Below are positions 1-64,000 of a DNA stretch of 64,000 bases, in pieces. The DNA is from Psilocybe cubensis (taxonomy: Eukaryota): the NCBI GenBank assembly GCA_017499595.2, contig CM039009.1, forward strand, positions 1,984,001 to 2,048,000. The letters are read 5' to 3'. Below the pieces are notes generated by a model that was not told where the DNA came from, searched no databases, and worked only from the letters and a program-made list of their open reading frames with translations. The translations under genes were made by a program, and so were the position numbers. How positions within the stretch are numbered: position 1 is the stretch's first letter; the number at the start of each line of letters is the position of its first letter.

Positions 1-267
1 CTGCCCTTCAGAACAGCATCGTAGAGACACCCTGCGTAACCTCGGCTACATGGGAGCAGGCGGGTAGCTTATTTGCAGCATACCGTCTACTCGATCTCGT
101 AGCGTTGTGGCCAGCAGCCTTTGGACCATCGTTGCCGGTGACCGTGCCCCTGAATGAAATACAGGCCAGCACAGGAACTAAGGAAATATTTTCACGGTTC
201 AAGGTATGCGATCATGAAGTCACTCAATGTTAATTCTTAATTTTCAAACAATTATTGTAGCTTGTAG

Positions 268-3200
268 ATGACTTGAAGGACTGGCCGGCAATGCTCTGCT
301 CTGCCAGGAAGCGCATCCTCAGAGCCGACTCTAAGTCGCACAGAAACATCAACACCCCTTCTATCAGTGACACGCCGTCATCCGCTTTCACCCAGGGCGG
401 GCCCTCGGAATCAACGCTATTACTCTGTCTGGCGCGTAACCACTTCAAGGGTGTTGTGGGGAAAATAATCGGGAATGTGTACTGCGCCTCGCTACACTAC
501 CAAATCTTGTCAGGAATGCGCGGTATGAAGGACGATGAACACGTTCTACCAGACATTCCAACGGACACGGCTACTCTTGCAAATCTCTAGTAAGTTTTCT
601 TTCCTCTATTCATTGATACAATCTGCTCAACATACCCTAGTGCAAGCGGCCATCCTGATGCTGCGTTGTTCCTCTCAGAGGTCACGCCATCTCATTTAAA
701 AATTCCTCTGCATGTCGCCCTTTTCATATCCCCCATCCTTCTTTTTGTGAATAAATCTTGGTATTCTAAGAAATGTGACCGGGAGCAGCTGCTTAAAGTA
801 GGTGTATCCACATCCTCCCAGTTTAACTTGGATTAACGCACTCCTTTAGGCCTCAAAAGCGCTCGGTAATTGTCGCCCCCGTGTTCTGCGTGAAGTGGAG
901 ATGGAAATTTGGAAAATCATTGCAGCGCAAAATTGCGACATCCAGTCAGCCTTATATAAACTTGTTATCTCAGACTGCTGGATGGAATGCGAGCGGGTAA
1001 TTGCACAAGATCCCGCGTTTCACTTTTTCATATGTGTGTTCTACGTACTGTAACAAAATAACAATTTAAACTAATAATTGGCCAGCGTCAACGAGCAGCG
1101 CCGAGGTTACAGCAAATTTTAACCTAGCAAGGCGCAGCACTGAACCACACGGTAAGTTATAAGCAAAGTCTGCGTCAATTACATGATTTAAATCCGTTTA
1201 AAACAGCTCAACTTCAGACCGTTTCCCATCATGGTGAAAAAACCACCTGTGAAGGGTCCGACGCAGACGCGGAGGGTGACGATGATCACGAAGTGGACAC
1301 GACAGAAATGGTCAGCATGGGTCAACGGGAGAACGGGGACAATACGGTCCCTACCTCAAATATACAGCCTCCGGAAGACACGTCTTCAGTGGCTGGCAAG
1401 GATGTCAGCATGGGTCAACAGGAGAACGGGGACAATACGGTCCCTACCTCAGATATACAGCCTCCGGAAGACACATCTTCGGTGGCTGGCAAGGATGTGC
1501 CCACGGACGAGCAACCTGGTTTGCCGCGGAGTGATGATATTGGATCTGGTCTACTTCAGACTGAGAATACTGGGCCCTCATCTGCAGGGGATTGTGAGAT
1601 GAACGTCGATCCGGAGCAAGCTGATGTCGACCATCAAATGGAGGATGGTCCACATACCAATGGTCCAGAAAATTTGGGAGATGGCGGGCTGGACAAGGAG
1701 CTGAAGGGTCTTCTGACGAGGCAAATCGTATGTCGGAAGTTCACGAGGGCGAAAAGCAGGGGCAAGACGGAGAACGACCCGACGAGGAGAACCGAATGTC
1801 AGAAGATGGTGAGGAGGAAAGGCCAGACGACAGTTCGTCGGACAATGAGACCGAGAAGCAGGGGCAAGGGGATGTTCCACCAGTCCAGGAGGACAGAATG
1901 TCGGTCGATGGAGAGGGGGTAGGCCCAGAGCAAAACAATGATTCCTCAGACATGGAGAGGAATACATTGGAAGACAGCCAAGGCGAAAAGGAGGGGGAGA
2001 ACGCACCTCCTGCTCCTCTTATTTTGAGGATTCCTCCTGTTTCCCAGATAAACAGGAGCAAAAACACCACGGCTGACTCCTCTCAGAAAGGGAAAGGGAA
2101 GGGCCGGCAGGGCCTTTCCAAGCGGCCTCCCAAACGCAAGCCGACGCAGGCTACCGACACATTTGATTCGGACGACGACCTGTGTATTGATGTCGATCTG
2201 TACGACAGCAACACCACCCTTGATGTCGTCAGCACTCCGGAGAAGGTGTATGGCACCAAAGTTTGGTCCACCTACAACGGTCGTGGCCAACTTAAAAGTT
2301 TCTGCGTTGTTGCCCATGTAAGTCATTCTCGATATTGATTTTTTCGTCATTTATTTATTCTCCAAACAAGAGTCAAGCCGACGTGGATCGTGTTGAAAGG
2401 GTTCTGGAATTGGTCGAGAGTGACTACGTCGATGGAGTTCCATTGCACATAGCACGTCCCGAAGAATCATGTTTTGCGGTATTCGACCGCAGCACCACGA
2501 AATCCATGTATCTGATGGAGTCTTTCTCTGAAAGGAACGTCGTCCTTATGTCTCCTTCTCAAGAGGAGTCTATTTCAACTTGCTCCGACGAGTTCTACAG
2601 CCAGGTACGTCGCCATATGGGTGATATGACGAGCACCAGGTCAATCCAAGGTGTGTTTCCTCTTCGATGTTTTGATTTTTCTTTCTGCGTCTCATGCTAA
2701 TGGCCGTAACAGATATGTCGACCATGTCGTCTAACCCCATCGAGAGGATTAAGCGTGGGTCCCTCTCTCAGGTCATGGAAGCAGCGAGGATGAAAGGCAA
2801 AAGAGGAAAGATCCTCAATGCCCTCGACATCCCTTTACCTCATGCAGGCGCTCACTCTTTTGACTTGAGTACTGAGGCGGCTGCTCTTCGGGCTACATCT
2901 GGTAGCTGGAAGTATAGTACCCCCGTCCCATTTGGTGATATGTCATGGGGACTCGTAGCTACAGAGGGGGCATTTTCAGATATCCATATCGATGCCAATG
3001 GTTTCTGTTCCTTCATCCAACCTCTTCATGGACTGAAGCTGTGGATTATCATGTATCCCAGACGGTTGGATGTTGACCTTTCTTCTGACCGCCGTGTATT
3101 TCTGGGAGACAAGCTGGATTACGGGGAAACGCACCACCAAGACTGGATTTACGAGGCGATTGTTCTCGATAACCAGTCAGAACTGTATGTGATTTTTGAA

Positions 3201-4382
3201 TGTCCTACCCATTTGATTATATTGACGCTACTTTGAAAAACAGCTTCATGAGACCGAATACTCTACATATGGCGTATTCTATCTCCTCAGTGGTTTGCCG
3301 TGGCGGACATTTTTACTCCTCCACTTCCTTCGAAGAAACCCTGACAGGAATCATTCACTGTTTTACCGCTGGATACAGGGCAACGAATACGAATCATTCA
3401 ACGTCCCGATTTTTCCTGCAGCAAACCATACATTGGTTCTACAAGGTTTTGGTTGAAGGTGACAGCGACCCAGAAGGTATGAGGTTTTTTACCGTTTCCT
3501 ACAAGATATCTGATTCTTTTCTTCTATTTTCTCTCAGATTTTTATGAAATGTACCATGTCCCATTCTACAGTACGCAGTCCGGATACTCGAGCTTGATAG
3601 CTCTGTGCGTGTGCATGATCTTGGCAAATGCGCTCGACTACGAGACCTATCGAAATCCCGATCAGATGTTCTCCACCAAGACTTCGGCACAGTTAGACGC
3701 ATGGATGCGGTGGGATACCAACAGCCTGAGCGACGAAGAGCGCAAGGCGTGCATCTTTGCCCGTGGCGAAGCCTTGGCTATTCTAGAGTGGCTATGTCAT
3801 CGCACGAAGTCCATCCACTACATGATTGAGACGGACAAAAACAAGGATGCACAAAATATCATGGCGACAGAAAAGTTCCATGAAATGATACTTTGCCGCT
3901 ATGCCCGTATGATTCTAGCCTACGACGCAGAAGCCAAACATAACAACATTGGTGGTGCCCCTTGCTGTACCGACACCAGTTTGCTTTTTGTCCAGCTTCA
4001 GGGCGTCTGCAGCGGAGAATTGAACAAGGTTATATGTCGCAGTATCGACCAGCTTCCTCGTTCCTCGGTCCCAAAGATGCTCAAGTTACCCGTAATCACT
4101 CTCATTGACTGTGATGCCTGTGCGGATTCCTCAACGCAATTGAGTAGGTGGACCAGTGTCTGCCTTTGGATATTCACTAACCACGTCACAAACTAGGAAC
4201 TCCCAAGGAGATTCTGGAACTTGGTACGAGTGTGAGGGATAAACTGTATCTGGATGGCATGAAAGTCAAGCTGGAGAGCACAAATCCGAGTACGTGTGTT
4301 CGATTATGCCTTTACGTCGCAAATGCTTATCTCTTCATCAGAATCAGAGTCTGTTCCGCCTTCTAAACGACGGCGACTTTGA
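268..4382 (+). CDS. Multi-exon JmjC-domain (2OG/Fe dioxygenase) protein with a long acidic low-complexity linker; true 5' end uncertain (may lie upstream); apparent -1 frameshift near 1687-1689
   Basis: ORFs 2694-3236 and 3200-3547 give SWGLVATEGAFSDIHIDANG...GLKLWII...FMRPNTLHMAYS...GGHFY, i.e. the HxD...H metal triad and conserved K of JmjC. Exons are separated by GT..AG introns (e.g. GTAAGT at 590, GTAAGT at 2318). Stop TGA at 4380-4382. Confidence 0.75.
1311..1498 (+). repeat. Two tandem copies of a 93-bp (31-aa) coding repeat
   Basis: VSMGQRENGDNTVPTSNIQPPEDTSSVAGKD at 1311 and VSMGQQENGDNTVPTSDIQPPEDTSSVAGKD at 1404; near-identical at DNA level. Confidence 0.95.
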
Positions 4383-4871
4383 TATTGTACAACACATTGA
4401 CACACATCTTGATTTACATACATGCCATGTTTTATTTAGTACTGAAAGGCGTGTATGTCCTGTAACATAATGACGATTGTTTTATTATCTGTAGTTGTGT
4501 GCTGCTCGTATCGCCAGACCAATACGCAAATTCTCGCTGGGATGAAAGCTTCTGGCTTTACTGTAACTGCTGTGCGTTTGAATTTATCATCAAGGTCAAT
4601 GAAATCAACTAACTTACGTTTGTTGATGCTTCTTCCACCCACTTCAAAAAATGTGTTAGTGTCTTTGTTCTGGTGCGTATATACAGTAAAGCTCTTCCGA
4701 AGCCCTCCTTGGATTGTACTACGGATTGGTTGAATACTAACCCATGTGAAATTTGTTTGTATTAACGGAGACATAATCAGATAACATTTATAGACCCACT
4801 GCACGTTACTGAACATTACATTATCAGTTTTTTTTTCGTATCTTCGCTTTTGTATGAGTCGTTGTTTCAAC

Positions 4872-7800
4872 ATGGGAAAGGGCAAGGGCAAGAGAACTCA
4901 GGAAATCTGTGTGCGTTGTCCTCGATGCAACAAGCCATTCGCTAAGCATGCAGATGTCCAAAATCACATCAATCAACCAAAATCGGCATGTCGTTTTCAA
5001 TATGAGAACGTTATGCATTTTCAGTCCAATCGTTCAAGCTCTACATCTAGATCAGCAACCCCCGTATCTCGAGACCCTTCTCCCGAAATTGGTAATTTTA
5101 TGGAAGTGGACTATATCGACAATTTTCTTGGCGCGTCATCAGAGATGGAAGATGACCCACCCCCCAAGGCATCAAAATACAACTATCCGTACGTGAAGGA
5201 GGATTATAACGGGGCTGGAAGAGCATTTGGAACAGGCCTTACATTCATGGATCAGCTCAAACAGGATCAATTCGAACCCCAGCGGGCGGAAAATTTGTAC
5301 TATCCTTTTGCCTCGAAAGATGAATGGGAGCTCTCCCTGTTCCTACTTCGCTCTGACATGAGCGTAGGAATGCTGAATGATTTTTTGAAACTTGAACTGG
5401 TAATTGAGCGTACATTCCCATCATTATTTATTTCAGCTGAGTCGATCCCGTATAGATAAAAAAACTCAACTTGTCCTACAAGTCGGCAAAAGATCTACGC
5501 AACCGGGCAGAGATCCTTCCCTCTGGTCCGCAGTGGAAGAGTCAAACGATCATACCAGAAATACCAAGCAAAAATCAGCTAACGCTTTTTTACCGCGATG
5601 GATTGGAATGTATCAAGGCGCTTCTCATCAGTCCCTTGCTCCAAGATAGCATGCACTTTAGCCCATTCAAGCTCTTCGACAAGTGCAACGAGATGATGCG
5701 GGTATACACTGAGTGGTTTAGCGGTGACATTGCGCATTTTATGCAGGTTAGTAGCAATGCCTTTGTCCAAGTTTGACGACAGTATAACAAGGTTCCCAAG
5801 GACCAGCTCCCAAAAGGAGCAACACTTGTACCTCCTATTATTTCCACGGATAAAACCAACATTTCCAACATGACCGGAGGCCGTGTCGCCTACCCTGGCC
5901 TTATCAGCATTGCCAACATAATGATGAACGTTAGAAACAAATCGTCAAATCATTTATTCCTTCTTTTTGTTCTTCTTCCCATACCAAAGTTTCTTCATCG
6001 CTCCAAAGCTGTGAATGGGATGATGGCAGCACGGCTATATCACCAGTGCATGGACATTGCTCTAGAATCGGTCAAACAAACTGCGAGGGTGGGAACCACC
6101 ATGGCAGATGCATTGGGGAATAATCGTTTCTGCTTTACACCGCTTGCTGCCCTTATCGTTGATACTCCAGAATCTGCTCTGGCGGCTTGCGTCGCAGGAT
6201 CCACATCCTCTGTGACGTTGGCACAATACGAGACGTTTGGGGATTCCTTTCGCCACCCTTCCCGAACTGCAGATCATACAATCAACACCATCATGGCCAT
6301 CAACAATGTTAAGCCCCCTAATCATCTCGAACCATATCTAAAAGAAAGCAAAAAGCACCGTCTCAATGGGGTTCACCTACCGTTTTGGAGAGATTGGCCC
6401 TTGTCTGATCCTTCTGCATTCCTTACGCCTGAACCCCTTCATCACTGGCACAAGATGTTCTGGGATCATGATGCAAAATGGTGCATTGCTGCAGTCGGAG
6501 GTTCCGAATTGGATTTTCGATTTTCGATTTTACAGCACCGCACTGGTTTCCGACACTTCAAGGAAGGGATTTCTTCCTTGAAACAAGTGACCGGTAGGGA
6601 ACATCGGGACGTTCAGCGATACATTGTTGCTCTCATTGCAGACACAGTCAGTACACCCTTTATCTTAGCCATCCGGTCTCTGATGGACTTTCGGTATCTC
6701 GCACAATCTCAAACAATCTCCGAGGCAATGTGTCTCAGAATTGAGCAGGCACTGCAAGATTTCCATGCCAATAAACAAGCCATCCTTGACGCGGGAGCAC
6801 GTCGAGGTAAAAAAAACAACCCAATCGATAATTTCTATATTCCAAAACTCGAGTTTTTGCAAAGTGTAGTACACGCAATTAGACTAAATGGATGTGCAAT
6901 CCAATGGTCTGCAGACACGACAGAGCATGCACATATCGAGGTGGTCAAAGCCCCTTCCAGTTCCAGCAATAATCAAAGATACGAGCCTCAAGTTTGTCGA
7001 TACCTTGATCGTCGTGACAAATTGCGCAATTTCGATTTGTTTACAGCTATACGAGAAATGAGGATTGATTTTCGGGCTATACACTCTGCAACAATTACGG
7101 ATGAGGAGGAGCAGGAGGAGGGGGATGAGGGGGAGGAAAACGGCGAGGTTGTGATGGACACAACGTCAGAACTTCTTTCAACAATCATGCCGATGACAAC
7201 CTTTCAATCAGCAAAGTCCAATCGCATTGTGGATTACTTCTACAAAGCTAGTCTCTATGAGCGTGGCGTATTGGAAGGCCCAGTCCCCTACAGAACATTT
7301 TCTTGCAGCAAAAACGTTGTTGCCCATTTATCTAGGGATGCTAGTTCCAAAAGATTGCATATCGACGAGGTTGCGAGCATTTTTAAAATTCCCGACCTAC
7401 GACCAGCAATTGCCGATTATGTGTCACTCATCAATAAGGAATCAAATCCGAGACAGACCAATTCTCGAGGTTATCACATCAAGGGGATAACTGGCAGGCG
7501 TGTTTCTCCTCCCGGTTGTCCGTTGCCGTATTCAAAACTTGAGGTATGGCATAAGGTCCGTATACAGTCGACTGCGTACCAATACCCTCATGAGATCCTG
7601 GAGGCAGTCACACTTAATGCATATCCGCCATCTAACAAACATCCTTTTGGATACTTCGATTCAGCAATCATAAACGTGGATGAATCTGAGGAGTGGCCTC
7701 GCAGCGGGCTTCAAGGTAGTACTTCTTTGTGACTTTTTTCCGAACCCCGTTGACCAGCCAATATTGTAGGCCATTCTGTCGTCGACATTCGTATTATTTT

Positions 7801-8158
7801 TCGCATTGTCGGAGAGACACCCAGTACTGTGTCTCCCGATATTACTGGAAGATTTCTCGCATACGTCCAACGTTTTGAGGTTTTAAATCAGCCACAGTCT
7901 CTAGGTTCTGCGATCCGTGGACCTTACCCAGAGCCAATAACCGGCATGTATAAATTAAAACGAAGTCAACGTACAGATAACACCATTATGGGTGGAATTT
8001 TACCATTGAATCAAATACGCTCCCTGGTTGATCTGGTCCCTCAGATGGGCGAGAAGGCAAGGCGAAGCCTTACTACACATAACAGTCATTCCACTAGCAC
8101 CGAGTTCCGATTAAACAAATATTTTGACAAAGAACTCTATTTGGCCCTGTCATCATAA
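4872..8158 (+). CDS. Plavaka-family transposase with an N-terminal zinc finger; about 4 exons
   Basis: CPRCNKPF...HINQPKSAC zinc finger; YYPFASKDEWEL; RVYTEWFSGD; IISTDKTNIS...AYPGLISIANI; IVDTPE; PEPLHHWHKMFWDH; PKLEFLQ...WSADTTEHAHI; C-terminal LNKYFDKELY. These motifs are characteristic of fungal Plavaka transposases. Introns at about 5400-5455, 5747-5800 and 7717-7769. Confidence 0.88.
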
Positions 8159-8198
8159 CATATCCACCTCAGGAAACCCACAAAGTTTTCAATCCCTA

Positions 8199-8712
8199 AT
8201 GCACATTGCCACTCAAATTATCACCCAACACGCCGGCCTCGTTGTACACAAAGACGACTCGGATCAATATCAACAGCCGCTTCTCACCAGTCCCGCTTTC
8301 TCACACTGTATCATCGTCACCTACTGCATATCCCTCCATCCATCTCATCTCTGCAGAATCAAGTCGTTCTCGCTCATCTTCCGCTCACCACCGCCCAAAC
8401 TCCAAAGGATTCTTCCCAGAGTGCCTCTTCCTCTAAACAAAAATTCGCCTCCAGTCTTGTTGGTCCGTCCTGTCCTCAATTAGCGCCCATCTTGCCGGAG
8501 ATACTCACTTTATTTTTTCAATTCCATTGCAGATTAAGCTGTCAGCACCTTATCTGAGATCTGGCGCCCTCAAGACATTCCCTCCCTATTTCTACCCACT
8601 GAAGTCCTTTGAGGATTGAGGACATCTGGAAACATACTGCAGACAGCACTATGTTATCTCGAAGCCATTCGTCCCAAGGTTCCCAAAATTTGCAAGAGGA
8701 AAGCATTGGCCT
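8199..8712 (+). pseudogene. Truncated, internally deleted duplicate of the 5' part of the downstream cyclin gene
   Basis: ~8330-8590 closely matches ~8765-9030, including the same intron (GTCCGTCC...TTGCAG). ~8600-8710 matches ~9250-9360 (RTSxNxLQxALCYLExIRPKVP). Reading frames are broken. Confidence 0.8.
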
Positions 8713-9842
8713 CTCTCCCACAATCCATACCTGCCATGCCTCTGTATCATTACCTACTGAATACCCCTCCATCCGTCTCATTTCTGCAGAATCAAGTTGT
8801 TCTCACTCATCTATTCCACCCACCACTGCGCAAATTCCAAAGGATTCTTCCCAGAGCGCCTCTTCTTCTAAACAAAAATTTTTTTCAAGGCTTGCCGGTC
8901 CGTCCTGTCCTCAATTAGCGCCCACCTTGCCGGAGATACTCACTTTATTTTTTAAATTCCATTGCAGATCAAGCTGTCAGCACCTTGTCCGAGATCTGGC
9001 ACCCTCAGGATATTCCTTCCGTGTTCCTACCCCCCGCCAAAGTAGGGGGTAGCTCTTTTCCTCCTACTCATTCCCGTCCAACTTCCAAGCAGATCTCTTC
9101 CGATTTGCAATCCATAGCGTCTCATACACATCCAATACATCCACACAACAGTCATCCCTCCGTATCCGGCCATAACCCTTCCCCGACCCTCTTGCTTGCC
9201 TTGGGCACCAAATCCGATCAGATATTACCCCTCAAGTCTTTTGTTTATAAAGTCCTTCGCCACTCAAGGACATCTAAAAACGTACTGCAGATAGCACTAT
9301 GTTATCTAGAATCCATTCGTCCCAAGGTCCCACAGATTTTGCAAGAGGAAAACATCGGCATTCGCTCTTATGCTCAGCCCAAAAGCAGTATTCAGAAAGC
9401 TACCCCAGAAGAGCTGGCGATGGATGCTGAGCTTACTGCTCTTGAGAACTCCGGCAAGATCAACATCATCAATAATTTCATTGACAATTCTATGCAAACA
9501 TTCCGTGTTGCCGATTCTGGTTCACAAGATCTGGCTGAATCGTGCATCTATCCACAAGACTCTCTGTCCAGCGTAGATGTGCAGGTCTCAACGGCTCCTC
9601 TTTCCACCACCCTTTCTTTGCCATCTCCCCTCCTGTGTCCCCGTAGAGCCTTTCTGGCATCCCTCATCCTGGCCTCCAAATTTTCACAAGAAAAGTGTTA
9701 TTCTAACCGTGCTTGGGCAAGGTTATCTGGTCTCCCACCTCGTGAAATTGGTCGCTGCGAACGTGCCCTCGCACAAGCCTTGCAATGGCGACTCTGGGTC
9801 GGCAAATGCGCCTTTGGTGAGAGTGCTGCAACTGCCACATAG
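8651..9842 (+). CDS. Pcl/Pho80-class cyclin-like protein (start codon uncertain)
   Basis: KQKFFSRLA|DQAVSTLSEIWHPQDIP after splicing; LKSFVYKVLRHSRTSKNVLQIALCYL; LPSPLLCPRRAFLASLILASKFSQEKCYSNRAWARLSGLPPREIGRCERALAQALQWRLWV cyclin box. Confidence 0.85.
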
Positions 9843-10086
9843 TCTCAATAAGTTTCAACTTTCACGACCGCGCCATGTAGTACGCATTCTCAATAATCAC
9901 TCTTTTGCTTGCCACCACTACGCGCGCTCCTCCCGCATTCAGTTAGATAGGCATCTTCTTAGACTAGCCTAGAAAAATCTATAGAACTTTGTTTTACGTA
10001 TACAGAACCCCTGAAGAATTTTTATACCCGCGAAGTTTGTTTTCAGCTTGAATTCCAACTACGACAAAGTGAGCGTATCACACACC

Positions 10087-10637
10087 ATGCAAATCATCAG
10101 CTATGAGGAAATTTTACGAATCGAAGCAGAAGTATTGGCCCCTACTTTCCCAGATCTAATACATCCTACAACTTTCCCAGAGGCCGCCTCACTTGCTTCT
10201 CAAAGACAGCAATACGACTTGGAAATGGCTCAGTTAGTTGAGCAGACCCAAAAAATGGTCCTTTTGACCGAGAACAGGCTGATACTGGCCATCCTGGCCC
10301 TTTTCAACGAAATTAACTGGACCACCCTGGACCCAAGGTTACTATCGTTGGCTAAAGCCAAGATTACCGAGGGTGACCAGTGGCTCAAAGCACGAGCCGT
10401 GAGTTTTCTGTTTCTTCAAGTTTCAAGTTGATACTCTTGCTTAAGATAACTAGGAGGAGACACTTCGGGATGCAGACTCAGGCAGCCCCGAGCACATATT
10501 GACCCAAGGGATGTCCATTATAGCCAACGGCCAGATTCATATTCGAACGGTAGAGGTGAGTCACAGTGATAACTACTTTGTTTCTACACTTTCTTAGTAA
10601 TGGGCAGGATCTCATACGAGAATGTCAGGATCATTAA
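10087..10637 (+). CDS. Small helical hypothetical protein, 3 exons
   Basis: ORF 10048-10431 is continued through GTGAGT donors (10399, 10556) and AG acceptors into EETLRDAD... and DLIRECQDH*. Confidence 0.55.
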
Positions 10638-10949
10638 TAGGGTCAAGATACTACATTGTAAATAGACACTTAATTGCCTTTAAAAATGTACATTTTATTG
10701 CTTGATATGATTGAAGAGCTTTACTGAGACCAATCACATTGGACATCAAACTCTCCTAAGTCTGGAATCGTACATAGAGATAGCTAGGAAAATCCAAAGC
10801 TCGCAGTAGTAATGTTGGAATGCTACAGAGCTCAACGGAGCATCCCGCCGATGACACATGACGCTATACTGTCTACAGCCCACTTTGATGCTACATCCGG
10901 TTGGCAGGACAATACGTTGAGTTACCTCCGAAAATCCGGATTTACTGAT

Positions 10950-12883
10950 GTCCCAGAATTCGATCCGCTTCGTCGAGAAACCGCAAAAACAGTAGGAGAA
11001 TGGATTCTACGAAACTTAATCTACAGATATGGAATCCTCATCGAAATTGTCACGGATAATGGACCCCCAATTGTCAAAGCTTGTGAATACCTTTCCAAAC
11101 GGTATCATATCAATTACATTCGCATCTCGAGCTACAATTCACAAGCAAATGGTCTCGTTGAACGCAGCCATTTTGATGTTCGTCAAGCCCTCTTCAAAGC
11201 ATGCGATGGGGATCAATCCAAGTGGTCTCTATACGTTCACTACGTTTTCTGGGCCGAAAGAGTTACAGTACGACGTCGGATGGGATGTTCACCTTATTTT
11301 GCACTTACAGGAACGCACCCCTTGCACCCCTTTGATATTGTCGAAGCCAATTACCTTCTACCGCCCCCAGATTCCATTCTATCAACCACAGACCTTATTT
11401 CTCGCCGCGCAGTCGCTCTCTCAAAACGTCGATCCGATCTTGCAAAGTTACACTCAAAAGTGTATGAAGAACGCCTCAAAGCAGCTACCCGATTCGAACG
11501 AGAACATGCCAACACAATTTGTGACTACGATTTCAAGCTCGGAGACTTAGTTCTCATTCGAAATACGGCTATCGAGAAGTCTCTCAACAGAAAAATGCGA
11601 GCTCGTTACCTCGGACCACTCATTGTCATTTCCAGAAACAAAGGAGGTGCCTACATACTTGCTGAACTCGATGGCTCCCTCTTCGATCGCCCTGTCGCCG
11701 CCTTTCGAGTCATTCCCTACTTTCCCAGACAGAAACTCGACTTACCACCCCTCGATGAACTCCTAGATGTGTCCCAAAAGCGACTACAACAACTTAAAGA
11801 CTCAGTTTCACCTGACCCGGATGAAGACCTTGATTCTGAAGATTACAACGCAATACCACAGGACAACGACCCCCTCTAGTTTACATTACAGTTGGGAGGA
11901 GTCTTCGACATTCAACAGCCTACTTCAAACTTTTATCCCACATACACGACAGCCACCTTCTTAATCCAGTTTATTCACTTCCATTTCAATTCCATTTCAT
12001 TCTTGATTTTTCATCCACCACTCTCCATATATTGATTTTCAAACTTTTATACATCTTTCCTATTCGCACAACTGACTGGGGACAGTCAGATTTTCAGTTG
12101 GGAGGAGATGATACGCAGTGCAGCTTGCTAACCACGGAAATCGCGCGCACCAAGTCCACTTTCCCACGCTTCACATGATCGCGGAACATCAATACACCAC
12201 CGACATCGCCCACCGACACCGATATTCCTCGCTCCCGATTCAATTACTCATTTATTTCTCATCACCATTCCATTTTGTATGCGTCTTCGTAATATTTTAA
12301 CAAATTTTCTTCATTTTAAAACCTGAATTTCATATACAGCACAGCTTTCATTTTACCCACACTTTCCGAGTAGACACAATAGGCGCCCGATTTCGCACCC
12401 TTGCCGTTTCCTCCCCATCCGAGAAAATTTTACAATTTAATTAATCTACTTCTTCTGTAGACTTACTCATAGTGTCTTGGCCTCCATATTTCGTGTTCGC
12501 TTCGCTTATCTCTTTACAAACTTTGTTTTACACACACACCCCAGCTCAGTAGTATAAAAACTAGCTAGAAAATTATCTACACAATAACACATCGTTCACC
12601 TCTCGTTTCCATCGTGCTCTCATCGTTTTCAGCTGGTTAAGAAGACCAGGGAAACCCTCTCGCACCCTCAGACGCCTCTCATAGCGGTTCTCCAGTTGCT
12701 TTTACTTGTTTACTCTTTTTTTGTTTGCTCGACGCACCTAGGACGCCGCTGGCACATCAACGTTTTCCCTATTGATTTCTTACGATGCGTGTACTAACTT
12801 GGCCAAGTTTTATTTTTTGCATTATTATTTAGATAAACCCAGTTTCCACCGTCACTGTTCCGTAACGAATCAACCAGCATACA
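10950..12883 (+). mobile_element. 5'-truncated Ty3/Gypsy LTR retrotransposon: integrase C-terminal part, polypurine tract and 3' LTR
   Basis: ORF 10812-11879 contains IVTDNGPP, YNSQANGLVERSH and a GPY/F-like YLGPLIV. The CTGACTGGGGACAGTCAG hairpin and PPT GGGAGGAGA (12100-12108) are followed directly by TG at 12109. No gag, RT or 5' LTR is visible. Confidence 0.88.
12109..12883 (+). repeat. Probable 3' LTR (TG...CA); right end approximate
   Basis: Starts TGATACGC right after the PPT; plausible end AGCATACA at ~12883; internal TATA-like TATAAAAA at ~12553. No second copy in the window to confirm the end. Confidence 0.6.
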
Positions 12884-12959
12884 ATAGAAATCGGCCTGAA
12901 TGAAAGTTACACCCCATTACTTATCTATTTTTACTATAATTTTGATTTCCTCATTCTAT

Positions 12960-15451
12960 TCGACCCTTTCTATTCTGCTCCATAAAGGTTTTTTCATGAT
13001 TGTAGCTACTTTGATGGTATTCATGCCTTGTAGATTAGATTGCGTTGTTGCCACGTCCAGTTGTATTTGTTTTGGGCTATTAATGCCATACATATTTGAT
13101 TCGGAATGATTTTGGTGTGACCTTTAACCTTGAACATTGAATATTGAATCATCCAGGATTGAGTTTGGTCTAACAATTTCCTTGTGTCAGCCTCTTCATC
13201 TTCCCCGCCGATTTGATTTCGTCATATAATGCATACATATGACGCGCCACGTACTACACCAACGACATACAAACCGCTTTTGGAAATGAAACTTCTCTTT
13301 TTGGTCGTGTGGCGGATGACACGAAGGAGATCGAGGGAGGCTGAACAAAAACAAGAACATACCCTGGGTGGGTATAAGAATGCTGACGGTCAGGATGGAA
13401 ACCTCCATCGTCTCTTGACTCTCTTCCACAACCATCTCATCATATTTTGGAAGAGTTCCCCTAAATCCTTTGACGATTTATCTACTTGTGATAACTCTTA
13501 CTCAAGTAACGTAAGTTAGACTTAACTCGCCCTTGTCAAACATTCTAAGAACATCATTGAACAGCACTTTCATCACCCCGCCTTGAGCTATCATCACCGC
13601 TCTTGGTTTGGCAACTCCTCACATGCGTAAGTCCATCTCGCCTAGGTTAGAACATTGTTAACAACGCCTCACAGCAATTATACCATCCCGCCTTGGACCA
13701 TTACCGTCAGTCCCATCGCCCTAAAAGCCACTAACCAACCCCACACAACGCAGGCTCGCCCACACACAACGGTCAAGAAGCCCAGCACAGAAGTATACCA
13801 CTCCATTCAGGTCGCGTATTGCCAGTCTGCTGGTGTCAGGCTGGTGTGCGCGATTGTCTTAGGACATGCGGGGCAGTTGACATTTGACCCTACCCGCTCG
13901 ATGTGTGGCACCCCCCCGCCGCCACCCCTGTAAATCGGGGGTCGTGGAAACCAGGGGGTGAGGTACGGAGTGCTGGTTGGTTCGCCCACCCCCCTAAGCA
14001 GTAGCGGTAGACTTGCAGGACATCGTCGCTTCTACCGTGAATCGCAGGGGTGGAGATTGATAAAAGCTTGCTTTGGACCCTGTGTGTTGGGCGGGCTTAG
14101 GCGAGCGGTGGTTGGCGTGAGGTTAGTTTGTTTCTTTTCGTTGTTTGATGTGGTTGATTTATTTCCTTCTTAGCCATGGACGACAACCAACACGATACCA
14201 CAAACCATTGACTGCAATACTTTAACACGTTTCGTTCCTCAAATTCGGCGCAATAACCTTGCTTACCAGTCTATGCCATAGTATCGATGTTTCGTTGGGA
14301 TACGGATGAGCACTCCTCTGGAAAGGGCGCCTTCAGTGAGTCTCGTATACCCACCGGTCTTTCTACTTTTGACATGCAATATTTCTAGCAATCGATATAC
14401 TCGAGATATTCTTTGCCCTGACATGCTTTGGAAAGATCATGACTGGTAATTTAACTCGCCCTCTCCCATTACCGCCTAATTTTGTTTCGCAAGGCTTGCA
14501 CGTCAAATTTGGCTGTTATCCACAATACACGCACACTGGCAGCGCATCAGGAACAATTATTCAAATATTGCCATTCGTCAGCCATTTGGAGCCAAGTCGG
14601 ATCTTGGGGCATCTGGTTTCTTTTCATATGTGAGTCCGCTCGCCAAATATCATATGCTCCGAAAGGGTGATCTTTCATTGTATTTCTATAGCGTGTTCTC
14701 GTTTCCGTTTTTGTTTTCATTCTTTTCATTTAGTTTTATTATTGAAGTAGCGACTACGGTTATGCGTCAGGTCTTTGCGTCGAAAGATCACTTTTTTGGT
14801 AAGTTCCAAGCCTATTCTTCGTCCCTCTCTAATTTTAGGTGTTCAGGACTCGTGAAACCTCACTATTTGCCTACCAGTTCACATGCAAAGCACTCTAAAG
14901 GCTTTCGCTCGCTTTATCCACCACGATATTCAAGCCTGTTACCAACCTCCAATTGCAAAGAACCGGGCAAAGTCAGAATTATTCACCTAAATTGAAGCGC
15001 ACTATTGCCTTTCATTCCACGATCTGAGGGAGCCCTTACGCCTGTTCAAACACCGAGTCACAAAGAGATCTGATGCGTATGACCTTCTTATTTTATGTGA
15101 GTTTACTCCGTAATTCCATTAGAGCGCGGATACTAACTTGCCCAGGTTTTTTTCTTCCTTTAATTTAGCTAGAAACCTGCTTTCGACATCCACAATCACA
15201 GTTTCGAGATTAACCCCAACCCGAGATATTAATATCGATTACAATCATCAACACAACACTCATATTTCAATACCTTCTCGTTTATTTGACCTTCTATTCT
15301 GCCCTGTGATGGGCCCTTTTAGTTACTTTTAATCGGTTTTATACAGCTTTTTGGCTTTGTAGAGTAGATCGCGTTGTTGTCGTGTCCAGAAGGACTCGCC
15401 TTGGGCTATTAATGCCATGAATATTTGATTCGGAATCGTCGTGTGACCTTC
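12960..15451. repeat. Pair of diverged ~160-bp direct repeats (12960-13126 and 15285-15451)
   Basis: Collinear shared blocks TTCTATTCTGC, TGTAGA.TAGAT.GCGTTGTTG, GTCCAG, TTGGGCTATTAATGCCAT, ATATTTGATTCGGAAT and GTGTGACCTT. Confidence 0.85.
13730..14127 (+). ncRNA. Candidate structured RNA of unknown class
   Basis: Nested helices with several G-U pairs on the + strand: 13754-13775/14075-14096, hairpins 13812-13853 and 13864-13904, 13922-13930/14045-14053, 13953-13960/13987-13995 and 14004-14011/14031-14038. Confidence 0.4.
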
Positions 15452-16177
15452 AGTTTTGATACAGCAGATCTGTGGGGCCTTAGTACAAGCACATTATCGC
15501 ATTTTTTCTGGTTAGTGCGTTACGAATCGTCATTCCATTGCATTCCCTGTCATTCCATGTCTTTATTTGTTTGCTGTTTGGCCACTATGGACCCATATTT
15601 GTTCTTGCTTGACCGTGCCACTGTGCCTATAAATACCCGACGCGACGCGTTTTTGTAAATTCAAACCCCTTTCCCCTGTACCACCACCATCACCTCTACT
15701 ACCGCCAACGTCTCAAGTGGCTATATGCGCCTCAAACCTCTTGTTTGTCTACTCCTCTTTCCTCTTTACTAGGCGTTTCACTCACCTCCTCTTCGTGCCT
15801 TCACATTCGGCATCCCCCCTGTCTCCTTGCTAGCTCAACATTTGCACAGTTAAAGTGACTATCAAGGCGGTCTTTCTCACTTAAGAGGTGTCTTTTTAAT
15901 TTTCCAATGCTGTTTCGACGCATATATTCAACTTATTCATTTTTCTCCAGCATTCTCAGATGGCGCTTCACAATATTGGCGGTGACCGAGTAGTCAGTGG
16001 AATGTATCTGGTGGTGAGTATATGCTATCCAAACGGTATCTTCCGTTGCATAAAATATTTATTCACATCTGAATAGGGACGTGGCTATATGCGCCCCATA
16101 CTCTGTCGATTTCACTTTGATCTCTACTGAGATCAAAAGACTCGCCACACTTTGAGTTCCGGCATCTCGGCTCGGCA

Positions 16178-16522
16178 GCATTGGTCTCCCCCCTTCATGC
16201 TTCCCAGAACGACTGTTATCTTATCTCTGGGTGGCAAAAGGATCCTGACGCGTTCTTGATGTTGGAACGCGATAGCACCTTTCCGTGCTGTTTTGTGTAA
16301 CATCTGTTAACGACCTCAGGTACTTTTTGCCTCTCGAAGGTGGATATCGGTTCATCGGTTGCATTGGTCTCCTCATTCTACCTTACGCAATCATGCAGAT
16401 CTTACCTCCCGCGAGGCGAAAGGGCTCCTGGCGCGTTCTTGATGTTGGGAAGTGATAACACTCCGCTGTAAAATTGCGTCCAACATCTGTTAACGACCTC
16501 AGGTACTTTTCGCCTCTCAAGG
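16178..16522. repeat. Diverged tandem repeat, period ~183 bp (2 clear copies)
   Basis: GCATTGGTCTCC at 16178 and 16361; CGCGTTCTTGATGTTGG and AACATCTGTTAACGACCTCAGGTACTTTT occur in both units. Confidence 0.9.
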
Positions 16523-16825
16523 TACGGATCTTTGGTTGGCTTCTCACTTTTCAGTAAGACTCTACGTATGCGTTTCCATTCCGACAGAAACCACGTCGTC
16601 GTAAATTATACAATCTATCTCCTTTGGGGGGACTGGAAAAATAATTAGAGGCTTTTACTCGATTCAAAGCAGCTTTTACAATCTCAGAAGAAAGTTCTAA
16701 CGCTTCAAATAGCACTGAGAAATGGCCGTAACTGATATATATAACTTTATGGATCGTAACAATGTGGTTGCTTAAGTCTATGAATATTAAAATACATTTA
16801 ATGCAGAAACAGGTTTAGTGGACGT

Positions 16826-17894
16826 TTAGCAAGCGTTTATGTAGTTCGTTAAGGCGGTCTTTTCAGCTTGGTCGACGCTGAGCTTGTAGTGGTATTTAAC
16901 GTGAATCCAGGCCCGGACATAGGTGCATCTGTAGCTGGCGAGGGGGACCATCCACTCGGCGGGATCTGGTAAATCAAGTCAATGGGTATATCGAAATCCG
17001 ATGGAGATTAGCACTAACCCTTATCACCTGTTCGGGCGAGGATAACAAACGATAAGAGAAAAAAAACTCGTCAGTGATCGGTAATGAAAAGAGAGGTACC
17101 GAGGCGCATCGTTACTCACCCTTAGCCTGGTTTAGTCTGCAATAAGAAGATCGTCAGCCAAAGTATAAATTAGTATAGACCAAGACATACGAGTCAGTAA
17201 CAGCAATAAGCTGGGGGCGGACGAGGTCGTTTGCAAAGGCCTCGCGCTGCGCGTTGGTCCAAGTGCGCGCACCCGACACCCAAGCTTCCTTCAAAGGAAC
17301 GACATGATCCTATCAGAATAACGTAGCACGGTCAGTTAACATGAGGATATAAGAGGGGACAGGTGGACGGATCGCACAATATCGAGGTCGCTGGCCAGGT
17401 TAGTGGGTACGTTGTCGTAAGGCGACACCCAGCTTCCAGAGGTAGCCGCACAGTTGCTGCCGACCACCACATTGGTTCCATCCCGCTTCAACACGGCTGC
17501 AAAGTGTAAATGTAAGTCAATGAATAATTCAGAAAAGAGAAAACGTAAACAGGCGCACTCTCTCGGGTGTTGCAGGAACCGGAGACTGTCGAAAATGGAT
17601 TAATAGCGGGTCTTCAGAATAATTAGGGATGGCGAAGTCACCAGTGGTCCAGTGCTTGAAGAGATCCCGGTTATAAGCGGGCGAGTTAGACTCAGCCTCC
17701 ACGGTCACTAATCAAATAACTCAGCAATCCACCAAAGTTATCACAAAAGTCGTCTGTGAAAACTCACAAGCAGCCAGGTAGGTTTTGGCGGTGGCGACGC
17801 TGACGGGCGTGGGCAAAGCACGGGGAAGCACACTAGCCACTGATGACGAAATAGCAGCGGCAACAGCAAGAACAGAAAGCAGAGAAGTGCGCAT
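16826..17894 (-). CDS. Secreted DUF1524 / HNH-type (His-Me finger) nuclease-like protein, copy 1; multi-exon
   Basis: Signal peptide MRTSLLSVLAVAAA. Spliced product contains CNTRETVLKRDG, WVSPYD, DIDHVVPLKEAWVSGA, FAND, LIAVTDSLNQAKGDKDPAEW and CTYVRAWIHVK. Confidence 0.88.
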
Positions 17895-18646
17895 TATTGC
17901 CCGAGTACCGTGGAGGAGAGCTTGTGGAAAGGCCGGTCGACAAAGAAAGCGAGTCATGTTGGTTCAATGGCTTTTATACCATAATGTTATCCAGCATGCA
18001 ACGGCGGCAGAGATGATGTTGAGAAGGCACAGGCCAAGTCAAAAAAAATTAATCGCAGAGTCATACAGCGCATTAGAGTGCCAGTGTGGGGTGGTCGAAC
18101 AGCGACACGCTGGAGAGATATCTTATCAACCGTGCGCAGGAAAATGCCATGTGCGTCTAATGGTGGTTTTCTGCCATCCACGAAGTAACGCTGGCCCCGA
18201 ATATCATGCTGGATCGAGCAAAGAAGTGGGTTAGTGGCATGTGTGGTAGAAAAGATAAGACCATGGTATGGATGGTCATTTGACCATCGTGGTTGGTGGA
18301 AGAAGCGAGTCTTGGCGCCCACTAAAAACGTTGTTTGTGCAAGTTTGCTAACTTTATCGAACGTTGCAGCGTTGCCCAACTGTCCCCGAAATAAAGGCAC
18401 CAATACCCATCCAGCTTGATATTGTCATTAGCACCTAGGCCACCATTGGTTAATTACTGGGACAAGCTCATCACCGACCGATAATGTGTCAATTTTAACG
18501 AATCTTACACTCCGTGAGTAGCATTGCCTCAGGTTGAATAGCCCGCTGATGATGATGTATTGTATTGGACAGTTCCAATCTATTAATGATGCGTATTATT
18601 ATAATACGATGTTACAGATGCTATAGTAGGTTAGGTTTATGTACAC

Positions 18647-21558
18647 TCAGAACTCTTCGTCCCTAAGAAAACCAAGATCCAGCACTGAAGATGTGGCCAA
18701 CGACTCTCGCACAGCGAACGTGATCCGCCCTAATCTCGGTCCTCTGATGCGGTTACTTCTCATATCGGAGTTGCGCCTATGTGGCAGCTGTTTATCTCTG
18801 GCTGAATCTTTTCCTTTATCTCTCGCAGGGATCCCGCCGCGCCCGTCATATCTTCTTTCGTCGAATCTCAGCCTCCCCATCGTCAAACGCTCTTCAATCT
18901 CCCAGGTAGTCTCGATTCCATGTTGATTGTACGCATCGTCCGTGACCACATCGTCATAGTCATAGTCGTCATCGATATAGTCGTCTTCATCTCCGCTAAA
19001 CCCACTAGCAAAGTCTTGACCATCGTAAGACGCTACTAGCCGCGGGCCCTTCATGGGTACACGATAGTGCAGGTAGTAGACCATAGATAAATATATTCGA
19101 GTAACCTGTTGAATGTCAGGGGTAAATACGATCAGTCTAGGTAGATGCGACTGACTGTGATGGGATAGAGAGCCATCATAAACCTTCTCCATGAATCAGA
19201 ATATATATTTTGAGGATACCCTTGCTCTACTCACGGAATAGCAAAGGACTGTAGGGGACCAGTAAACATGACTATCATAACCACATTCGCAATCTTTGCC
19301 ACTGAAGAGTGAATAACCGTTAGATATTCGTCAAGGAAAAAGGTTCAAAAACGTACAAATTCCCCTGCCATAGCGTAAGGAGAAGATGATCAGCTAACAA
19401 ATCATAGGTACTCCCTTTTGCACACACAGAACTACAAAATCAAACGTTACTCACAATGTGAAGTACCACCCTCCATGGCTAATAAAGACTATCATCGTAG
19501 GCACGAGCCTTTTTACCTGCTTTATCCGGTTCCACGAGAACAAATAAAAAAACGATAGTGGGGAGGTTGCATATCCTTTATTCGCTTCCGGAGGGACACG
19601 TCCCTGTTTCGGGACGTGACTGCTAGATTTCGGAGTTGGAATATTTGATCCAGGCTCATGGGGTGATGAGTGTAACCTGACCTCTTTTGGGCTCGATAAA
19701 GCAGCTTCAGAGCGTCGTGGGGGGTATGGCATGGCCTGAGATTCTGAAAAGGGTTGAGCAAAAATTACGGGGGAGGGAGTTGATCTTGACGGTGGGTTGG
19801 AACCCAAAGACAATCGCGTGGGCGGTGAAGAGATGACATTCCTGGTTGACGTTGAAGAAGATGCAGTGGGTAATGGAGAAACTGGAGCAGAATGTTGTGT
19901 GGACCCTGAATTACGTGCAGTTACTCCTTGGGAGTCTGAAAGTACTGAATGGGGAGGCAACGATGAGGCATTCAATCGGGACGGCGATAAGGCAGGTCTG
20001 GCAGCTGAAGCTGACGCAGGGGAAGTAGCAGTACCAATATCCAGGCTACGAATTAGGTTTGCAAGAGTATTAAGCATGATAAGAAAGTACGTCGCTTGGG
20101 AGATTATAGACGGTACCCTACACATAATTATGATTTCAAGGCTCAGATGGAATAAACAATACCGGACATACCATGCGACGAGAGTAAAACGCGCAAAATT
20201 TGCAGTGAGAGACACTGGACAGCCTGTCACAGGATATGATCCGCGAGGATATACCTGGGCGGATGATACAGCCAAAACGCCAACGATAAGGCTCGTCTAA
20301 AATAGATTGTTTGAGTTATACCGAGACAAACGAAGTTAGAATCATACCGCCATTTGAACTGATTTTATGCAGAAATCAGTTCCGCATCAAGTAAGGGTAG
20401 ACGAAGTCTTACTAATAAAGAGGACGGAAGTAAGAAGTAGAGCTTACGATCGGTGAGTACAAAGTTACAGATAACAGAAGGCAAGAATTAACAACTTACT
20501 ACGGACATCCCAGGCGTAAACCGCATTAACTCGGATGAGAAGCATCGCATCTGGTATAAGGGTGACGATGGATGCATTTCTGCAGAATTTATAGCAAATG
20601 ATGAGTTTCAGGGAGCTAAATCGTAACCTGCGAAACTTGGCCAATGGATGAAGACTTACACAAGAAGGATATAATACCAGGCTCGACAGCTATGAGGTGT
20701 GATATTAGTACCCCAAGTTCATAAATTTCCCGGAAGGCTAAAAGGGACAATACTCAACAACTAAAGATGGTACGTTTACGGAGATAATATTCAGCAGAGG
20801 GAGTGGGAAAAAGGTTCGAACCCAGTTGAGCGGCAGTGCAAAGGTCACGGGTCAAGTCAACTCACGTCAAGAGTAAGGCCGACACTCGTGTTCACTGATG
20901 GCGGTGAGTTGACAGCGTGTGTTAGATTGGGCAAGGAGTCACAAAGCAGACACAACGACCGGAGGACACGGGAAATAAAATTGTTAGTAAATGATCTAAA
21001 GAAATGACAAGTGAGGGACTCACCGCCAACATACCAACTGAAAGGGAGGGAAACGACAGGACGGTCAGAAAGCTAGTTACTGTGATGATCGTAATCGACA
21101 TACGCCAAGTTTACGACCGAGAGATAACGAATGATAACATAAAGTCTTCTTGAATGGCGCCCTTTCGACGAATGCCTGGAATCACACCGATCTTGCTTAA
21201 AACACAATTTCCGACGTTTGCAAGTGATAAATCAAACCGACCATCTCTTCCAGACCAGTGTGACCTATACTCGGAATGAATACTTCAGTTGCACATCTCG
21301 AACCTGTCAAAGCTTACCTCCCTATGAAAGTTGATTACCATGTCGTAGACAACCCATGTCAGTGCCGCCACTAGAGTCCCGGGATCGTTATGGATTAGCA
21401 CACGATGGTGGAGGATAATCCAACCCACCAGAGGCGAAATTGAGAAGGAGGGCATCGTGGATGAGGGTTTCAGGAGCCAGTGGAAGTAAATCTCTAGACG
21501 ACTGTCGTTGCATAGGTTTGGAGTGGTCCCAGATGGATTGAATAGCGAAATTATGCAT
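18647..21558 (-). CDS. DUF6533-type multi-pass membrane protein; many exons
   Basis: N-terminal ...NFAS|VAALTWVVYDMVINFHRE is the DUF6533-like signature. Several hydrophobic exons follow (VPSIISQATYFLIML; TMIVFISHGGWYF; TRIYLSMV), then an acidic C-terminal tail. Confidence 0.65.
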
Positions 21559-22216
21559 CTCCAGAGGTGCAGGATCCCGGGCAGGTTGAACTAACGCTCA
21601 GCGTGGGGGTGAAAGTGCGATACTGTGCAGCGTTAGAAATGTCAGATACCAAATTTCAGAGAAAACAGGGAGTAGGGAGGCGCACAAGTGTTGGAACACA
21701 GGACAAGGTGCACTGTCATCCGTGTCCAGGTCAAATTACGATGCAAGGTACCCCCCGGCGATAACACCCGCGCAAGTCAGTGAGTGAGTGAGGAGATGTC
21801 AGTGGTCACAGTTAAACCTCCCCTTGAAGCCTCAAAGCTGATCAAACCGTGGTCCATGGCATGGACAGACCATCAAAAAGTTGACGGTACGACTAGACAG
21901 CCCTGTGACTGCATCAAAGTGGTTGAAAAGGTTTATTGATCAAATGTCCGAGGCGGCAATGAAACTGCATCCCGGCAACTCGGCTGAGCTATCATCTATG
22001 GATTGAGATAGTCCGCGCCTTGTAAGCCATCTTTTACAGCGCACTCCTCATCGTTACAATTAAATACCAAAATCAATAAATTGAATTGTTACTGAAATAG
22101 ATACATTTAACCACAAAGCATTTTCGTACGTAGAAACAGCAAGAATGTTTATATTATAGTTGTAGTGAATATCCAACGTAGTGACCCGGCGAGGCACTGA
22201 TTGTTATTTTTTATGT

Positions 22217-24432
<2,216 letters not shown>

Positions 24433-26992
24433 CCTGAATATGAGTATCCTTGAAAGAAGCTGAGGATGAAGACTCGAAGAAATGACCCATGCTTTATATA
24501 GGGGAACCGACTGAAGAGCCGTTCAAGGTTACTTCTTCCTGATGATGCAGTCGAAATTGGTACTAAAAATAGACACGGAGAAAATGCTGACAGGACTGAG
24601 GATAGCCCCAATGGAAGGCCAATTACCGCATGGGTAATGATGTTACGATCGGTGAGGACAGAGTGATTATAGTGCCCGGCGTGACGCATCTGATTGTTGG
24701 TACACACGGGTGACTTATTTCCCTTGTTTCTGAGGTCAACTGACTCCTTATGTCGACTGAGGTTGGTTGGCCGGGCAAAAAAAAAACAGAGTACCGTTTG
24801 AACATAAACATGGTTTTCATCTGGGAGTTGAACGTTGAAGACTTGGGGCACACTGAGGAAGAAGACTCATTGTAATAAATGATCGAATCACAGAAAGGTG
24901 GAGGACTCTTGAAGGAGACTGAAGGAAATACATGGAGCTAAGTTCCAACCCAAATTTCTCACCTATCAAGGATACGATACCTCTTGAATGTGTTCAGGAT
25001 GCTCCAATGCGCTTATATTAATACATACCGACAGTTCGCAAAGCGGATCTCTTAGGAGAACCTTCTTTCTTTAGTTCTTCACACCAAATAAAGTATAAAT
25101 CTAGTCTGGGGGAGTCTGGGGTAGACCGCCTGATTGTCAAAAGTGTCTGTTCTCTCATGTTTTGTATCTCCACATACTGAGCCAGTTGCATATTTTCTCT
25201 TCCAGTCCTGTTTTCTTGAATATAATATTACTAGTTATTTTGAAGGCTTATACGGAACTACAATATGAAAAAAACGACACCACACCACACGCAGACCGGC
25301 ACATATAAAGAGGGCAAGTCAAAACCTTGATCATAATGCCCCGCGGATGATGATCTGAGCAGTATAGATGATGCGTTGCCAGCATTCGAGTGATGTCTCC
25401 ATTTGCCATAATGTGTCTGCGATTAAGCCTGATACACCGATTTGTTCATTGAGATTTTCCTCATACGTTGATGCGGGCAGTGTTTGTTCCTTACATCCTT
25501 CTCTGTTGTCGAGAGGGGGAGAGAGTACGATCTATGGTATATTCCCAGGTCGCTCAGGAATTATTTCTTTGGATCATGCAGTTAAAGTATGTATTCACAC
25601 ACAAAGAATATCCAAGGTAACCAAAAATGTGTATAAAGGATTATCTCAGTTTCACGGACTCGTCGAGCGTTCTAATACTTTGACTATCATCTACTATGCT
25701 CTCATGCTTTATCCCGTGGTTTTTGTTTTCGCATTGGCAATCTAGCTAACCACAACGACTTTGGGTCTACTACGTCGTAAACTTTCACCAAGTTATAAAT
25801 ATCGCATTTTTTCTCGAAGATTTTCGAAATATTGCATGTGAAATTAGGAGCATACACTACACGCAAGCCTGACTATAGCACTTGACCGAAGAAATACACT
25901 GCCGGGTCCGCAGTAACCAAAAGAACATTCTAATGACACGTTTATTCATACCTAAGTCCGTGTAACGGACCGTCTCGCGTGGTCGAGTCTACGATCGCAC
26001 TGAAACGCGGATTTGCCAATTTTTTAGAACTTTGCTCCACTGAGAAAATCGGCGATTAGGACTGCTCGCAAAACGGGGGCTTGGATGGATAAAAATGGTA
26101 AATGGGGTCTTCTTTTCTTTGAAGTTAATGCGCTCATCTTCATCCTTCTCTGTCCCTGGATGGATCATTTTGTGGGGGTGGAGAACCACCCCCATTTGAA
26201 GGAATACGCCAAGTAGAACCTGATAGCAGCCTATGCATAATGAGAACAAACTTGATATTTGTTATACTTGTTGAAAAGGAAGCTTCATATTGAGCGAACA
26301 GATAGGCATACACTGATACCAGCAAACAGATAAATACACTTAACAGATTGAGAAAGGCGCAATCTTCGGCGGACAAATTTACGGTTTCCCCGACAGTGCG
26401 CGTCATTCGGTGATCAATATGGTGTAAAGGACATAAGTGCCGACAGAGATAAAGATAACCCTTCTTGTGGTTGATTTTTTCTAGGTACATCCCGGTCTCA
26501 AGCTCTAGTCTCGCCTGTATCTTGATCCAGCCATCACTCGGAGCGGCATCCTGCGACGTACGATAGACCGCGTTATTTCGTTTCATTGCACTATATTACA
26601 AGGGATGCATCGATATACGCTGTAAGGAAACAAAGGAGATCCGTCTGTCATGAGGTTGTTTCAAGCGAAAAATATCCTAAGGTTTTGTTTAGTGAGATGA
26701 TATCAGATTTTAAAGCAAGAAGGTTGTGGCTTCCATTTTTGTGCTATACCCCGAGCCAATATTGTTACCAATGGTTGGAAAAGGGTGAATCCAACTCCCA
26801 CTAGACCGAGGTACCGTGGCGTTAGCGAAAACCATGAAGCCATATTACCAGAATGTTTTCCAGAAGAAATTAATGTCGCAGATGATGTTTCTAGAAGACA
26901 CGGGAAATTGACAGAGACTCACTCGGCGCGTCCGATTCAGAACCGTCAGGTTCCATTCAATCTATTTGCTTCCGATTAGAATACAGTGGTAT

Positions 26993-28660
26993 TCACAGCA
27001 TCGCGAGCCCTCTCTCCAAGTCGTCCTCGGCTGTAGTGAGCCATGCATATTCCCAATCGCCTACAATCATTTCTCCTAACTTTTCCAGCTTTTCAAGTCC
27101 AACCTCCTCTCCTTTTTGAACTTCCAAGAACTCCGGGGCATTAAATTCGTACAATAGGCCATGCGTCCTTGATGCTGAGTGTACAAAATTAGCAAACGGC
27201 CTCCGTATGGCGTCGTAGATATTCGTCAGCCTAGACAATGGCACCTGGGTTTGAACAGCTTTAGATATGAGGTGTGCAAGAATGTAAGAATCCTAGGTGA
27301 AATCAGCATAAGTTCGAAATTCGGATCTTAGCGTAATTTACTTCAATAGCTTGACCGGCACCATTCCCCTGATGAGGTGTCATTGCATGAGCCTAATAGT
27401 TGCGAAAGCCTAGTTAAAGTTTAATTGGACTGCATGGAGGCGGAGCACATACGGCATCACCGAGGAGAAGCACATTACCATATGTGTATGATCGTAGTGG
27501 CTGGATGGCATGGATAGCCCATCTCGATGGCTTAGACATGTGCTAGACAAGGGGAGGTCATGGAAAAAATAAATATCCTCAAAAATCGCAAACTAACCTT
27601 CACTAGGCAACGTACTTCCTCTTCCCAGCTGTCAAAAAATGGAACCACCTCCTCATTTTTTGCATCCTGAAACGACGGTCCATCATATTGAGTGCCTTCT
27701 TTCTCCATATCGCATACATACGCAGCGATATTGATGACACTGCCCTGGAGTATAGGATACGCCACAATATGCTGAAGAGTATCCAGGAGACAAAATTTTG
27801 GTTAGAATTGCATTCGCTTACCTGGTTTTTTCCACAGTACTGCCTTGACGGTGTTAATGTTTGTGCAGGAAGACGAGTCGCTACTTACGATCGTTGGGAT
27901 GTTTAGTGCGCGATGTTCGGGTAATTCAGCAGCAATCAGGTGGCTAGGGATCATCGATCGATACGCAAAGCTTCCGCTCCACACAGGGTCAGAGGTGGTT
28001 TGAGAGAAAGGCTCATTTTCCCTGACGAACTGCTTCCGCACCACGGATTTGAGTCCGTCAGCACCTACGAGGAGGTCGCAGTAGGCGGTCGTTCCATCTT
28101 CAAACGATAACTGGATTTCATTTGAAAGAACACTATAGCATCGAAGCCGCTTGGATAGATTGCACTGAATAGAAGGCGATAAGTTTTTTAACAGTACCTC
28201 CTGGACGACCGCACGATGGAATGACAGCGCGGCTCCTGCAAAAACAAGGTCTCGAATAGGTGTCCCATTGGGTTGGTCAGCTTTCCGGAAGTGAAACCCT
28301 AATCCTGTAATTGAGAGTTACTAGTAAGCTAGTAACATTTTTAATGAGAAAATGAACACCGACGTGGAGTTCCATCTGGAATGTGCTGGCCAGGAGACAG
28401 TTGACCTGCAAGCACGGAATCTACACCAAGTTTCTCTAAAATCTTCCAGGCGCGTGGCCAGAACGTTATTCCTGCACCAATTTGCGTCAATTCAGGTGCT
28501 GATTCATATATGTTGACTTGGATATGATCCTGGAGATTGAGTCGACTCAGAGCTACGGCCAAGGTCAGACCGCCAATTCCTCCACCTCTGTCTCCAATGT
28601 AAGCACATATTTCGACAAAATTCAAGGACTCGCCTACATAATTCCAATGCGCAATGGCAT
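26993..28660 (-). CDS. FAD-dependent monooxygenase (salicylate hydroxylase-like); multi-exon
   Basis: MPLRIGII|GGGIGGLTLA Rossmann motif; YESAPELTQIGAGI; DLLVGADGLKS; LLGDA|AHAMTPHQGNGAGQAIE|D. Confidence 0.92.
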
Positions 28661-29139
28661 CTTGAAGCTGTCAGAGTTTACAGATAAGAGGTTATCTATC
28701 CACACCCTCATGGATACTCCGCGCTGTAGTTCGAAAATGGCATCCTTTTCCTGACTGTGTGAACCCAGGGTAGGTGGTGAGAAACAGACCTTAACAATCT
28801 AAATTTTATCAAGGCCTAGCTCCAAGCTCAGTTGAGCCAAATAATGTAGGTCTGCCAGAGGTTGCGCCGAACATTGAAAATGAAATAGGCTTTGTAGGTT
28901 TGTAGCTTTGTACGGGGTCCCGGCTGGGTTTCTTGCTGTAGATCAGTTAATTCGAGCTCCGATTTAACTTCCCGTGACGGCGTGACCTGCGGTTTTTTTC
29001 CCGCTTTCTCCCGACTCCTTGAATGCGTTTCACTTTATCAACCAAACCAACTTTGTCAATATCATACTATTTACTTTCAAGATCCACTCCAATTTCAGAT
29101 ACTTTGAATCATCGTTGCTTCACAGTTGAAAGCTTGTGT

Positions 29140-29166
29140 CACTGCGGGGATTGGCATATATAGTCG
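29140..29166 (+). repeat. Left terminal inverted repeat (CACTG...)
   Basis: Reverse complement of 45016-45042 with 2 mismatches. Confidence 0.93.
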
Positions 29167-29599
29167 ATAATAAAATCGTCTCTTATATTGCGACTAAATT
29201 TTAAATATAATTGTTGTTCTGGATTAGATCAGAAATAGGAAAGATTTTTCAAAGATATTTTGCTGTTTATGTCACCCCGTCAAACCTCGACTACCTATTC
29301 AACAGTAGGCATAGTTTACATCTCGGACGGATTTTGAAATTCTGCCATGGCTTAATTCAGACATATCAGATTAGCACGTTTCCATATCTTATTTATTTTC
29401 TGCACCTGGCATAACCGCGAGGGATATCGAATATGACATAATCTCTCTGACTGTGGTTCTATTTGACCCATGTATTGTACAAACACTGTGACACCATCGT
29501 GAAAGTAAACTAAGCAGTGAAAACGGATTGTGTGATGAATGAAATTTGGGAAGGACACTCTACTCCAGCGGATCGCGCCTCCAAGGTAGCTCGTACGTA

Positions 29600-30347
29600 T
29601 CTGAAATATACATGGTAGGTAAACTTGTATCTGTGCACAATTTAAAAGTAAATAACTTACATAGAAATGGCCTTTTGGGTAAATAACCGGCCAACAGGAC
29701 GTGAAAGGATGCGAGTTCGACGTCCCAGAGAGAATATTATGAGCTCTCCGTGCCAGGGCGCATGAGGACAAATCTCATGTAAATTGAGATTTTGAGGAAG
29801 GGTGCTGTCATAGTAACCCATTATAAGGAAACGATGACGATCGACCGTGACAATGGTGGATGCCGTGGGGATGCAATTAGGATTTACAAGCACTCCGGCT
29901 ATGTCAATCTGAGGAGTTTCGGTGAAACTGCCAGAGTCCGTGGCTGCGAGTCGACATTGGAGCAGCATTGGATTTGCCGTTGTTAAAGAATAAAGCAGCC
30001 CTTTCCTGTACTTCTGTTGCAGGATCGTACTTTAGTTCTAGGTCTTCACTGGCTATAAAGTGGAAAACATACCTTGTCTCGTAATCTTTGGCTCCTGATT
30101 ACATGCACAACTCGTTCTGTGCTATGAGTTGGTAACTCGACAATCTCGGTCTCGTGGCGCGTAAGCTAGATAGAACTTGTGGTCAGAATTCTTGTAGTAA
30201 TCAAAGCATAACATGATGCTCACCATATTGATTTTGGGGATGCTGATGAGTAGGGGTGACTGAGGAACTTGGCTTTCAAGTTCGCGCAACTTTAAGTACC
30301 TCATCATCCTACTGCGCCATTTCAAAGTTGGATTCGAATGTGTCCAT
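29600..30347 (-). CDS. Small hypothetical passenger gene; exon structure and ends uncertain
   Basis: Exon-like segments ...VVHVIRSQRLRDK|GTATGT and ...RSCNRSTGKGLLYS...FLIMGYYDSTLPQNLNLHEICPHAPWHGELIIFSLG (ORF 29657-29968). Confidence 0.45.
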
Positions 30348-30749
30348 CGAGCTTCTTCTGGTCAGCCTAAACAGGGGATTATCTTTGAAAAGTATCGATA
30401 TCGACTTTTGAAATATATTCTACTGTTCAGCTCCTTACCTCTGATGCTTCCTTGACGAATAATCTTTGAAAAATAGCCGGCTGTTTTGGCCGGCTAGAAA
30501 TGTGGCAAATATTTCAAAAATAGCTGTCGCACAAAGAGCCAAGTGATCTTGGCACCAGATCAGACGATGTGAGTTCCGTTTTTTGTACATGATGCAGGCC
30601 GTACTCTGTAGGAATGCTTTGAAAGAATAATTTTTGACCAAATTTGAGGCTCGGGATTCTATCTTTATAATGATCGACGCCAAAGACAAGTGTTGAGTGT
30701 AGGCCCCATCCTCTAGTCGTCACTTTTACTCAACTTTCTCAAGCCAGAA

Positions 30750-32587
30750 ATGACGCCTTCCCGGATATTTTACGGGAATTCCCACGTACATCGACAGGCA
30801 ATTATCACTCTGCATGGCAAAGAAGCTGCTCACACTCTGAAGCTCTCGCACAGTGGTCGATTTCTTGCAGTCGGTAACGATGAGGGCCTCCTTGAAGTAT
30901 GTGAAAGGTCATTAATTTATTCTAGGTGTTTAGTGTGCTTAATAACTCCTAGATTTACATGCTCCATGACTCAGTTTGGAGAAGATTCGGCATTTACGAA
31001 AGCGGTACATCTATTCGCGCCCTTGCATGGCACCCATCGGAGGACTTGACTATTTTTTGTGGATCTGCCAATGGGTCTTTACATAGGATCACTATGCAAT
31101 TGGATGGGGTTAGTTTTACTTCTTTGTGTGCACTTTTCGCCTCACTGACTCTAATGCACCCCTTTCAGAGCTATGTTACATCTAGCGCTATTATACCAGG
31201 CTATATACACTCGCTGCAGCTGAGTCCAGACGGATCAAGGCTTGCAATTGGTCATGGGCGATCTGTTTCCATCGTAAAAGACCCGTTCATGGGTGAGTCA
31301 TTACAAGCACATCTCATTACTGATGTCATGGTCTGATGGGCGTAATAGAGCCAAATGAGCTGGGGGAAATGGCTAGACTGAACGTGTCATTGTCTCCCAA
31401 CGTTCAGAGTCTTTCCGAATATAAATTCTCACGCGGAATATTTTTTGCCTCAAGCCGGATAGTAATCATCCCTTTCCTTGGTACAGGAGGAATAACGTGT
31501 GTCATACTTCTTCATCTATCATTTCTGGACAACGCTAATTCGTCAATTATAGAGCATACAGCCTTAATGACTATTCCAGCAAGTGGTCCATTCAACTACG
31601 AGATAACACCTTGTAAGTGATATTGCAATTCCTTTGTAACTTGTTTGTTATAACAACTATGGTCTACAGTCTGGGCTCCGCTGCAATCTCACCGTCCGGA
31701 GAACGAGTTGCCGTTATGAACATGTGTGACGGTATAGACTTCTATTCAACCACCCATCGACGTCTTTTGTCGACTACGCGCTATGTCTTATCTAGCCGAA
31801 CTCCCCCAAGAAATCTGATAGTCGATATCATCTTTGTTGACGAAGATACTGTTGCCGTTGGCCATTCTGATGGCTATGTTGCTTTTGCGACATTTGGCGT
31901 TAGCGAGATATGCGGGACCTTTGCGCTCGATGACAACAATTACCGAGGTATGTCAAAGAGTTTTCAAAGAGAGCATTACATTCTGATTATGTTACCCAGC
32001 TCCAGTACAAGCCATAACATTTGGTCTTGTCAATCACCAGCCTCACATCTTCGCCGTTATACCCGCATTTAGTCCATGGATGCGCACACACGGTGCCATT
32101 GCCAATACTATCCACGTTGGACTCATACAAAACAACGACGAATCCGGTATTGGAGAAATTGATAGCACATTGGTATGCATAATCAGTTTGTTCTAATGTT
32201 CAATTAATTTTAACCACGGTGATACAGGATGATCAATACCCTTCAACTAGGACACGTCCGCTCACTATGTATAGTGCTAATACTTTCCACTTCACCACTA
32301 TGCAAGTAGCAATGTTGTTGCTTGTTACAATTTCTTCAACATTGTATGGGAAATATTTGCTCAGCACGGAGTCCCACTTGCCTCCGCCACATCTACAGGT
32401 CGCCGCAGTGACTGAACATCCCACCAATTCCGCATCAGAAACTTCGGTGAATCCATCTTCCCAGCCCCTTTTCTTGGAGGGATCACCAACCTCTCCTGCG
32501 CATCCCTTCTATGCATTCACATTAACCGGGATGGTCACTGGGTCTGCTTCAATTGCATTACCTACTGTAGGGAGTAATAGCGCGTGA
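30750..32587 (+). CDS. WD40-like beta-propeller protein with a C-terminal transmembrane segment (passenger gene); multi-exon
   Basis: Repeated blades LKLSHSGRFLAVGNDEGLLE, IRALAWHP...FCGSANGSL, IHSLQLSPDGSRLAIGHG, AAISPSGERVAV and IIFVDEDTVAVGHSDGYV; late hydrophobic stretch VAMLLLVTISSTLYG. Confidence 0.8.
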
Positions 32588-32738
32588 TGGTATTTCTCCA
32601 TACATAGATTACTCATTGACTTGTACATAATAAACATCCGAGTCCATATGCAATGCGTTAAATTGTTTTTTTTTCTCTATGGGAATATATTTGGTTATAA
32701 GTAATTGTCGCAGGAAGGCAGCTTTAACACGTTTTCCT

Positions 32739-34620
32739 ATGGCAACATTTCCTGAAATCATCGAGGAATTTTTATCTCGAGTCTTGCTACTCCCTCTTGA
32801 TGCTAGCAGGGAGGAAGTCAATATTGCACTCGCCAACTGCCTTCATTATGAGCAGCAAATTCGTCGTTGGTTTGCTCAGCACAGGAATCACCCCATTCTT
32901 ACCGAAGATCCCTATCTGGGCTTGATTAATATATTCCAGGTTCCCGACGCAGTTTTACGTTCCCGCCCTCGCTCAGACACAGAGAATATGCACATTTTGA
33001 CTTTTCCAGACAATAGCTACGAAGAATTTCCAGGATCCCATCTCCTACCTCTTCAGTCTGGACTTGTCAGGCCCCGGGGTAACCGTGCCATTGTTCCTAG
33101 TATTGAGGCCTTTCTGAACAATTTTCATATCTTCTCTCATGGCGCTCTGTCAAGGCTCCCAAGCTGGGAAAATATTGTTGTTGCTGGAGGATCTGTGTTG
33201 GGTTGTCTATCACCTCCTGTTAATGCGTCTAGCTCAAACATGGAGCTCAACGACTTGTACCAGTCGCCTGCATACTGGGACTCCGATATTGACTTATTCA
33301 TTTTTGGACTGTCTCACCAAGAGGTCAACTACGCTTTACCATCCTCCGGCGTACACTTACTGACATCTCATTATCTCGTAGGCCCTTCAGAAGATGGAGA
33401 ATATATACAATTCAATTCAAGAAACAATCCCTTTTCATACAATTTGCGTGCGCAGGGCAAATACCATTACAATCTATAGTGCGACAACTACTAATTTTTC
33501 CGATGTGTTTTTAAAGATGCTCACCATATTTTTCTTAGCAACATGGCCTGTAAGGCCAATCCAAATTATAATGCGACTGTATATGTCACCGTCTGAGATT
33601 CTTGCTGGGTTTGACATCGACTGCTCATGTTGCTTGTTTGATGGTACGAATTTCTTGACACAAATTGGTACATTTATTTTATTAACTGTGCTATTAGGTC
33701 AAAGTGTCTACGTAAATCCTCGGGCGCTTGCGGCGTTGATCTGTCAGTCAAACTTGATAGATATATCACGAAGATCACCTTCCTATGAAGTTCGCTTTGT
33801 GAAGTATTCTGAACGGGGATTTGAGGTCCACTATCCCGAATTAAATCGTCATAATATTGCTTACCAGAAAGTACGTCCAAATCTTTTTGTCTAACTGGAT
33901 ACATAATGACATCTATACAAAGCTTTATGACATCGACTTACAGGAGTATCCACAAGGCCTTTCATTTCTGATTGTCGGCGAGATGGAGCACAAGCGTCCC
34001 CACTACTACAATAATCTTTCTCAGTGGAAGGGTCGAGTTCCAAAGGCAAGACGTCTGTATGCACCTGAGAACATCGGGACTGCAAATTTGAAGGAGCTTA
34101 TATTCTCCAATAATTATGAGTATATTCGCATTCCCCATCGCCCAGGAGTAAATTCTAGAATAATTGAAAAATGGGTAAAGAGATTTGTGAGTTCCATCCA
34201 CATTTTTTCACCCAAATCTCATTGACTTTGTTAGGACGAGAGGGCAAATTCAAAGTATAACTTGGTAAACCTCAACCGAAACTTGCACAGGCATGCCGCT
34301 TTCGCTGGTACAATGGCAGAGTGTCTAGAAAATTTCTGCATGGTAAGTATTTCTTTATTCTCTCGTCATGGGGTCTAATGCCATACTGCGCTAGAATTGT
34401 CCTTCTCCTCAGAGCGCTGAAGAAGAAGCTTTAGTGACGGCTGAACCAATGTATATTCGGGGACCAGCCAGGTGAGTGCTACAACTCCGGTATAATTGCT
34501 CAACATGTGTCCTAACCTTTGAGCGTCAGATTCATTGAGTCGGACCCGGGCCGTCAGATGATTGGAAGTTTCAATCCAATCACCATTGATAATTGGACAG
34601 AAGGGGCCTATAGGAGTTAG
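32739..34620 (+). CDS. Nucleotidyltransferase-fold protein (Pol-beta superfamily-like), stand-alone form (passenger gene); multi-exon
   Basis: NIVVAGGSVLGCL...DSDIDLFIFG (hG[GS]...DxD); IQIIMRLY...SEILAGFDIDC; RRSPSYEVRFVKYSERGF; ends DPGRQMIGSFNPITIDNWTEGAYRS* with TAG at 34618-34620. Confidence 0.75.
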
Positions 34621-35640
34621 ATATGACGCCTTCAATCATGTAGATGATAACATTATGGTTAAAATCTCAGTGGGAAGTTGGGAATTGAATTAGCATTTGA
34701 TCATAAGGAGAATATTGCAGCACGTTGGCTCACCTATCTTATCAGTCATTGCAATTAGAGCCGGACTCGGACCGTACATTAGCACATGCTCTAGGATACA
34801 TATTCACATTGTACTCTTAAGACCGGCCATGGATTTGAACCAGGTTTAAGAAGCTTTACAAGCCTATCTCAGACCTGCTTGGTACTCTTGGGTAGATACA
34901 ATTGTATGAGAATGGCTAAGGATATCCCGGGCATGAATAAGCGTCAACTCGGGCATTAAATCCTCGTGTGCATATTGGTCCATAGGTGAGAAGCTGGGAT
35001 GACGGTAATACAATGCGTGTGGTCCTGATTTGCATTGCTGCGGCCCTTCTGTCTGCGCTCAAAGTCCAAAAAATCAAAACGCGCATGAACTGCATAGATA
35101 ATAAGCCCTAAAAGGTCTTGCTTCGGCTGTTTAGAAGCCTAATGACTGTTCTGGGCCTGAACACGCACACAAACCCTTGTGGGAAAACTTACATGACCGT
35201 GGTACTTTGTTAGTTCAGATGAACACGGTTTGTGGTGACAATGATGCACCACTGCGACACTAGATAGGGCTCTAGTGAAAGATTTAAGGAAAGTAAAATT
35301 TGTGAATACTTTCTATGTTTAACAGAGGCATTGATATTTTGAAAACCGTGATGTGTACTTGGTGGAGTGCAGTACTAGTGGGCGGAAAATATAGGGCACA
35401 TTAATTCTACATATCCCATAAGTTATCTGAACGTGGTAATTATAATGTGTTGCTTGACTCGTCAAAACCTCATGTTATATCTCCATCTTGGGCCATGACT
35501 TTGAGAAATAGGAAAACATGAGGCAGAGTTGGAAGAACGCTGATTATATTCTACAAAGTAAGCAAAGCATCCCAAAGACATAAAAGGCGTCCATTTTCCA
35601 GCCTAATACTCCTCAGCTCCTCTTCCCAACTCAAAGAGCG

Positions 35641-37523
35641 ATGTCATTCAGAAGCTTCTACTCCACCAGTCGCAGTCACCCAATGTCTGCAACTGCAAGC
35701 TACAAAGGTGCGTAGTTCTGTGTAAAGCACATTGGAATCAAATAACTGACCTTATGTTAAAGGATTTTCTGACAGCAGTCCACCAACGTCGCTCTCTGCC
35801 TCTGTTACTGCATCTGTTTGTAGTAGCGAGAGTTTCCAAACGGCCCAGCAGAGCGCATTCTCTCCTCAGTTTGCCGAGTCTTTCATTCGCGGTTTTGATT
35901 TGAATCGCACTGACACGGGGAGCGAATCATCCTTTGGAACTCACACTGGTTCCCTGGAGAATTTTTCTCCTGTTTCTGCTCCACACAACAACGACGTAAA
36001 AGGTTCTATGATGGTCGTAAGCCAAACTGTCTTATGCACAAAATTTGTTAAGTTTTTCTAACAACCTTCGTTAGGCTTGTGATGAAACGTCTGACAACAG
36101 TCCCCAAGATGAAGAGGTAAGTCTGTTACTTGTTGACACTATACATACTCTGATTAGCAAACAAAATTTGGTTGTATTCTTAGATGCATGATGAACTCAG
36201 TTCTGACTCTGCAGAGGAGACGGAAGATGAAGACTATATTGCCTCGGATGACGAGGCTCAAATGGTAAGTGAATGGTTGAAATTTTTTTGTCATATTAAT
36301 GTTTTTATTGTAGATTGTAACGGACTCGACCAATGTTCGACTCACACGTTTAGAAGCTAACATCACTGCCGTCTTAGCAGCAATCCAGTCACTCACAGCA
36401 GCAGCAGCAGCGTCGGCTCAGGGGCCTACTACTACCCCAACCTCTCGTCTTGGAGTTATCTCAACTCGACCACTTGGTCCAAATAGGCGCCCAGCAGACC
36501 GAACTGCTCTCATGGTGAGAAGTATTTTATTATAATATCCGGAATACTCGGTCTCACTGTTCTGTCTATAGCGCCAAGTCAGAGCAGAGCTCAGCCGACT
36601 GCTCGGTGATGATTTTCTGAGCTTCGAGAATGTCTTGACTCGTGACGAGCTCGATGTTTTTGGATCTATCTGGAAGTCTTCTACAGCTGAGCCACGTCCA
36701 TCTTGCTGTGACGTCGACAATTTTAAGGTCGACCTCATTGGTTCTCCCCGAAGTGATTGGAACCAATCAGCTTCACGAGTTTTTGCCAAGCACTTTGTTA
36801 CCACGTCGGCGTATAGTCACAGCTATTTCCCTCTGGTCCAGAATTATTTTTACCAGAGGATGAAGTCTCTTCAGGCAGCTTTTCGGAGGAAGAATGCGGA
36901 CGATGCTGCTCGACAGGCCGAAACCACTGCTAAGCGCCGCTGGCAAAGAAAACAAAATGTATGTATTAAATTTAATGTATGTTCCATTATTACATTTACT
37001 TATTCAATGTTTTAGCTCTTCCACAAGCGTCTTGGGATTGCCCAGGAGCACCCCCTCCTACAAGAGCATGTACCCATTCTACAACGTCTTGGTATTGCAG
37101 GGATGAGCTCAGACGAGAGCGATTTTGAGGATGGCCCGGCAAGCACTGCCACAGGGGGTGCTCCAAGATACAAAGTGCATCCCCCTGCCTGGCGTGCCTC
37201 TGCCCTCTCCTACTGGCTGCAGACAATTGATTCGCTCCAGGTTCTTTTTAGGAGATCCAATGGTAAGCATCGCGGCTCATTTCCTCGCCTCCGCGTTGCA
37301 TCTGGAGAAGACAGCGACAGCAAGGGCTTTGTCACTGACTTACCCATCACGGCATACAACCCAAACTGGCTTGCCGCTAGGCCATTTTATATGTTTGATG
37401 TTCGCCCGACCGATGAGAACTACAACTTCAATCACGACAACCGACTCTTTGCGTGAGTCAAACATATTTCTTCATTATACTGTGGCACTAACTACATTTT
37501 TCAATAGATATTTCCAAGTCTAA
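35641..37523 (+). CDS. Hypothetical multi-exon protein (transposon accessory ORF)
   Basis: ATG at 35641 and a series of GT-AG introns. Conserved-looking C-terminal block WNQSASRVFAKHF...KRRWQRKQN|LFHKR...LGIAGMSSDESD...PAWRAS...LPITAYNPNWL. Confidence 0.65.
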
Positions 37524-38528
37524 TGTTGTAGCCACCATCCTCAAATTAATCAGGGCTTGTCCTCCCTACCGTGTTAGCACAGGTTCCGAAAGAGGGTAGG
37601 AGTGCCCCGACATTCTTGATACGAAATCTTTTTTTTGTATGTTCCCTGCCATTCAAAATGGTCCGAAAGAGGGAAAAAGTTTTGATAATGTACATATACT
37701 TGACAACAATGATTCTACAATTCTATATCTTTGATTTCAATACTTCTTGAATTGAATTTTGGCACAATAATAAGTGTTGGAAGTCCCAAAACATACCACT
37801 TAGACAATTGGACACCAATCACATATGCTGATCACAATATATGTTGACACCTCAAAATAGTTAATCTGCCACCAACGTATGAGGGGATCAAAACACGCAG
37901 GCGTATTGTTTCTGCGCCACCACTAGCATAGGAAGCCTCTTCAGCGGCAACGGTAATGCACATGCGCACTCAACCATTTTTTGTTGATTCATGCGTCTGT
38001 CAGTCACATGATTCAAGAATGGCACAAGTGGTCTAGACTCTAGGTTGGTCTAGAACGCATTACCTAAGAGTAACACGTACGCACGGGCCATAGTTGACCG
38101 CATTAACATTATAGTCCAGGTAGAGTGTAACAGAGAGGGTTAGAAGTGCATTAAGCCACAAGCCAGGTTACCAGACATTGACAAAGTAATAAGTAGCAAA
38201 GAGAGTCAGCAGTTGTAGCAATTTTGAAGCAGTAGAATACAAAGGTGTAACCATATTGCCAACATGTCACCCAATCGGCCAATGTTCAGTGCTTCTATGC
38301 GTTGGAAAACAGCACTGTAGGTCATGAGATGTAACTTATCAAGTGGTTTTACTCAAATACTTCCACCGAATTCTTATAAATCATATCTGACAATGCGGGC
38401 CATATCACCGAGCTAACTCGTTACTCTTCTGAATCTTGGCATCCGAAGCAAAGATATCAATTGTCGCATTGCGATACAGTTATTAGCAACACATTTTTTT
38501 GCCTCTCTGTACCTTGGTTCACCTAGAC

Positions 38529-40555
38529 ATGCAATCCGTAATCCAGGACCTTGATCCAAACAGTGACTCCAGCCCGCCGCTCAACACTCAAAGGCTTCCC
38601 AACTATGATAAGCCACCATTCGTTCAGATTGAACATTTTCCGGACATTGATGTACGTATACCATATTCATCAACACAAATATGCTATCTCACTCTTGATC
38701 ATAGCTTCTTACTCACGATTTTGGGGAGCTAAACATGACAAGGTCGGTTGTTATCGATTAAAATATGATCTTTTATTCACTATAAGTATGCGCATACAAG
38801 GCCCCCCTATAACTCTCATGAGCAGAGGGAGTTCTCTGTCTCTGCAGCGCACAGTCGCTACCACTCTGAATCCAATATACCAGAGCGTCAACGCAGTCCG
38901 GACCGTGAAGGAATCCAGGTGTCTTCCCATGTTATTGCGCAACGGTCACAACAGGATTGGACTGAAGAAATTACGCGTGAGCTCAGACGCATCTCAGGCT
39001 CTAGTGGACATTCAGGGCAGCGCACCGGTCACAATCACTCTGGATCTGTTGCTAATCCAGTTGAACGGCGGGAAAGTGGTCCCCAGGAGCCTTTCAATCG
39101 TGGCCGCCGCGAAATGTCACTCCCCTTCACGCCAGCGCCATATCGAGCCGGCATTGAGGAGAAGAAATCTGAAGTTCGACGGGTGATTGCTTACTACTTT
39201 CACTCGTCTGCCGTTTCCCCCCAGAACGTTCATCAAGTAGTCAGTGTTATAACTGGCAGTACAGACGACTATGGAGCGTTGCTCTCCCAGCTCAATATCC
39301 TTGGTCCACCTACCAGGTATGAAGACATTGGCGAGGTCTATAACCGTCTACATTACATTGTATTTGGAGAAGAGAGAAACACGAATCCTCCGTAAGTTTT
39401 CTCATTTCATGTATATCAAAAAAATCAATTGATCATGTAAATCTATTGTATAGAAACTCTCTTTCGTACACCCCTGTCAGTGCTCACAACACCAGTCGTA
39501 GATTTATTATCGACAATGACCCGGGATCTATTTCTGCACCGAATACCCCGAGAGCACAACAGCGCAGTCCTACATCAGTTAGAGAACCTGCTGCGCTTGC
39601 TGCCCCAATTGCCGTGTATCCACTAAATCCGCCTACTTCTCGATCAACTCCTAGTCCTCCCATCCAGTCACGGATCGATGTTGGAGTGGGAAGTTTGCCT
39701 GCACGTCCTGTGTCTCAGAATATCAGAGAATCTTCAGCCACTTCAGGATTGCGTACCGCGCCAATTCTTTCCCCCACTTCACAAAATCAACAGTCTACAC
39801 CTCCCCATTCTTCGTTGGACCGGATGCTTTCCCACGCATCTAACTTGCCGCTCCCGCCTGTTTCTCCGGCGTCTGTACCCTTGGCAGCATCATCCTTTTC
39901 TGAGGGAACACCACGCCAGTCTGTTGCCCGTCATGCCACTCCACAGAGTCAAGTCAGTCCTCCACATTCTTTGGCACCCAATTCAAGTGCTTCCTTATCA
40001 TCTGCTACTACCTCACTCTCAACTGCAACATCCACTAATAATACTTCGGCATATTTTACCGCGCTATCTGCCAAGGTGTTTCACACAGAGATGGAAGGTA
40101 TAGACGGCCCAATCGATTTTACCTATACCATATCATGCTCGACAGGGCCTCTTGATAATCCACCCGTAGCAGCATTAGAAGAACCGCCTCAATCTGGCGA
40201 CCTTCTCTTCAATCAGTTCCCACATGCCGCACAGTCACTCAGGCAAGCACAAGTGTGGATGTACGTCGACGGTGTTTCTCCTAATGAGCAAGGAGTTTGG
40301 GTAAACATTTCATCTAACTACGGATCATTTGCGGGACAACCAATCCCACACCCTAGGGTCCCGAGTCGTTGCCTAAGTGTCTATCCTGGGAAGGAGGGAC
40401 GACCACGTTGGATAAAGGAGGAGACATGGAGTTCTAATCAGAAGAAATATTTGGCAGAAGCGGATAAGAAGAAACGATTAGATATAGGCCGTGCATCGCT
40501 GACTCCTGCGCCTTCTGCATCTCCATCTAGTGTTGCCAGAAGATCAAGTGACTGA
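38529..40555 (+). CDS. Hypothetical Ser/Pro-rich protein with a small globular C-terminal domain (transposon accessory ORF)
   Basis: Spliced ORFs 38499, 38919 and 39446-40555; C-terminal GDLLF...QVWMY...WV...HPRVPSRCL...PRWIKEETW. Confidence 0.6.
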
Positions 40556-40682
40556 CTAATACACAGATTACTCCAAACTCGTAGTAGCGGGAACAATAGC
40601 AGTAGGAACATGCTTGATACATTACTTTTGTACTGTCGCTTCAATGTCACTTCTTTTATTTCATACTCCTTTTCCTCTCACC

Positions 40683-43600
40683 ATGATAAGGCGTGGACGT
40701 GGCGGCCGGTCACGGCCTGTAATAGTAAACTGCAGATGCAAATCGCACTGCACAACGTTCAATGCCGCTACTGGACTCTATGAGGGAGATGGTATACTTC
40801 AGACACGTCCTACACGCGACAATCACATGAAAGACGATAGACTCCTGATAGCACTTTCTAATCACGCACCACAGCCAGTACATGTTCCTGACGGCAGCAC
40901 AGATGGCTCACCGTTTCAAGAGGTCTTTGATGAAATAGATATCATAATGTCCCAGTCACTGTCTGATGCTCTGCGCCCGTTTGACTTTGTAAACAAACCA
41001 GAAGACAATGGCCAATTTGTTTGGCCCAATGACGACGAAATTCTACTTCCAAATCATGGGCTATACTCGTTGAAAAACAGCCTTGTCAACAGAACATACT
41101 TACTTGCTGCGCATCGTCTTCGAGAAATCTACAACTGGGCAACAAATCCATTCATCCAGCACTCTGATGACATTACACCTTTATTGGATTGTATTATGGA
41201 GAAAATGGGAGAACTTGTACGGATGAAAGAAGTTCAGTGGTCTCAGCAGCGAGGAAATAGCCGCGTAGATGGTCCATACGTCAATACAGGTATGAAATCC
41301 CTTGTTCAAAAAGAATTATATTGTGCTGATTATAATACTGGCTTATATCGCAGATATATATTTCACACCTCTGCCTTCATTGAATCCGAGACAGAGGGTT
41401 GCTGTCTATATTTCCCTCGTCATGGAAAATATGTTTTTTGTACCGCGGCGAGCATTACGAACTTTATTGGCAGGCGCTCGATCTCTATTACGCTCTAACA
41501 ATGCATCCGAGACTGTTGTGGAAGAGATACCGGCGGATCCGCAGTCAGGAGCACATAGAGCACGCTTGAACCCTGAAACACGCCAATTTGTTGTTTGCCC
41601 AACCTGCCACAAACTATACCCATTCAAACCCGGTGATAGTCCTCTCAACGACAGTAATCCATTCATTTCAATTTGTATGCAGCGCCGCACCCCCGAGTCC
41701 AATGAGTGTAACACGCCTCTTTGGAAAGAAAAAACTACAAGCCGTGGGACCTCGTACCTAGTCCCAATTCGGAAGTACGTCCACCAGGATTTGAAGCATT
41801 GGGTCGGACGTCTACTCTCTAGAAAGGGGATGGAAGAACTTATTGACAAACAGAATGTGGATCTCAGCAGCACCTCCCCCACCTCACCCGTTAATGACAT
41901 TTGGTCAGCAAGTATTGTTAAAAATCTAGAAGATGGTTCTGGAAACAAGTTCATTCCCGGTAATAATGGCGAGGGGAGGCTATTATTTAGCCTATCGGTC
42001 GATAGCTTCAACCCATTCCACAATAAAACCGCCAAACAAAGTATATCATCGACTGGTATTTGGATGGTTTTACTCAACCTCCCGGCACATCTTCGATATC
42101 TCCACGAAAACATGTATGTTGCAGGTGTTATCCCCGGCCCAGATAAACCATCGAAGGAAGACATATATCCGTACGTTGAACTGGTTATGGAAGATCTTTT
42201 GGATTTTTGGTACCAGGGTGTTCGATTTTCGCGGACCGAGAGTAGCCTATTCAGCCGACTTTACAAAGCTATGCTCATTCCTCTGATTTGTGACATGCTG
42301 GCTGCACGCCAGATGGCTGGCCTGGGCGCTACAACATCTCATTATTTCTGCACCTTTTGCGAAATTGATCTTGACGATATAGACATTACAGATCGAGCAG
42401 AATGGCCGTCCAAGGATTTGCAACATATTCAGCATGTTGCTAACCTTTGGAAGAATGCGGCCAGTGAAAAGGAGCAGCAAACTATTTTCGAATCATATGG
42501 CATACGGTGGTCGCCTCTTCATACGCTTCCATATTGGGATGTTATCCGTTTTACTGTCATTGATCCTATGCACGCGCTTGACCTCAATTTATTCCAAAAT
42601 CATTGTCGCTCAGTCTTTCAAATTAACACAGGCGCTCAGGGTGGGGATGGTATTGGACCCTCACTTCCTCATGAGCGACATTTTACATCCAAAGATCACC
42701 TTCAGCATTTGCGACAGTGCCGGGAGCTCATCCGGTCTAACGACGATGACCTAATGACAAAGCTTCTTTTGCATCCGCGCCCTGTTCTGTATCAGATCTG
42801 CGTTGAAAATGACATCATTGGAGAAGGTCACCGGCGCATCATCGGGACAAAATGGATACTTGTTAATAACATATTGGCTTGGGTGAGTACTCATAACTAT
42901 TGTATTTTGGACAATGTGGATTCTCATTACGGTTATATTTTTATACAGAGGAACAGTCCAAATTATGTAGATGTCAGCACTTCCCCAGTTTCTCTGGATG
43001 ATGACCCATCCAACGATGAATTGGCTATATCACAAACTCCTATTCTTCCTTTGGATAGTGGCCTTGATCGTGCGCTTATCATTCGAATCTTACGACATCT
43101 CTTTGCTAGCGAAGATGTTGAGGCATCTCATTCTCGGGCATATGGCCAAGGGTCGGTTGCTGCATTTCTGTACATCTGTAATCTTGTGCACATATCCACC
43201 AGTGATGTCGATACAAGAAGGAAAACCGCAAAGCGGCGTTTATTTGACAAGATAATTGGAGAAGTAAGCATATATTTGATGCAGTTTCGTTTAACCTGTA
43301 AAATTAACACGCTCTTGCTATGCAGATAGAGCGAAATACGGGGGCGTCTCAAGAGCTGCAAATGTATATCCCCACTGTAGACGATTCTGCACGTCCTGTA
43401 CTCGGAATCGATGTCATGGAAGAAATTTGGTCTGAGATGACACGTACTCAACTTCCAACATGGATTACCCCCGCACCTCCCGACTGGGGTACATTCAGAC
43501 GGGGGAAACTTAGCGCTGACAACTGGCGAGTAATTTGCTCAATTCACTTGCCTATTACGCTTATTCGGCTCTGGGCAAATGGAACTGAGCGTAAACGGAG

Positions 43601-44735
43601 AATGCTTTCACATTTCATGGATCTCGTCTCTGCCGTTCGAATTGCAAATATGCGTGTTACATCTGAACTTCAAATCCAGGAATACAACCGTTATATGACT
43701 CGCTATGTGTCCAGGCTGAGGTCCCTTTATCCCGACCAAGCATTGAAACCAACACATCATGCCGCTCTTCATATAGGCGATATGTTGGGACTATTTGGTC
43801 CAAACCACTCTCATAGCGGCCCTCATTATGAGCGATATATTAATTTCTTCCATCGTGTAAATACCAATATGAAAGTTGGTACGTAGGGCCTCTACACATA
43901 TTCTACCATCAAAGCTGATCAACACTTTTCTAGGCGAATTAGAATCTACTCTACTTTACACATCTGCCCGGAGTGCAAACATTCGGGCTGCGCTTTCTGA
44001 CAATACTTCTCTGCGGAAATCAGTCATTGAACTTGTAAATGTCATGGACAATATCGACCAAGAGGACATTCGAGGATTTCGTTTGGCAACAATCCTTGAT
44101 CCTGACTCGCCAACATATACCCAGCGAAGCAAGTCTGATGTCGCTCCATTAGGGCAAGCGTATCATACTCAGCTCTGCGAACTTTTGGGTAGAGCTACTC
44201 ATACAATGCCAAGGGACGTAACATTTGTGAAAGAAATATCTCGCAAAGGAGTTTGCTACGGTGTTTCAGGAGCAACAACCTTCAAAAATAGTTCTATCAC
44301 ATTCCGATCTGACGATCCTCAGGACGCTGCTTCGTATGCCGGAATAACGACTCACATTTTTCACTATCGGTATCCCATATCCGAGAACCAATATGCCGAC
44401 GGCCACTTTCTCATTCTGCGAGAACTTGTTCCGATTGATACAACCATATTTGACCCTTACAAAAGCTTTACCTTTGGAGGATATCTTTGTAGGGAAACGG
44501 CGCAGACCCGAGTGATTAAACTCTCACAAGTTATATCACACTGTGCATTGACAAATCTTGTCACTGATCCCTTTAGAGGTTTATTTCACGTACTACCATT
44601 GGACAGGGTAAGCTGTTATTACCGCTTCACTGTTTGTCTCTACTGAGCGATGTTTCAAAGCTAATGCTGGAGTTTGATTCAATGGGTCTCAGCAGCCACG
44701 CGGAGGAAGCGAGTGATCAGGCCGCCGACCAATGA
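40683..44735 (+). CDS. CACTA/En-Spm Tnp2-family (Transposase_21-like) DDE transposase; ~6 exons
   Basis: CPTC; LLFSLSVDSFNPF; LLNLP..LRY..ENMYVAGVIPGP; LICDMLAARQMAG; FCTFC; IDPMH; KLSADNWR; KPTHHAALH...FGP...YERYI. Confidence 0.93.
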
Positions 44736-45015
44736 ATGTGCGCCGGTCACCCCGAACGACTTTTTCCGGAGTAGATTATTCATATTAATTATTATTTATG
44801 AGACGTACATGACATGTGGTCTGCGACCTGCCGGTGAAGAATGATGAAATATAATTGTTCTTTCGGCTTCGAATTCTTCTCAATTAATAAGCACAAAATA
44901 CTGTACAATCACAACAGCAGCATATTTTTCAAAGGGAAAGCTAGATATACGCATGTGATTAAATAACTAAATACTTTACATATGGAATCGGACATGAAAT
45001 CGACGAAGACGGGCC

Positions 45016-45042
45016 CGACTATATATGCCAAACCCCCCAGTG
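45016..45042 (-). repeat. Right terminal inverted repeat (...CAGTG)
   Basis: Complementary to 29140-29166; followed by TSD TGT. Confidence 0.93.
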
Positions 45043-45464
45043 TGTATAGCTTTCAATGTATTCCCAATCCCTTAAATTTTTGCAAATCAGATCCCCAGGC
45101 GACGATAGCACCAATGGTGTGTATGGAGGAAAGAACGTTGTATGACAATCCACTTATATGATGTGAATGCTACTAAGTCAAGGAATATTTAGTTGATATA
45201 CTCTCTTCCAATCATACTGTTAACAAAGGTTGTTTCGACATCAACAAGCAAGCTCAACCGAAGTTGCTCTTTATAGATAACTTCGCAGCTCACTGGTAAT
45301 TTTAGGAGTGCTGTGTCTTGTGGCTCCTTTCTGATAAGAGGTTCTAACCATGCGTTTTATTAACCGAGAAGCCTTGATTGTGGCCTTTGCTGACATAGAA
45401 GAAGAATGGGATTCAATATAATAATTGAACCTATCGTTTATTCCTTCCCTCCACAGAACCGAGA

Positions 45465-46538
45465 ATGCGTACCGTAATCCTTCTGGCTGCTCTGGGGCTC
45501 TCTGGAACTGTCTGTTCCTCTCCTCTCCGTGTTCGTGACATTCCTACCCCAGTTGATGGAGAAACGGCAAGACAATTCTTATCAGAGCGTAGGCTAATTT
45601 TTACCCTCCTAGTTTTAAGTTGCAACCTTATCAGGACCGCTACTTTTAGTCGTAGTTGCCGTCGACTCGAATGACCCACCGTATAGTCGCTCTCTATTCA
45701 AGACCTGGGATTTAAGTAATCTACTGGTCGCTCTTGTTTCAAGCGTTCGGCTCTAACTCACACACTGCAGTCTCTGGAAACTGTGATACACGAGAGAGTA
45801 AGCAAATCCTCTAACCTTCTTCTGTTATCCCTTTGCATTCTCAAATATATCCTTGTAGCGGTTCTCATTCGAGACGGCACTAACGTGGTCACCAACAAGG
45901 CGTGTGCCTCGGTATCTGGAAATTGGGTATCCCCATATGATGGTGTTCCAACGACGCTTGCCAGCGATCTCGATATTGTGAGAACTTTCATGGAAGATTG
46001 TCATTCTATAGCTTATGATCTACTTTTAGGACCACCTTGTCCCACTGAAAGAGGTATTTTCCCTTTATGTTAACATTTTCTAGAAGATACTCATTGAATT
46101 TACTATAAGGCATGGCTCTCAGGAGCCCGAGATTGGACTCCCGCTCAGCGTGAGGCCTTTGCGAATGATCTCGTCCGTCCTCAACTTGTTGCTATAACTG
46201 ATAAGTGAGTATCTCGACACAAGGTTTATTTAACGGTGTCTCACAAAACCCGCCTCTCCAGTTTGAATGATTCTAAAGGTGCGCCTAAGTGACAAGTTCG
46301 ACGAAGACCGTCAATCTCATTCAAGTGCGCCATCTTACTAGGTGATAGGGGTAAGTCGATTAAAAATAGATCGTTTTAAATCTGATCATGGTGCATAGAT
46401 GTCGCCCATTTTTTGCCTCCTCTTGCGAGTTATGTTTGCACATACGTTCGCGCATGGGTTACTGTCAAGCACTTTTATAACTTGACGATGGATACAGCTG
46501 AACAAGCTGCTTTGACGACACAGTTGGCTAATTGCTAA
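45465..46538 (+). CDS. Secreted DUF1524 / HNH-type nuclease-like protein, copy 2; multi-exon
   Basis: Signal peptide MRTVILLAALGL; CDTRE|TVLIRDG, WVSPYDG, DI|DHLVPLKE|AWLSGA, FANDLVRPQL, NDSKGDRD and CTYVRAWVTVK. Same intron positions as 16826-17894. Confidence 0.88.
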
Positions 46539-46934
46539 GCTGTGACGGGCAGTCAATATAATTGCGTCGAGTTTTCTATGCACCTTTTACGGTTAAGTGG
46601 AGTGATTCCTCGGTCGTCTCATTGTTCTTTTCCGAATTTTACCTGCAACTCATTCTGATTCCCGTGGTTTCTCGTTCTTAACGTCTGAGGGAAGTGAACC
46701 TTTTGTGCTGATTACCGTTATCTCAATCTGTCCTAATATGGGTGACATTGGGCGCCCCATTTTTCCCGGGCCTTTTGATATCATGAAAGAGATCCAAGTT
46801 GGCTTCGCTCATCATCGGTAGTTTATTCACTTGATCAAAATCCATCTAAGCGTGCGCCTTCCGGTGTATATAAAGAGAGTCCTGATTTTGCTGTCTTCTT
46901 AGCCGTCAGCTTACACCCATCATTCGCCAATACC

Positions 46935-47709
46935 ATGCAGGCTCCTACCTGCGAAAATATTTGCGTCAGGTCCCCCCTTGATGCTATGACTATTATCCAT
47001 GCTGCTCACCAAGGAATACTCCCATTGGTGCACCGCCGTCTCAACTCTGACGAACGGCGAGCCATACAGTCTGGCAATGTATATGTCTGGGAGCAGGGAG
47101 CACCTAACGCAGCTAAATCATCGGTAGGCATCCTTCGTAGAAGCCTCATGATTTAACACTGATCACTGCCTCCACAGCTGGGGGTTGAAAGATGGACAGA
47201 CTCAATATCATGGGGTCTAAGTAAGGCCAGGGATGTGAGTTATGCTTCGAAATTATTTATAAATAACATGATACACTTGCTTACAAGGTGTAATAGGATT
47301 TTGTTTTCTATAATGAAAAAGAACCCGCGCATCCCAGGTCTAATAATACTAGTACATGCTCGAGTAATTCAAGGTATGTCATTTATGCAGCTGTAAAACA
47401 AAACGATAGTAGAACAAAGTTGTAATCTCCGGCCCAAAATTTATTACAGGAAGCCACTGGTCAAGCAAACATACTCCGTATTCGTAAGGACACAAACTGG
47501 GAGGAAAAAATGGAATCTAAGTAAGCTAGCATAACCTTACTCACTGCGTCGAAAAAATAATTATTGCCATAATAGCTGCGTACTTCTCACAAGACTCGGT
47601 GGATCAACTAGGCAGGGTTGAAGACCACATGCAGCTTAAAGAGCTCAATATTCCGGACGGATTGTATGTATGTGCGCGTTCTGGTCAGAATAGGCTATCC
47701 AGGATGTAG
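46935..47709 (+). CDS. Gti1/Pac2 (WOPR-domain) family protein, compact form
   Basis: VRSPLDA...GILPLVHRRLNSDERRAIQSGNVYVWE, ERWTDSISWG, LVKQTYS and KWNL.AYF; TATATAAA at ~46867. Confidence 0.88.
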
Positions 47710-48406
47710 TGAACCGTACGGTGATCATTCTATATGGTACGCAATAGATTACGCAAGTTAAAGCAATGGTAGTTTCTGGATGCTTTGATGCGGATTTTTT
47801 TCGGTGGGGGGATAAATGTTTGCGGCGGACGTCACCTACTATTTAACATACAGTTGTGTCTATTGAACTTGGGGTTTTCTCAAGCTTTACTCCTGGACAA
47901 CTCTTGGAGGCCCAGTGAGTACTAGGAAAAGTTGATCACAGGTTGATCATAAGTTGTGCCATCCCTGAGTATACATCTGGTATACATCCGCTTGTGTGTT
48001 GCAGAAGAAGCTTGCTTGCTTGTTTAAAGCTTAAAGCTTAAAGCTTAAAGGACGACCGTTTCGTTGGACGTGAGTGTCTCGGACGCGGAGTGACGACTTT
48101 TGCCACAAAGTTGGGGCTTTTATGATTTATTTGCAGCTGTTTGGCAACAAACGGTGGTGGCCTTGTTGCCCGATTACACGTCAATGATTTCATTTTTTAG
48201 CCGAGGTGTTTGGTTGGCTTTAATGCTTCTCGCTCGCGTCCGTCCTGTCATCTGGCCGTGTGCTGCATGCAACACGTAGAACTCACGATTTTTGAGGTAT
48301 TCCGTTTCTCGCAATTAGTAGCGCCTGCTAACTCTTCAGAAGCCTATCACGCATCGGGACTATTCGTGTCGATTTCCGATCAGGGTGCATAAAGCAAGTA
48401 TTCCAA

Positions 48407-49591
48407 ATGGCCAATACAACTCAACCAAGACTTTATAGCCGGGTTCATCAAGGCGACCGAGTCAAGATCACTGCGGGCGAATATGTAGGCCTGGTGGGAT
48501 ATGTACGCGCGGAATCGGACAAAGAAATGTCAGTATACCTGGAATCCCAGGATGTTACTATCGACATCATACGGCATAACGTGAGGGCAAACTACCTTGT
48601 TGGTGATAAGGTTCGAGTCGCTCAAGGTGACAATATTGGAATGACGGGAGTGGTAGTGGAAGTCGAAGGACGGAGGGTGCACGTTGTAGACTTGGTGAAT
48701 GAATCTGAGGTGAGATTTCCTACTCACTACAAATAGCACATTCCAGCTCAATCTGCCAAGGTGTCTGTTAGATCTGAGTTGCTAGAATTTTTCGAAGAAG
48801 CTGCTCAAATTGCACTACGGCCTCTGAAACGTCACAAGGGAGACATAGGACCACGAGACCCCAACAATATTTACAACGGTAAAAGCGTTGCTGTCAGTGG
48901 TTTGCACTCCGAAAAGGGTTATCATGGTATCATCAAGCACACACACCCAGACGGCCATGCAGACGTAGAGTTAGAGGCGAAACAGCAGCGACTGCAACGT
49001 TTTCCTTTGCATGACCTCATTATTCTGTAAGTACACTCGTGTCTTTAGGCTGTATAAGATTCTGATTTTGTTTTCCTAAGCCCAGCCTCAGAGAACATGA
49101 ATAGTTCCGCAACACAGGACGTGGATGGTTCGCGAACACCTCCTGTGTTGTCACCAATGCGGGATCTATCACCTGCATGGAATCCTGCTTCTGCGACACC
49201 CGAGCCCACCGAACAGTCTTCAGAGGACCTCTCTTGTTTAAACGATGACCGGTTACATGGTGTCCGAATCATGCTGACGACTACCGACGCAGGGCCCTCC
49301 GCGCCAATAATGGAGTTCACCGGTATCAACGATAGAGTGGTTAGTGTCAAGATGCGTGGTCAGATTGTACAAAAGTGCCTTTCCCAGATTCTGCTAGTGC
49401 ATCCAACCAAAGCGGGGGATATAGTGACACCACGGCAAGGCCCATGGGTTGGACAAATCTTCAAAGTTCGAGAAATAATTGAAGATACTTGCAGCATTCA
49501 CAAAATACCCGCAAAGAAGTTGAACAAGAAAGAAAGCCACCCTACGATGCTCAGAATAGAGTTGCTATGCATGTATCTCCCATACCGTTGA
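48407..49591 (+). CDS. KOW-repeat protein resembling a partial Spt5; 3 exons
   Basis: GDRVKITAGEYVGLVGYV, GDKVRVAQGDNIGMTGVV, GKSVAVSG...KGYHGII, SPAWNP and GDIV...GPWVGQIF. No NGN domain visible. Confidence 0.7.
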
Positions 49592-51475
49592 AAACAATTC
49601 ATTATATTGTTATTGAAAACGTCAATAATGCAACAACATCAATCAGAGTTCACGATGCATAGATATCTTTTCGACAATGTTCCTGTGGAAGATAATATCA
49701 AGGTGCCTCGGAACAGAAACAAACTTCGGAAAATGTCGTCTACGACTCGGTCAAAATCATCCAATGGTAGCGGTGAAGGCGGTGTTAATTCTCAGTTACT
49801 TTTAGAGGATGAATGCCCTAAAGCAACAGATTATTCTGGGGAGGTTTCTTCGGAGCACGACAGACCATACGGCTCTTACATTGAAACTAACACTGCATCT
49901 GCTTCCGCCGGCACGTAGAATCTACTAACCAATTTCTTTTATTAATTTCCTCCGCCGTCGAGTTCCCGGCATTTTCACAGAGTCGGACCTTAGTATTAGC
50001 CCTCATGTAATCTTTTATATGCAATAATGCACTAGCTTGATAGATATCACATACTGTGACCCCCGGCGGTGCGACGGTGTTCCACCCTTTGCTCATCCGT
50101 AGACAATTACTTGTTGGAGAATGTTCCAGGTGGTTCGCTGAGTTAATGGATAATCTGCTGACTACAGCTAGAGCAATCATGCACTTTACTTTATGACTCG
50201 TACGCTTATTTGGAGGCTCAGCTGTCAGTGAGCGATTTGTTGAAGCCAATCAGGGGACCGGAATACGTCATGCATTAGTGATCAAATGATCGTCAAACCC
50301 TTAATTGGTGTCGCACAAATGCCTCGCCAAGGATATGTAAATAAAGGAAAACACGGTCGCAGGAACATAAAAGAGGGCAGCTAAGGAATGGAGGCCCTCA
50401 GAATCCCAATCTTCCGCCTCTCTTACTTGAAGAACCTCAAAGCCTTTACAAACATGATGGTAAATTCGCTCCCTTAACCATCTGTAGATCATCATCTCAC
50501 TAACTTAACCCTTCCACTTAGACCATTCAGAGCACCGTTGTATCCCGTGCCAGTGGTTGCACCTGCACATCGTGCAAGTGCGGTGACAAGTAAGCTTATT
50601 CATCTGTTTTATGCTCCCAACACCATACGGATATTGACCAACTTTTTAGATGCGCTTGTGGAACCCCTGTCTCCCAATCATCCGCCAACGGCTGTGGTAG
50701 CTCCACTTGCACCTGCGCATCGTGAGTTCTGACTACATCCATATATCGACTTATCACTCATTATATTGCAGGTGCACTTGCAAGCCATCCGAATGCAAGT
50801 GTTAAACGCGTACTCTCTTCAGTTGACTCTCGTACTAGAGAGTCGATCATCTTAATTTGATTCCAGTGGATCCTCTTTCAAACTGCCCAATTATTTTCTG
50901 TAAATTGGCCCCGCTTTTTAATTAAATTTTTACCATGACCAGTAAAATTGGATGTATGTATAAACTTTCCGGGTGTTTTACTTCTTCTCGTTTGAGAGAA
51001 TGTGATTACTTCCTCAGAAACATGCCTACCAATGCGTTACCGCGTGTTGTGGAGTGGGATGAACCAGCCTGAACCAGCCTTGATATTTTTCATGAAACTC
51101 CACGACACTTCAGGCCTCAAGAGTTATTCCCATCCTACCGAACAATGGATTGATGATATCATGGGCGTGTATATGATATGTAGTTACCTGACCGATAAGC
51201 TCCGCAGAACATTTCGGCGTGTTGTCGGTAAAACTTTGTTGGTTTCCTCAGTTCAAATTCTCATTAGAAGATGCGCAAAATCACAGAGGACACAACCGGA
51301 GGATCCTTGAGGATTTTTTTGACTCTTCGGCTCCTTGACTAATACCTCGCACAAAATAGAGCCAGTGACTCGAAGGAAGACTTGATGGATTCGATGTGGT
51401 TACCAGTGCCGTACTCTTCCAAAGCATTGATACGCTGTTAATCACAAATACGCAAACTGAGTCTGTTATAGTTTT

Positions 51476-54008
51476 TTATTCGGTTTTCTGTTTGCTTAAG
51501 GGTACAGTGTCTGCAGCCTCAGGCGCGTAGCGTATCGAATATCGGGGTATTGATGCAAGATGCTGCCCCGTCAGCACTTGAAAGAGCAATCGCAAAGGGT
51601 TGTAGTGCTTTGCCAGGCGTTTCCAAAGCTCGACTAAGTACGGCGCGCGTGAGCACAACCATTTAACTGCACCGAAAAATAAAGCAGGTGGCTTACCGTA
51701 TTGGAAAAATATGGCGGAAAGAGGGATTGGTTGGTTCTAGAGAACGTGAATAAACAACATATTTTTGAGTTATAAAATGCATACCTCTAACGATAGATAA
51801 GCACATTCTACGCCACTGGGTCCATTAGGAACGTGCAGATTGAAATAGACCCCACCTTTCAAAAGGGAAAAATATATATGCAAGCGTCATTAAAGACTAC
51901 AAGCGTAAACACGTACCAGAAAGTCTCCACGGATCTTTGACCCTCAGCATAAGCGCAAAGAGTGGGAAGTGATGCATGAATGCGAGCAGCGTCTCAATAC
52001 ACGCTTGAAACAGCAATGTGGCCAATCGGAGCTGGAGGAAAGGCAATTAATTGATGATCATGGGAGATAGAAAGGCTCTGGAAGGACGTACGGCCGCAAA
52101 AAGAACATAGTATACGAGTGCGGTGGGGAAGAGGAACGCAAGAAGGGTAAAGAGAATTGTGCCGAAAAGGAGCTGATCGATATCGTAAGACCAAGTATCG
52201 GTACGGTTGCGTAAGACATTTCGTCTTTTGCCTAATCATGATCCGGTTTAGTAAATAAGAATATTAGGAAATTCAAGAGGCTTGGGTGACTCGCACCTCG
52301 AAATACTCCCCAGAGCAGACCTCCACCTAGTTTGACACCGGCAGCCCAATAGACCACTCTGGCCAGCTCATACCCTACTCGAAGATGGACGGTGAGAAAG
52401 AGGGAAAGTAGATCAGAAATTAAGGATAAGAGCAGCGTAAATCCTCCAATAGACGACAGAAATCCAAGAGTTGTGAATAAAGATGGTGCGAGAGGGGGAA
52501 TAATAGCTGTTATTAAAACAAACATTAGCTAAATATTGTCGTTAATCACGCAGTTTGTTACGCACATTTCCAGGTATCAATGACTCCAATAAGCGTGGTT
52601 ACATAAAAATGGCTAAGCTGGGTGTTAAGTTTGAGACCAGCTGGCCATGCGTCGAGCCAGAACAGAGCAGTCTGGGGCAGTTCAAAAAGAAGATCCTGAT
52701 AATCATGATTAGAGCATTCCAAGATGTTACGTGAGTTCATGATCACCTGTACCAGAGCATTTGCCCTTTCCGCGAGATATATATTGTTTTCCGACAGGAA
52801 GGCCCCAAAAGCGAAGCCAATAGTCATGTCGTTCATTATGAGCCATGCAGTATTAAAAAAGCTATCGTCTTTTTAGTACCAGACCAGTTAAAAATGGAGC
52901 TGACGAACTTGGTATATCTGTCGGAGTAGTTTGCAATATCTTTGGTGTTTTGTCGTTGTAGTGTTGCTATTTGTGTCAGAAAAAAGACCATTTGTTCAAC
53001 TCGGACATCGAATTGCTGCACTGAATGATTTTTCAGGAACAATTCAGTCCGAAATAAGGCAAATTCGAACCTGTTGCCGATATATCTTTTAATAGTAAAT
53101 ATTTTGAGCGGTCTCCGAGTCTGCCGTATGTTGGGATGGGAAATAGAGGAAGGTTGGTCACATTGGCAGCAACGTTGGAAAGCCAAAGAGAAAGATTAGA
53201 GAGTGATGCAAGATACGATGCAAGGGCGAGCAAGAACGATGCAGTCGTTGGAAGTAGTTTCGGAGATATATTAGGATGTTCGAGCGCTTTCTGGACTAAC
53301 GAGGATGCGTTCATCTTGAGGAGGCAAGGAATGAAAGTCTGAGCCACGAATGAAACTCTTTTGAGAAAAAACAGAGCACACCTGGTTCAGAACGGTATCA
53401 TTTAATGCTTCATCAATATGTCGAGGTTTCGAACGCGTAAAATCGTATTTTGACAACTTCCGATATGGATCATCCATACCATAAATGATAGACGATGGAG
53501 ATCTGGATACGTCTGGGCGACTCATCACGTAGAACCTGAGTGACTCGGGTGCATGGGGGCGATATAGCACAAAGGAAAACGAAAGTGTCCTATTTTCTGC
53601 GTCAGGAATGTTCGGAGGAAGCATCCATAGTTTGAGAGATGTTGGAATTGTCGAAACTCCAGAAAACTCGCATAGGCCCAGAGGAATTGGGTTGCCTTCG
53701 CAGGAGGACTGTACAGCTTTCCATAACGGCGAGTGAGAAAGCGCGTCAGAGAGTGCCTTTTGGGAATCTAAAGTAGTGATATCGAGGTCTCCTCGTTCCT
53801 GTCAACAATCGTTCAAGTAGAAGTTGGGAATGAGGACCTATAACACGGAGGAACTCACATCAAGAACACCCGCGACACACACCGCAGGCTTTAACCACCC
53901 GTAACACACCCCATGTCCTCTATAAGTTCCTCTCGGCCAGAAAATAGAAACAGAGACAGACTCAGGAGACTTGGGGGTCGTCGCCGTCGTCGTTGACGAT
54001 GGTGGCAT
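51476..54008 (-). CDS. GPI1: GPI-GlcNAc transferase subunit Gpi1/PIG-Q; multi-exon
   Basis: NDMTIG, WLDAWPAGLKLNTQL, LLSLISDLLS and LWGVFRG|KRRNVLRNRTD.W.YDIDQLLFGTILFTLL.FLFPT are Gpi1 motifs. Confidence 0.9.
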
Positions 54009-54154
54009 GTCATAGGAAAGGAAACGGCCACGTGATATGCGCCCGTAACTGTTGTGGAGGGCGCACTGCCGCAACAAACCCGACCCTTTGTTCAACTACC
54101 ACTGCCACCACCACTACCTCTCAAACCCTTCACCACGTCTTCCAAACCCACAAA

Positions 54155-55026
54155 ATGGAATCATCAGGACCCCCAAGGCGCCCAGATGCGAAGAGAAAGC
54201 TGGTGGTTGTCGGAGATGGTGAGCAGCTGGGATTTCGTGGATTCTGCAAAAATCCAATCCCCTATCATCAGGGAGATCGAGACGCACGAAATTGAACCGA
54301 AATTGTTGAATCTACAGGTGGATGCGGAAAGACATGTTTGCTCATCGTATACGCTGAGAACCGATTTCCAGAGGTGCGTCTGTTCGTACTACGATTCGTG
54401 TACCAACTGTGGCTCATTGATTGTGAACATCCACTGTTAGGCATACATTCCAACAGTATTCGAAAACTATGTTACGCTCGTACAACACGATCACCGCCTC
54501 ATCGAGGTCGCCCTATGGGACACGGCTGGCCAGGAGGAATATGACAGGCTCCGTCCACTTAGCTACCCGGAAAGCGACGTCATCCTCATCGTCTTTTCCG
54601 TAGACTTCCCTACTAGCCTCGCAAACGTGCTCGATAAGGTTCGTACTACAAGTTCATTACCGCATCACGCACAGACAAAAAACTAATTTCACCATCGCTA
54701 CTTCTTTCCATTCCCTCGTTCGTCCGACGATTAAGTGGTACCCCGAAGTATCGCACTTTTGCCCAACAACACCGATGCTGCTCATCGGAACAAAGACAGA
54801 TCTGCGCACCGACGATACGACGCTACGAATGCTTTCTGCACAGGGGCAGGTACCTGTGACAGCGGAGCAAGGCATGGCGGTCGCAAAGGACATTGGCGCG
54901 ATGTATAAGGAGTGCAGTGCGAAGACCGGACGTGGCGTCAAGGAGGTATTCGACGCAGCCCTCCGCGAGAGCTTGAAAGGCCGCTGGGGCCGTACTATCA
55001 AACAAAGGAAGTGTATGATAATGTGA
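54155..55026 (+). CDS. Rho-family small GTPase (most like Rho4); 4 exons
   Basis: [55 protein letters not shown] and a C-terminal CAAX box KQRKCMIM. Confidence 0.95.
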
Positions 55027-55783
55027 AGATACCCAACACAAAGTCACCGCGCGACCTGACGCACCACGCAGAAGGCACGAATACCACCTCGTTTTTGGGA
55101 CCCGATCGTTATGTTCATGTATATTTCTCCCGGTTATTGACATCATATACACCCATTGGTGGAAAGAGGGGGATGGGATAATGGCAAGGACGTTTGTCAT
55201 CTTTAATCTGCTTCAGTCCGTCTTTGTTCCTTTTTAATCCTCTTTGCTCCTATCCTCTTTTATTCTCTTTGTCATTTCTTATCTCTTTCTGTCTTTCGGA
55301 TTATCGTCACTGCTGCTTAGTAGCCGTTGTTGTACTTTGACTACATCATAATACCCCTGAGGCCGACGTCTTTGTGCTTTTTTCCAACCGTAGTAGCTCT
55401 TACTCTTGCATTCTTTCCAGGCTGGTCCTTTCATTTCCCCCTCTTCTCCTCATCCGCCGTTTCCCCTTAACCCCGTCCATGGCCCCTTTTATTTGCATTT
55501 CAAATACTACTCGTCGGTGCTCCATTTTTTCCAGCTCCTACTTACTTACATAACAGTACGAACTCTTTTCCATGCCTCTATCACGATAGATATTTTCCAT
55601 TGCTCGGCCATACTCAACTTTATCATTATACAGTAGCACTCACGCGAAATCAAAACTCGGCTCAAATGTATCACGCAAGATGGCGAATCGTTGCGCAAAC
55701 CGCCCGCGACCAATCTACTCTCACAAAATGGCAATTGAACTTGATGCTCACTATAGAGCCTACTCGATCAAATGTGTTTGACT

Positions 55784-55864
55784 CCTATTTCTCCATGAAC
55801 CTGAGCATCAACAACCTATTTCTCCATGAACAACAACAACAACCTATTTCTCCATGAACCTGAG
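55784..55864. repeat. Three copies of the 17-bp CCTATTTCTCCATGAAC separated by CAA-rich spacers
   Basis: Copies start at 55784, 55815 and 55843. Confidence 0.9.
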
Positions 55865-56109
55865 GCTATCGAGATGTGAAGTCACCTCTGGTTATAATTA
55901 TGGCCCTATTGAATATTCAGTAGTGACCTCCATTCAACACCCAATCATCAAAAGTTTGCGGTATCTGAGTTCACATCTTCTTTCTCTGGACCGTGGAATG
56001 CAAAACAACTGAATTCACAGCAACCAAGCACCTACCAGCGATTGCTATCGAGCATCGGAATGGAGACCGATCAGCAAAAACAAGGACGAGATAATACATT
56101 TACGTCCAC

Positions 56110-57544
56110 TCACAAGTCCAACTGAAATTCCACCTCGAGGTCTTTCTTCCCCAACAAATGAGGCACCGCACTTGCCATCGCGTCCCTCCACCGGATAGCC
56201 TCCACAGTTTTATCCGATTCGGCAAATTGCATTTGATGCGTAGTTTGGATTCTTAGCACCAGCTTTTTCACTTTTTCGAAGCTGGGTCGAAGAAGAAACG
56301 TGTCCAATCTGTATAGCTGGACTCCTCTGACATATAATGCCGCTGTACTTGGAATGTTACCATTCGCAGGTCTCATGGCCCAGTTTATCGTAGTCTCTAT
56401 GTTAATCTCAGTCAAGCTTGGGGGTGGGTCGTTTGCGAAGAGGCCTTCAAAAAGCGCGATCTGTTTGATGGGTACGAACGTGGACAATGTGATGGAGCGG
56501 AGTCGACTTAGATGGTTGTATCGCAAAGGAAATTTTCCGACATCGGGGATAGGTGCAATGTCTACAACAGGTGAGAACAAATGAGTCCGAGTTGAATGAA
56601 CTAGCAGCATGAATGCTCGCCTTCACTCACGCAGTGGAAAGCCATTATCTATACACAAATGCTCTAAAGCCGGTGTAATCGAGAGCATTTCGTTGATCTG
56701 TGTGATGAAACCAGAAAAACCTCTCATGGTTTGCTTGATGCGCAATTTCAATGTAGTAAGATGCGGGAACATGCGGCGACCGGCGAGAGTGTGTTGAATA
56801 CCAGAGGGGTGGGATTCGAATAAGGAAGCATGATTTGCTGGTGTCATAGCTAGGTCTGTGTCCAGGGACTCCAATGGACATGGGAGGTGTCTGTCTTCCT
56901 CGTTCACGAAGTGTCTACTACCTGAGTCTTGAACCAACTCTGTAGCCACGGTTGTGTTGCATGTAACAAGGTGTTTAACATTGCTCTTCGATAAAATACC
57001 CTCATGTAGGCAATGAAAGTTATATAGTGATAAAGAATTTATCTGGGAGGTTTGCATGAAATCCTTGAGGGGTTCACAAAGTGACGAATTTGGACTGAAG
57101 TTGGCTGAAAACCACAAAACGAGGAACGAAAGGCAAGGGGAAGTGCGCGCTAGTCCGGGAAATGATACCGATGGAGATATTTGAGACATATTGGAAAAAA
57201 TAAAGAGGATATCACTGTTTCTGAAAAATCTTTTCACCTTCCGCGCATCGACTGAAGGGCGTACCACGATGGACCTGATGAACATGCAGACTGACAGAAG
57301 GGAATGGATTGAGTTTCCAGATCGAATCAGGTCCGCAAAAGAGGCGGCTCTTTTCTCGAAACTTTCAGGTTCGTTTGTTGTGCTGATGTATACCGTAGAG
57401 AAACGAGATTTATTTGCTTAAATATGACATCGGTGGGAGGTGAGCGCAATGGCAGTGTGTCGTCGGGGCAAAGCTTTGTACTGCAATGCAGGTAATTTCG
57501 TCCATAATCTCAACAGGTACACGCGGAGTGGAATTGGTAAACAT
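56110..57544 (-). pseudogene. F-box-like paralogue A, disrupted
   Basis: MFTNSTPRVPVEIMDEI start; frameshift near 57455-57460, then an in-frame TAA (CHI*ANKSRF) where the paralogues are open. Downstream CPLESLDTD and PLRYNHL blocks are retained. Confidence 0.75.
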
Positions 57545-58115
57545 GGGTGACCATCGGGAGGTAGTCAAATTTGAGAGGCAAGAGCACCAAAGCCACTGGA
57601 TTGACGAACCCAGTCGCCGGTTTCCCACAGCTGATTCAGGTTGTCTATCAAAGGCTTATGACTTTCTCACGCTACATGCCATGAACTCTTCAACAGACTT
57701 CGATATGCTTCCCTATGCTCCTCTATGCTCCCACTGTAACTTTTATTTATTTTTGCGACGCAGCGTCATCCTTGTAAGATGCGAGAACACCAACGAGGGG
57801 GTGTAGAGCACGAGGATTGATGATAGAATAACGCACGCAGCATGTTCTGCTATTGGTCAATTTCGAGTGACTCAGGCTCGCAACGGACTCGCACCACGAA
57901 GAACCAAATCACGTTAAATACTTGTTTATTACCAACAGTCTACTTTTTAAATGTACTTTGCTACCAATCAAAAGACTCCAAACCTCATACTGGTATCCTA
58001 TATATGCTACTGAAACGCATCGGCTCCTTGGGAAAAAGGCACTGGTCATAGCTATCAGAAATAATAACGCCAACGTGGTCAGTGGGTAAGAAGACAAGAG
58101 CAAATTCATAACCAC

Positions 58116-59617
58116 TCACAACTCCAATTGGACATTCACCCCTTGGTATTTCATCTCTAACAGGCCGGTTATCGCTTTCCTTACGGTGTCCCTCCACGGG
58201 GTCACAATCCCGTCAACCGACTCTCTGTCCAGGTCTTCTGGTTGGAATATATCCATTGCCATACCGATTCTGACGACGAATTTTTTCACTCCTTCAAACC
58301 CAGGTCTGCGTAGAAACGCGTCGGTTCTATGCAGACCGAGCCAGCTGATATATCTTTCTGCATCTCTGACACCATTCAAGAGTCCGTGGCGCAGATCTAT
58401 CATGATATCTATGACAACCTCACGCAAGCTCGGGGGAGGTTTGTCTGCGCAGAGACATTCGAGAGTCTCCATCTGCTTATAATGTGGCGCGCTTGCGCCC
58501 AATGAGAAGGACCGGAGCCTAGTGAGATGGTTATATCGCAGAGGCAACACACTGCCCTCTGGACGAAATTGAATTGCTGTAATGGAATGAATAAGAGGGG
58601 AAAACAAATTAGATATAGATCCTCTTTCCTTGACTGCCCACACTCACATAGCTTTCCAGCGTTGTATATGAACAGATCTTCGAGGACCGGTGTATTCAAA
58701 AGTATCTCGTTAACCATTATATTGAATTCTCTAGTGTCAATTCTAGAATGGTACAGCCTCAGCCTGCTAAGGAACGGAAACATAACACCGTCAAGTAGAT
58801 GGTGCTCAGCACCAGAAGAGTGGGAGTAGACGCGGAATAGTTTAGCATGTTCAGCTATTGTCATACCCATATCAGTTTCAAGGGACTCCAACGGGCATAT
58901 TCCGAGCTGACTTTCTTCTTCCTCCGAGTCTGAGTCAGGAATACTATTCAAGTCCTCAACTAAACTTGAATCTGCTGATGCTTCCGTTGCCTGGTATAGA
59001 ATAAGGTGTTTGATATCACTTTGCGATAGTATTCCTTGCTGTAACCCTTGAACGTTGTAGAGTGACAGATGGTTGAGCCGCGATGAATGTATAAAGTCCT
59101 TGAGTGATTTGAACACCATAGCAGAAGGCGTGCATGGATGCACCAAGGCCAAAGTAAACGAAAATTTGACACGAGCAGTGACTGTGTTCTCCAGGCCAAA
59201 AGATGAATTGTGTGACGGCATCCAAAACAAATTGTGGAGAAGACACTGAAAATCCGCATTTCTAAAGACCCGACCAAGCTCTGAAGCCACTATCGGTTGT
59301 CACCATATCTTCGATCCTCAACACAACGGACCGAATGAACCCGCAAACCCCCGGTAGCAGAGTGCGTATTCCGTCTCTAGCCCGAATCAAATTCGCAAGA
59401 GACGACACTCTCCTCTCAAGGTAATTCGGCACTGTGACAGTATCATGTCTCTGTAAATCCAAGATGCCATATTTTCCGATGTGTACCGTCAAAAAAACGG
59501 ACCTTGTTTGCATGCATACAACCTCGGCGAGATGTGAGCGCAATAGCCGAGTGTGTTACAGATGACTTGATCCACAAGCTCAAGGGGCAGAGACACAGGG
59601 TTAGCGTCCACGGACAT
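58116..59617 (-). pseudogene. F-box-like paralogue B, disrupted
   Basis: MSVDANPVSLPLELVDQVI; homology to paralogue C is split over three ORFs (59489-59701, 59262-59543, 58409-59290) by a deletion and further frameshifts. Confidence 0.75.
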
Positions 59618-60115
59618 GGGTGGTGAATTATAAGAGGCGCTGGAAACGGCTTGCCACCGCGTATGACATCCGGCGCCGATCACAGGAAATTCGCACGCCA
59701 CCCCTTGGATTTATCAGTAAAAAACTTTACTAGCGCCCACTGCAGAGTACAGGATCGCGAGTCCATGTCACGTACTCTAGAGCCCATTGGCAGACCTATC
59801 AATGGGGAAAATGTATAATACAGACCAACTCTTCCTTGGGAAAGCTCAGCGGTTATCACTACTGGATGCCAACAGGTCCAAGTCTTTGCACAAATGTATT
59901 TACTTCGTTACAAGCATTATGTTTTCAGTGGCCAATAAAATACAAGTTTCTTTAAATGTACCTTCTCTTCCAACCAAAATACCCACATATTCTAAACATT
60001 AAAACGTTTAACTCCCCAGGATGACTCATCTGGATAGAGCCACTGGTCATAACTATAAAAATAAAACACCAATGCGCTCAGCCGGGCAAACCAAACAAAA
60101 AAAACTGGCAACGAC

Positions 60116-61620
60116 TCACAATTCCAATTGAATATTCAGCTCTAGATCCCGGGATTTCAACTCCAACTGGTGGGCCACTGCTTTCCTCACGGTGTCCCTC
60201 AACAGGATCACACCACCCTCAACCAACTCTCTGTCCGGTTGATATATATCCATAGCCATACGGAGTCTCACAACGACCTTTCTCACTTGCTCATAGCCCG
60301 GTCGGCACAGAAATGCGTCCAGTTTGTCCAGACTGAGACACCTGATATAATTTTCTCCTTGTCTGACACCCTCTGAGAGTCCGTTGCGTAGATCTATCGT
60401 GGCCTCCAAGATTATCTCACTCAAGCTTGGGGGAGGGTTGTCCGCGCAGAGACACATGAGGATCTCTATAGGCAAATTGGTTGGTATGTACGATTCAAAT
60501 GAGAATGACCGGAGTTTAATGAGATGACTGTATCGTAGAGGTAACACGCTGCGTTCTGGGGAATGCAAAATTTTTGCTATAAAGAACAAGTCAAAAAAAT
60601 GGAATAATTAGATATATTCTATCTTCTTGACAACCCACACTCACGTAGGTAATCCCCGTTGTATATAAACAAATCTTCGAGGGCAGGCGCATTCAAGAGT
60701 ATTTCGTTGGCCATTATGTTGAACTCGCGAGTGTGAATCCGCTTATGATGCAGCCTCAGCTTTGTAAGACACGGAAACACGACGTGGCCTGGAAGACGAT
60801 GTATAACACCAGAGGAGTAGGAACTGAATAGTGCAAAATGTCCATCTAACGTCATACTCATATCGGTTTCAAGGGACTCCAACGGACATGACCCAAGGTT
60901 CCTTTCTTCTTCAGAATCTAAATGGGGCGTACCATCCAAATCTTCAATTAAACTTGGATCAGCTGATACCTGTACTACCTTGTACAGAACAAGGTGTTTG
61001 ATATTGCATTGCGAGAGTAGTCCATTTGGTAGCCTTAGAACGTTATAAAGAGATAGACGGTCAAGCTGCGAGGAATAAAAAAAGTGCTTGAGTGATTTAA
61101 ACACCGTAGCGGAAGGCATCCAAATATACCGCAAGCCCAAAGTGAACGAACATTCGACACGAGTGGGGCACGCAACGCCAAAAGACAAATTCTGTGGCAG
61201 AATCCGAAACAATCTGTCAAGAATAAACTGAAAATCTGCATTTATGAAGACCTTATCATGCCCTGGATCCATTGTTGTCGTCAAATCTTGAACCCTCAGC
61301 ACAACAGACCGAATGAACCCGCAAACCCCCGGCATGGTACGTATTTCATCTCCAGCCCGAATCAAATCCGCAAAAAATGATACCCTCTTCTCGAGGTAAT
61401 TCGTCACTGTGACGGTATCGTCGCTCTGCAAATCCGACATGCGATATCTCCCAATGTGTACAGTCGAAAAACGGGCCTTGTTAGCGTACATACGACCTCG
61501 GTGAAATGTGAGCGCGATAGCCGATTGCGTCTTTAGTCCATAGCAAGGTTGCACAGCCAAGTAGATGATTTCATCGAGAACCTCGAGGGGCAAAACGACA
61601 GTATTAGTGTCCAGGGACAT
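60116..61620 (-). CDS. F-box-like paralogue C, intact, 2 exons
   Basis: LPLEVLDEII F-box-like start, RFSTVHI, PGVCGFIR, CPLESLETD; intron after YLRE; PLRYSHL...QLEL*. Confidence 0.75.
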
Positions 61621-62132
61621 GGGTGGTAAATCGTAAGAGGCGCTCGCAACTGCAAGGATAATATCGGGCGCCGATCAGAGAAAGTTCGCACGCCACCATG
61701 CATTTATCAGATCTAACTGGTGCCCAGGAACGCGAGCCCATCGGAACCAAATCGGAACCCACGTTGCCAGACTGCTGAACAGGAGCAAATGAATTATGCA
61801 GACCAGCCTTTCCTGCGAGCCAGCTTGACTTTAGCATTTTATCATTTTCGAACAGTAAATTACTTCAAAGTGCTAATACTTACAAGTAGCACAGATGTGT
61901 TTGCTCCATTAAAAGTCTCTAATTTTCAGTGGCAATAGAGTACAAAATTTCTTACTGTAAATGTACACTTCCACCAATCGGACCCTCATATACCATCTGT
62001 ATTAAAAAGTCCTGAACAGTTCCATCAACTCACCGGGATAAAGCCAGTGGTCATATCTAGTACATAAAAAAAACCAAAACCACCAACACGCTCAGAAAGC
62101 AACCCATACAACCACAAATTCAGGTAGAACAC

Positions 62133-63638
62133 TCACAACTCCAACTGGACATTCACTTCTAACGCTTTCATCTCCAACTGGCGATTCACCGCCCTCCTCA
62201 ACGCTTCCCTCCACGGGACCGTAGGCGAATCTTCATCCAAGTCATCCAACTCATATACATCCAAAGCCATACCGAGTCTCAAAACAACCTTGTCCACCCG
62301 TTCAAAGCCCGGTCTGCTCAGAAACGCATTCATCCTATCCAGACTGAGCCCCCTGACATATCTCTCCGCCTCATTGACACCATACGAGAGCCCCTTGCGC
62401 ATCTCTATCTGCGCCTCGATGCCGATCTCCGACAAGCTCTTAGGGGGCTCATTGTGAGCGAATAAACACTCAAGGATTTCTATCTGCTTGTACGGCATGC
62501 GCGTGCCGAGTGTGATGGACCGCAGCCTGGTGAGGTGGGTGTAGCGCAGAGGCAGCACATGGTGCGCTGGCCATATCATCACTTCTGCAATAAAAAAGAG
62601 GTCACCCCCAAAAACGAATTAGATAAGGGACCTACTCTAGTGAACACACTCACGAAGTTTATCCCCGTTGTCTACAAATAACTCTTCAAGGAGCGGCGCA
62701 TTCAAGAGGAACTCATTGGCCACAACGTTGAACTCCCTCGTGTGGATATACCTATAGTGCAACTTGAGCCGCGTAAGACACGGAAACATCACACCGTCCA
62801 GAATTCTCTGGCGCCCAACACCCTGGAAAAGCGCGGTGTGTTCAGCCAGCGTCAAACACAGGTCAGTTTCCAAGGACTCCAACGGACACAGCACATTCTG
62901 CCTTTCAGCTTCTTCTTCCTTGACAAACGTATTATCATCCAAATCTGATTCTGCTGCCGCCAGAGCACGATATAACACAAGGTGTCTGATACCGCTTCCC
63001 GAGAGAAATCCGCTCTGTAGTCCATGCACGTTACACAGAAACAGACGATTAACCTTTGACAACTCTGACCGCATCAAATCCCTAATAGATTGCATCACCC
63101 CAGAGGACCGTATCAGCGGATACCGCAAGCTCAAAACAAATGAGCACCTCTCCTGGGTAGAAGTAGTAGATCCGCCAACCTCCTCCTTCTTGTCCTCCAG
63201 CAACACCCTCCGCAAAATGAACCGCAGCTCACTATCCCCAAAAGACCTCTCAACCTCCTCATTCCCCCTCCAATCCCCAATCCTCAGCACAAACTCCCTC
63301 ACAAACCCACACACACCTGGAAAAGCAGTCCCGCTACCCAAATCATCTTCAGCGCGAATCAGCTGTGCAAACGAAGCCATTCTCCTCTCCAAGTCCAAAT
63401 CCTGCCCCGGGACACTAGCGCTGCTCGGATCCACAAGAGTCCCCACATTTAGACCAATGCCGGTGCCAATACGCACAGTCGCGAACCGCGAGACGTTTAC
63501 GCGCATATGGCATCGGCGGGATGTGAGCGCAAGTGCCGAATGGGTTTTCAGTCCAAAATATGGTTGGACAGCTATACCAACAATTTCATCTACAAGTTCG
63601 AGAGGGAGAATAACGGAGTTGGACGCAGAATTCGGCAT
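62133..63638 (-). CDS. F-box-like paralogue D, intact, 2 exons
   Basis: LPLELVDEIV, RFATVRI, PGVCGFVR, CPLESLETD, PLRYTHL...QLEL*; same intron position as paralogue C. Confidence 0.75.
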
Positions 63639-64000
63639 GGGTTTGGGGTATGCAGTCTATCTTAAGACAGTTGAAAGGGTTTGTCATTGCGACAGAGTAC
63701 AAATAGATAGGTATGTATCGTATCGGACGCTGATCAGCGTTGGTTCGCACGCCACTATCAAGCTGATCTGGACTAGCGCCCAAGTAGGAGCGCCATAACG
63801 TAATGATACGGATGTCTTTTATGTGGAGGTGTATCATTTGCTGCTAGTGTTCGTTTATTTGGAGCGCAACAATGATAACATGGCCTTGTACCGTATCATT
63901 TCAAACACTAAGTGTCAAATCATCGAACGAGTGTATAATATGTAGCAGTAGCCATGTTCCCGTCTAGAACTCTTGCACTTTATGTTTCTAGTTTTCATCC

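Follow-up and report, generated by a model that had tools for sequence, protein, structure and literature searches.

A GC-rich folded stretch of about 400 bases is exon 3 of a spliced multi-copy mushroom transcript

Background

Does the GC-rich stretch at 13730-14127 of this window (the whole 64 kb of DNA analysed, in whose coordinates all positions are given) encode a structured RNA of its own? A first-pass annotation had proposed so, describing a discrete, multi-branched RNA of about 400 nt that is set in AT-rich non-coding DNA, followed by a T-rich tract and possibly encoded by a mobile element. To our knowledge, almost no structured non-coding RNA domains beyond the universal ones have been described in mushroom-forming fungi, and the portions available to us of the literature on Psilocybe non-coding RNA, transposable elements and transcriptome do not describe this family. 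Here we report that the stretch is exon 3 of a spliced, multi-copy transcript and not a stand-alone RNA gene. The main present value of the analysis is this correction: the supposed novel RNA gene and its terminator are an internal exon and the intron after it. We do not regard exon 3 as a new ribozyme but as a candidate, though a modest one, for an RNA segment that is regulatory or non-coding; if its fold is under selection, it would constitute a lineage-specific structured non-coding RNA domain.

Results and discussion

The folded stretch is an internal exon

Twelve of the 15 public sequencing runs listed contain part of the stretch (5 studies; best word share 0.65; none listed as RNA). We compared runs with the window as contigs, not as raw reads, namely, X9, which is RNA-like by the tool's guess only, and X10, X11 and X12, which are DNA-like. 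Eight GT..AG introns of 48-62 nt on the + strand are skipped in contigs of X9, and we checked the splice-site letters of the introns directly in the sequence. All 15 joints listed (the best 15 of 35) come from X9 and none from the three DNA-like runs; seven of the joints listed are GT..AG skips of 48-54 nt, among them two that cut intron 2 differently. We placed introns 6 and 7 from one skip with two changed letters together with loose ends. Since the X9 contigs skip GT..AG introns on either side of it, 13675-14121 is exon 3 of a spliced transcript of about 1.65 kb, laid out as follows.

12784-13133, + strand: tail of an upstream copy of the unit, in direct repeat with 15123-15459 (nhmmer E 4.7e-19)
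13373-13378, + strand: TATAAG box, putative promoter, read in the sequence about 30 nt upstream of the start of RNA-like contig cover
13405-13510, + strand: exon 1, start approximate (X9 cover starts in bin 13409-13509; skip 13510>13565 in two contigs)
13511-13564, + strand: intron 1, 54 nt, GTAAGT..CAG (X9 skips)
13565-13626, + strand: exon 2, bounded by X9 skips
13627-13674, + strand: intron 2, 48 nt, GTAAGT..CAG (X9 skips)
13675-14121, + strand: exon 3, 447 nt, GC 0.58, non-coding in this copy (skips 13626>13675 and 14119>14172, the latter cut at +2)
14122-14173, + strand: intron 3, 52 nt, GTTAGT..TAG, GC 0.31 (X9 skips)
14174-14335, 14389-14445, 14494-14629, 14692-14798 and 14847-15096, + strand: exons 4-8 (GT..AG skips and loose ends in X9 contigs)
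14336-14388, 14446-14493, 14630-14691 and 14799-14846, + strand: introns 4-7 (X9 skips or loose ends)
15097-15145, + strand: intron 8, 49 nt, GTGAGT..CAG, with a branch-like TACTAAC (X9 skips)
15146-15459, + strand: exon 9 or 3' part of the unit, end approximate (X9 cover reaches bin 15328-15428)

The orientation of the GT..AG skips identifies the + strand as the transcribed strand, in agreement with the RNA strand proposed earlier. Contigs that join exon 3 to its neighbours by canonical intron removal, as expected of a spliced Pol II non-coding exon, occur in X9 alone (taken as RNA on the tool's guess). The X9 contigs covering 13790-13911 and 13884-14079 do not differ from it at any position over 122 and 196 nt, respectively. 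These RNA-like contigs show a spliced transcript and not unexpressed spacer, and by joining the stretch to upstream and downstream exons they contradict the idea of a discrete RNA gene of about 400 nt; the T-rich tract that follows the stretch is intron 3.

The TATAAG box is probably the promoter of the unit, as judged from the sequence. The loose ends of related X11 contigs keep TATAAGA, followed by a variable spacer, and likeness returns at 13401-13405. Intron 1 and exon 2 together look like a copy, about 110 nt long, of intron 2 and the first part of exon 3 (repeat 13561-13585 / 13671-13695, 80% identity). Another repeat lies upstream of the 12784-13133 tail and ends near 12760, where loose ends occur at 12759-12763 in X10, X11 and X12. 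We also considered the direct repeats 12787-13133 and 15126-15459 as LTRs and rejected this reading, as each forms the 3' tail of one of two successive units and takes in a branch site and an acceptor.

Exon 3 is predicted to fold into a closed domain

The GC-rich island is confirmed, with GC contents of 0.56-0.62 in 200-nt windows at 13700-14099 vs 0.34-0.49 in the flanks. When both strands of 13730-14127 were folded, the + strand did better than its shuffles and better than the - strand; it reaches -178.5 kcal/mol with a z-score of -4.36 (0/100 shuffles as good), and the - strand a z-score of -2.67, about -2.6 overall (-2.45 to -2.74 with independent shuffles). With independent shuffles, the z-score of the + strand was -4.87 for global shuffling, -3.72 for 50-nt blocks and -3.71 for 25-nt blocks, and 0, 0 and 1 of 55 shuffles were as good, respectively. 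The best z-score on the + strand in 200-nt local windows within the region is just -1.6, and that of the exact exon 3 is -2.52 (2/100 shuffles as good). The excess stability comes mainly from a long-range stem and one hairpin, namely, the closing stem and hairpin 1 in the following list of predicted elements.

13730-13751, + strand: outer 5' arm, whose partners within 14099-14127 vary with context
13752-13781, + strand: 5' arm of the closing stem, pairing with 14070-14098
13811-13854, + strand: hairpin 1, two 9-bp helices separated by a 1-nt bulge, with one apical pair in addition and 5 G-U pairs
13868-13897, + strand: hairpin 2, weak (-10.5 kcal/mol, z-score -1.93, 7/200 shuffles as good; - strand -11.4)
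13909-13960, + strand: hairpin 3, made of C-runs and G-runs, with 13932 in its apical loop
13986-14053, + strand: hairpin 4, including GCGGUAGA/UCUACCGU (probabilities 0.79-0.99)
14070-14098, + strand: 3' arm of the closing stem, pairing with 13752-13781

Within spliced exons 1-5, the pair probabilities of the domain, including those of the closing stem, are 0.73-0.99; in the unspliced context the part 13752-13762 / 14088-14098 of this stem has probabilities of 0.5-1.0. The duplex of the two arms has an energy of -39.5 kcal/mol and a z-score of -5.81, and 0/1000 arm shuffles are as good. Hairpin 3 reaches -32.9 kcal/mol (z-score -3.19, 0/200) on the + strand and -31.3 (z-score -2.33) on the - strand, and hairpin 4 -28.5 kcal/mol (z-score -2.37) and -28.8, respectively. 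The interior C-runs and G-runs allow several alternative pairings.

The closing helix, hairpins 1 and 2 and the helix GCGGTAGA/TCTACCGT recognized in the first-pass annotation are all present in the minimum-energy fold. This fold uses other pairs than the proposed junction CCACCCCTG/CAGGGGTGG and lacks the helix AGGGGGTG/CACCCCCCT; it pairs instead 13909-13915/13954-13960, 13924-13930/13936-13942 and 13986-13992/14047-14053. A second correction concerns the argument for selection at the RNA level from strand-specific G-U pairs, which holds for hairpin 1 but not for the other elements. This hairpin, with pair probabilities of 0.93-0.98, is the sole clearly + strand-specific element (-27.6 kcal/mol, z-score -5.42, 0/200 shuffles on the + strand vs -14.4 kcal/mol, z-score -3.07 on the - strand). 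Only 16 of the 139 pairs in the minimum-energy fold are G-U, and the closing stem is equally stable on the - strand (-53.5 vs -52.6; -57.9 vs -54.9).

The pairing 13730-13736 / 14121-14127 appears only when 13730-14127 is folded by itself. It would mask the donor site of intron 3 (GAG|GUUAGU); since its probability is 0.0 in the 996-nt unspliced context, we dropped this idea. The spliced context uses a different register.

Exon 3 matches no described RNA family and has no usable reading frame

As the first-pass annotation had supposed, the stretch matches no known RNA family. Scanning the whole 64 kb with Rfam 15 yielded no match at the gathering score, and ARAGORN found no tRNA gene. The five Rfam matches within 12500-15500 have E-values of 4.7 or worse, all far below the gathering score, and no ribozyme model reaches E 10 there. 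By these scans exon 3 matches none of the RNAs described in Rfam 15 (snRNA, SRP, RNase P/MRP, telomerase RNA, self-cleaving ribozymes, group I/II introns) and no tRNA. Telomerase RNA was also considered and rejected, as no 1.5-repeat CCCTAA template was seen on reading exon 3, and the family is multi-copy.

No functional reading frame runs through exon 3. Its three frames contain 6, 1 and 8 stops, the ORFs starting in exons 1-3 have only 4-17 codons, and its openness alone is unremarkable (P 0.10). Across spliced exons 1-4 (667 nt), the frame of 13676 contains just two stops (P(<=2) 0.031, P(<=1) 0.006; 5000 shuffles), with no in-frame ATG before 13901. We found no Pfam family for exon 3 and no homologous proteins of the kind expected of a coding exon, aside from one dubious relative, a 103-aa 'hypothetical protein' of Psilocybe cubensis, which was the only match among 61 candidates and shares the frame of 13676 at 78% identity across 36 residues. 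The full HMMER pass over 1.84 billion representatives returned only this protein and three repetitive ones (8-22 short stretches); neither these representatives nor 5.8 billion clusters gave a further relative, and a search started from the P. cubensis protein found none. The P. cubensis gene model omits the interior of exon 3, which is either treated as an intron or absent there, and requires another frame than the window's in exon 4.

The largest ORF of the unit lies downstream and is open only once exons 4-8 are spliced.

14287-14995, + strand: possible 165-codon ORF, an orphan preceded by five ATGs, whose ORFs have 2-17 codons

A fraction of 0.018 of 3000 exon-wise shuffles reach its length, and the longest unspliced ORF has 113 codons. 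Neither the exon 6 nor the exon 7 part has a Pfam family, the exon 6 part has no relative, the exon 8 part has no usable Atlas match, and no insertion or deletion falls within 14287-14995 among those listed. Because this ORF is barely longer than chance (P 0.018) and without relatives, the mRNA-leader part of our reading is uncertain, and the transcript may simply be non-coding.

The unit is multi-copy and its copies differ

At least seven distinct contigs in one DNA run (X10) carry the same difference at 13346, showing that the unit is multi-copy; X10 places 109 pieces on the 3 kb, with likeness classes of 25, 19, 27 and 38. Expressed paralogues carry 1-nt insertions or deletions at 13699, 13702, 13715 and 13883. 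The insertion at 13702 and the deletion at 13715 occur in one contig and restore the frame, and the changes at 13699 and 13883 are uncompensated. Among the 40 of 345 differences listed, those fixed in X10 number 10 in 13305-13674, one in exon 3 and five in 14122-14335, a deficit in exon 3 that hints at conservation. The sole fixed exon 3 difference among those listed is 13932 A>T, and this site and the 13883 deletion fall in or beside predicted loops. Several expressed paralogues per genome would provide a set of variants on which covariation and reporter tests could draw.

A low-depth X12 contig of 229 letters matches only 14057-14120, and its preceding 136 letters are unlike the window, weakly suggesting that the central part of exon 3 may not be common to all copies. 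Contig cover had also seemed to place the centre and the 3' exons in fewer copies (no X12 cover at 13914-14014; 41 vs about 120 in the same bin for X10; lower sums after 14116). As summed contig depth is not copy number, we did not count these differences as evidence and rejected the idea. A 21-nt piece of exon 3 matched two loci in metagenomes, which have only those 21 nt in common and are chance matches, and none of the viral contigs scanned matched.

Alternative explanations

On balance, we put somewhat better than even chances on exon 3 (13675-14121) being part of a nine-exon + strand transcript of about 1.65 kb, with a TATA-type promoter near 13373, that represents a lineage-restricted multi-copy family of a Psilocybe-like agaric and in which exon 3 acts in cis in the leader. 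In our judgement it is a genuine exon or leader that is expressed and does not code for protein, and its structure, as modelled in silico, is plausible. The ends of exon 3 would pair in the RNA via the imperfect 30-nt stem 13752-13781 / 14070-14098, and this closing stem would make an autonomous domain of about 350 nt with four hairpins. Acting in cis within a long leader, the domain of about -180 kcal/mol may, together with the five short upstream ORFs, hold back scanning ribosomes before the ORF 14287-14995, leaving the RNA poorly translated, or in effect non-coding. The fold may form in the cell, be under selection and have a role. It is nevertheless a serious possibility, though well short of even, that the same transcript carries the fold incidentally. 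In that case exon 3 would be GC-rich, low-complexity sequence (C-runs followed by G-runs, and CA and TG repeats), its transcript family would be non-coding or junk and evolve fast, and the stability of the fold would have no selected role. The interior helices, whose C-runs and G-runs have more than one possible partner, the weak local z-scores and the exon's own -2.52, the outer helices that vary with context, the low share of G-U pairs (just 16/139) and a central part apparently not in every copy, on the weak evidence of the X12 contig, are all consistent with this reading. However, the z-score stays at -3.7 under block shuffles that keep local composition, the complementarity of the arms (z-score -5.8) goes beyond composition, hairpin 1 is only half as stable on the untranscribed strand, and exon 3 has one fixed difference against 10 and five in the flanks (among the 40 of 345 listed). 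A further reading, which we consider rather unlikely, makes exon 3 a structured RNA domain that is under selection and specific to the lineage, its closing stem and hairpin 1 conserved and its apical part variable. The promoter and exons 1-3 would form the multi-copy module that carries it in Psilocybe-like mushrooms, and the domain would either switch translation or stability from within the leader or be processed into a stable RNA or small RNAs.

That exon 3 is, or recently was, coding in the frame of 13676, as part of an orphan gene family of which this copy bears a nonsense codon at 13931-13933, would account for the scarcity of stops in that frame (P 0.031), for the conversion of TAA to TTA by 13932 A>T, for the same-frame ORF called by the P. 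cubensis annotators and for the frame-restoring changes at 13702 and 13715. We find it unlikely, as an in-frame ATG is absent before 13901, exon 3 alone is not unusually open, no further relative or Pfam family was found in the databases searched, expressed copies carry uncompensated 1-nt changes at 13699 and 13883, and the P. cubensis model uses another frame in exon 4. A transposon relic, either an insertion of the foldback or MITE type bounded by terminal inverted repeats (TIR) or a mobile module of about 0.8 kb comprising the promoter and exons 1-3, is quite unlikely in our view. The family is multi-copy, the left end CACTAACC resembles CACTA-type ends, the arms pair about equally on either strand (z-scores -4.56 on + and -3.81 on - as terminal inverted repeats), and a Plavaka transposase (5870-7732), a Transposase_21 ORF (41422-43329) and an integrase-like ORF lie nearby. 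On the other hand, the Watson-Crick inverted repeats reach only 10-14 nt, reading the differing flanks of 13729-14128 revealed no 3-bp target-site duplication, neither the arms nor exon 3 recur within the 64 kb, let alone in unrelated flanks, none of the 24 loose ends listed (the best 24 of 60, in any run) lies at the arm edges, and the module contains functional introns. Of the earlier suggestion of an element-encoded RNA in a mobile-element-rich block, the repeated family and the transposon-rich surroundings stand, while no transposon hallmark ties the stretch to an element. Finally, it is highly improbable that the stretch is a novel structured RNA or ribozyme of about 400 nt that stands alone and ends at the T-rich tract; the folding z-scores on the + strand and the lack of a known family would suit this reading, whereas in the RNA-like contigs the stretch is spliced to an upstream and a downstream exon, intron 3 accounts for the T-tract, and the ribozyme models all fail E 10.

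Comparison with known systems

Exon 3 shares with MITE or foldback elements two complementary arms around about 300 nt, pairing on either strand, and a transposon-rich region. It differs from them in that its arms are imperfect (Watson-Crick runs <=14 nt), no target duplication or independent copies were seen, and the folded piece lies within an exon bounded by working splice sites. Hairpin 1 resembles fungal milRNA precursors in that it has 19 pairs, lies within a Pol II transcript and is stable on the transcribed strand only (13808-13857 when treated as a microRNA-like precursor, a window picked after the fold had been seen); two miRNA-precursor models match weakly at chance level (E 4.7 and 6.7), far below the gathering score.

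Long structured mRNA leaders with upstream ORFs limit translation, following the general principle of scanning inhibition. The unit resembles such leaders in that its largest ORF is preceded by about 730 nt, which include a very stable domain and five ATGs that open ORFs of 2-17 codons, but its main ORF is putative and without relatives, no conserved upstream peptide is known, and there is an intron 101 nt downstream of the ORF's stop codon. It is also similar to lineage-specific spliced lncRNAs of fungi, which are multi-exon Pol II transcripts with no conserved ORF, in its TATA-type promoter, eight short canonical introns, folded exon without a conserved reading frame and narrow taxonomic spread, but differs from them in that it is multi-copy, has a possible 165-codon ORF downstream, and contains one exon with an unusually stable closed domain.

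Splicing and structure of the transcript

We compared the contigs of four public sequencing runs, one RNA-like (X9) and three DNA-like (X10, X11 and X12), with the window over 12500-15500. Near-identical sequence occurs in public runs from five studies, 12 of the 15 listed rows carrying part of the stretch 13730-14127; none of these 15 listed rows is recorded as RNA, and X9 is labelled 'RNA?' by guess; its contigs total 20 million letters, roughly half as much as in the genome-like runs. The contigs of X9, RNA by this guess, show intron-sized skips with GT..AG ends on the + strand, and all 15 joints listed (the best 15 of 35) fall in X9 and none in X10-X12.

Features of the transcript (window positions)
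13373, TATAAG box
13510>13565, +, GT..AG skip in X9
13626>13675, +, GT..AG skip in X9
14119>14172, +, GT..AG skip in X9
14335>14389, +, GT..AG skip in X9
14444>14493, +, GT..AG skip in X9
15096>15146, +, GT..AG skip in X9
14629>14694, further intron with less direct sign (skip with two changed letters)
14799/14846, further intron with less direct sign (loose ends)

The eight introns are 48-62 nt long, with checked donors of the GTAAGT, GTGAGT, GTTAGT and GTAATT types and checked CAG, TAG and AAG acceptors. Given these skips and splice-site letters, the stretch is therefore the third of nine exons in an RNA of about 1.65 kb; this exon 3 spans 13675-14121 (447 nt, GC 0.58). X9 contigs are identical to exon 3 over 13790-13911 and 13884-14079, and the cover of this run starts in the bin 13409-13509. 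The first-pass annotation was largely right in what it observed. Its interpretation was right on the strand, the X9 skips running on the + strand as it had proposed, and its statement that the RNA belongs to no known family agrees with the absence of any Rfam match at gathering score across the 64 kb and of any tRNA or tmRNA, a permissive Rfam scan of 12500-15500 returning five chance-level rows (E 4.7 or worse). It was wrong about the kind of object, since X9 contigs splice as an exon what it took for a free-standing RNA; the T-rich tract that it saw after the fold is present, as intron 3 (GC 0.31) and not as the end of a free RNA.

Three further features of the transcript were observed. Its first ~36 nt (13401-13438) match short X11 contigs of very high depth (190 and 255) that diverge on both sides, and may be a leader motif common to other abundant sequences. 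Intron 1 with exon 2 (13511-13626) resembles intron 2 with the start of exon 3 (13627-13710), being 80% alike over 25 nt with common motifs such as CCCGCCTTG, as if an intron-exon module of ~110 nt had been duplicated in tandem. Through an 18-nt inverted repeat (14659-14676 / 14782-14799, 83% complementary), part of intron 6 pairs with the end of exon 7, directly before the intron 7 donor; over the 200 nt of 14600-14799 the z-score is -3.06, on the + strand only.

Copies, relatives and surroundings

X10 has 109 pieces on 12500-15500 in likeness classes of 25, 19, 27 and 38, including seven contigs with one common difference at 13346, and X9 has 31 (10, 8, 7 and 6). Since many distinct contigs per run fall on the same stretch, the transcript family is expressed and multi-copy. 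Within the 64-kb window exon 3 has no second copy; 12784-13133 is homologous to 15123-15459 (nhmmer E 4.7e-19), so that the former is the tail of another, upstream unit and the two are the 3' tails of successive units of the family. Another repeat directly precedes 12784-13133 and seems to cut off the upstream unit; it ends near 12760, and three runs have contigs that diverge there.

Differences among copies were seen for 40 of 345. Among these 40, the X10 fixed differences comprise 10 in 13305-13674, one in exon 3 (hairpin 3, apical loop) and five in 14122-14335, and a deletion at 13883 lies in or beside the hairpin 2 loop; as pointers from a partial list, these hint at conservation of exon 3. 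One low-depth X12 contig matches 14057-14120, its preceding 136 letters being unlike the window, which counts against a uniformly conserved domain.

The sole database relative of exon 3, by its most open frame, is the 103-residue hypothetical protein JR316_0009295 [Psilocybe cubensis], for which no relatives were found; in a full HMMER pass over 1.84 billion representatives the only additions were three repetitive proteins, each matching in 8-22 short stretches. This model has 28 of 36 residues in common with 13751-13858, omits exon 3's interior and reads exon 4 in a frame broken in the window. We take it to be a spurious gene prediction made on a paralogue; the match places the family within Psilocybe or close to it. 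A metagenome scan gave two chance 21-nt matches only, scans of viral contigs gave no match, and literature listings and the starts of abstracts contain nothing on such a transcript family.

The neighbourhood is rich in mobile elements, as had been annotated.

Open reading frames related to mobile elements
5870-7732, Plavaka transposase and DUF6830 domains, E 6.5e-53 and 3.4e-45
41422-43329, Transposase_21/tnp2, E 1.4e-11
10812-11879, 355 aa, weak resemblance to catalytic cores of retroviral integrases, E 1.3e-4 to the best PDB chain

The first two are CACTA-related DNA transposons; the third, with no Pfam match even at E 1, probably represents a decayed LTR-retroelement gene. Over 8-16 kb the GC skew is strongly negative. 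Elsewhere, a 93-nt unit is repeated twice in tandem at 1311-1496 (96% identity), and 56100-63700 (- strand) is a tandem array of period ~2.0 kb with repeat families 63-80% alike and at least three paralogous ORFs of 270, 333 and 333 aa (58409-59221, 60619-61620 and 62637-63638), the sole one scanned (60619-61620) having no Pfam family.

Folding of exon 3

Within 13730-14127, 200-nt windows have a GC of 0.56-0.62 vs 0.34-0.49 in the surroundings, as expected of the GC-rich island described earlier. The stretch folds more stably than its shuffles on both strands.

Folding energy against shuffles
+ strand, -178.5 kcal/mol; dinucleotide; z -4.36; 0 of 100 as good
minus strand, -162.9 kcal/mol; dinucleotide; z -2.67; 1 of 100
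+ strand; global (our own); z -4.87; 0 of 55
+ strand; 50-nt block; z -3.72; 0 of 55
+ strand; 25-nt block; z -3.71; 1 of 55
minus strand; global, 50-nt and 25-nt block; z -2.45 to -2.74; 0-1 of 55
exact exon 13675-14121; dinucleotide; z -2.52; 2 of 100

The block shuffles are informative, since the score might be inflated where a 5' part rich in C precedes a 3' part rich in G; under them no such inflation was found. The signal is uneven, 200-nt windows within the region being no better than z -1.6 on the + strand, and the excess stability is confined to the long-range stem and hairpin 1. The arms 13730-13781 and 14070-14127 pair at -57.9 kcal/mol (z -4.56, 0 of 1000 shuffles), their core (13752-13781 with 14070-14098) has z -5.81 (0 of 1000), and hairpin 1 (13811-13854) reaches -27.6 kcal/mol on the + strand (z -5.42, 0 of 200). 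The main rival to a functional domain is that the fold is incidental, which we judge the less likely of the two.

The + strand minimum-energy fold contains the closing helix, the hairpins 13811-13854 and 13868-13897 and the GCGGUAGA/UCUACCGU helix as first drawn; two proposed 'junction' helices are replaced, the same C-runs and G-runs pairing otherwise, and alternative short complements are numerous within 13730-14127. G-U pairs make up 16 of 139. The argument that they are strand-specific holds for hairpin 1 (-27.6 on +, -14.4 on -) but not for the closing stem, equally stable on the - strand, or for hairpins 2-4, which are strand-neutral.

In the computed fold of spliced exons 1-5 (834 nt), exon 3 forms a separate domain (helix probabilities 0.73-0.99), and within an unspliced RNA of 996 nt the checked part of the core stem (13752-13762 with 14088-14098) retains 0.5-1.0. 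The outermost helix, which would cover the intron 3 donor site, has probability 0.0 there, and the idea that the stem masks this site was therefore dropped.

Downstream of a second TATAAA box (~15630), 16100-16520 also beats shuffles by far on both strands (for 200-nt windows, z -3.7 to -5.2 on + and z -3.1 to -4.5 on -). The stretch contains two 100-nt direct repeats, 183 nt apart and 79% alike, with inverted repeats inside each.

Coding potential and proposed role

Exon 3 is non-coding, both if the RNA is an mRNA, with a leader of 730 nt, and if the whole RNA is non-coding. A decayed or orphan coding exon, which we consider improbable, would account for the frame that is nearly open across exons 1-4 (two stops in 667 nt, P 0.031) and for 13932 A>T, the sole exon 3 fixed difference among the 40 of 345, which turns an in-frame TAA to TTA in X10. 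However, the 6, 1 and 8 stops in the frames of exon 3 are not unusual alone (P 0.10), there is neither an in-frame ATG upstream of 13901 nor a Pfam family for the exon, and expressed paralogues vary by single-nucleotide insertions or deletions at 13699, 13702, 13715 and 13883. A transposon relic, to which the neighbouring elements might point, is likewise among the less likely readings, as is the free-standing RNA.

Correctly spliced RNA carries a downstream ORF of 165 codons (14287-14995) across four exon junctions (P 0.018, 3000 exon-wise shuffles), the longest unspliced ORF having 113. None of the 10 exonic insertions and deletions seen (of 22, several of the 10 from the same contigs) lies within it, two queried pieces found no relatives, and it is preceded by five ATGs that open ORFs of 2-17 codons.

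On balance we lean towards a spliced Pol II transcript, multi-copy and lineage-restricted, in which exon 3 is non-coding and the paired ends of this exon would close a stable domain. Such a domain might act in cis in the leader, where together with the upstream ORFs it could form a barrier to scanning.

Follow-up and report, generated by a model that had tools for sequence, protein, structure and literature searches.

A CACTA-type transposon at the centre of an interrupted host palindrome in Psilocybe cubensis: a hint of symmetric target choice

Maize En/Spm is a member of the CACTA/En-Spm superfamily, in which targeting is poorly understood. For transposons with terminal inverted repeats (TIRs) in general, symmetric target motifs are the rule according to the available text of two reports (PMC2577343; PMC3276498), and the symmetry of the target is centred on the mid-point of the target site duplication (TSD), which a multimeric complex built around a two-fold axis would lead one to expect. 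In the same accounts the motifs of these cut-and-paste elements are short and degenerate, i.e. consensus sequences over many sites with most of the information in or next to the TSD, and in Drosophila families they extend at most 3 bp beyond it (PMC3276498). For CACTA elements, only AT-rich TSDs (WWW) are reported in the accessible part of a target study of 2,523 elements (PMC4938662), and no long symmetric target is described for CACTA/En-Spm elements in the available portions of the literature found, which fits the view of the initial annotation that palindromic targeting is not typical of CACTA transposons. The locus described here, located within a 64-kb stretch of genomic DNA (64,000 nucleotides, hereafter the window), differs from the TIR-transposon motifs in that it is one site with perfect 9-bp arms positioned 3–11 bp outside the TSD, whereas the TSD and its 2-bp neighbours are asymmetric.

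Element anatomy and coding content

The transposon covers 15,903 bp (29140..45042, plus strand) and was delimited on the basis of its TIRs, the TSD, a Transposase_21 ORF and the empty allele. The left TIR (27 nt, 29140..29166, plus strand) begins with CACTGCGGGG and the right TIR (27 nt, 45016..45042, minus strand) with CACTGGGGGG, the two matching at 25 of 27 positions. These CACTG-type termini, the 3-bp TSD (TGT on both sides), the clustered short subterminal repeats and a predicted tnp2-type transposase (Pfam Transposase_21) are all traits of the CACTA/En-Spm (CMC) superfamily, and the element is a true CACTA-type cut-and-paste transposon. CACTG termini, a 3-bp TSD, a tnp2-type transposase, subterminal short repeats, large size and recent polymorphic insertions link it to a superfamily that, as far as the available texts go, also includes pvCACTA1 of common bean (PMC4938662) and CNIRT6 of Cryptococcus, which has CACTG ends (10.1101/2025.05.19.654958).

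A run of plus-strand ORFs in the right part of the element (38542..44646) is the candidate transposase gene, and from their common strand and adjacency these ORFs probably represent one multi-exon gene. Within the run, a 677-aa ORF (41296..43329, plus strand) matched the Transposase_21 (tnp2) domain with an E-value of 1.6e-11 and 44.3 bits (cut-off 28.6). It had 154 relatives of 373–1067 aa, nearly all with PF02992 and the best with 65% identity, and the named ones belonged to Agaricales.

A second, TnpA-like DNA-binding accessory protein is a further trait of CACTA/En-Spm elements. A second run of plus-strand ORFs (151, 134, 281, 170 and 126 aa; 31617..34225) may supply its counterpart, as these ORFs probably belong as exons to a second gene of the element, whose product is a candidate accessory protein. 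No Pfam family was obtained for the four of five ORFs scanned (including 32183-32587 and 33845-34225), nor for the fifth at a looser listing, and the 281-aa ORF was nearest by atlas features to unnamed Basidiomycota clusters, which is a lead only.

Short repeats are clustered next to both ends, with five copies of the core TTTCAAAG/CTTTGAAA in the left subterminal region (29247..30624; copies at 29247, 30320, 30383, 30464 and 30617) and two copies of the TTTCAAAG core in the right (44653..44934; copies at 44653 and 44927), neither region being assigned a strand. Among 8-mers, the CTTTGAAA/TTTCAAAG word ranked first for enrichment in the element ends, with seven copies in 2 x 1.7 kb vs. two in the other 60.6 kb.

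The family is represented in the window by this element alone, the TIR core with up to three mismatches being found only at its two ends, and the other CACTG-like matches (7 vs. 4.3 expected) were at chance level. Metagenome scans returned no matches with the 27-nt TIR pattern and 108 pattern matches, none of them confirmed, with the transposase ORF; a scan of viral contigs with a 21-nt TIR pattern likewise gave no match. Elsewhere in the window, a recognisable TIR pair was not found for a Plavaka-type element at ca. 3.4–8 kb, and no further TIR elements were seen at 45–64 kb.

Target palindrome and the empty allele

At the left junction, the host word TTGAAAGCT (29126..29134) is followed by TG and TGT (29135..29139, the TSD copy being 29137-29139) and then by CACTGCGGGG, with which the element starts at 29140. 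At the right junction, the element end ...CCCCCCAGTG at 45042 is followed by TGT (45043-45045) and AT (together 45043..45047) and then by AGCTTTCAA (45048..45056); none of these flanking features has a strand. The arms TTGAAAGCT and AGCTTTCAA are exact 9-bp reverse complements, each 5 bp off an element end, and the 5 bp in between (TGTGT vs. ATACA) form none of five possible pairs. The rebuilt target is thus a 25-bp interrupted palindrome with 9-bp arms, a 7-bp spacer and its dyad at 29138, the exact middle base of the TGT duplication, from which the inner edges of the arms are offset by 4. Inside the arms, TG-TGT-AT has none of three symmetric pairs, and symmetry starts 3 bp outside the TSD. 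The junctions on both sides thereby agree with the initial annotation on the inverted words and their distance from the element, on the centring of the palindrome on the TSD and on the non-pairing 5 bp.

The empty allele was found in three (X10, X6 and X11) of the four public sequencing runs examined, supported by one contig each in X10 and X6, and by 19 raw reads in X11. Its joint leads from 29134 to 45041 with no extra letters, and the 15,906 bases skipped equal the element (15,903) plus one 3-bp TGT copy. Both arm words are retained 7 bp apart and there is no footprint. It follows that the arms belong to the host DNA and are not outer ends of the element, and that the symmetry is a property of the target. 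The expectation of the initial annotation that the empty allele contains the palindrome was consequently confirmed in all three runs, and the opposite case that it had named, arms travelling with the element, did not occur.

The chance that the 9-bp words are the true termini of a longer element is practically nil. The arms and TIRs were indeed found as one inverted repeat, which the words extend to 41 nt at 83% complementarity (9 arm pairs plus 25/27 TIR pairs). However, no direct repeat flanks the words, CACTG ends together with a 3-bp TSD are as expected in this superfamily, and the retention of the words in the empty allele refutes this reading.

Some plant transposon excisions leave short inverted duplications, and the palindrome could by analogy have been left by a previous transposon at a recurrent excision hot spot, as a hairpin-derived inverted duplication. 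In scars of this kind the inverted copies adjoin each other at the break, whereas the arms are here parted by a 7-bp non-symmetric spacer, on which account an excision scar was rejected as exceedingly improbable; the empty sequence is, moreover, the same in X10, X6 and X11, as expected of an ancestral allele.

The element is polymorphic among strains. In X1, the element contig had a depth of 135.8 vs. 44.5–47.1 for the flanks, which corresponds to ca. three near-identical copies; in X10 the element was absent, and in X11 its depth was about half that of the flanks, the 19 empty-site reads occurring in the same run. By this polymorphism and copy number the element looks young and recently active. 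A 51-nt flank in X6 probably belongs to a diverged copy of the element.

Chance, promoter setting and DNA structure at the site

Centres of perfect palindromes (arms of at least 9 bp, inner edge within 20 bp) occupied 3 of 63,880 window positions, which gives a chance rate of ca. 5e-5 for one insertion against the positions of the 64-kb window as background. After removal of the element, 4 of 47,974 positions qualified as such a centre, one of them being the insertion site. The arm word was present only at its two arm sites in the 64-kb window. Its count was in itself unremarkable, as at least two matches were obtained in 15 of 100 shuffles, and the rarity therefore concerns the placement of the word and not its number.

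We tentatively favour the reading that the own machinery of the element read the symmetric site and that the centring is no accident. A two-fold symmetric transposition complex would dock on the two-fold symmetric host site, with both arms read by a DNA-binding function of the element, either the transposase or the accessory protein. The arm-reading protein may be the one that would normally bind the TTTCAAAG subterminal repeats. With two subunits bound, the two active sites would be held across the dyad at a spacing of 3 bp, and the 3-bp staggered cut would be made exactly on the dyad of the pre-existing 25-bp palindrome. The exact geometry, the low chance rate and the target-borne symmetry speak for this course of events. 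The symmetric targeting proposed in the initial annotation is thus supported in part: the palindrome pre-exists in the empty allele, and for targeting there are one insertion, the rate of ca. 5e-5 and arms that weakly resemble the repeat. A single insertion hints at symmetric target choice and cannot prove it.

The arms weakly resemble the subterminal repeat (p ca. 0.02–0.04, as estimated from sequence comparison). With up to two mismatches allowed, the arm word had 22 matches in 2 x 1.5 kb of element ends, when permuted words had a mean of 10.2 (n = 300) and reached at least 22 in 6 of 300 cases. In a matrix built from the seven repeat copies, the scores of the right and left arms fell in the top 0.06% and 0.3% of background positions, respectively, and each arm carries a near-copy of the repeat, CTTTCAA, oriented away from the dyad. 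The likeness covers 7 of 9–10 positions, amounts to ca. 0.03 after counting the ca. 58 nearby positions tried, and was looked for post hoc, after the data had been seen. By eye, the arms showed no likeness to the TIR itself.

If 18 bp were strictly required, the ca. 45-Mb genome would offer hardly any further target; the element is nevertheless present in several copies, and any preference must therefore be loose. Against targeting, a loose preference rarely yields perfect arms, and the inner positions TG-TGT-AT, where the Drosophila motifs lie according to the available text of PMC3276498, are wholly asymmetric. A narrower version of the favoured reading, which we hold to be unlikely, is that the family is semi-site-specific, and that the TTTCAAAG-binding protein also binds inverted repeat-like half-sites ca. 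16 bp apart (centre to centre), thereby steering the cut to the dyad. This would make the element a eukaryotic cut-and-paste transposon homing to dyad-symmetric promoter sites, with a target footprint far wider than any motif described for TIR elements. Sequence logos are blind to a symmetry preference as such, since each site may differ in sequence, and per-site symmetry scores are the right test.

It is quite possible that the site was taken for ordinary reasons, such as open promoter DNA and a tolerated TGT, and that the palindrome was centred by accident. The case is single, without replication, and was picked from a very large scan, where events at 5e-5 will occur; palindromes of similar strength, in the whole window only three base-centred and seven between-base, are present there without a transposon. 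An accident has, on the other hand, to account for a centring exact to the base, for the rate of ca. 5e-5 per insertion and for arms that are like the element's own repeat at p ca. 0.02–0.04. Published CACTA target data, in the accessible part of PMC4938662, are without such a motif, and the asymmetric inner 7 bp are where known motifs hold information in the available text of PMC3276498, both in favour of coincidence.

The genes on the two sides are transcribed away from the site. On the left, a salicylate-hydroxylase-like FAD monooxygenase gene (26993..28743, minus strand) has its putative ATG at 28743, and on the right, ORFs with a signal-peptide-like N-terminus (45465..46073, plus strand; ATG 45465), for which no family was found, form the neighbouring gene. 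As the flanking genes are transcribed apart, the intergenic region between them is divergent, and the site lies mid-way in its ca. 815 bp, at ca. 396 bp from the putative left ATG and ca. 419 bp from the putative right ATG.

A perfect palindrome with an interruption is a typical form of the site of a dimeric factor, and this setting would suit the site of such a host transcription factor in a bidirectional promoter; the complex would then be led to the dyad by the factor itself or by DNA that is bound, bent or free of nucleosomes. Such tethering by the host is, however, improbable: no factor or known motif was matched to the palindrome, and the window has neither a further occurrence of the half-site word nor a second near-copy of the 9-N-9 site, the best match to which has four mismatches.

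The target could also have been chosen by structure: with help from negative supercoiling between the divergent promoters, the site would extrude a 9-bp stem with a 7-nt loop, as a hairpin or cruciform, and the transposase would attack the tip of the loop. The predicted DNA hairpin has a free energy of -6.7 kcal/mol (shuffles: mean -0.57, sd 0.87, best of 500 -4.7), equally stable 25-mers were only 84 of 63,833 in the window, and the cut falls mid-loop. Arms of 9 bp with a 7-nt spacer are nevertheless short for cruciform extrusion in cellular double-stranded DNA, CACTA transposases are not known to use such targets, and we regard this route as highly improbable. Hairpin tips strongly stimulate transposition by the RAG1/2 transposase in the available text of PMC1618415, and insertion at the tip of a stem-loop matches the position found here if the site extrudes. 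The RAG finding differs in that it was shown in vitro, while the stem here is short and its extrusion only hypothetical.

Significance and comparison with other palindromic targets

If the favoured reading of the site by the element's own machinery is true, a CACTA transposon reads a 25-bp symmetric site, perhaps via its own end-binding protein, which would be a testable mechanism of target choice and could suggest a way to programmable insertion that exists in nature. If the centring is coincidence, the locus is still a clean case of a young, polymorphic, autonomous agaric CACTA element with filled and empty alleles documented.

Among bacterial insertion sequences, those targeting REP palindromes are reportedly inserted within short host palindromes (PMC1525189), as here; they are said to differ in having a repeated target family, whereas the palindrome here is single-copy in the window. 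The hot-spot consensus of another bacterial insertion sequence, IS30, is 24 bp long. IS30 is unlike the present element in its copy-out-paste-in transposition, 2-bp stagger and a transposase unrelated to those of CACTA elements. It is like it in combining a DDE transposase and a short stagger with long, nearly palindromic hot spots, which in E. coli, according to the available text of PMC9333248, are not inverted repeats of the element. The inverted repeats of IS30 itself serve as targets too, and the choice of target is in this way tied to the binding of the ends (PMC9333248, same text).

Insertion site and empty allele

The 15,903 bp CACTA element at 29140-45042 is preceded by the arm TTGAAAGCT (29126-29134), TG, and one copy of the TGT target-site duplication (TSD), starts with CACTGCGGGG from 29140, and ends with CCCCCCAGTG at 45042, after which follow the second TGT, AT, and the arm AGCTTTCAA at 45048-45056, as read from the sequence. 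Arms and element ends were reported by the repeat finder as a single 41 nt inverted repeat with 83% complementarity, consisting of 9 arm pairs and 25/27 terminal inverted repeat (TIR) pairs, with 0/5 positions paired in between. The 9-N7-9 palindrome is centred exactly on 29138, the central base of the duplicated TGT. The initial annotation, which had described flanking arms, an unpaired 5 bp between arm and element, and a palindromic target centred on the TSD, was reproduced on each of these points.

For the region 25000-31000, 12 public sequencing runs were listed, 10 with part and eight with half or more of its words, and four of the 12 were compared with 27100-47099 at 85% likeness. An empty-allele joint from 29134 to 45041, which skips 15,906 bases (15,903 + 3) with five letters compatible with both sides and none in between, was carried by one contig in run X10 (depth 85.2), one contig in run X6 (depth 13.1), and 19 raw reads in run X11 (7 + 12, with 12 start places); among the four runs compared, it was not found in X1. 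In the empty allele, the left arm is followed by TGTGT, AT and the right arm, which matches the earlier reconstruction from the occupied site exactly. Unchanged arms in X10 and X6 rest on alignment flush to the joint, one difference per flank being counted in each run, at an unlisted position. As the empty allele keeps both arms, these are host DNA, and their interpretation as outer element termini is refuted. No excision footprint was found at the joint in the empty alleles of X10, X6 and X11, and this identical form is present across three runs; both fit an ancestral empty allele with a recent insertion. That the palindrome itself is an excision scar is highly improbable, the non-symmetric 7 bp spacer being a poor fit. 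The insertion of this autonomous-looking CACTA element is real and recent, and its 3 bp stagger falls on the symmetry centre of a palindrome that the host already possessed.

The element and its surroundings

A Transposase_21 (tnp2) ORF of 677 aa was identified at 41296-43329 (Pfam E-value 1.6e-11, 44.3 bits, with the cut-off at 28.6), with 154 relatives at E ≤0.001 from 8,000 candidates scored, the best at 65% identity and the named ones from Agaricales genera. In X1, contigs ended at the element termini, and the depth of the element contig was 135.8, compared with 44.5-47.1 in the contigs of the flanks, which corresponds to about three near-identical copies. X10 was without a close element copy, holding short pieces with many differences only, and X6 had fragments ca. 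13% diverged, spanning the right 5 kb. Coverage in X11 was ca. 16 reads in the element against ca. 35 in the flanks, and this half coverage together with the empty-site reads places the element on one of two haplotypes.

At 34076, 34084, 39014 and 43577, the window sequence is matched neither by the element contig of X1 nor by any X11 read, and 14/16 X11 reads carry a CAGCAG insertion after 36395; these differences are small copy or strain variation of a very young element. Additionally, 22 X11 reads break at 33164 and run leftwards into unrelated sequence (the listed 30 letters start with CACTG), which may point to rearrangement or nesting of a copy in the X11 strain. A 107 bp piece inside the element (37855-37961) matches contigs in all three contig runs, the element-free X10 included, with 14 differences, and could have been captured from the host or belong to a conserved gene. 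An ORF in the left part of the element, at 30953-31336 (+), weakly resembles WD40 repeats (E 5.7e-5, short of the Pfam threshold) and may represent part of a gene taken up by the element.

The insertion site is unique host DNA and not another repeat. The left neighbour is a salicylate-hydroxylase-like FAD monooxygenase on the minus strand with a putative ATG at 28743, exons of which matched PDB 6bz5 (28341-28670, E 2.2e-8; 27802-28317, E 7.3e-10), and to the right, an ORF on the plus strand begins at 45465 with what resembles a signal peptide, no family being found for it. Since these divergent genes are ca. 396 bp and ca. 419 bp from the site, it lies in the middle of a ca. 815 bp divergent intergenic region. 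That a dimeric host factor on a promoter element accounts for the insertion at the dyad is a live reading of low probability.

Downstream of the right flank are a Gti1/Pac2-family ORF (46779-47156, +, E 1.9e-11) and an ORF with Spt5-type KOW motifs (48332-48736, +, E 1.7e-9), and the 135 bp piece 46959-47093 was found again elsewhere in all contig runs. A Plavaka transposase ORF of 651 aa at 5777-7732 (+; Plavaka E 6e-64, DUF6830 E 3.8e-45), around which no TIR pair was recognisable, indicates a second, different CACTA-related element. Like the relatives of the tnp2 transposase, this ORF suggests that the DNA is from a basidiomycete of agaric type. The region 56100-63800 comprises about four tandem units of ca. 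2.0 kb (spacings 1975-2011 bp, 63-80% identity), each with a long minus-strand ORF of 264-351 aa that has no Pfam family, and a 93 bp unit at 1311-1496, within ORF 1128-1922, is tandemly duplicated at 96% identity.

Symmetry of the target and the subterminal repeats

The 9 nt arm word is not rare by itself (two matches in the window against 0.86 expected, with at least two in 15/100 shuffles); the rarity is in its placement. Centres of perfect palindromes, with arms of at least 9 bp and the inner edge at most 20 bp away, occupied 3/63,880 window positions, and 4/47,974 when the element was deleted by script, the present site among the four; palindromes of such strength in the window were base-centred in three cases and between-base in seven. 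As single-stranded DNA, the 25-mer site is predicted to fold into a 9 bp stem with a 7 nt loop at -6.7 kcal/mol (500 shuffles: mean -0.57, sd 0.87, best -4.7 kcal/mol), and 84/63,833 window 25-mers are equally stable. Attack on a hairpin tip, for which RAG offers a comparison (PMC1618415), is another live reading of low probability.

In an unbiased k-mer comparison of the terminal 1.7 kb of both element ends with the other 60.6 kb, the most enriched k-mer was CTTTGAAA/TTTCAAAG (7 vs 2 occurrences, ca. 50-fold), which is a subterminal repeat as expected for a CACTA element, the consensus of the seven copies being near TTTTTCAAAGAT. En/Spm has TnpA and its 12 bp motifs. Both arms, read outward from the dyad, are AGCTTTCAA, CTTTCAA included. 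With at most two mismatches, the arm word had 22 matches in 2 x 1.5 kb of element ends, when 300 permuted words had a mean of 10.2 and 6/300 reached 22. When background positions were ranked with a matrix made of the seven repeats, the right arm and its context fell within the highest 0.06% and the left arm within the highest 0.3%, or about 0.03 after allowing for ca. 58 nearby positions and strands. The test was chosen post hoc, with the data already seen, and the apparent resemblance is a lead, short of proof.

A two-fold symmetric transposition complex would dock on the two-fold symmetric site, with the transposase or a TnpA-like protein binding the subterminal repeats as candidate readers of the arms. 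Recognition of the arms by a DNA-binding function of the element itself is tentatively judged the most likely reading, and palindrome targeting is plausible from this one insertion. Coincidence is nearly as likely: the case is single, perfect arms seldom result from a loose preference, and a strict 18 bp requirement would leave no further targets, yet the element has several copies.

Comparison with known target motifs

Palindromic target motifs with staggered cuts are recognised by TIR transposons, as established for the P element (PMC2577343) and for 22 Drosophila families, in which they reach up to 3 bp past the TSD (PMC3276498). Compared with these, the TSD and its 2 bp neighbours are here non-symmetric, the perfectly symmetric positions are found 3-11 bp beyond the TSD, and one site is at hand instead of a consensus. 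Among CACTA elements, AT-rich WWW duplications are described for 2,523 complete pvCACTA1 elements (PMC4938662) and a euchromatin preference is noted (PMC6379663), and the accessible description of CNIRT6, a basidiomycete CACTA element with CACTG ends, is without a target motif (10.1101/2025.05.19.654958). Searches of open-access text brought up no long symmetric CACTA target. The nearest working analogue of the present palindrome-centred insertion is IS30, whose targets are hot spots of almost palindromic sequence as well as places beside its own inverted repeats (PMC9333248). If true, the targeting would be a variation on the already known symmetric target choice of TIR transposons.

What the first reader, a model, noticed from the sequence alone, without database searches (positions are those of the whole stretch)
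29140..45042. Complete 15.9-kb cargo-carrying CACTA transposon in a mushroom-type genome
Seen in the sequence: 27-bp TIRs starting CACTG (25/27 match), a perfect 3-bp TSD (TGT), an apparently intact Tnp2-family transposase at the right end, and about five further spliced genes inside (small minus-strand ORF, WD40-TM protein, nucleotidyltransferase-fold protein, two unknown ORFs). Established: CACT[A/G] termini with 2-3 bp TSDs define the CACTA/En-Spm superfamily, and canonical elements encode only one or two proteins. Inference: this is a large multi-gene vehicle, functionally like a cargo-mobilising giant transposon but driven by a DDE transposase. Four of the five passenger genes are co-oriented with the transposase and look intact, suggesting a maintained module rather than random capture.
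Basis: partly seen in the sequence, partly recalled or inferred. Interest (0 to 1): 0.92.

Follow-up and report, generated by a model that had tools for sequence, protein, structure and literature searches.

The report
Active multi-gene CACTA transposon in Psilocybe
This is a real, recently mobile 15.9-kb CACTA-type DNA transposon in the mushroom Psilocybe cubensis; most of its extra genes belong to the transposon family itself, and only one looks like a captured host gene.

Summary
The 27-bp CACTG inverted ends match 25/27, TGT is duplicated on both sides, and a 1260-aa Tnp2 transposase reads without stops. Two strain assemblies and 19 raw reads join the flanks exactly, skipping 15,906 bases (15,903-bp element plus one TGT). 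Protein hits place the window in Psilocybe cubensis.

I examined 44 related transposase loci from metagenomes. Gene c (DUF8263-like, JR316_0012584) recurs in 13 of 44, the WD40-like gene a in 8 of 44, and the small gene e in 4 of 44. In two pairs of related elements, a and c have dN/dS of 0.11-0.24, close to the transposase (0.03-0.21). Seven relatives share the terminus CACT[GA]GGG[GA]C[AT]TTGGC. These genes are therefore the family's own accessory genes, not cargo.

Only gene b looks captured. It is an intact 499-aa protein with a polymerase-beta-type nucleotidyltransferase fold, it belongs to a large Agaricales family, and it is absent from all 44 loci. A diverged P. cubensis paralogue pair (b-like and c-like genes three locus tags apart) suggests it has travelled with the element for some time.

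A second, 96-98% identical copy carries CpG-to-TpG decay and premature stops.

Verdict: a new variant of a known kind, of moderate interest. It is not a Starship-like cargo vehicle.

The parts
29137..29139 (.). Left copy of the 3-bp target site duplication (TGT)
   Evidence: The empty allele in X8, X9 and X13 has a single TGT.
29140..29166 (+). Left terminal inverted repeat, CACTGCGGGGATTGGC...
   Evidence: 25/27 match to the right TIR. The first 16 bp resemble the termini of related elements.
29510..30307 (-). Gene e: small protein, about 206-aa model in 4 exons, divergent from gene a
   Evidence: Script model. Homologues at E 1e-5 to 1e-9 in L001, L022, L005 and L031; in L001 and L022 they again lie divergent from an a homologue. 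dN/dS 0.19 between L001 and L022.
30750..32587 (+). Gene a: WD40/beta-propeller-like protein, 521-aa model in 6 exons, with a non-conserved hydrophobic C-terminus
   Evidence: Model, with one weak donor at 31617. WD40 hit below the Pfam cut-off. Atlas neighbours are WD40 propellers. Homologues in 8 of 44 related loci. dN/dS 0.16-0.24.
32739..34620 (+). Gene b: 499-aa polymerase-beta-type nucleotidyltransferase-fold protein in 8 exons; probable captured host-family gene
   Evidence: Model. 444 relatives at E<=1e-3. P. cubensis paralogues. Fold matches to class II CCA-adding enzymes and FAM46, Z 9.4-5.4. No homologue in 44 related loci.
35683..37523 (+). Gene c: JR316_0012584, 480 aa, DUF8263-like; the conserved partner of this transposase family
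   Evidence: 100% hit. Homologues in 13 of 44 loci, 10 of them directly upstream of and co-oriented with the transposase. dN/dS 0.11-0.17. Atlas neighbours are Basidiomycota clusters; two of them carry PF26792 in 15% and 25% of members. Paralogue P0276 carries PF26792.
38529..40555 (+). Gene d: JR316_0012585, 609 aa, Ser/Pro-rich with a structured C-terminal domain, directly upstream of the transposase
   Evidence: Only P. cubensis hits in the near-length search. Weak similarity (E 0.005) to the ORF directly upstream of the transposase in L017 and L018.
40683..44646 (+). Tnp2-family (Transposase_21) DDE transposase, 1260-aa model; exons 40683-41289, 41354-43263, 43326-43878, 43934-44646
   Evidence: All 49 columns that are invariant in the alignment of 26 sequences are by definition kept in the window's protein, including a CxxC at residues 352-355 of the ORF.
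45016..45042 (-). Right terminal inverted repeat
45043..45045 (.). Right copy of the target site duplication (TGT)
29140..45042 (+). Whole element, 15,903 bp, inserted between two divergently transcribed host genes
   Evidence: Empty-site joint. Spliced RNA contigs of the flanking genes in X10: CT..AC introns up to 28896, GT..AG introns from about 45299.

Best explanation
This is an autonomous, recently mobile CACTA/EnSpm cut-and-paste transposon of Psilocybe cubensis.

Mechanism (inferred from the family): the Tnp2 DDE transposase recognises the CACTG termini, excises the 15.9-kb unit and reinserts it, duplicating 3 bp.

Family: the element belongs to a mushroom (Agaricomycete) CACTA family. 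Members share a 16-bp terminus and a conserved set of accessory genes. These are a DUF8263-like protein (c), usually just upstream of the transposase, a WD40-like propeller protein (a), a small protein (e), and probably a fast-evolving Ser/Pro-rich protein (d).

Role of the accessory genes: they are kept by selection acting on the element. I infer that they help transposition or its regulation, as TnpA does in maize En/Spm (recalled analogy, not tested).

Captured gene: in the Psilocybe lineage the element also picked up one complete host-family gene (b), a polymerase-beta-type nucleotidyltransferase. A diverged P. cubensis gene pair suggests b has stayed linked to c for a long time.

Silencing: CpG-to-TpG changes have eroded the second copy. 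That is the pattern expected from deamination of methylated cytosine, so I infer that the host silences such copies.
For: Shown:
- TIRs, TSD and uniqueness.
- A precise empty site in X8, X9 and X13.
- In X13 the element depth is about 16 against about 34 in the flanks.
- Tnp2 domain and an intact 1260-aa model.
- Conserved termini in 7 related loci: L001, L002, L003, L006, L017, L018, L022.
- L001 and L022 are collinear at 86% over 13.8 kb that contains c, a, e and the transposase. The homology ends exactly at the CACTA terminus.
- Presence in related loci: c in 13/44, a in 8/44, e in 4/44; b in 0/44 and d in 0/44 at E<=1e-4.
- dN/dS between L001 and L022: a 0.16-0.24, c 0.11-0.15, e 0.19, transposase 0.09-0.21. 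Between L024 and L028: c 0.17, a 0.20, transposase 0.03-0.09.
- b has a nucleotidyltransferase fold and keeps the GG...DxD motif.
- b belongs to a host family with several P. cubensis paralogues and ankyrin-fused forms.
- The b-like JR316_0000061 and the c-like JR316_0000064 lie on one 4.68-Mb contig.
- The second copy, JR316_0012733 and JR316_0012734, is 96-98% identical. Its differences are nearly all C>T or G>A, and its d is truncated.
- 18 of 25 listed C>T changes fall at CpG, against 450 of 2565 cytosine sites; Fisher p 2.6e-9.
Against: - No expression or splicing data exist for any gene of the element. The one probable RNA run has zero depth on it, but its strain may lack the element.
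- Transposition itself has not been seen; only a presence/absence polymorphism.
- Gene c is missing from 10 of the 19 related loci that have 2.5 kb or more upstream of the transposase. Gene a is missing from 16 of the 24 that have 5 kb or more of flank. The accessory set is therefore not universal.
- Gene a needs a weak splice donor. Its tblastn segments in L001 and L022 contain 1-2 stop codons each; these may be introns or decay.
- Two c homologues carry stops: L042 has 2 and L022 has 1.
- No left terminus was found in any related locus, so no relative is delimited on both sides.
- Between the two near-identical P. cubensis copies, 17 of 23 listed coding changes are non-synonymous, so no constraint is visible at that short range.
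- The fold of c gave no clear match, so its role is inferred from position only.
Confidence: 0.8

Rival explanations
1. The element is a cargo vehicle comparable to giant cargo-mobilising elements: the five extra genes are host-derived passengers, kept because they benefit the host or the element, and moved by a DDE transposase.
For: The element is large and carries five genes besides the transposase. Gene b does belong to a host-like family with paralogues elsewhere in the genome. It is absent from the 44 relatives.
Against: Genes c, a and e recur with related transposases in other fungi, in several arrangements, and a and c are under purifying selection like the transposase. Gene d has weak positional counterparts. 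So at most one of the five genes is cargo. No known metabolic, resistance or virulence domain was found in any ORF. At 15.9 kb the element is within the range reported for multi-ORF En/Spm (passage in PMC6431247).
Confidence: 0.1
2. An ordinary CACTA element whose non-transposase ORFs are decaying relics or over-predicted gene models with no function.
For: No Pfam family passes its threshold for any of them. There are no RNA data. Gene a needs a weak donor. Changes between the two near-identical copies are mostly non-synonymous and include stops in e and d of the other copy.
Against: Gene b aligns end to end with its family and keeps all conserved motifs. Genes c and d are independently annotated proteins. 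dN/dS is 0.11-0.24 for a, c and e across two independent pairs of related elements.
Confidence: 0.07
3. A host chromosome segment that became bracketed by two CACTA ends (a macrotransposon or nested composite). On this view the inner genes were ordinary neighbours at some donor locus.
For: A second, near-identical set of c and d lies in inverted order on the same contig. A diverged b...c pair lies elsewhere in the genome.
Against: The same gene kinds accompany related transposases in unrelated metagenomic fungi. The L001/L022 homology block containing them ends at the CACTA terminus. No second internal pair of termini exists in the element.
Confidence: 0.03

Closest known systems
CACTA / En-Spm (EnSpm) superfamily of DNA transposons, Tnp2 (Pfam Transposase_21) transposases; fungal EnSpm of the CMC/CMCT clade
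   Same: CACT[A/G] termini, 3-bp TSD, a Tnp2 transposase with a CxxC motif, and a second gene next to the transposase. PMC12730594 passages give CAC..GTG termini and 3-bp TSDs for fungal EnSpm. PMC5751038 passages report CMC/EnSpm as abundant in Agaricomycetes.
   Different: Six genes instead of one or two. The accessory genes (DUF8263-like, WD40-like, small protein) have no similarity I could detect to any described family. Maize TnpA is recalled only and was not compared.
Enlarged En/Spm families of the red alga Chondrus crispus (16-20 kb, 4-5 ORFs; Kojima et al. 2013 as cited in a passage of PMC6431247)
   Same: Size class and multi-ORF content in a CACTA element.
   Different: A different kingdom. 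The ORF identities were not visible to me: I read only the one-sentence passage, so homology of the extra ORFs is untested.
Fungal DNA transposons that captured a TET/JBP dioxygenase (Kyakuja, Zisupton, Plavaka, EnSpm and others; PMC12730594)
   Same: Basidiomycete DNA transposons that carry a complete captured enzyme gene plus further proteins. The authors propose that the enzyme helps the element escape silencing (abstract and passages).
   Different: No TET/JBP domain is present here. The captured gene is a nucleotidyltransferase-fold protein of unknown activity.
Starships and other cargo-mobilising elements of fungi (PMC11162782, search listing and start of abstract only)
   Same: A mobile unit that carries protein-coding genes besides its mobilisation enzyme.
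   Different: No tyrosine-recombinase 'captain' is present (that it defines Starships is recalled). The element is one to two orders of magnitude smaller than typical Starships (recalled). It has a DDE transposase with TIRs and a 3-bp TSD. Most extra genes are family-own, not variable cargo.
Class II CCA-adding enzymes, poly(A) polymerases and TENT5/FAM46 terminal nucleotidyltransferases (for gene b only)
   Same: Fold: Z 9.4 (rmsd 3.1, 171 aligned) to 3wfo_A. The nine best rows are all of these enzyme kinds, and the Foldseek top rows are the same kinds. GG...DxD motif.
   Different: 10-17% identity. No Pfam hit. A roughly 30-residue insert lies between the GG and DxD motifs. The C-terminal half is unrelated. 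Activity and substrate are unknown.

Membership tests
CACTA/EnSpm superfamily | Terminal inverted repeats beginning 5'-CACT(A/G) | tested here: met
   CACTG at both ends, 25/27.
CACTA/EnSpm superfamily | 2-3 bp target site duplication | tested here: met
   TGT on both sides and once in the empty allele.
CACTA/EnSpm superfamily | Transposase of the Tnp2/Transposase_21 (PF02992) kind | tested here: met
   E 1.6e-11, 44.3 bits against a cut-off of 28.6. 154 relatives, nearly all carrying PF02992.
CACTA/EnSpm superfamily | [quoted passage not shown] | tested here: inconclusive
   An invariant C352-x-x-C355 is seen. I did not assign the DDE residues or locate an H(3-4)H pair.
CACTA/EnSpm superfamily | Subterminal repeats bound by an accessory protein (recalled for maize En/Spm) | tested here: inconclusive
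   The 8-mer CTTTGAAA (either strand) occurs 9 times in the 64-kb window, 7 of them in the terminal 2.1 kb of the element. It was picked after the fact and binding is untested.
CACTA/EnSpm superfamily | Mobility (insertion polymorphism with an exact empty site) | tested here: met
   X8 and X9 contigs and 19 X13 reads skip exactly 15,906 bases.
Starship-type giant cargo elements | Tyrosine-recombinase 'captain' gene at one end (recalled definition) | tested here: not met
   Pfam scans of all stop-to-stop ORFs of 90 aa or more in the element found only PF02992 above cut-off.
TET/JBP-carrying fungal transposons | A TET/JBP dioxygenase gene inside the element | tested here: not met
   No such Pfam hit in any ORF.
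Polymerase-beta-like nucleotidyltransferase superfamily (gene b) | Nucleotidyltransferase fold with the hG[GS]...D-x-D motif | tested here: met
   Model pLDDT 78.8. Top matches are CCA-adding enzymes and FAM46, Z 9.4-5.4, Foldseek E 4e-3 to 5e-2. AGGSV...SDIDLF is kept in b. The fold model is of homologue P0154, not of b itself.
Plavaka / KDZ transposons | Plavaka (PF18759) or KDZ transposase | tested here: not met
   No hit in the element. A separate Plavaka ORF lies at 5777-7732, outside it.

The most novel reading that the evidence does not exclude
This mushroom CACTA lineage is a self-contained multi-protein transposon. Its conserved propeller (a), DUF8263-like (c), small (e) and Ser/Pro-rich (d) proteins would be needed for transposition or for evading host silencing. 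The captured nucleotidyltransferase (b) would be a counter-defence enzyme, for example one that tails small RNAs or transcripts, playing the role proposed for TET/JBP genes captured by other fungal transposons.
Probability: 0.15. Interest if true: 0.7.

Novelty: new variant of a known kind. Interest (0 to 1): 0.45.

Why it matters
- It gives a well-delimited and apparently intact DNA transposon in a mushroom of current research interest, with filled and empty alleles segregating among strains. That makes it a candidate for a native transposon tool and a marker of strain history.
- It shows that a family of Agaricomycete CACTA elements carries a conserved accessory gene set under selection: a WD40-like protein, a DUF8263-like protein and a small protein. 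I found no description of this in the searchable literature. 'DUF8263' gave 0 papers, the CACTA+WD40+transposase+fungal listing of 7 papers held nothing relevant by title or abstract, and the Psilocybe+CACTA hits were botanical. Supplementary tables of PMC12730594, which I could not open, may list such families.
- It assigns a context, and so a testable role, to DUF8263 and to a large unnamed nucleotidyltransferase family of Agaricales.
- The CpG-biased decay of the sister copy is a natural record of how this fungus inactivates a DNA transposon.

Tried and rejected
- No whole genome is held for the window. Earlier-findings look-ups returned nothing.
- No RNA holder is listed for the element. 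The probable RNA run X10 covers only the flanking genes, and its strain may lack the element, so nothing can be said about expression.
- Pfam found nothing above cut-off for a-e, even at E<=5. A PDB sequence search with b exon 1 gave only chance-level rows.
- The model of c (pLDDT 63) gave no clear match: Foldseek best E 0.96, VIA best Z 6.4 on helical segments.
- Left termini of the related elements were not found. An L002 candidate (13/16 match, flanks TCC versus AAA) was rejected.
- The contigs behind the loci could not be searched further.
- The WD40 part of the Gymnopilus protein P0124 (WD40 plus two b domains) is only weakly similar to gene a: pairwise E 0.004, and E 0.003-0.009 to the a regions of L028 and L032. 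I kept this as a lead only.
- The best hit of b in the 44 loci is E 0.088, at the very end of L039. I treated it as no hit.
- Two rows with stop codons (L042, L022) were dropped from the c alignment.
- Unresolved: whether the near-identical copy JR316_0012733/JR316_0012734 is a second locus or the other haplotype assembled in inverted order, and whether X13's copy sits at this site. No loose ends at the termini were among those listed, but 7 rows were hidden.
- The complex-prediction tool was not used.

Full report
**1. Observation**

The ends are as described.
- The left end at 29140-29166 is CACTGCGGGGATTGGCATATATAGTCG. The reverse complement of 45016-45042 differs from it at two positions.
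- A degenerate pattern of the 27-mer occurs only at these two places in the window. None of 100 shuffles gave any match.
- It is the only inverted repeat of 40 nt or more in the 64 kb.
- TGT flanks both ends.
- The flanks beyond the TSD are themselves palindromic (TTGAAAGCT ... AGCTTTCAA). The target was therefore a short palindrome.

**2. Mobility**

No genome is held for the window, so I used public runs. I laid four of them on 27200-47000.
- One contig of X8 (same species label as the best holders) and one of X9 (another label) run from the left flank straight into the right flank. They skip 15,906 bases, with 5 letters that fit either side. That is the 15,903-bp element plus one TGT.
- In the raw DNA reads of X13, 19 reads show the same joint.
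- X13 depth is about 30-41 per bin in the flanks and about 10-22 (mean near 16) over the element.
- X8 has zero depth on the element. X9 has only three short diverged pieces.

The insertion is therefore polymorphic, and the empty allele is exact, as expected for a never-occupied site.

The probable RNA run X10 shows spliced transcripts of a minus-strand gene ending at 28896 and of a plus-strand gene from about 45299. The element thus sits in a divergent promoter region of roughly 500 bp. X10 has no depth on the element, but its strain may lack it, so this says nothing about expression.

**3. Organism and transposase**

ORF 41296-43329 carries PF02992. Its relatives are Agaricales proteins: the best is 65% identical, and the named ones (Agrocybe, Gymnopilus, Candolleomyces) are about 40-50%.

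The proteins of two inner genes are 100% identical to JR316_0012584 and JR316_0012585 of Psilocybe cubensis.

Homologue alignments and splice sites give a four-exon transposase of 1260 aa without stops: 40683-41289, 41354-43263, 43326-43878 and 43934-44646. It aligns to homologues over residues 9-1257.

**4. The other genes**

| Gene | Coordinates (strand) | What it is |
|---|---|---|
| e | 29510-30307 (-) | 206-aa script model |
| a | 30750-32587 (+) | 521-aa model in six exons with one weak donor; sub-threshold WD40 hit; WD40-propeller neighbours in the Atlas |
| b | 32739-34620 (+) | eight exons, 499 aa; aligns end to end to family members (P0154 1-477, E 1.6e-112); keeps AGGSV...SDIDLF...GFDID |
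| c | 35683-37523 (+) | JR316_0012584, 480 aa |
| d | 38529-40555 (+) | JR316_0012585, 609 aa, Ser/Pro-rich with a structured C-terminal part |

Pfam gives nothing above cut-off for any of them.

**5. Cargo, or the element's own genes?**

A profile of the transposase fetched 44 related loci from metagenome contigs, with up to 10 kb of flank. I ran tblastn with the element's proteins at E<=1e-4.

| Gene | Loci with a homologue (of 44) | Where |
|---|---|---|
| c | 13 | in 10, directly upstream of and co-oriented with the transposase |
| a | 8 | upstream or downstream, either strand |
| e | 4 | in L001 and L022, again divergent from a |
| b | 0 | - |
| d | 0 | - |

Among loci with enough flank:
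- Of 19 loci with 2.5 kb or more upstream, 9 have c.
- Of 24 loci with 5 kb or more of flank, 8 have a.

The set is therefore common but not universal.

L001 and L022 are collinear at 86% identity over 13.8 kb that contains c, a, e and the transposase. The homology stops at ...CCCTAGTG, a CACTA terminus. The terminus CACT[GA]GGG[GA]C[AT]TTGGC recurs at the right ends of L001, L002, L003, L006, L017, L018 and L022, and it resembles this element's ends. No left end was found in any locus.

Nei-Gojobori dN/dS:

| Pair | a | c | e | Transposase |
|---|---|---|---|---|
| L001 / L022 | 0.16-0.24 | 0.11-0.15 | 0.19 | 0.09-0.21 |
| L024 / L028 | 0.20 | 0.17 | - | 0.03-0.09 |

Some segments contain stops that may be introns or decay.

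Gene d has only weak counterparts. The ORF directly upstream of the transposase in L017 and L018 matches at E 0.005, and a similarly placed Ser/Pro-rich ORF pair lies in L001.

I conclude that c, a and e, and probably d, are the family's own accessory genes.

**6. Gene b**

Its first exon has 444 relatives at E<=1e-3 among 1.84 billion representatives.
- Some are about 400-600 aa proteins. Many are the N-terminal domain of 1400-2000 aa ankyrin-repeat proteins.
- Ten relatives were looked up by name: five are P. cubensis proteins, three are from Gymnopilus, and one each from Pholiota, Pleurotus and Hebeloma.

An AlphaFold model of family member P0154 has pLDDT 78.8 and pTM 0.83.
- Foldseek's top rows are class II CCA-adding enzymes, TUTases and FAM46, at E 4e-3 to 5e-2.
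- With VIA-align the nine best rows are CCA-adding or A-adding enzymes and FAM46B, at Z 9.4-5.4. Unrelated rows sit at Z near 3-4.

Gene b is absent from the 44 relatives; the best hit is E 0.088. Its closest paralogue, JR316_0000061 (63% identity over the first 195 residues), lacks the middle of the domain. That paralogue lies three locus tags from JR316_0000064, a c paralogue (69% identical on the C-terminal exon, PF26792), on one 4.68-Mb contig. A d paralogue at 42% identity also exists in the species, but its location is unknown.

This pattern suggests that b was captured in the Psilocybe branch of the family and has since been carried along with c.

**7. A sister copy and its decay**

JR316_0012734 is 98% identical to c and has two extra Ala. 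JR316_0012733 is 96% identical to d and ends prematurely after ...LLFN. Both lie on the same 2.56-Mb contig, in reversed gene order.

X13's element reads carry the matching 6-nt insertion at 36395 in 14 of 16 reads, and they differ from the window in all reads at every listed site. X13 therefore holds the sister type.
- Of 158 changed places over the laid stretch, 103 are C>T or G>A and 34 are T>C or A>G.
- Of the 25 C>T/G>A changes among the 35 element sites that were listed, 18 are at CpG. CpG accounts for 450 of 2565 cytosine sites (Fisher p 2.6e-9). TCG is the most hit context, with 10 changes.
- Passages of PMC3318451 attribute CpG transitions in Agaricomycotina repeats to deamination of methylcytosine. 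They report a TpCpG-specific process only in Pucciniomycotina.
- Of 23 listed coding changes, 17 are non-synonymous. They include a stop in e.

The window's copy is the less damaged of the two. Whether the sister copy is a second locus or the other haplotype assembled in inverted order is unresolved.

**8. Comparison with what is known**

The element meets the tested defining features of CACTA/EnSpm: termini, 3-bp TSD, a Tnp2 transposase, and mobility.

Multi-ORF En/Spm of 16-20 kb are reported in Chondrus (passage in PMC6431247). Fungal EnSpm and other DNA transposons that captured TET/JBP genes are described in PMC12730594 (abstract and passages).

It is not a Starship-like element. No recombinase-type gene was found, and most of its genes are not variable cargo.

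I found no description of the a/c/e gene set or of DUF8263 in the searchable library.

**9. Verdict**

This is a genuine, apparently intact and recently mobile CACTA transposon with an unusually rich but largely family-own gene set, plus one captured nucleotidyltransferase gene. It is a new variant of a known kind, of moderate interest. The accessory proteins and b are worth experimental follow-up.

Noticed in passing
window 5777-7732 (+): A 651-aa ORF with a Plavaka transposase domain (E 6e-64) and DUF6830 (E 4e-45). This is a second, unrelated CMCT-clade DNA transposon about 21 kb left of the element. Repeats at 8.3-9.3 kb lie just beside it.
   Followed up: partly
window 56100-63700 (-): Four tandem units of about 2.0 kb (63-88% identity between copies), each with a 260-350-aa minus-strand ORF that has no Pfam family. 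It looks like a tandemly duplicated gene family.
   Followed up: partly
window 1311-1496: Two tandem copies of a 93-nt unit at 96% identity, inside an ORF.
   Followed up: no
window 29126-29139 and 45043-45056: The insertion target is a short palindrome: TTGAAAGCT, 7 nt, AGCTTTCAA in the empty allele. This may hint at a target preference.
   Followed up: no
window 29247, 30320, 30383, 30464, 30617, 44653, 44927: The 8-mer CTTTGAAA (either strand) occurs 9 times in the 64-kb window, 7 of them in the terminal 2.1 kb of the element. These could be subterminal binding motifs, but the motif was picked after the fact.
   Followed up: partly
window 42346-42386, 44654-44686, 44774-44778 (run X13): 10-27 reads match only these short stretches and run on into unlike sequence on both sides. 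They are probably more diverged Tnp2 elements elsewhere in that genome, or a small structural difference near the right end.
   Followed up: no
proteins P0135, P0139, P0149 and P0124 (relatives of gene b): The b-type nucleotidyltransferase domain forms the N-terminus of 1800-2000-aa ankyrin-repeat proteins in Pholiota, Pleurotus and P. cubensis. In a Gymnopilus protein it occurs twice behind a WD40 propeller. It is a large Agaricales family without a Pfam model.
   Followed up: partly
L017 1466-2464, 18419-18847 and 20675-20690: In this relative an Spt5-like host gene lies 6.8 kb upstream of the transposase. The family terminus lies 7.1 kb downstream of it, with a TPR-repeat ORF in between. 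Other family members may therefore carry different extra genes.
   Followed up: partly
P. cubensis proteins JR316_0012733 / JR316_0012734 versus JR316_0012585 / JR316_0012584: A near-identical gene pair lies in inverted order about 150 locus tags away on the same contig. It is either a true second insertion or the other haplotype folded into the assembly.
   Followed up: partly

What the first reader, a model, noticed from the sequence alone, without database searches (positions are those of the whole stretch)
32739..34620. Transposon-borne stand-alone nucleotidyltransferase-fold gene
Seen in the sequence: an intact AGGS...DxD signature (VAGGSV, SDIDLF), a later FDID motif, and a stop shortly after GSFNPI...WTEGAY. 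From memory, this domain type occurs in large fungal ankyrin-repeat proteins and in giant-virus proteins; here no ankyrin repeats follow. Inference: an uncharacterised NTase carried by a DNA transposon could modify RNA ends (counter-silencing), act as a toxin or addiction factor, or make a nucleotide signal.
Basis: partly seen in the sequence, partly recalled or inferred. Interest (0 to 1): 0.72.

Follow-up and report, generated by a model that had tools for sequence, protein, structure and literature searches.

The report
Transposon-carried Gad2-like nucleotidyltransferase gene
A recently mobile mushroom DNA transposon carries an intact gene for an enzyme related to a phage protein that disarms bacterial immunity, so fungal jumping genes may carry their own counter-defence enzymes, though its function is untested.

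Summary
Window 32739-34620 (+) is an intact 8-exon gene of 499 codons with seven GT..AG introns. All the quoted motifs are present and no ankyrin repeats follow.

The protein belongs to the family Pfam calls Gad2 (PF26128). A profile-profile comparison links it to phage SPbetaL7 Gad2 (95.6% probability, E 1.3e-8). A 44%-identical homologue folds like class-II CCA-adding and poly(A) polymerase-type nucleotidyltransferases (best Z 9.1).

"Transposon-borne" is shown. The gene lies inside a 15,903-bp EnSpm/CACTA element (29140-45042) with 27-nt inverted ends (CACTG...), a 3-bp target duplication and a full-length Transposase_21 gene. Other strains of the same labelled organism carry the empty site. 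One strain has the element at a different locus with its own 3-bp duplication.

Stand-alone relatives form a fast-evolving, multi-copy group in at least seven agaric genera, and they keep the catalytic residues.

Function is untested. I favour an element-serving, counter-defence-type enzyme. Against this, there are no expression data, and the only other copy seen differs by 10 non-synonymous against 2 synonymous changes plus a lost splice donor. Those differences are mostly CpG transitions.

The parts
29137..29139 (.). left copy of the 3-bp target-site duplication (TGT)
   Evidence: The same TGT follows the element at 45043-45045. The empty-site joint 29134>45041 skips 15,906 nt, which equals the 15,903-nt element plus 3.
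29140..29166 (+). left terminal inverted repeat, 27 nt, starting CACTG
   Evidence: 25 of 27 positions match the reverse complement of 45016-45042. The 16-nt core occurs only at these two places in the window; 0.03 are expected by chance. A strain-X7 contig that starts to fit exactly at 29140 has unrelated DNA before it.
30717..32072 (+). ORFs of a possible WD40-like passenger gene inside the element; function unknown
   Evidence: Open frames. One weak WD40 hit, E 5.7e-5 at 23.9 bits, below the Pfam cut-off of 27. Not studied further.
32739..33323 (+). NTase gene exon 1: N-terminal region, AGGS motif and DxD motif
   Evidence: 63% identical to P. cubensis P0001 at E 9.9e-79.
33382..33478 (+). 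NTase gene exon 2
33539..33643 (+). NTase gene exon 3 (QII..RLY..SPSEILAGFDID)
33698..33870 (+). NTase gene exon 4 (PRA, RRSPSYE, KYSERGFEV)
33923..34186 (+). NTase gene exon 5. An alternative acceptor at 33943/33944 is also in frame.
   Evidence: tblastn blocks.
34235..34342 (+). NTase gene exon 6 (LHRH..C-rich stretch)
34395..34471 (+). NTase gene exon 7. An alternative acceptor at 34412/34413 is also in frame.
34530..34620 (+). NTase gene exon 8 (DPGRQ..GSFNPI..WTEGAY) with stop codon TAG at 34618-34620
36184..37456 (+). ORFs of an unknown gene inside the element
   Evidence: Open frames. No Pfam family for 36572-37015 or 37016-37456.
38542..40555 (+). Ser/Pro-rich ORFs of unknown function inside the element
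   Evidence: Open frames. No Pfam family for 39344-40555.
40716..44619 (+). transposase gene (Transposase_21 / tnp2 family), apparently full length
   Evidence: PF02992 at E 1.6e-11 on ORF 41296-43329. Four co-linear tblastn blocks cover residues 12-1238 of the 1247-aa Galerina homologue P0194.
45016..45042 (-). right terminal inverted repeat, 27 nt, ending CAGTG
   Evidence: A strain-X7 contig fits up to 45043 and then continues into unrelated DNA.
45043..45045 (.). right copy of the 3-bp target-site duplication (TGT)

Best explanation
Shown: 32739-34620 is an intact, spliced gene for a 499-aa stand-alone protein of the Gad2 family (Pfam PF26128). Its core has the Pol-beta-type nucleotidyltransferase (NTase) fold and is closest in shape to class-II CCA-adding/poly(A) polymerase enzymes. 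The gene is cargo of an apparently autonomous 15.9-kb EnSpm/CACTA DNA transposon (29140-45042) that has moved recently within the species.

Inferred: the protein is a catalytically active NTase that the element keeps because it helps the element. The most likely chemistry is transfer of a nucleotide from an NTP onto a 3'-OH of RNA, or onto another hydroxyl acceptor. The most likely benefit is blunting of host genome defence (small-RNA or methylation-linked silencing). This would parallel phage Gad2, which disarms the bacterial Gabija system, and the TET/JBP dioxygenases carried by other fungal DNA transposons.

The identity and cargo steps deserve about 0.9 confidence. The confidence given here is for the whole statement, including the inferred function.
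For: Gene and motifs.

Family:
- 35 of 37 homologues carry precomputed PF26128, which the ESM Atlas labels Gad2.
- My own profile-profile test compared 183 eukaryotic modules (window as master) with 8 phage sequences (SPbetaL7 Gad2 as master). Result: probability 95.6%, E 1.3e-8, window residues 130-344 aligned to Gad2 12-206, with AGGS, DxD, QhI, FDhx and KY in register.
- Shared PHROG matches: Gad2 hits phrog_4400 at 7.9e-27 and phrog_1614 'nucleotidyltransferase' at 8.2e-6; family member P0037 hits phrog_1614 at 1.1e-5 and phrog_4400 at 4.8e-4.

Fold:
- AlphaFold2 model of P0003: pTM 0.73, core pLDDT mostly above 85.
- VIA-align: the first 9 rows are all NTases. 3wfo_A scores Z 9.1 (rmsd 3.7, 181 residues), followed by Z 7.4, 7.1, 6.8, 6.8, 6.1, 6.0, 4.9 and 4.7. 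The next, unrelated rows score 3.7 or less.
- Foldseek ranks 1-13 are all CCA-adding, A-adding or 'bacterial protein' 3aqk-3aqm entries, with probabilities 0.77-0.97.

Constraint:
- The window protein keeps 55 of the 61 columns that are at least 90% conserved in 168 rows outside its own group. These include G150, D183, D185, D253, D255, R271, RRSPSYE, K298 and Y299.
- In the 14 closest stand-alone rows, D185, D253 and D255 are kept in 14 of 14 and D183 in 12 of 14.

Mobility:
- The joint 29134>45041 is present in one X7 contig, one X10 contig and 19 X13 raw reads.
- X10 has no depth in 23 of 23 inner bins.
- X7 has the element flanked by other DNA, with TTA on both sides.
- X13 depth inside is about 16 against about 33 in the flanks.
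- TIR and TSD. Transposase.

Precedents: fungal DNA transposons carry TET/JBP enzymes proposed to counter methylation silencing (PMC12730594, abstract and passages). Gad2 is needed for phage SPbetaL7 to escape Gabija (preprint 10.1101/2023.05.01.538930, passages).
Against: - No expression data exist. No RNA holder was listed, and the one run guessed to be RNA covers only the flanks.
- The only other copy I could compare (strains X7/X13) differs in the coding sequence by 10 non-synonymous and 2 synonymous changes and has lost the intron-6 donor (G>A at 34343). So there is no sign of constraint between copies. That count rests on the 40 of 158 differences that the tool listed.
- Physical linkage of the NTase with this transposase family is shown only for this element. 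In Gymnopilus, Agrocybe and Candolleomyces the locus tags of NTase and transposase homologues are not adjacent.
- The element is about single-copy, so it is not a proliferating family here.
- A third catalytic carboxylate was not identified.
- The fold was predicted for a homologue, not for the window's own spliced protein.
- Gad2's mechanism is unknown (PMC12904381, passages), so the analogy carries no mechanistic detail.
- The closest relative, P0001, lacks the core exons in its gene model.
Confidence: 0.4

Rival explanations
1. Neutral passenger. The module was captured from, or shares an origin with, the host's long ankyrin-repeat gene. It hitch-hikes inside the transposon without helping it, and copies decay once the element is methylated.
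For: - Between the two copies seen there are 10 non-synonymous and 2 synonymous differences plus a lost splice donor. Exons differ at 12 of 1500 positions, a rate similar to introns at 4 of 382.
- 24 of the 37 listed differences inside the element are CpG transitions.
- P0001 lacks the core exons.
- One Gymnopilus member is flagged 'LOW QUALITY PROTEIN'.
- 2 of the 14 closest rows have lost D183.
- CACTA-type elements are known to pick up host gene pieces (recalled, not checked here).
Against: - The window copy keeps 55 of 61 family-wide conserved columns.
- The stand-alone group spans at least 7 genera at roughly 35-47% identity with open frames and catalytic residues kept. Neutral drift to that distance would not leave this.
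- All eight exons and seven splice sites are intact here.
Confidence: 0.3
2. A transposition helper. The NTase acts on the element's own nucleic acids or on the broken donor and target ends during cut-and-paste, for example by adding nucleotides at ends, rather than acting against host defence.
For: - The gene lies within an element that has an intact transposase.
- The nearest folds are template-independent 3'-end nucleotide-adding enzymes.
- Many conserved Arg/Lys residues suggest a polyanionic substrate.
Against: - The closest transposase relatives in other species are not visibly paired with the NTase.
- EnSpm/CACTA elements in general do not need such an enzyme (established knowledge, recalled).
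- Family members in phages, giant viruses and host ankyrin proteins have no link to transposition.
Confidence: 0.1
3. A toxin, addiction factor or nucleotide-signal synthase. The enzyme would modify a host target harmfully or make a signalling nucleotide.
For: - SPbetaL7 Gad2 was toxic when expressed alone in bacteria (preprint passages).
- There are weak structural matches to CD-NTases: CdnC at Foldseek probability 0.60 and CdnE at Z 2.8.
Against: - The CD-NTase matches are far weaker than the CCA/poly(A) polymerase-type matches.
- No partner antidote or receptor gene was recognised in the element.
- The conserved single-copy host ankyrin form argues against a generally toxic activity.
Confidence: 0.08
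4. An ordinary host gene that merely happens to lie between two inverted repeats, not part of a mobile unit.
For: The 41-nt inverted repeat first detected includes 9 nt of palindromic host target on each side, not element sequence.
Against: - The whole 15.9-kb block, gene included, is absent at this site in X10 and X7.
- In X7 it is present between different flanks at exactly the same ends, with a new 3-bp duplication.
Confidence: 0.03

Closest known systems
Phage Gad2 (Gabija anti-defence 2; Bacillus phage SPbetaL7, OQ921347 109563-110765), founder of Pfam PF26128
   Same: Homologous NTase head/neck. hhalign gives 95.6% probability and E 1.3e-8 over 183 columns, with AGG[SA], DxD, QhI, FDhx and KY in the same order. 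Both are carried by a mobile genetic parasite, and in neither is the mechanism known.
   Different: - About 15% identity; Gad2 is 400 aa with an unrelated C-terminal half.
- Gad2 has FDFT where the eukaryotic proteins have FDID.
- The host is bacterial and the target, Gabija, has no known fungal counterpart.
- The window gene has 7 introns and sits in a eukaryotic DNA transposon.
N-terminal module of the roughly 1,800-aa fungal 'ankyrin repeat protein' (e.g. Agrocybe chaxingu P0007, Mycena galopus P0009, Paracoccidioides lutzii P0184)
   Same: The same roughly 500-aa module from the N-terminus to GSFxPI..W, at about 32-41% identity. 55 of 61 conserved columns are shared.
   Different: - The window protein stops where the ankyrin repeats would begin.
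- End branches in the stand-alone group are 1.1-1.7 changes per column, against about 0.1-0.6 for basidiomycete long forms.
- The stand-alone form is multi-copy and patchy, not one copy per genome.
- It lies in a transposon.
TET/JBP dioxygenase genes carried by fungal DNA transposons (Kyakuja, Zisupton, EnSpm, Plavaka and others; PMC12730594)
   Same: An enzyme gene carried as cargo beside the transposase in Agaricomycete cut-and-paste elements, including EnSpm with CAC..GTG ends and 3-bp duplications. It is proposed, not shown, to counter silencing (abstract and passages).
   Different: A different enzyme class. That paper has 0 occurrences of 'nucleotidyltransferase' or 'ankyrin' in its main text. 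I did not read its supplements.
Class-II CCA-adding, A-adding and bacterial poly(A) polymerase enzymes (PDB 3wfo, 3h37, 3aql, 1miv, 9kma)
   Same: The best structural matches to the homologue's model: Z 9.1 to 6.1, 157-186 aligned residues. Glycine-rich motif and DxD are on the same elements.
   Different: - No PF01743 hit on the window pieces or on eight homologues.
- 12-15% identity.
- The GGxVRD, RRD and EDxxR motifs are not evident by eye.
- No tRNA-binding body/tail was recognised.
Giant-virus (Nucleocytoviricota) homologues fused to ankyrin, BTB, VWFA or RING domains
   Same: The same module by structure. The Fadolivirus ankyrin protein scores E 9.9e-32, and there are 82 hits at E <= 0.001.
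   Different: These are viral proteins with extra domains. None is known to be in a transposon, and none has been characterised.

Membership tests
Pol-beta-superfamily nucleotidyltransferase fold | Glycine-rich hG[GS] motif before the catalytic strand | tested here: met
   VAGGSV at residues 148-153. A149 and G150 are 91% and 97% conserved in 168 rows.
Pol-beta-superfamily nucleotidyltransferase fold | [DE]h[DE]h pair of metal-binding carboxylates | tested here: met
   SDIDLF at residues 182-187. D183 and D185 are each 99% conserved in 168 rows.
Pol-beta-superfamily nucleotidyltransferase fold | Third catalytic carboxylate on a neighbouring strand | tested here: inconclusive
   There is no conserved acidic residue in the two strands after the DxD. 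Candidates elsewhere are E247, D253 and D255.
Pol-beta-superfamily nucleotidyltransferase fold | Three-dimensional similarity to solved NTases | tested here: met
   Tested on homologue P0003 (44% identical), not on the window's own spliced product. Z 9.1/7.4/7.1/6.8/6.8/6.1/6.0 to CCA-adding, A-adding, poly(A) polymerase and TENT5B chains, with unrelated rows at 3.7 or below. Foldseek probabilities reach 0.97, but 0 matches have E <= 0.001; the best is 1.2e-3.
Pol-beta-superfamily nucleotidyltransferase fold | Nucleotidyl-transfer activity | not testable with these tools
   Needs an enzyme assay.
Gad2 family (Pfam PF26128) | Match to the PF26128 model | not testable with these tools
   The local Pfam copy lacks the model: no hit for the window pieces or for homologues that carry the precomputed label. 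Precomputed PF26128 is on 35 of 37 homologues. For the window's exon 1, 19 of 30 Atlas feature hits fall in the set labelled PF26128, the best scoring 0.90.
Gad2 family (Pfam PF26128) | Demonstrable homology to the founding phage protein | tested here: met
   Profile-profile comparison gives 95.6% probability and E 1.3e-8. Against the single Gad2 sequence it was not significant: E 0.047 and 0.17, and no hmmsearch hit.
Gad2 family (Pfam PF26128) | Anti-defence function | not testable with these tools
   Shown only for phage members against Gabija (preprint passages).
Class-II CCA-adding / poly(A) polymerase family (Pfam PF01743) | Match to PF01743 and its sequence motifs | tested here: not met
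   No PF01743 hit at E <= 1 on the five window pieces or at E <= 0.01 on eight homologues. The resemblance is in fold only.
EnSpm/CACTA DNA transposon | 3-bp target-site duplication | tested here: met
   TGT on both sides here and TTA on both sides at the second locus in X7. The defining value is taken from PMC12730594 passages.
EnSpm/CACTA DNA transposon | Inverted ends of the form 5'-CAC..GTG-3' | tested here: met
   CACTG...CAGTG, with 25 of 27 positions complementary.
EnSpm/CACTA DNA transposon | Transposase of the tnp2 / Transposase_21 type | tested here: met
   PF02992 at E 1.6e-11 and 44.3 bits, above the cut-off of 28.6. Co-linear with a 1247-aa homologue.
EnSpm/CACTA DNA transposon | Evidence of movement | tested here: met
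   Empty site in X7, X10 and X13, and the element at another locus in X7.
KDZ transposons (Kyakuja, Dileera, Zisupton) | 7-bp (Kyakuja) or 8-bp (Zisupton, Dileera) target-site duplication | tested here: not met
   The duplication is 3 bp. No 8-bp repeat flanks the ends. Values are from PMC12730594 passages.

The most novel reading that the evidence does not exclude
The gene is a eukaryotic transposon's counter-defence enzyme, a functional counterpart of phage Gad2. By nucleotidylating a host silencing component or its RNA guides, it would let the CACTA element escape genome defence. If so, one ancient NTase family would have been recruited repeatedly by phages, giant viruses and eukaryotic transposons for the same purpose, and the host's ankyrin-fused form might belong to the defence side of the same conflict.
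Probability: 0.2. Interest if true: 0.85.

Novelty: new variant of a known kind. Interest (0 to 1): 0.6.

Why it matters
Gad2 is an experimentally validated phage anti-defence enzyme whose mechanism is still unknown. Its eukaryotic relatives (6,929 cluster representatives at E <= 0.001) have no assigned function.

Here one of them sits as intact cargo in a transposon that demonstrably moved within a species. Natural strains exist with the element at this site, at another site, or not at all. That gives a ready genetic contrast for asking what the enzyme does. It also extends the idea that fungal DNA transposons carry enzymes against host silencing, so far argued for TET/JBP, to a second and unrelated enzyme class.

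I found no paper on this:
- 'PF26128' returned 0 papers.
- Gad2-like, Gad2 homolog and Gad2 domain returned only the original preprint and two unrelated papers.
- nucleotidyltransferase + EnSpm + fungi + cargo returned nothing relevant among the 12 papers listed of 41.

The library omits most subscription journals.

Tried and rejected
- **Local Pfam.** The five window pieces gave only sub-threshold noise. The cause is that PF26128 is missing from the local copy.
- **Own genome.** None is held for this window.
- **PDB by sequence.** The profile of alignment A2 was swamped by ankyrin columns. The cleaner A4 profile gave only weak histone H2B hits, which come from the C-terminus of member P0032. 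No NTase was found by sequence.
- **Phage and viral searches from the eukaryotic side.** tblastn of P0005 against phages found no match. The search for related loci failed for A4 because no stretch was conserved enough, and found nothing for P0037 in viral contigs.
- **Single-sequence comparison with Gad2.** Not significant. A profile-profile test superseded it.
- **NCBIfam.** No family.
- **RNA evidence.** No RNA holder was listed. Run X11, guessed to be RNA, covers only the flanks, with spliced joints there. Its strain may lack the element, so it says nothing about expression.
- **Linkage in other species by locus tags.** NTase tags are CVT26_013416, _002347, _011468 and _004616; NLJ89_g6545 and g5876; MD484_g8798. 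Transposase tags are CVT26_010395; NLJ89_g9152, g6446, g9593 and g2648; MD484_g7899, g7039, g8074 and g8588. None are adjacent. The assemblies are fragmented and only top clusters were seen, so this is weak evidence.
- **KDZ classification and an 8-bp duplication.** Rejected.
- **The 41-nt inverted repeat as the transposon end.** It is 9 nt of palindromic host target, then 5 nt that include the duplication, then the 27-nt true end.
- **Origin by capture from a basidiomycete host gene.** FastTree nested the stand-alone group among basidiomycete long forms (SH-like 91). The mixture-model tree of 45 rows did not: the stand-alone group is one side of a branch at SH-aLRT 81, or 93 for 14 rows. The origin is unresolved.
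- **Earlier findings of this scan.** Nothing.
Full report
**The gene.** On the + strand an ATG at 32739 opens a frame carrying VAGGSV and SDIDLF. Reading the sequence for GT..AG introns gives eight exons: 32739-33323, 33382-33478, 33539-33643, 33698-33870, 33923-34186, 34235-34342, 34395-34471 and 34530-34620. Joined by coordinates in a script, they make 1500 nt, 499 codons and one terminal stop, with seven introns of 48-60 nt that all start GT and end AG.

In an alignment with database homologues, the two introns that happen to be in frame stand out as insertions present only in the window row. The exon pieces line up along the whole roughly 500-residue module. Two acceptor sites, for exons 5 and 7, have in-frame alternatives that I could not settle without RNA.

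**The family.** The local Pfam copy finds nothing. Database searches do:
- Exon 1 matches a Psilocybe cubensis protein at E 9.9e-79 and 63% identity.
- The exon 2-4 read-through matches 37 proteins. Of these, 35 carry the precomputed family PF26128. Most are fungal 'ankyrin repeat proteins' of about 1,800 aa with the module at the N-terminus.
- Homologues that carry the label also get no hit locally, so the model is simply absent from the local library.
- The ESM Atlas names PF26128 'Gad2', for Gabija anti-defence 2.
- An exhaustive profile search finds 6,929 cluster representatives at E <= 0.001 and 1,485 at E <= 1e-30, both long and short forms.

**Testing the Gad2 link myself.** I fetched Gad2 from phage SPbetaL7 (OQ921347).
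- Against that single sequence the eukaryotic profiles were not significant: E 0.047 and 0.17, with no hmmsearch hit.
- Gad2 has 164 phage records with relatives. I took seven diverse ones.
- I compared the 183-row eukaryotic alignment (window protein as master) with the 8-row phage alignment. hhalign gave 95.6% probability and E 1.3e-8 over 183 columns. Window residues 130-344 align to Gad2 12-206, with the AGGS, DxD, QII, FDID and KY motifs in register.
- Independently, Gad2 and eukaryotic members hit the same two PHROG profiles.

So the window protein is a true, distant relative of phage Gad2. According to the passages I read, Gad2 is a 400-aa protein predicted by AlphaFold to be a nucleotidyltransferase. 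It is needed by SPbetaL7 to escape Gabija and is toxic when expressed alone (preprint 10.1101/2023.05.01.538930). Its mechanism was still listed as unknown in February 2026 (PMC12904381).

**The fold.** The spliced window protein cannot be handed to the folding tool. I therefore modelled P0003, a stand-alone P. cubensis relative (44% identity over 459 columns), using a 33-row alignment.
- Model quality: pTM 0.73, mean pLDDT 70, core residues 1-330 mostly above 85.
- Foldseek against the PDB gave no match at E <= 0.001 (best 1.2e-3). Ranks 1-13 are nevertheless all CCA-adding or A-adding enzymes, or the 'bacterial protein' entries 3aqk-3aqm, which I recall to be a bacterial poly(A) polymerase. 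Probabilities run from 0.77 to 0.97.
- The Foldseek-independent search of 48,161 chains put nine NTases first. 3wfo_A scored Z 9.1 (rmsd 3.7, 181 residues), then Z 7.4, 7.1, 6.8, 6.8, 6.1, 6.0 (TENT5B), 4.9 and 4.7. Unrelated helical proteins followed at 3.7 or below.
- Against viral models there were 82 hits at E <= 0.001. They are led by giant-virus proteins fused to ankyrin, BTB, VWFA or RING domains.

The NTase fold is therefore supported and is nearest in shape to class-II CCA/poly(A) polymerase enzymes. There is no sequence match to their Pfam family, and I could not identify a third catalytic carboxylate.

**Conservation.** In 168 rows outside the window's own group, 61 columns are at least 90% conserved. 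The window protein has the consensus residue at 55 of them. These include G150, D183, D185, E247, D253, D255, R271, N281, D284, the RRSPSYE stretch, R295, K298, Y299 and R302. Among the 14 closest stand-alone rows, D185, D253 and D255 are kept in 14 of 14 and D183 in 12 of 14.

**The transposon.** A repeat scan found a 41-nt inverted pair at 29126-29166 and 45016-45056 (E 1.5e-5). Its 16-nt core is unique to these two places in the window. No 8-bp duplication flanks it.

Laying public runs of the same labelled organism on 27500-47000 settled the matter:
- One X7 contig, one X10 contig and 19 X13 raw reads join 29134 directly to 45041, skipping 15,906 nt.
- X10 has no depth in any of the 23 inner bins.
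- In X7 the contig with the empty site has the same depth as the flanks (40.7), while element contigs have about half (17-25).
- X7 element contigs start to fit exactly at 29140 after unrelated letters ending ..TTA. They stop fitting at 45043 before unrelated letters beginning TA.., which with the matching T at 45043 again gives TTA.

So in X7 the same element sits at another locus with its own 3-bp duplication, and this locus is empty there. The element is 29140-45042 (15,903 nt). Its ends are 27 nt with 25 complementary positions (CACTG...CAGTG), flanked here by TGT. In X13, depth inside is about 16 against about 33 outside, consistent with one copy in one of two nuclei.

The element holds a Transposase_21 ORF (E 1.6e-11). 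That gene is co-linear with residues 12-1238 of a 1247-aa Galerina homologue. Three-base duplications and CAC..GTG ends define EnSpm/CACTA. Kyakuja makes 7-bp duplications, and Zisupton and Dileera make 8-bp ones (PMC12730594, passages). The NTase gene lies well inside the element, 3.6 kb from the left end, so it moves with it.

**Decay of the other copy.** X7 and X13 share the same differences from the window copy.
- In X7, 90 of 122 differences are C>T or G>A as read from the window.
- Of the 37 differences listed inside the element, 28 are of that kind, 20 of them at CpG. All 4 reverse transitions would restore a CpG in the other copy. This is the signature of methyl-cytosine deamination, and the X7-type copy has taken most of it.
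- Within the NTase gene the 15 listed differences are 10 non-synonymous, 2 synonymous, 3 plain intronic, and G>A at 34343, which destroys the intron-6 donor.
- Only 40 of 158 differences were printed, so these counts are partial.

Between these two copies there is no sign of constraint. The window copy, with CpG observed/expected of 0.83 against 0.87-0.90 in the flanks, looks like the less damaged one.

**Relatives of the stand-alone form.** A FastTree of 183 modules used rows covering at least 300 profile positions. P0008 was dropped as a second model of P0003's gene, and P0001 fell below the coverage bar. The tree puts the window in a 14-row set (support 97), or 15 rows at support 92, made only of stand-alone modules. 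By name these are:
- Psilocybe cubensis (three genes, plus a fourth in the same 90% cluster)
- Gymnopilus dilepis (six modules in four gene models, two of which hold two modules each)
- Galerina marginata
- Hebeloma cylindrosporum
- Crepidotus variabilis
- Agrocybe chaxingu (two)
- Candolleomyces efflorescens

Agrocybe also has the long ankyrin form. A mixture-model tree of 45 rows keeps the group together: SH-aLRT 93 for 14 rows, 81 for all 15. It shows end branches of 1.1-1.7 against about 0.1-0.6 for basidiomycete long forms. It does not nest the group inside the basidiomycete long forms, so where the group came from is open.

The closest relatives of the transposase come from overlapping genera (Gymnopilus and Galerina at 61%, also Agrocybe and Candolleomyces). 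However, locus tags give no adjacency to the NTase genes.

**What it most likely does.**
- Shown: an intact Gad2-family NTase-fold gene travels in a recently mobile EnSpm/CACTA element. The stand-alone lineage has kept its catalytic residues across several genera while evolving fast.
- Inferred: the enzyme is active and serves the element. The nearest folds all add nucleotides to RNA 3' ends without a template, and many Arg/Lys residues are conserved, so RNA tailing is my first guess for the chemistry. The only characterised relative is a viral counter-defence protein, and other fungal DNA transposons carry TET/JBP enzymes thought to oppose methylation silencing. Counter-defence is therefore my first guess for the purpose.

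I give the whole chain 0.4. The main rival (0.3) is a hitch-hiking passenger that decays once the element is methylated. The comparison between copies supports that rival; the conservation across genera argues against it.

**Limits.**
- There is no RNA evidence and no genome of the organism.
- There is no genomic context for relatives.
- The fold was predicted for a homologue, not the window's own protein.
- The table of differences was truncated.
- Contig-based runs can show presence but not prove absence.
- Supplements of PMC12730594 and of the Gad2 preprint were not read.

Noticed in passing
window 29140-45042 against strains X7/X13: Differences between the two copies of the element are dominated by CpG transitions. 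In X7, 90 of 122 are C>T or G>A as read from the window; 24 of the 37 listed are CpG<>TpG/CpA. The element diverges by about 0.4-1.1% against about 0.2-0.4% in the flanks. This looks like methylation-driven decay of one copy.
   Followed up: partly
window 29126-29139 and 45043-45056: The insertion target is itself a palindrome: TTGAAAGCT ... AGCTTTCAA surrounds the 3-bp duplication. That is why the repeat finder reported a 41-nt inverted repeat instead of the 27-nt transposon end.
   Followed up: yes
window 30384-30524 (+) and 44921-44933 (-): The motif TTTGAAAAATAGC occurs three times about 1.3 kb inside the left end and once, inverted, about 110 nt inside the right end. There are 5 matches in the window against 0.29 expected. 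These may be sub-terminal transposase-binding sites.
   Followed up: partly
window 42346-42386, 44654-44686, 44774-44778 (strains X13, X7): Many reads or contigs break at these places with unrelated sequence on the other side. The X7/X13-type copy therefore seems to carry insertions or rearrangements, one of them inside the transposase ORF.
   Followed up: no
window 4794-8158 (+): A second, unrelated DNA transposon gene: Plavaka transposase (E 6e-64) with DUF6830 (E 3.8e-45).
   Followed up: no
window 56110-63656 (-): Four tandem paralogous genes, each made of a large ORF of 260-350 aa followed by one of 160-175 aa ending ..LPLRY.HL.(R/K)LRS.. . No Pfam family was found for the one ORF scanned (60619-61674).
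   Followed up: no
protein P0032 (607 aa, JGI metagenome-derived): A Gad2-family module followed by a C-terminus that matches histone H2B (PDB profile hits at E 0.006-0.4). This is either a real fusion hinting at a chromatin link or a merged gene model.
   Followed up: no
proteins P0002 and P0039 (Gymnopilus dilepis): Each gene model contains two complete copies of the module, so the copies are tandem or the models are merged. This genome has at least six modules.
   Followed up: partly
window 10788-11879 (+): A 363-aa ORF that looks by eye like a retrotransposon integrase core, although Pfam gave no hit at E <= 0.001.
   Followed up: no
window 22561-24272 (-), 48332-48736 (+), 54604-55026 (+): Ordinary host genes beside the element: a family-15 glycoside hydrolase (E 3.6e-30), an ORF with Spt5-type KOW domains, and a Ras-family GTPase exon.
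   Followed up: no
window 27542-28896 and 45299-46524 (run X11): Contigs of a run guessed to be RNA show spliced joints in both flanks. The skipped stretches end CT..AC on the left and GT..AG on the right. So expressed host genes lie within about 250 bp of each end of the insertion.
   Followed up: no
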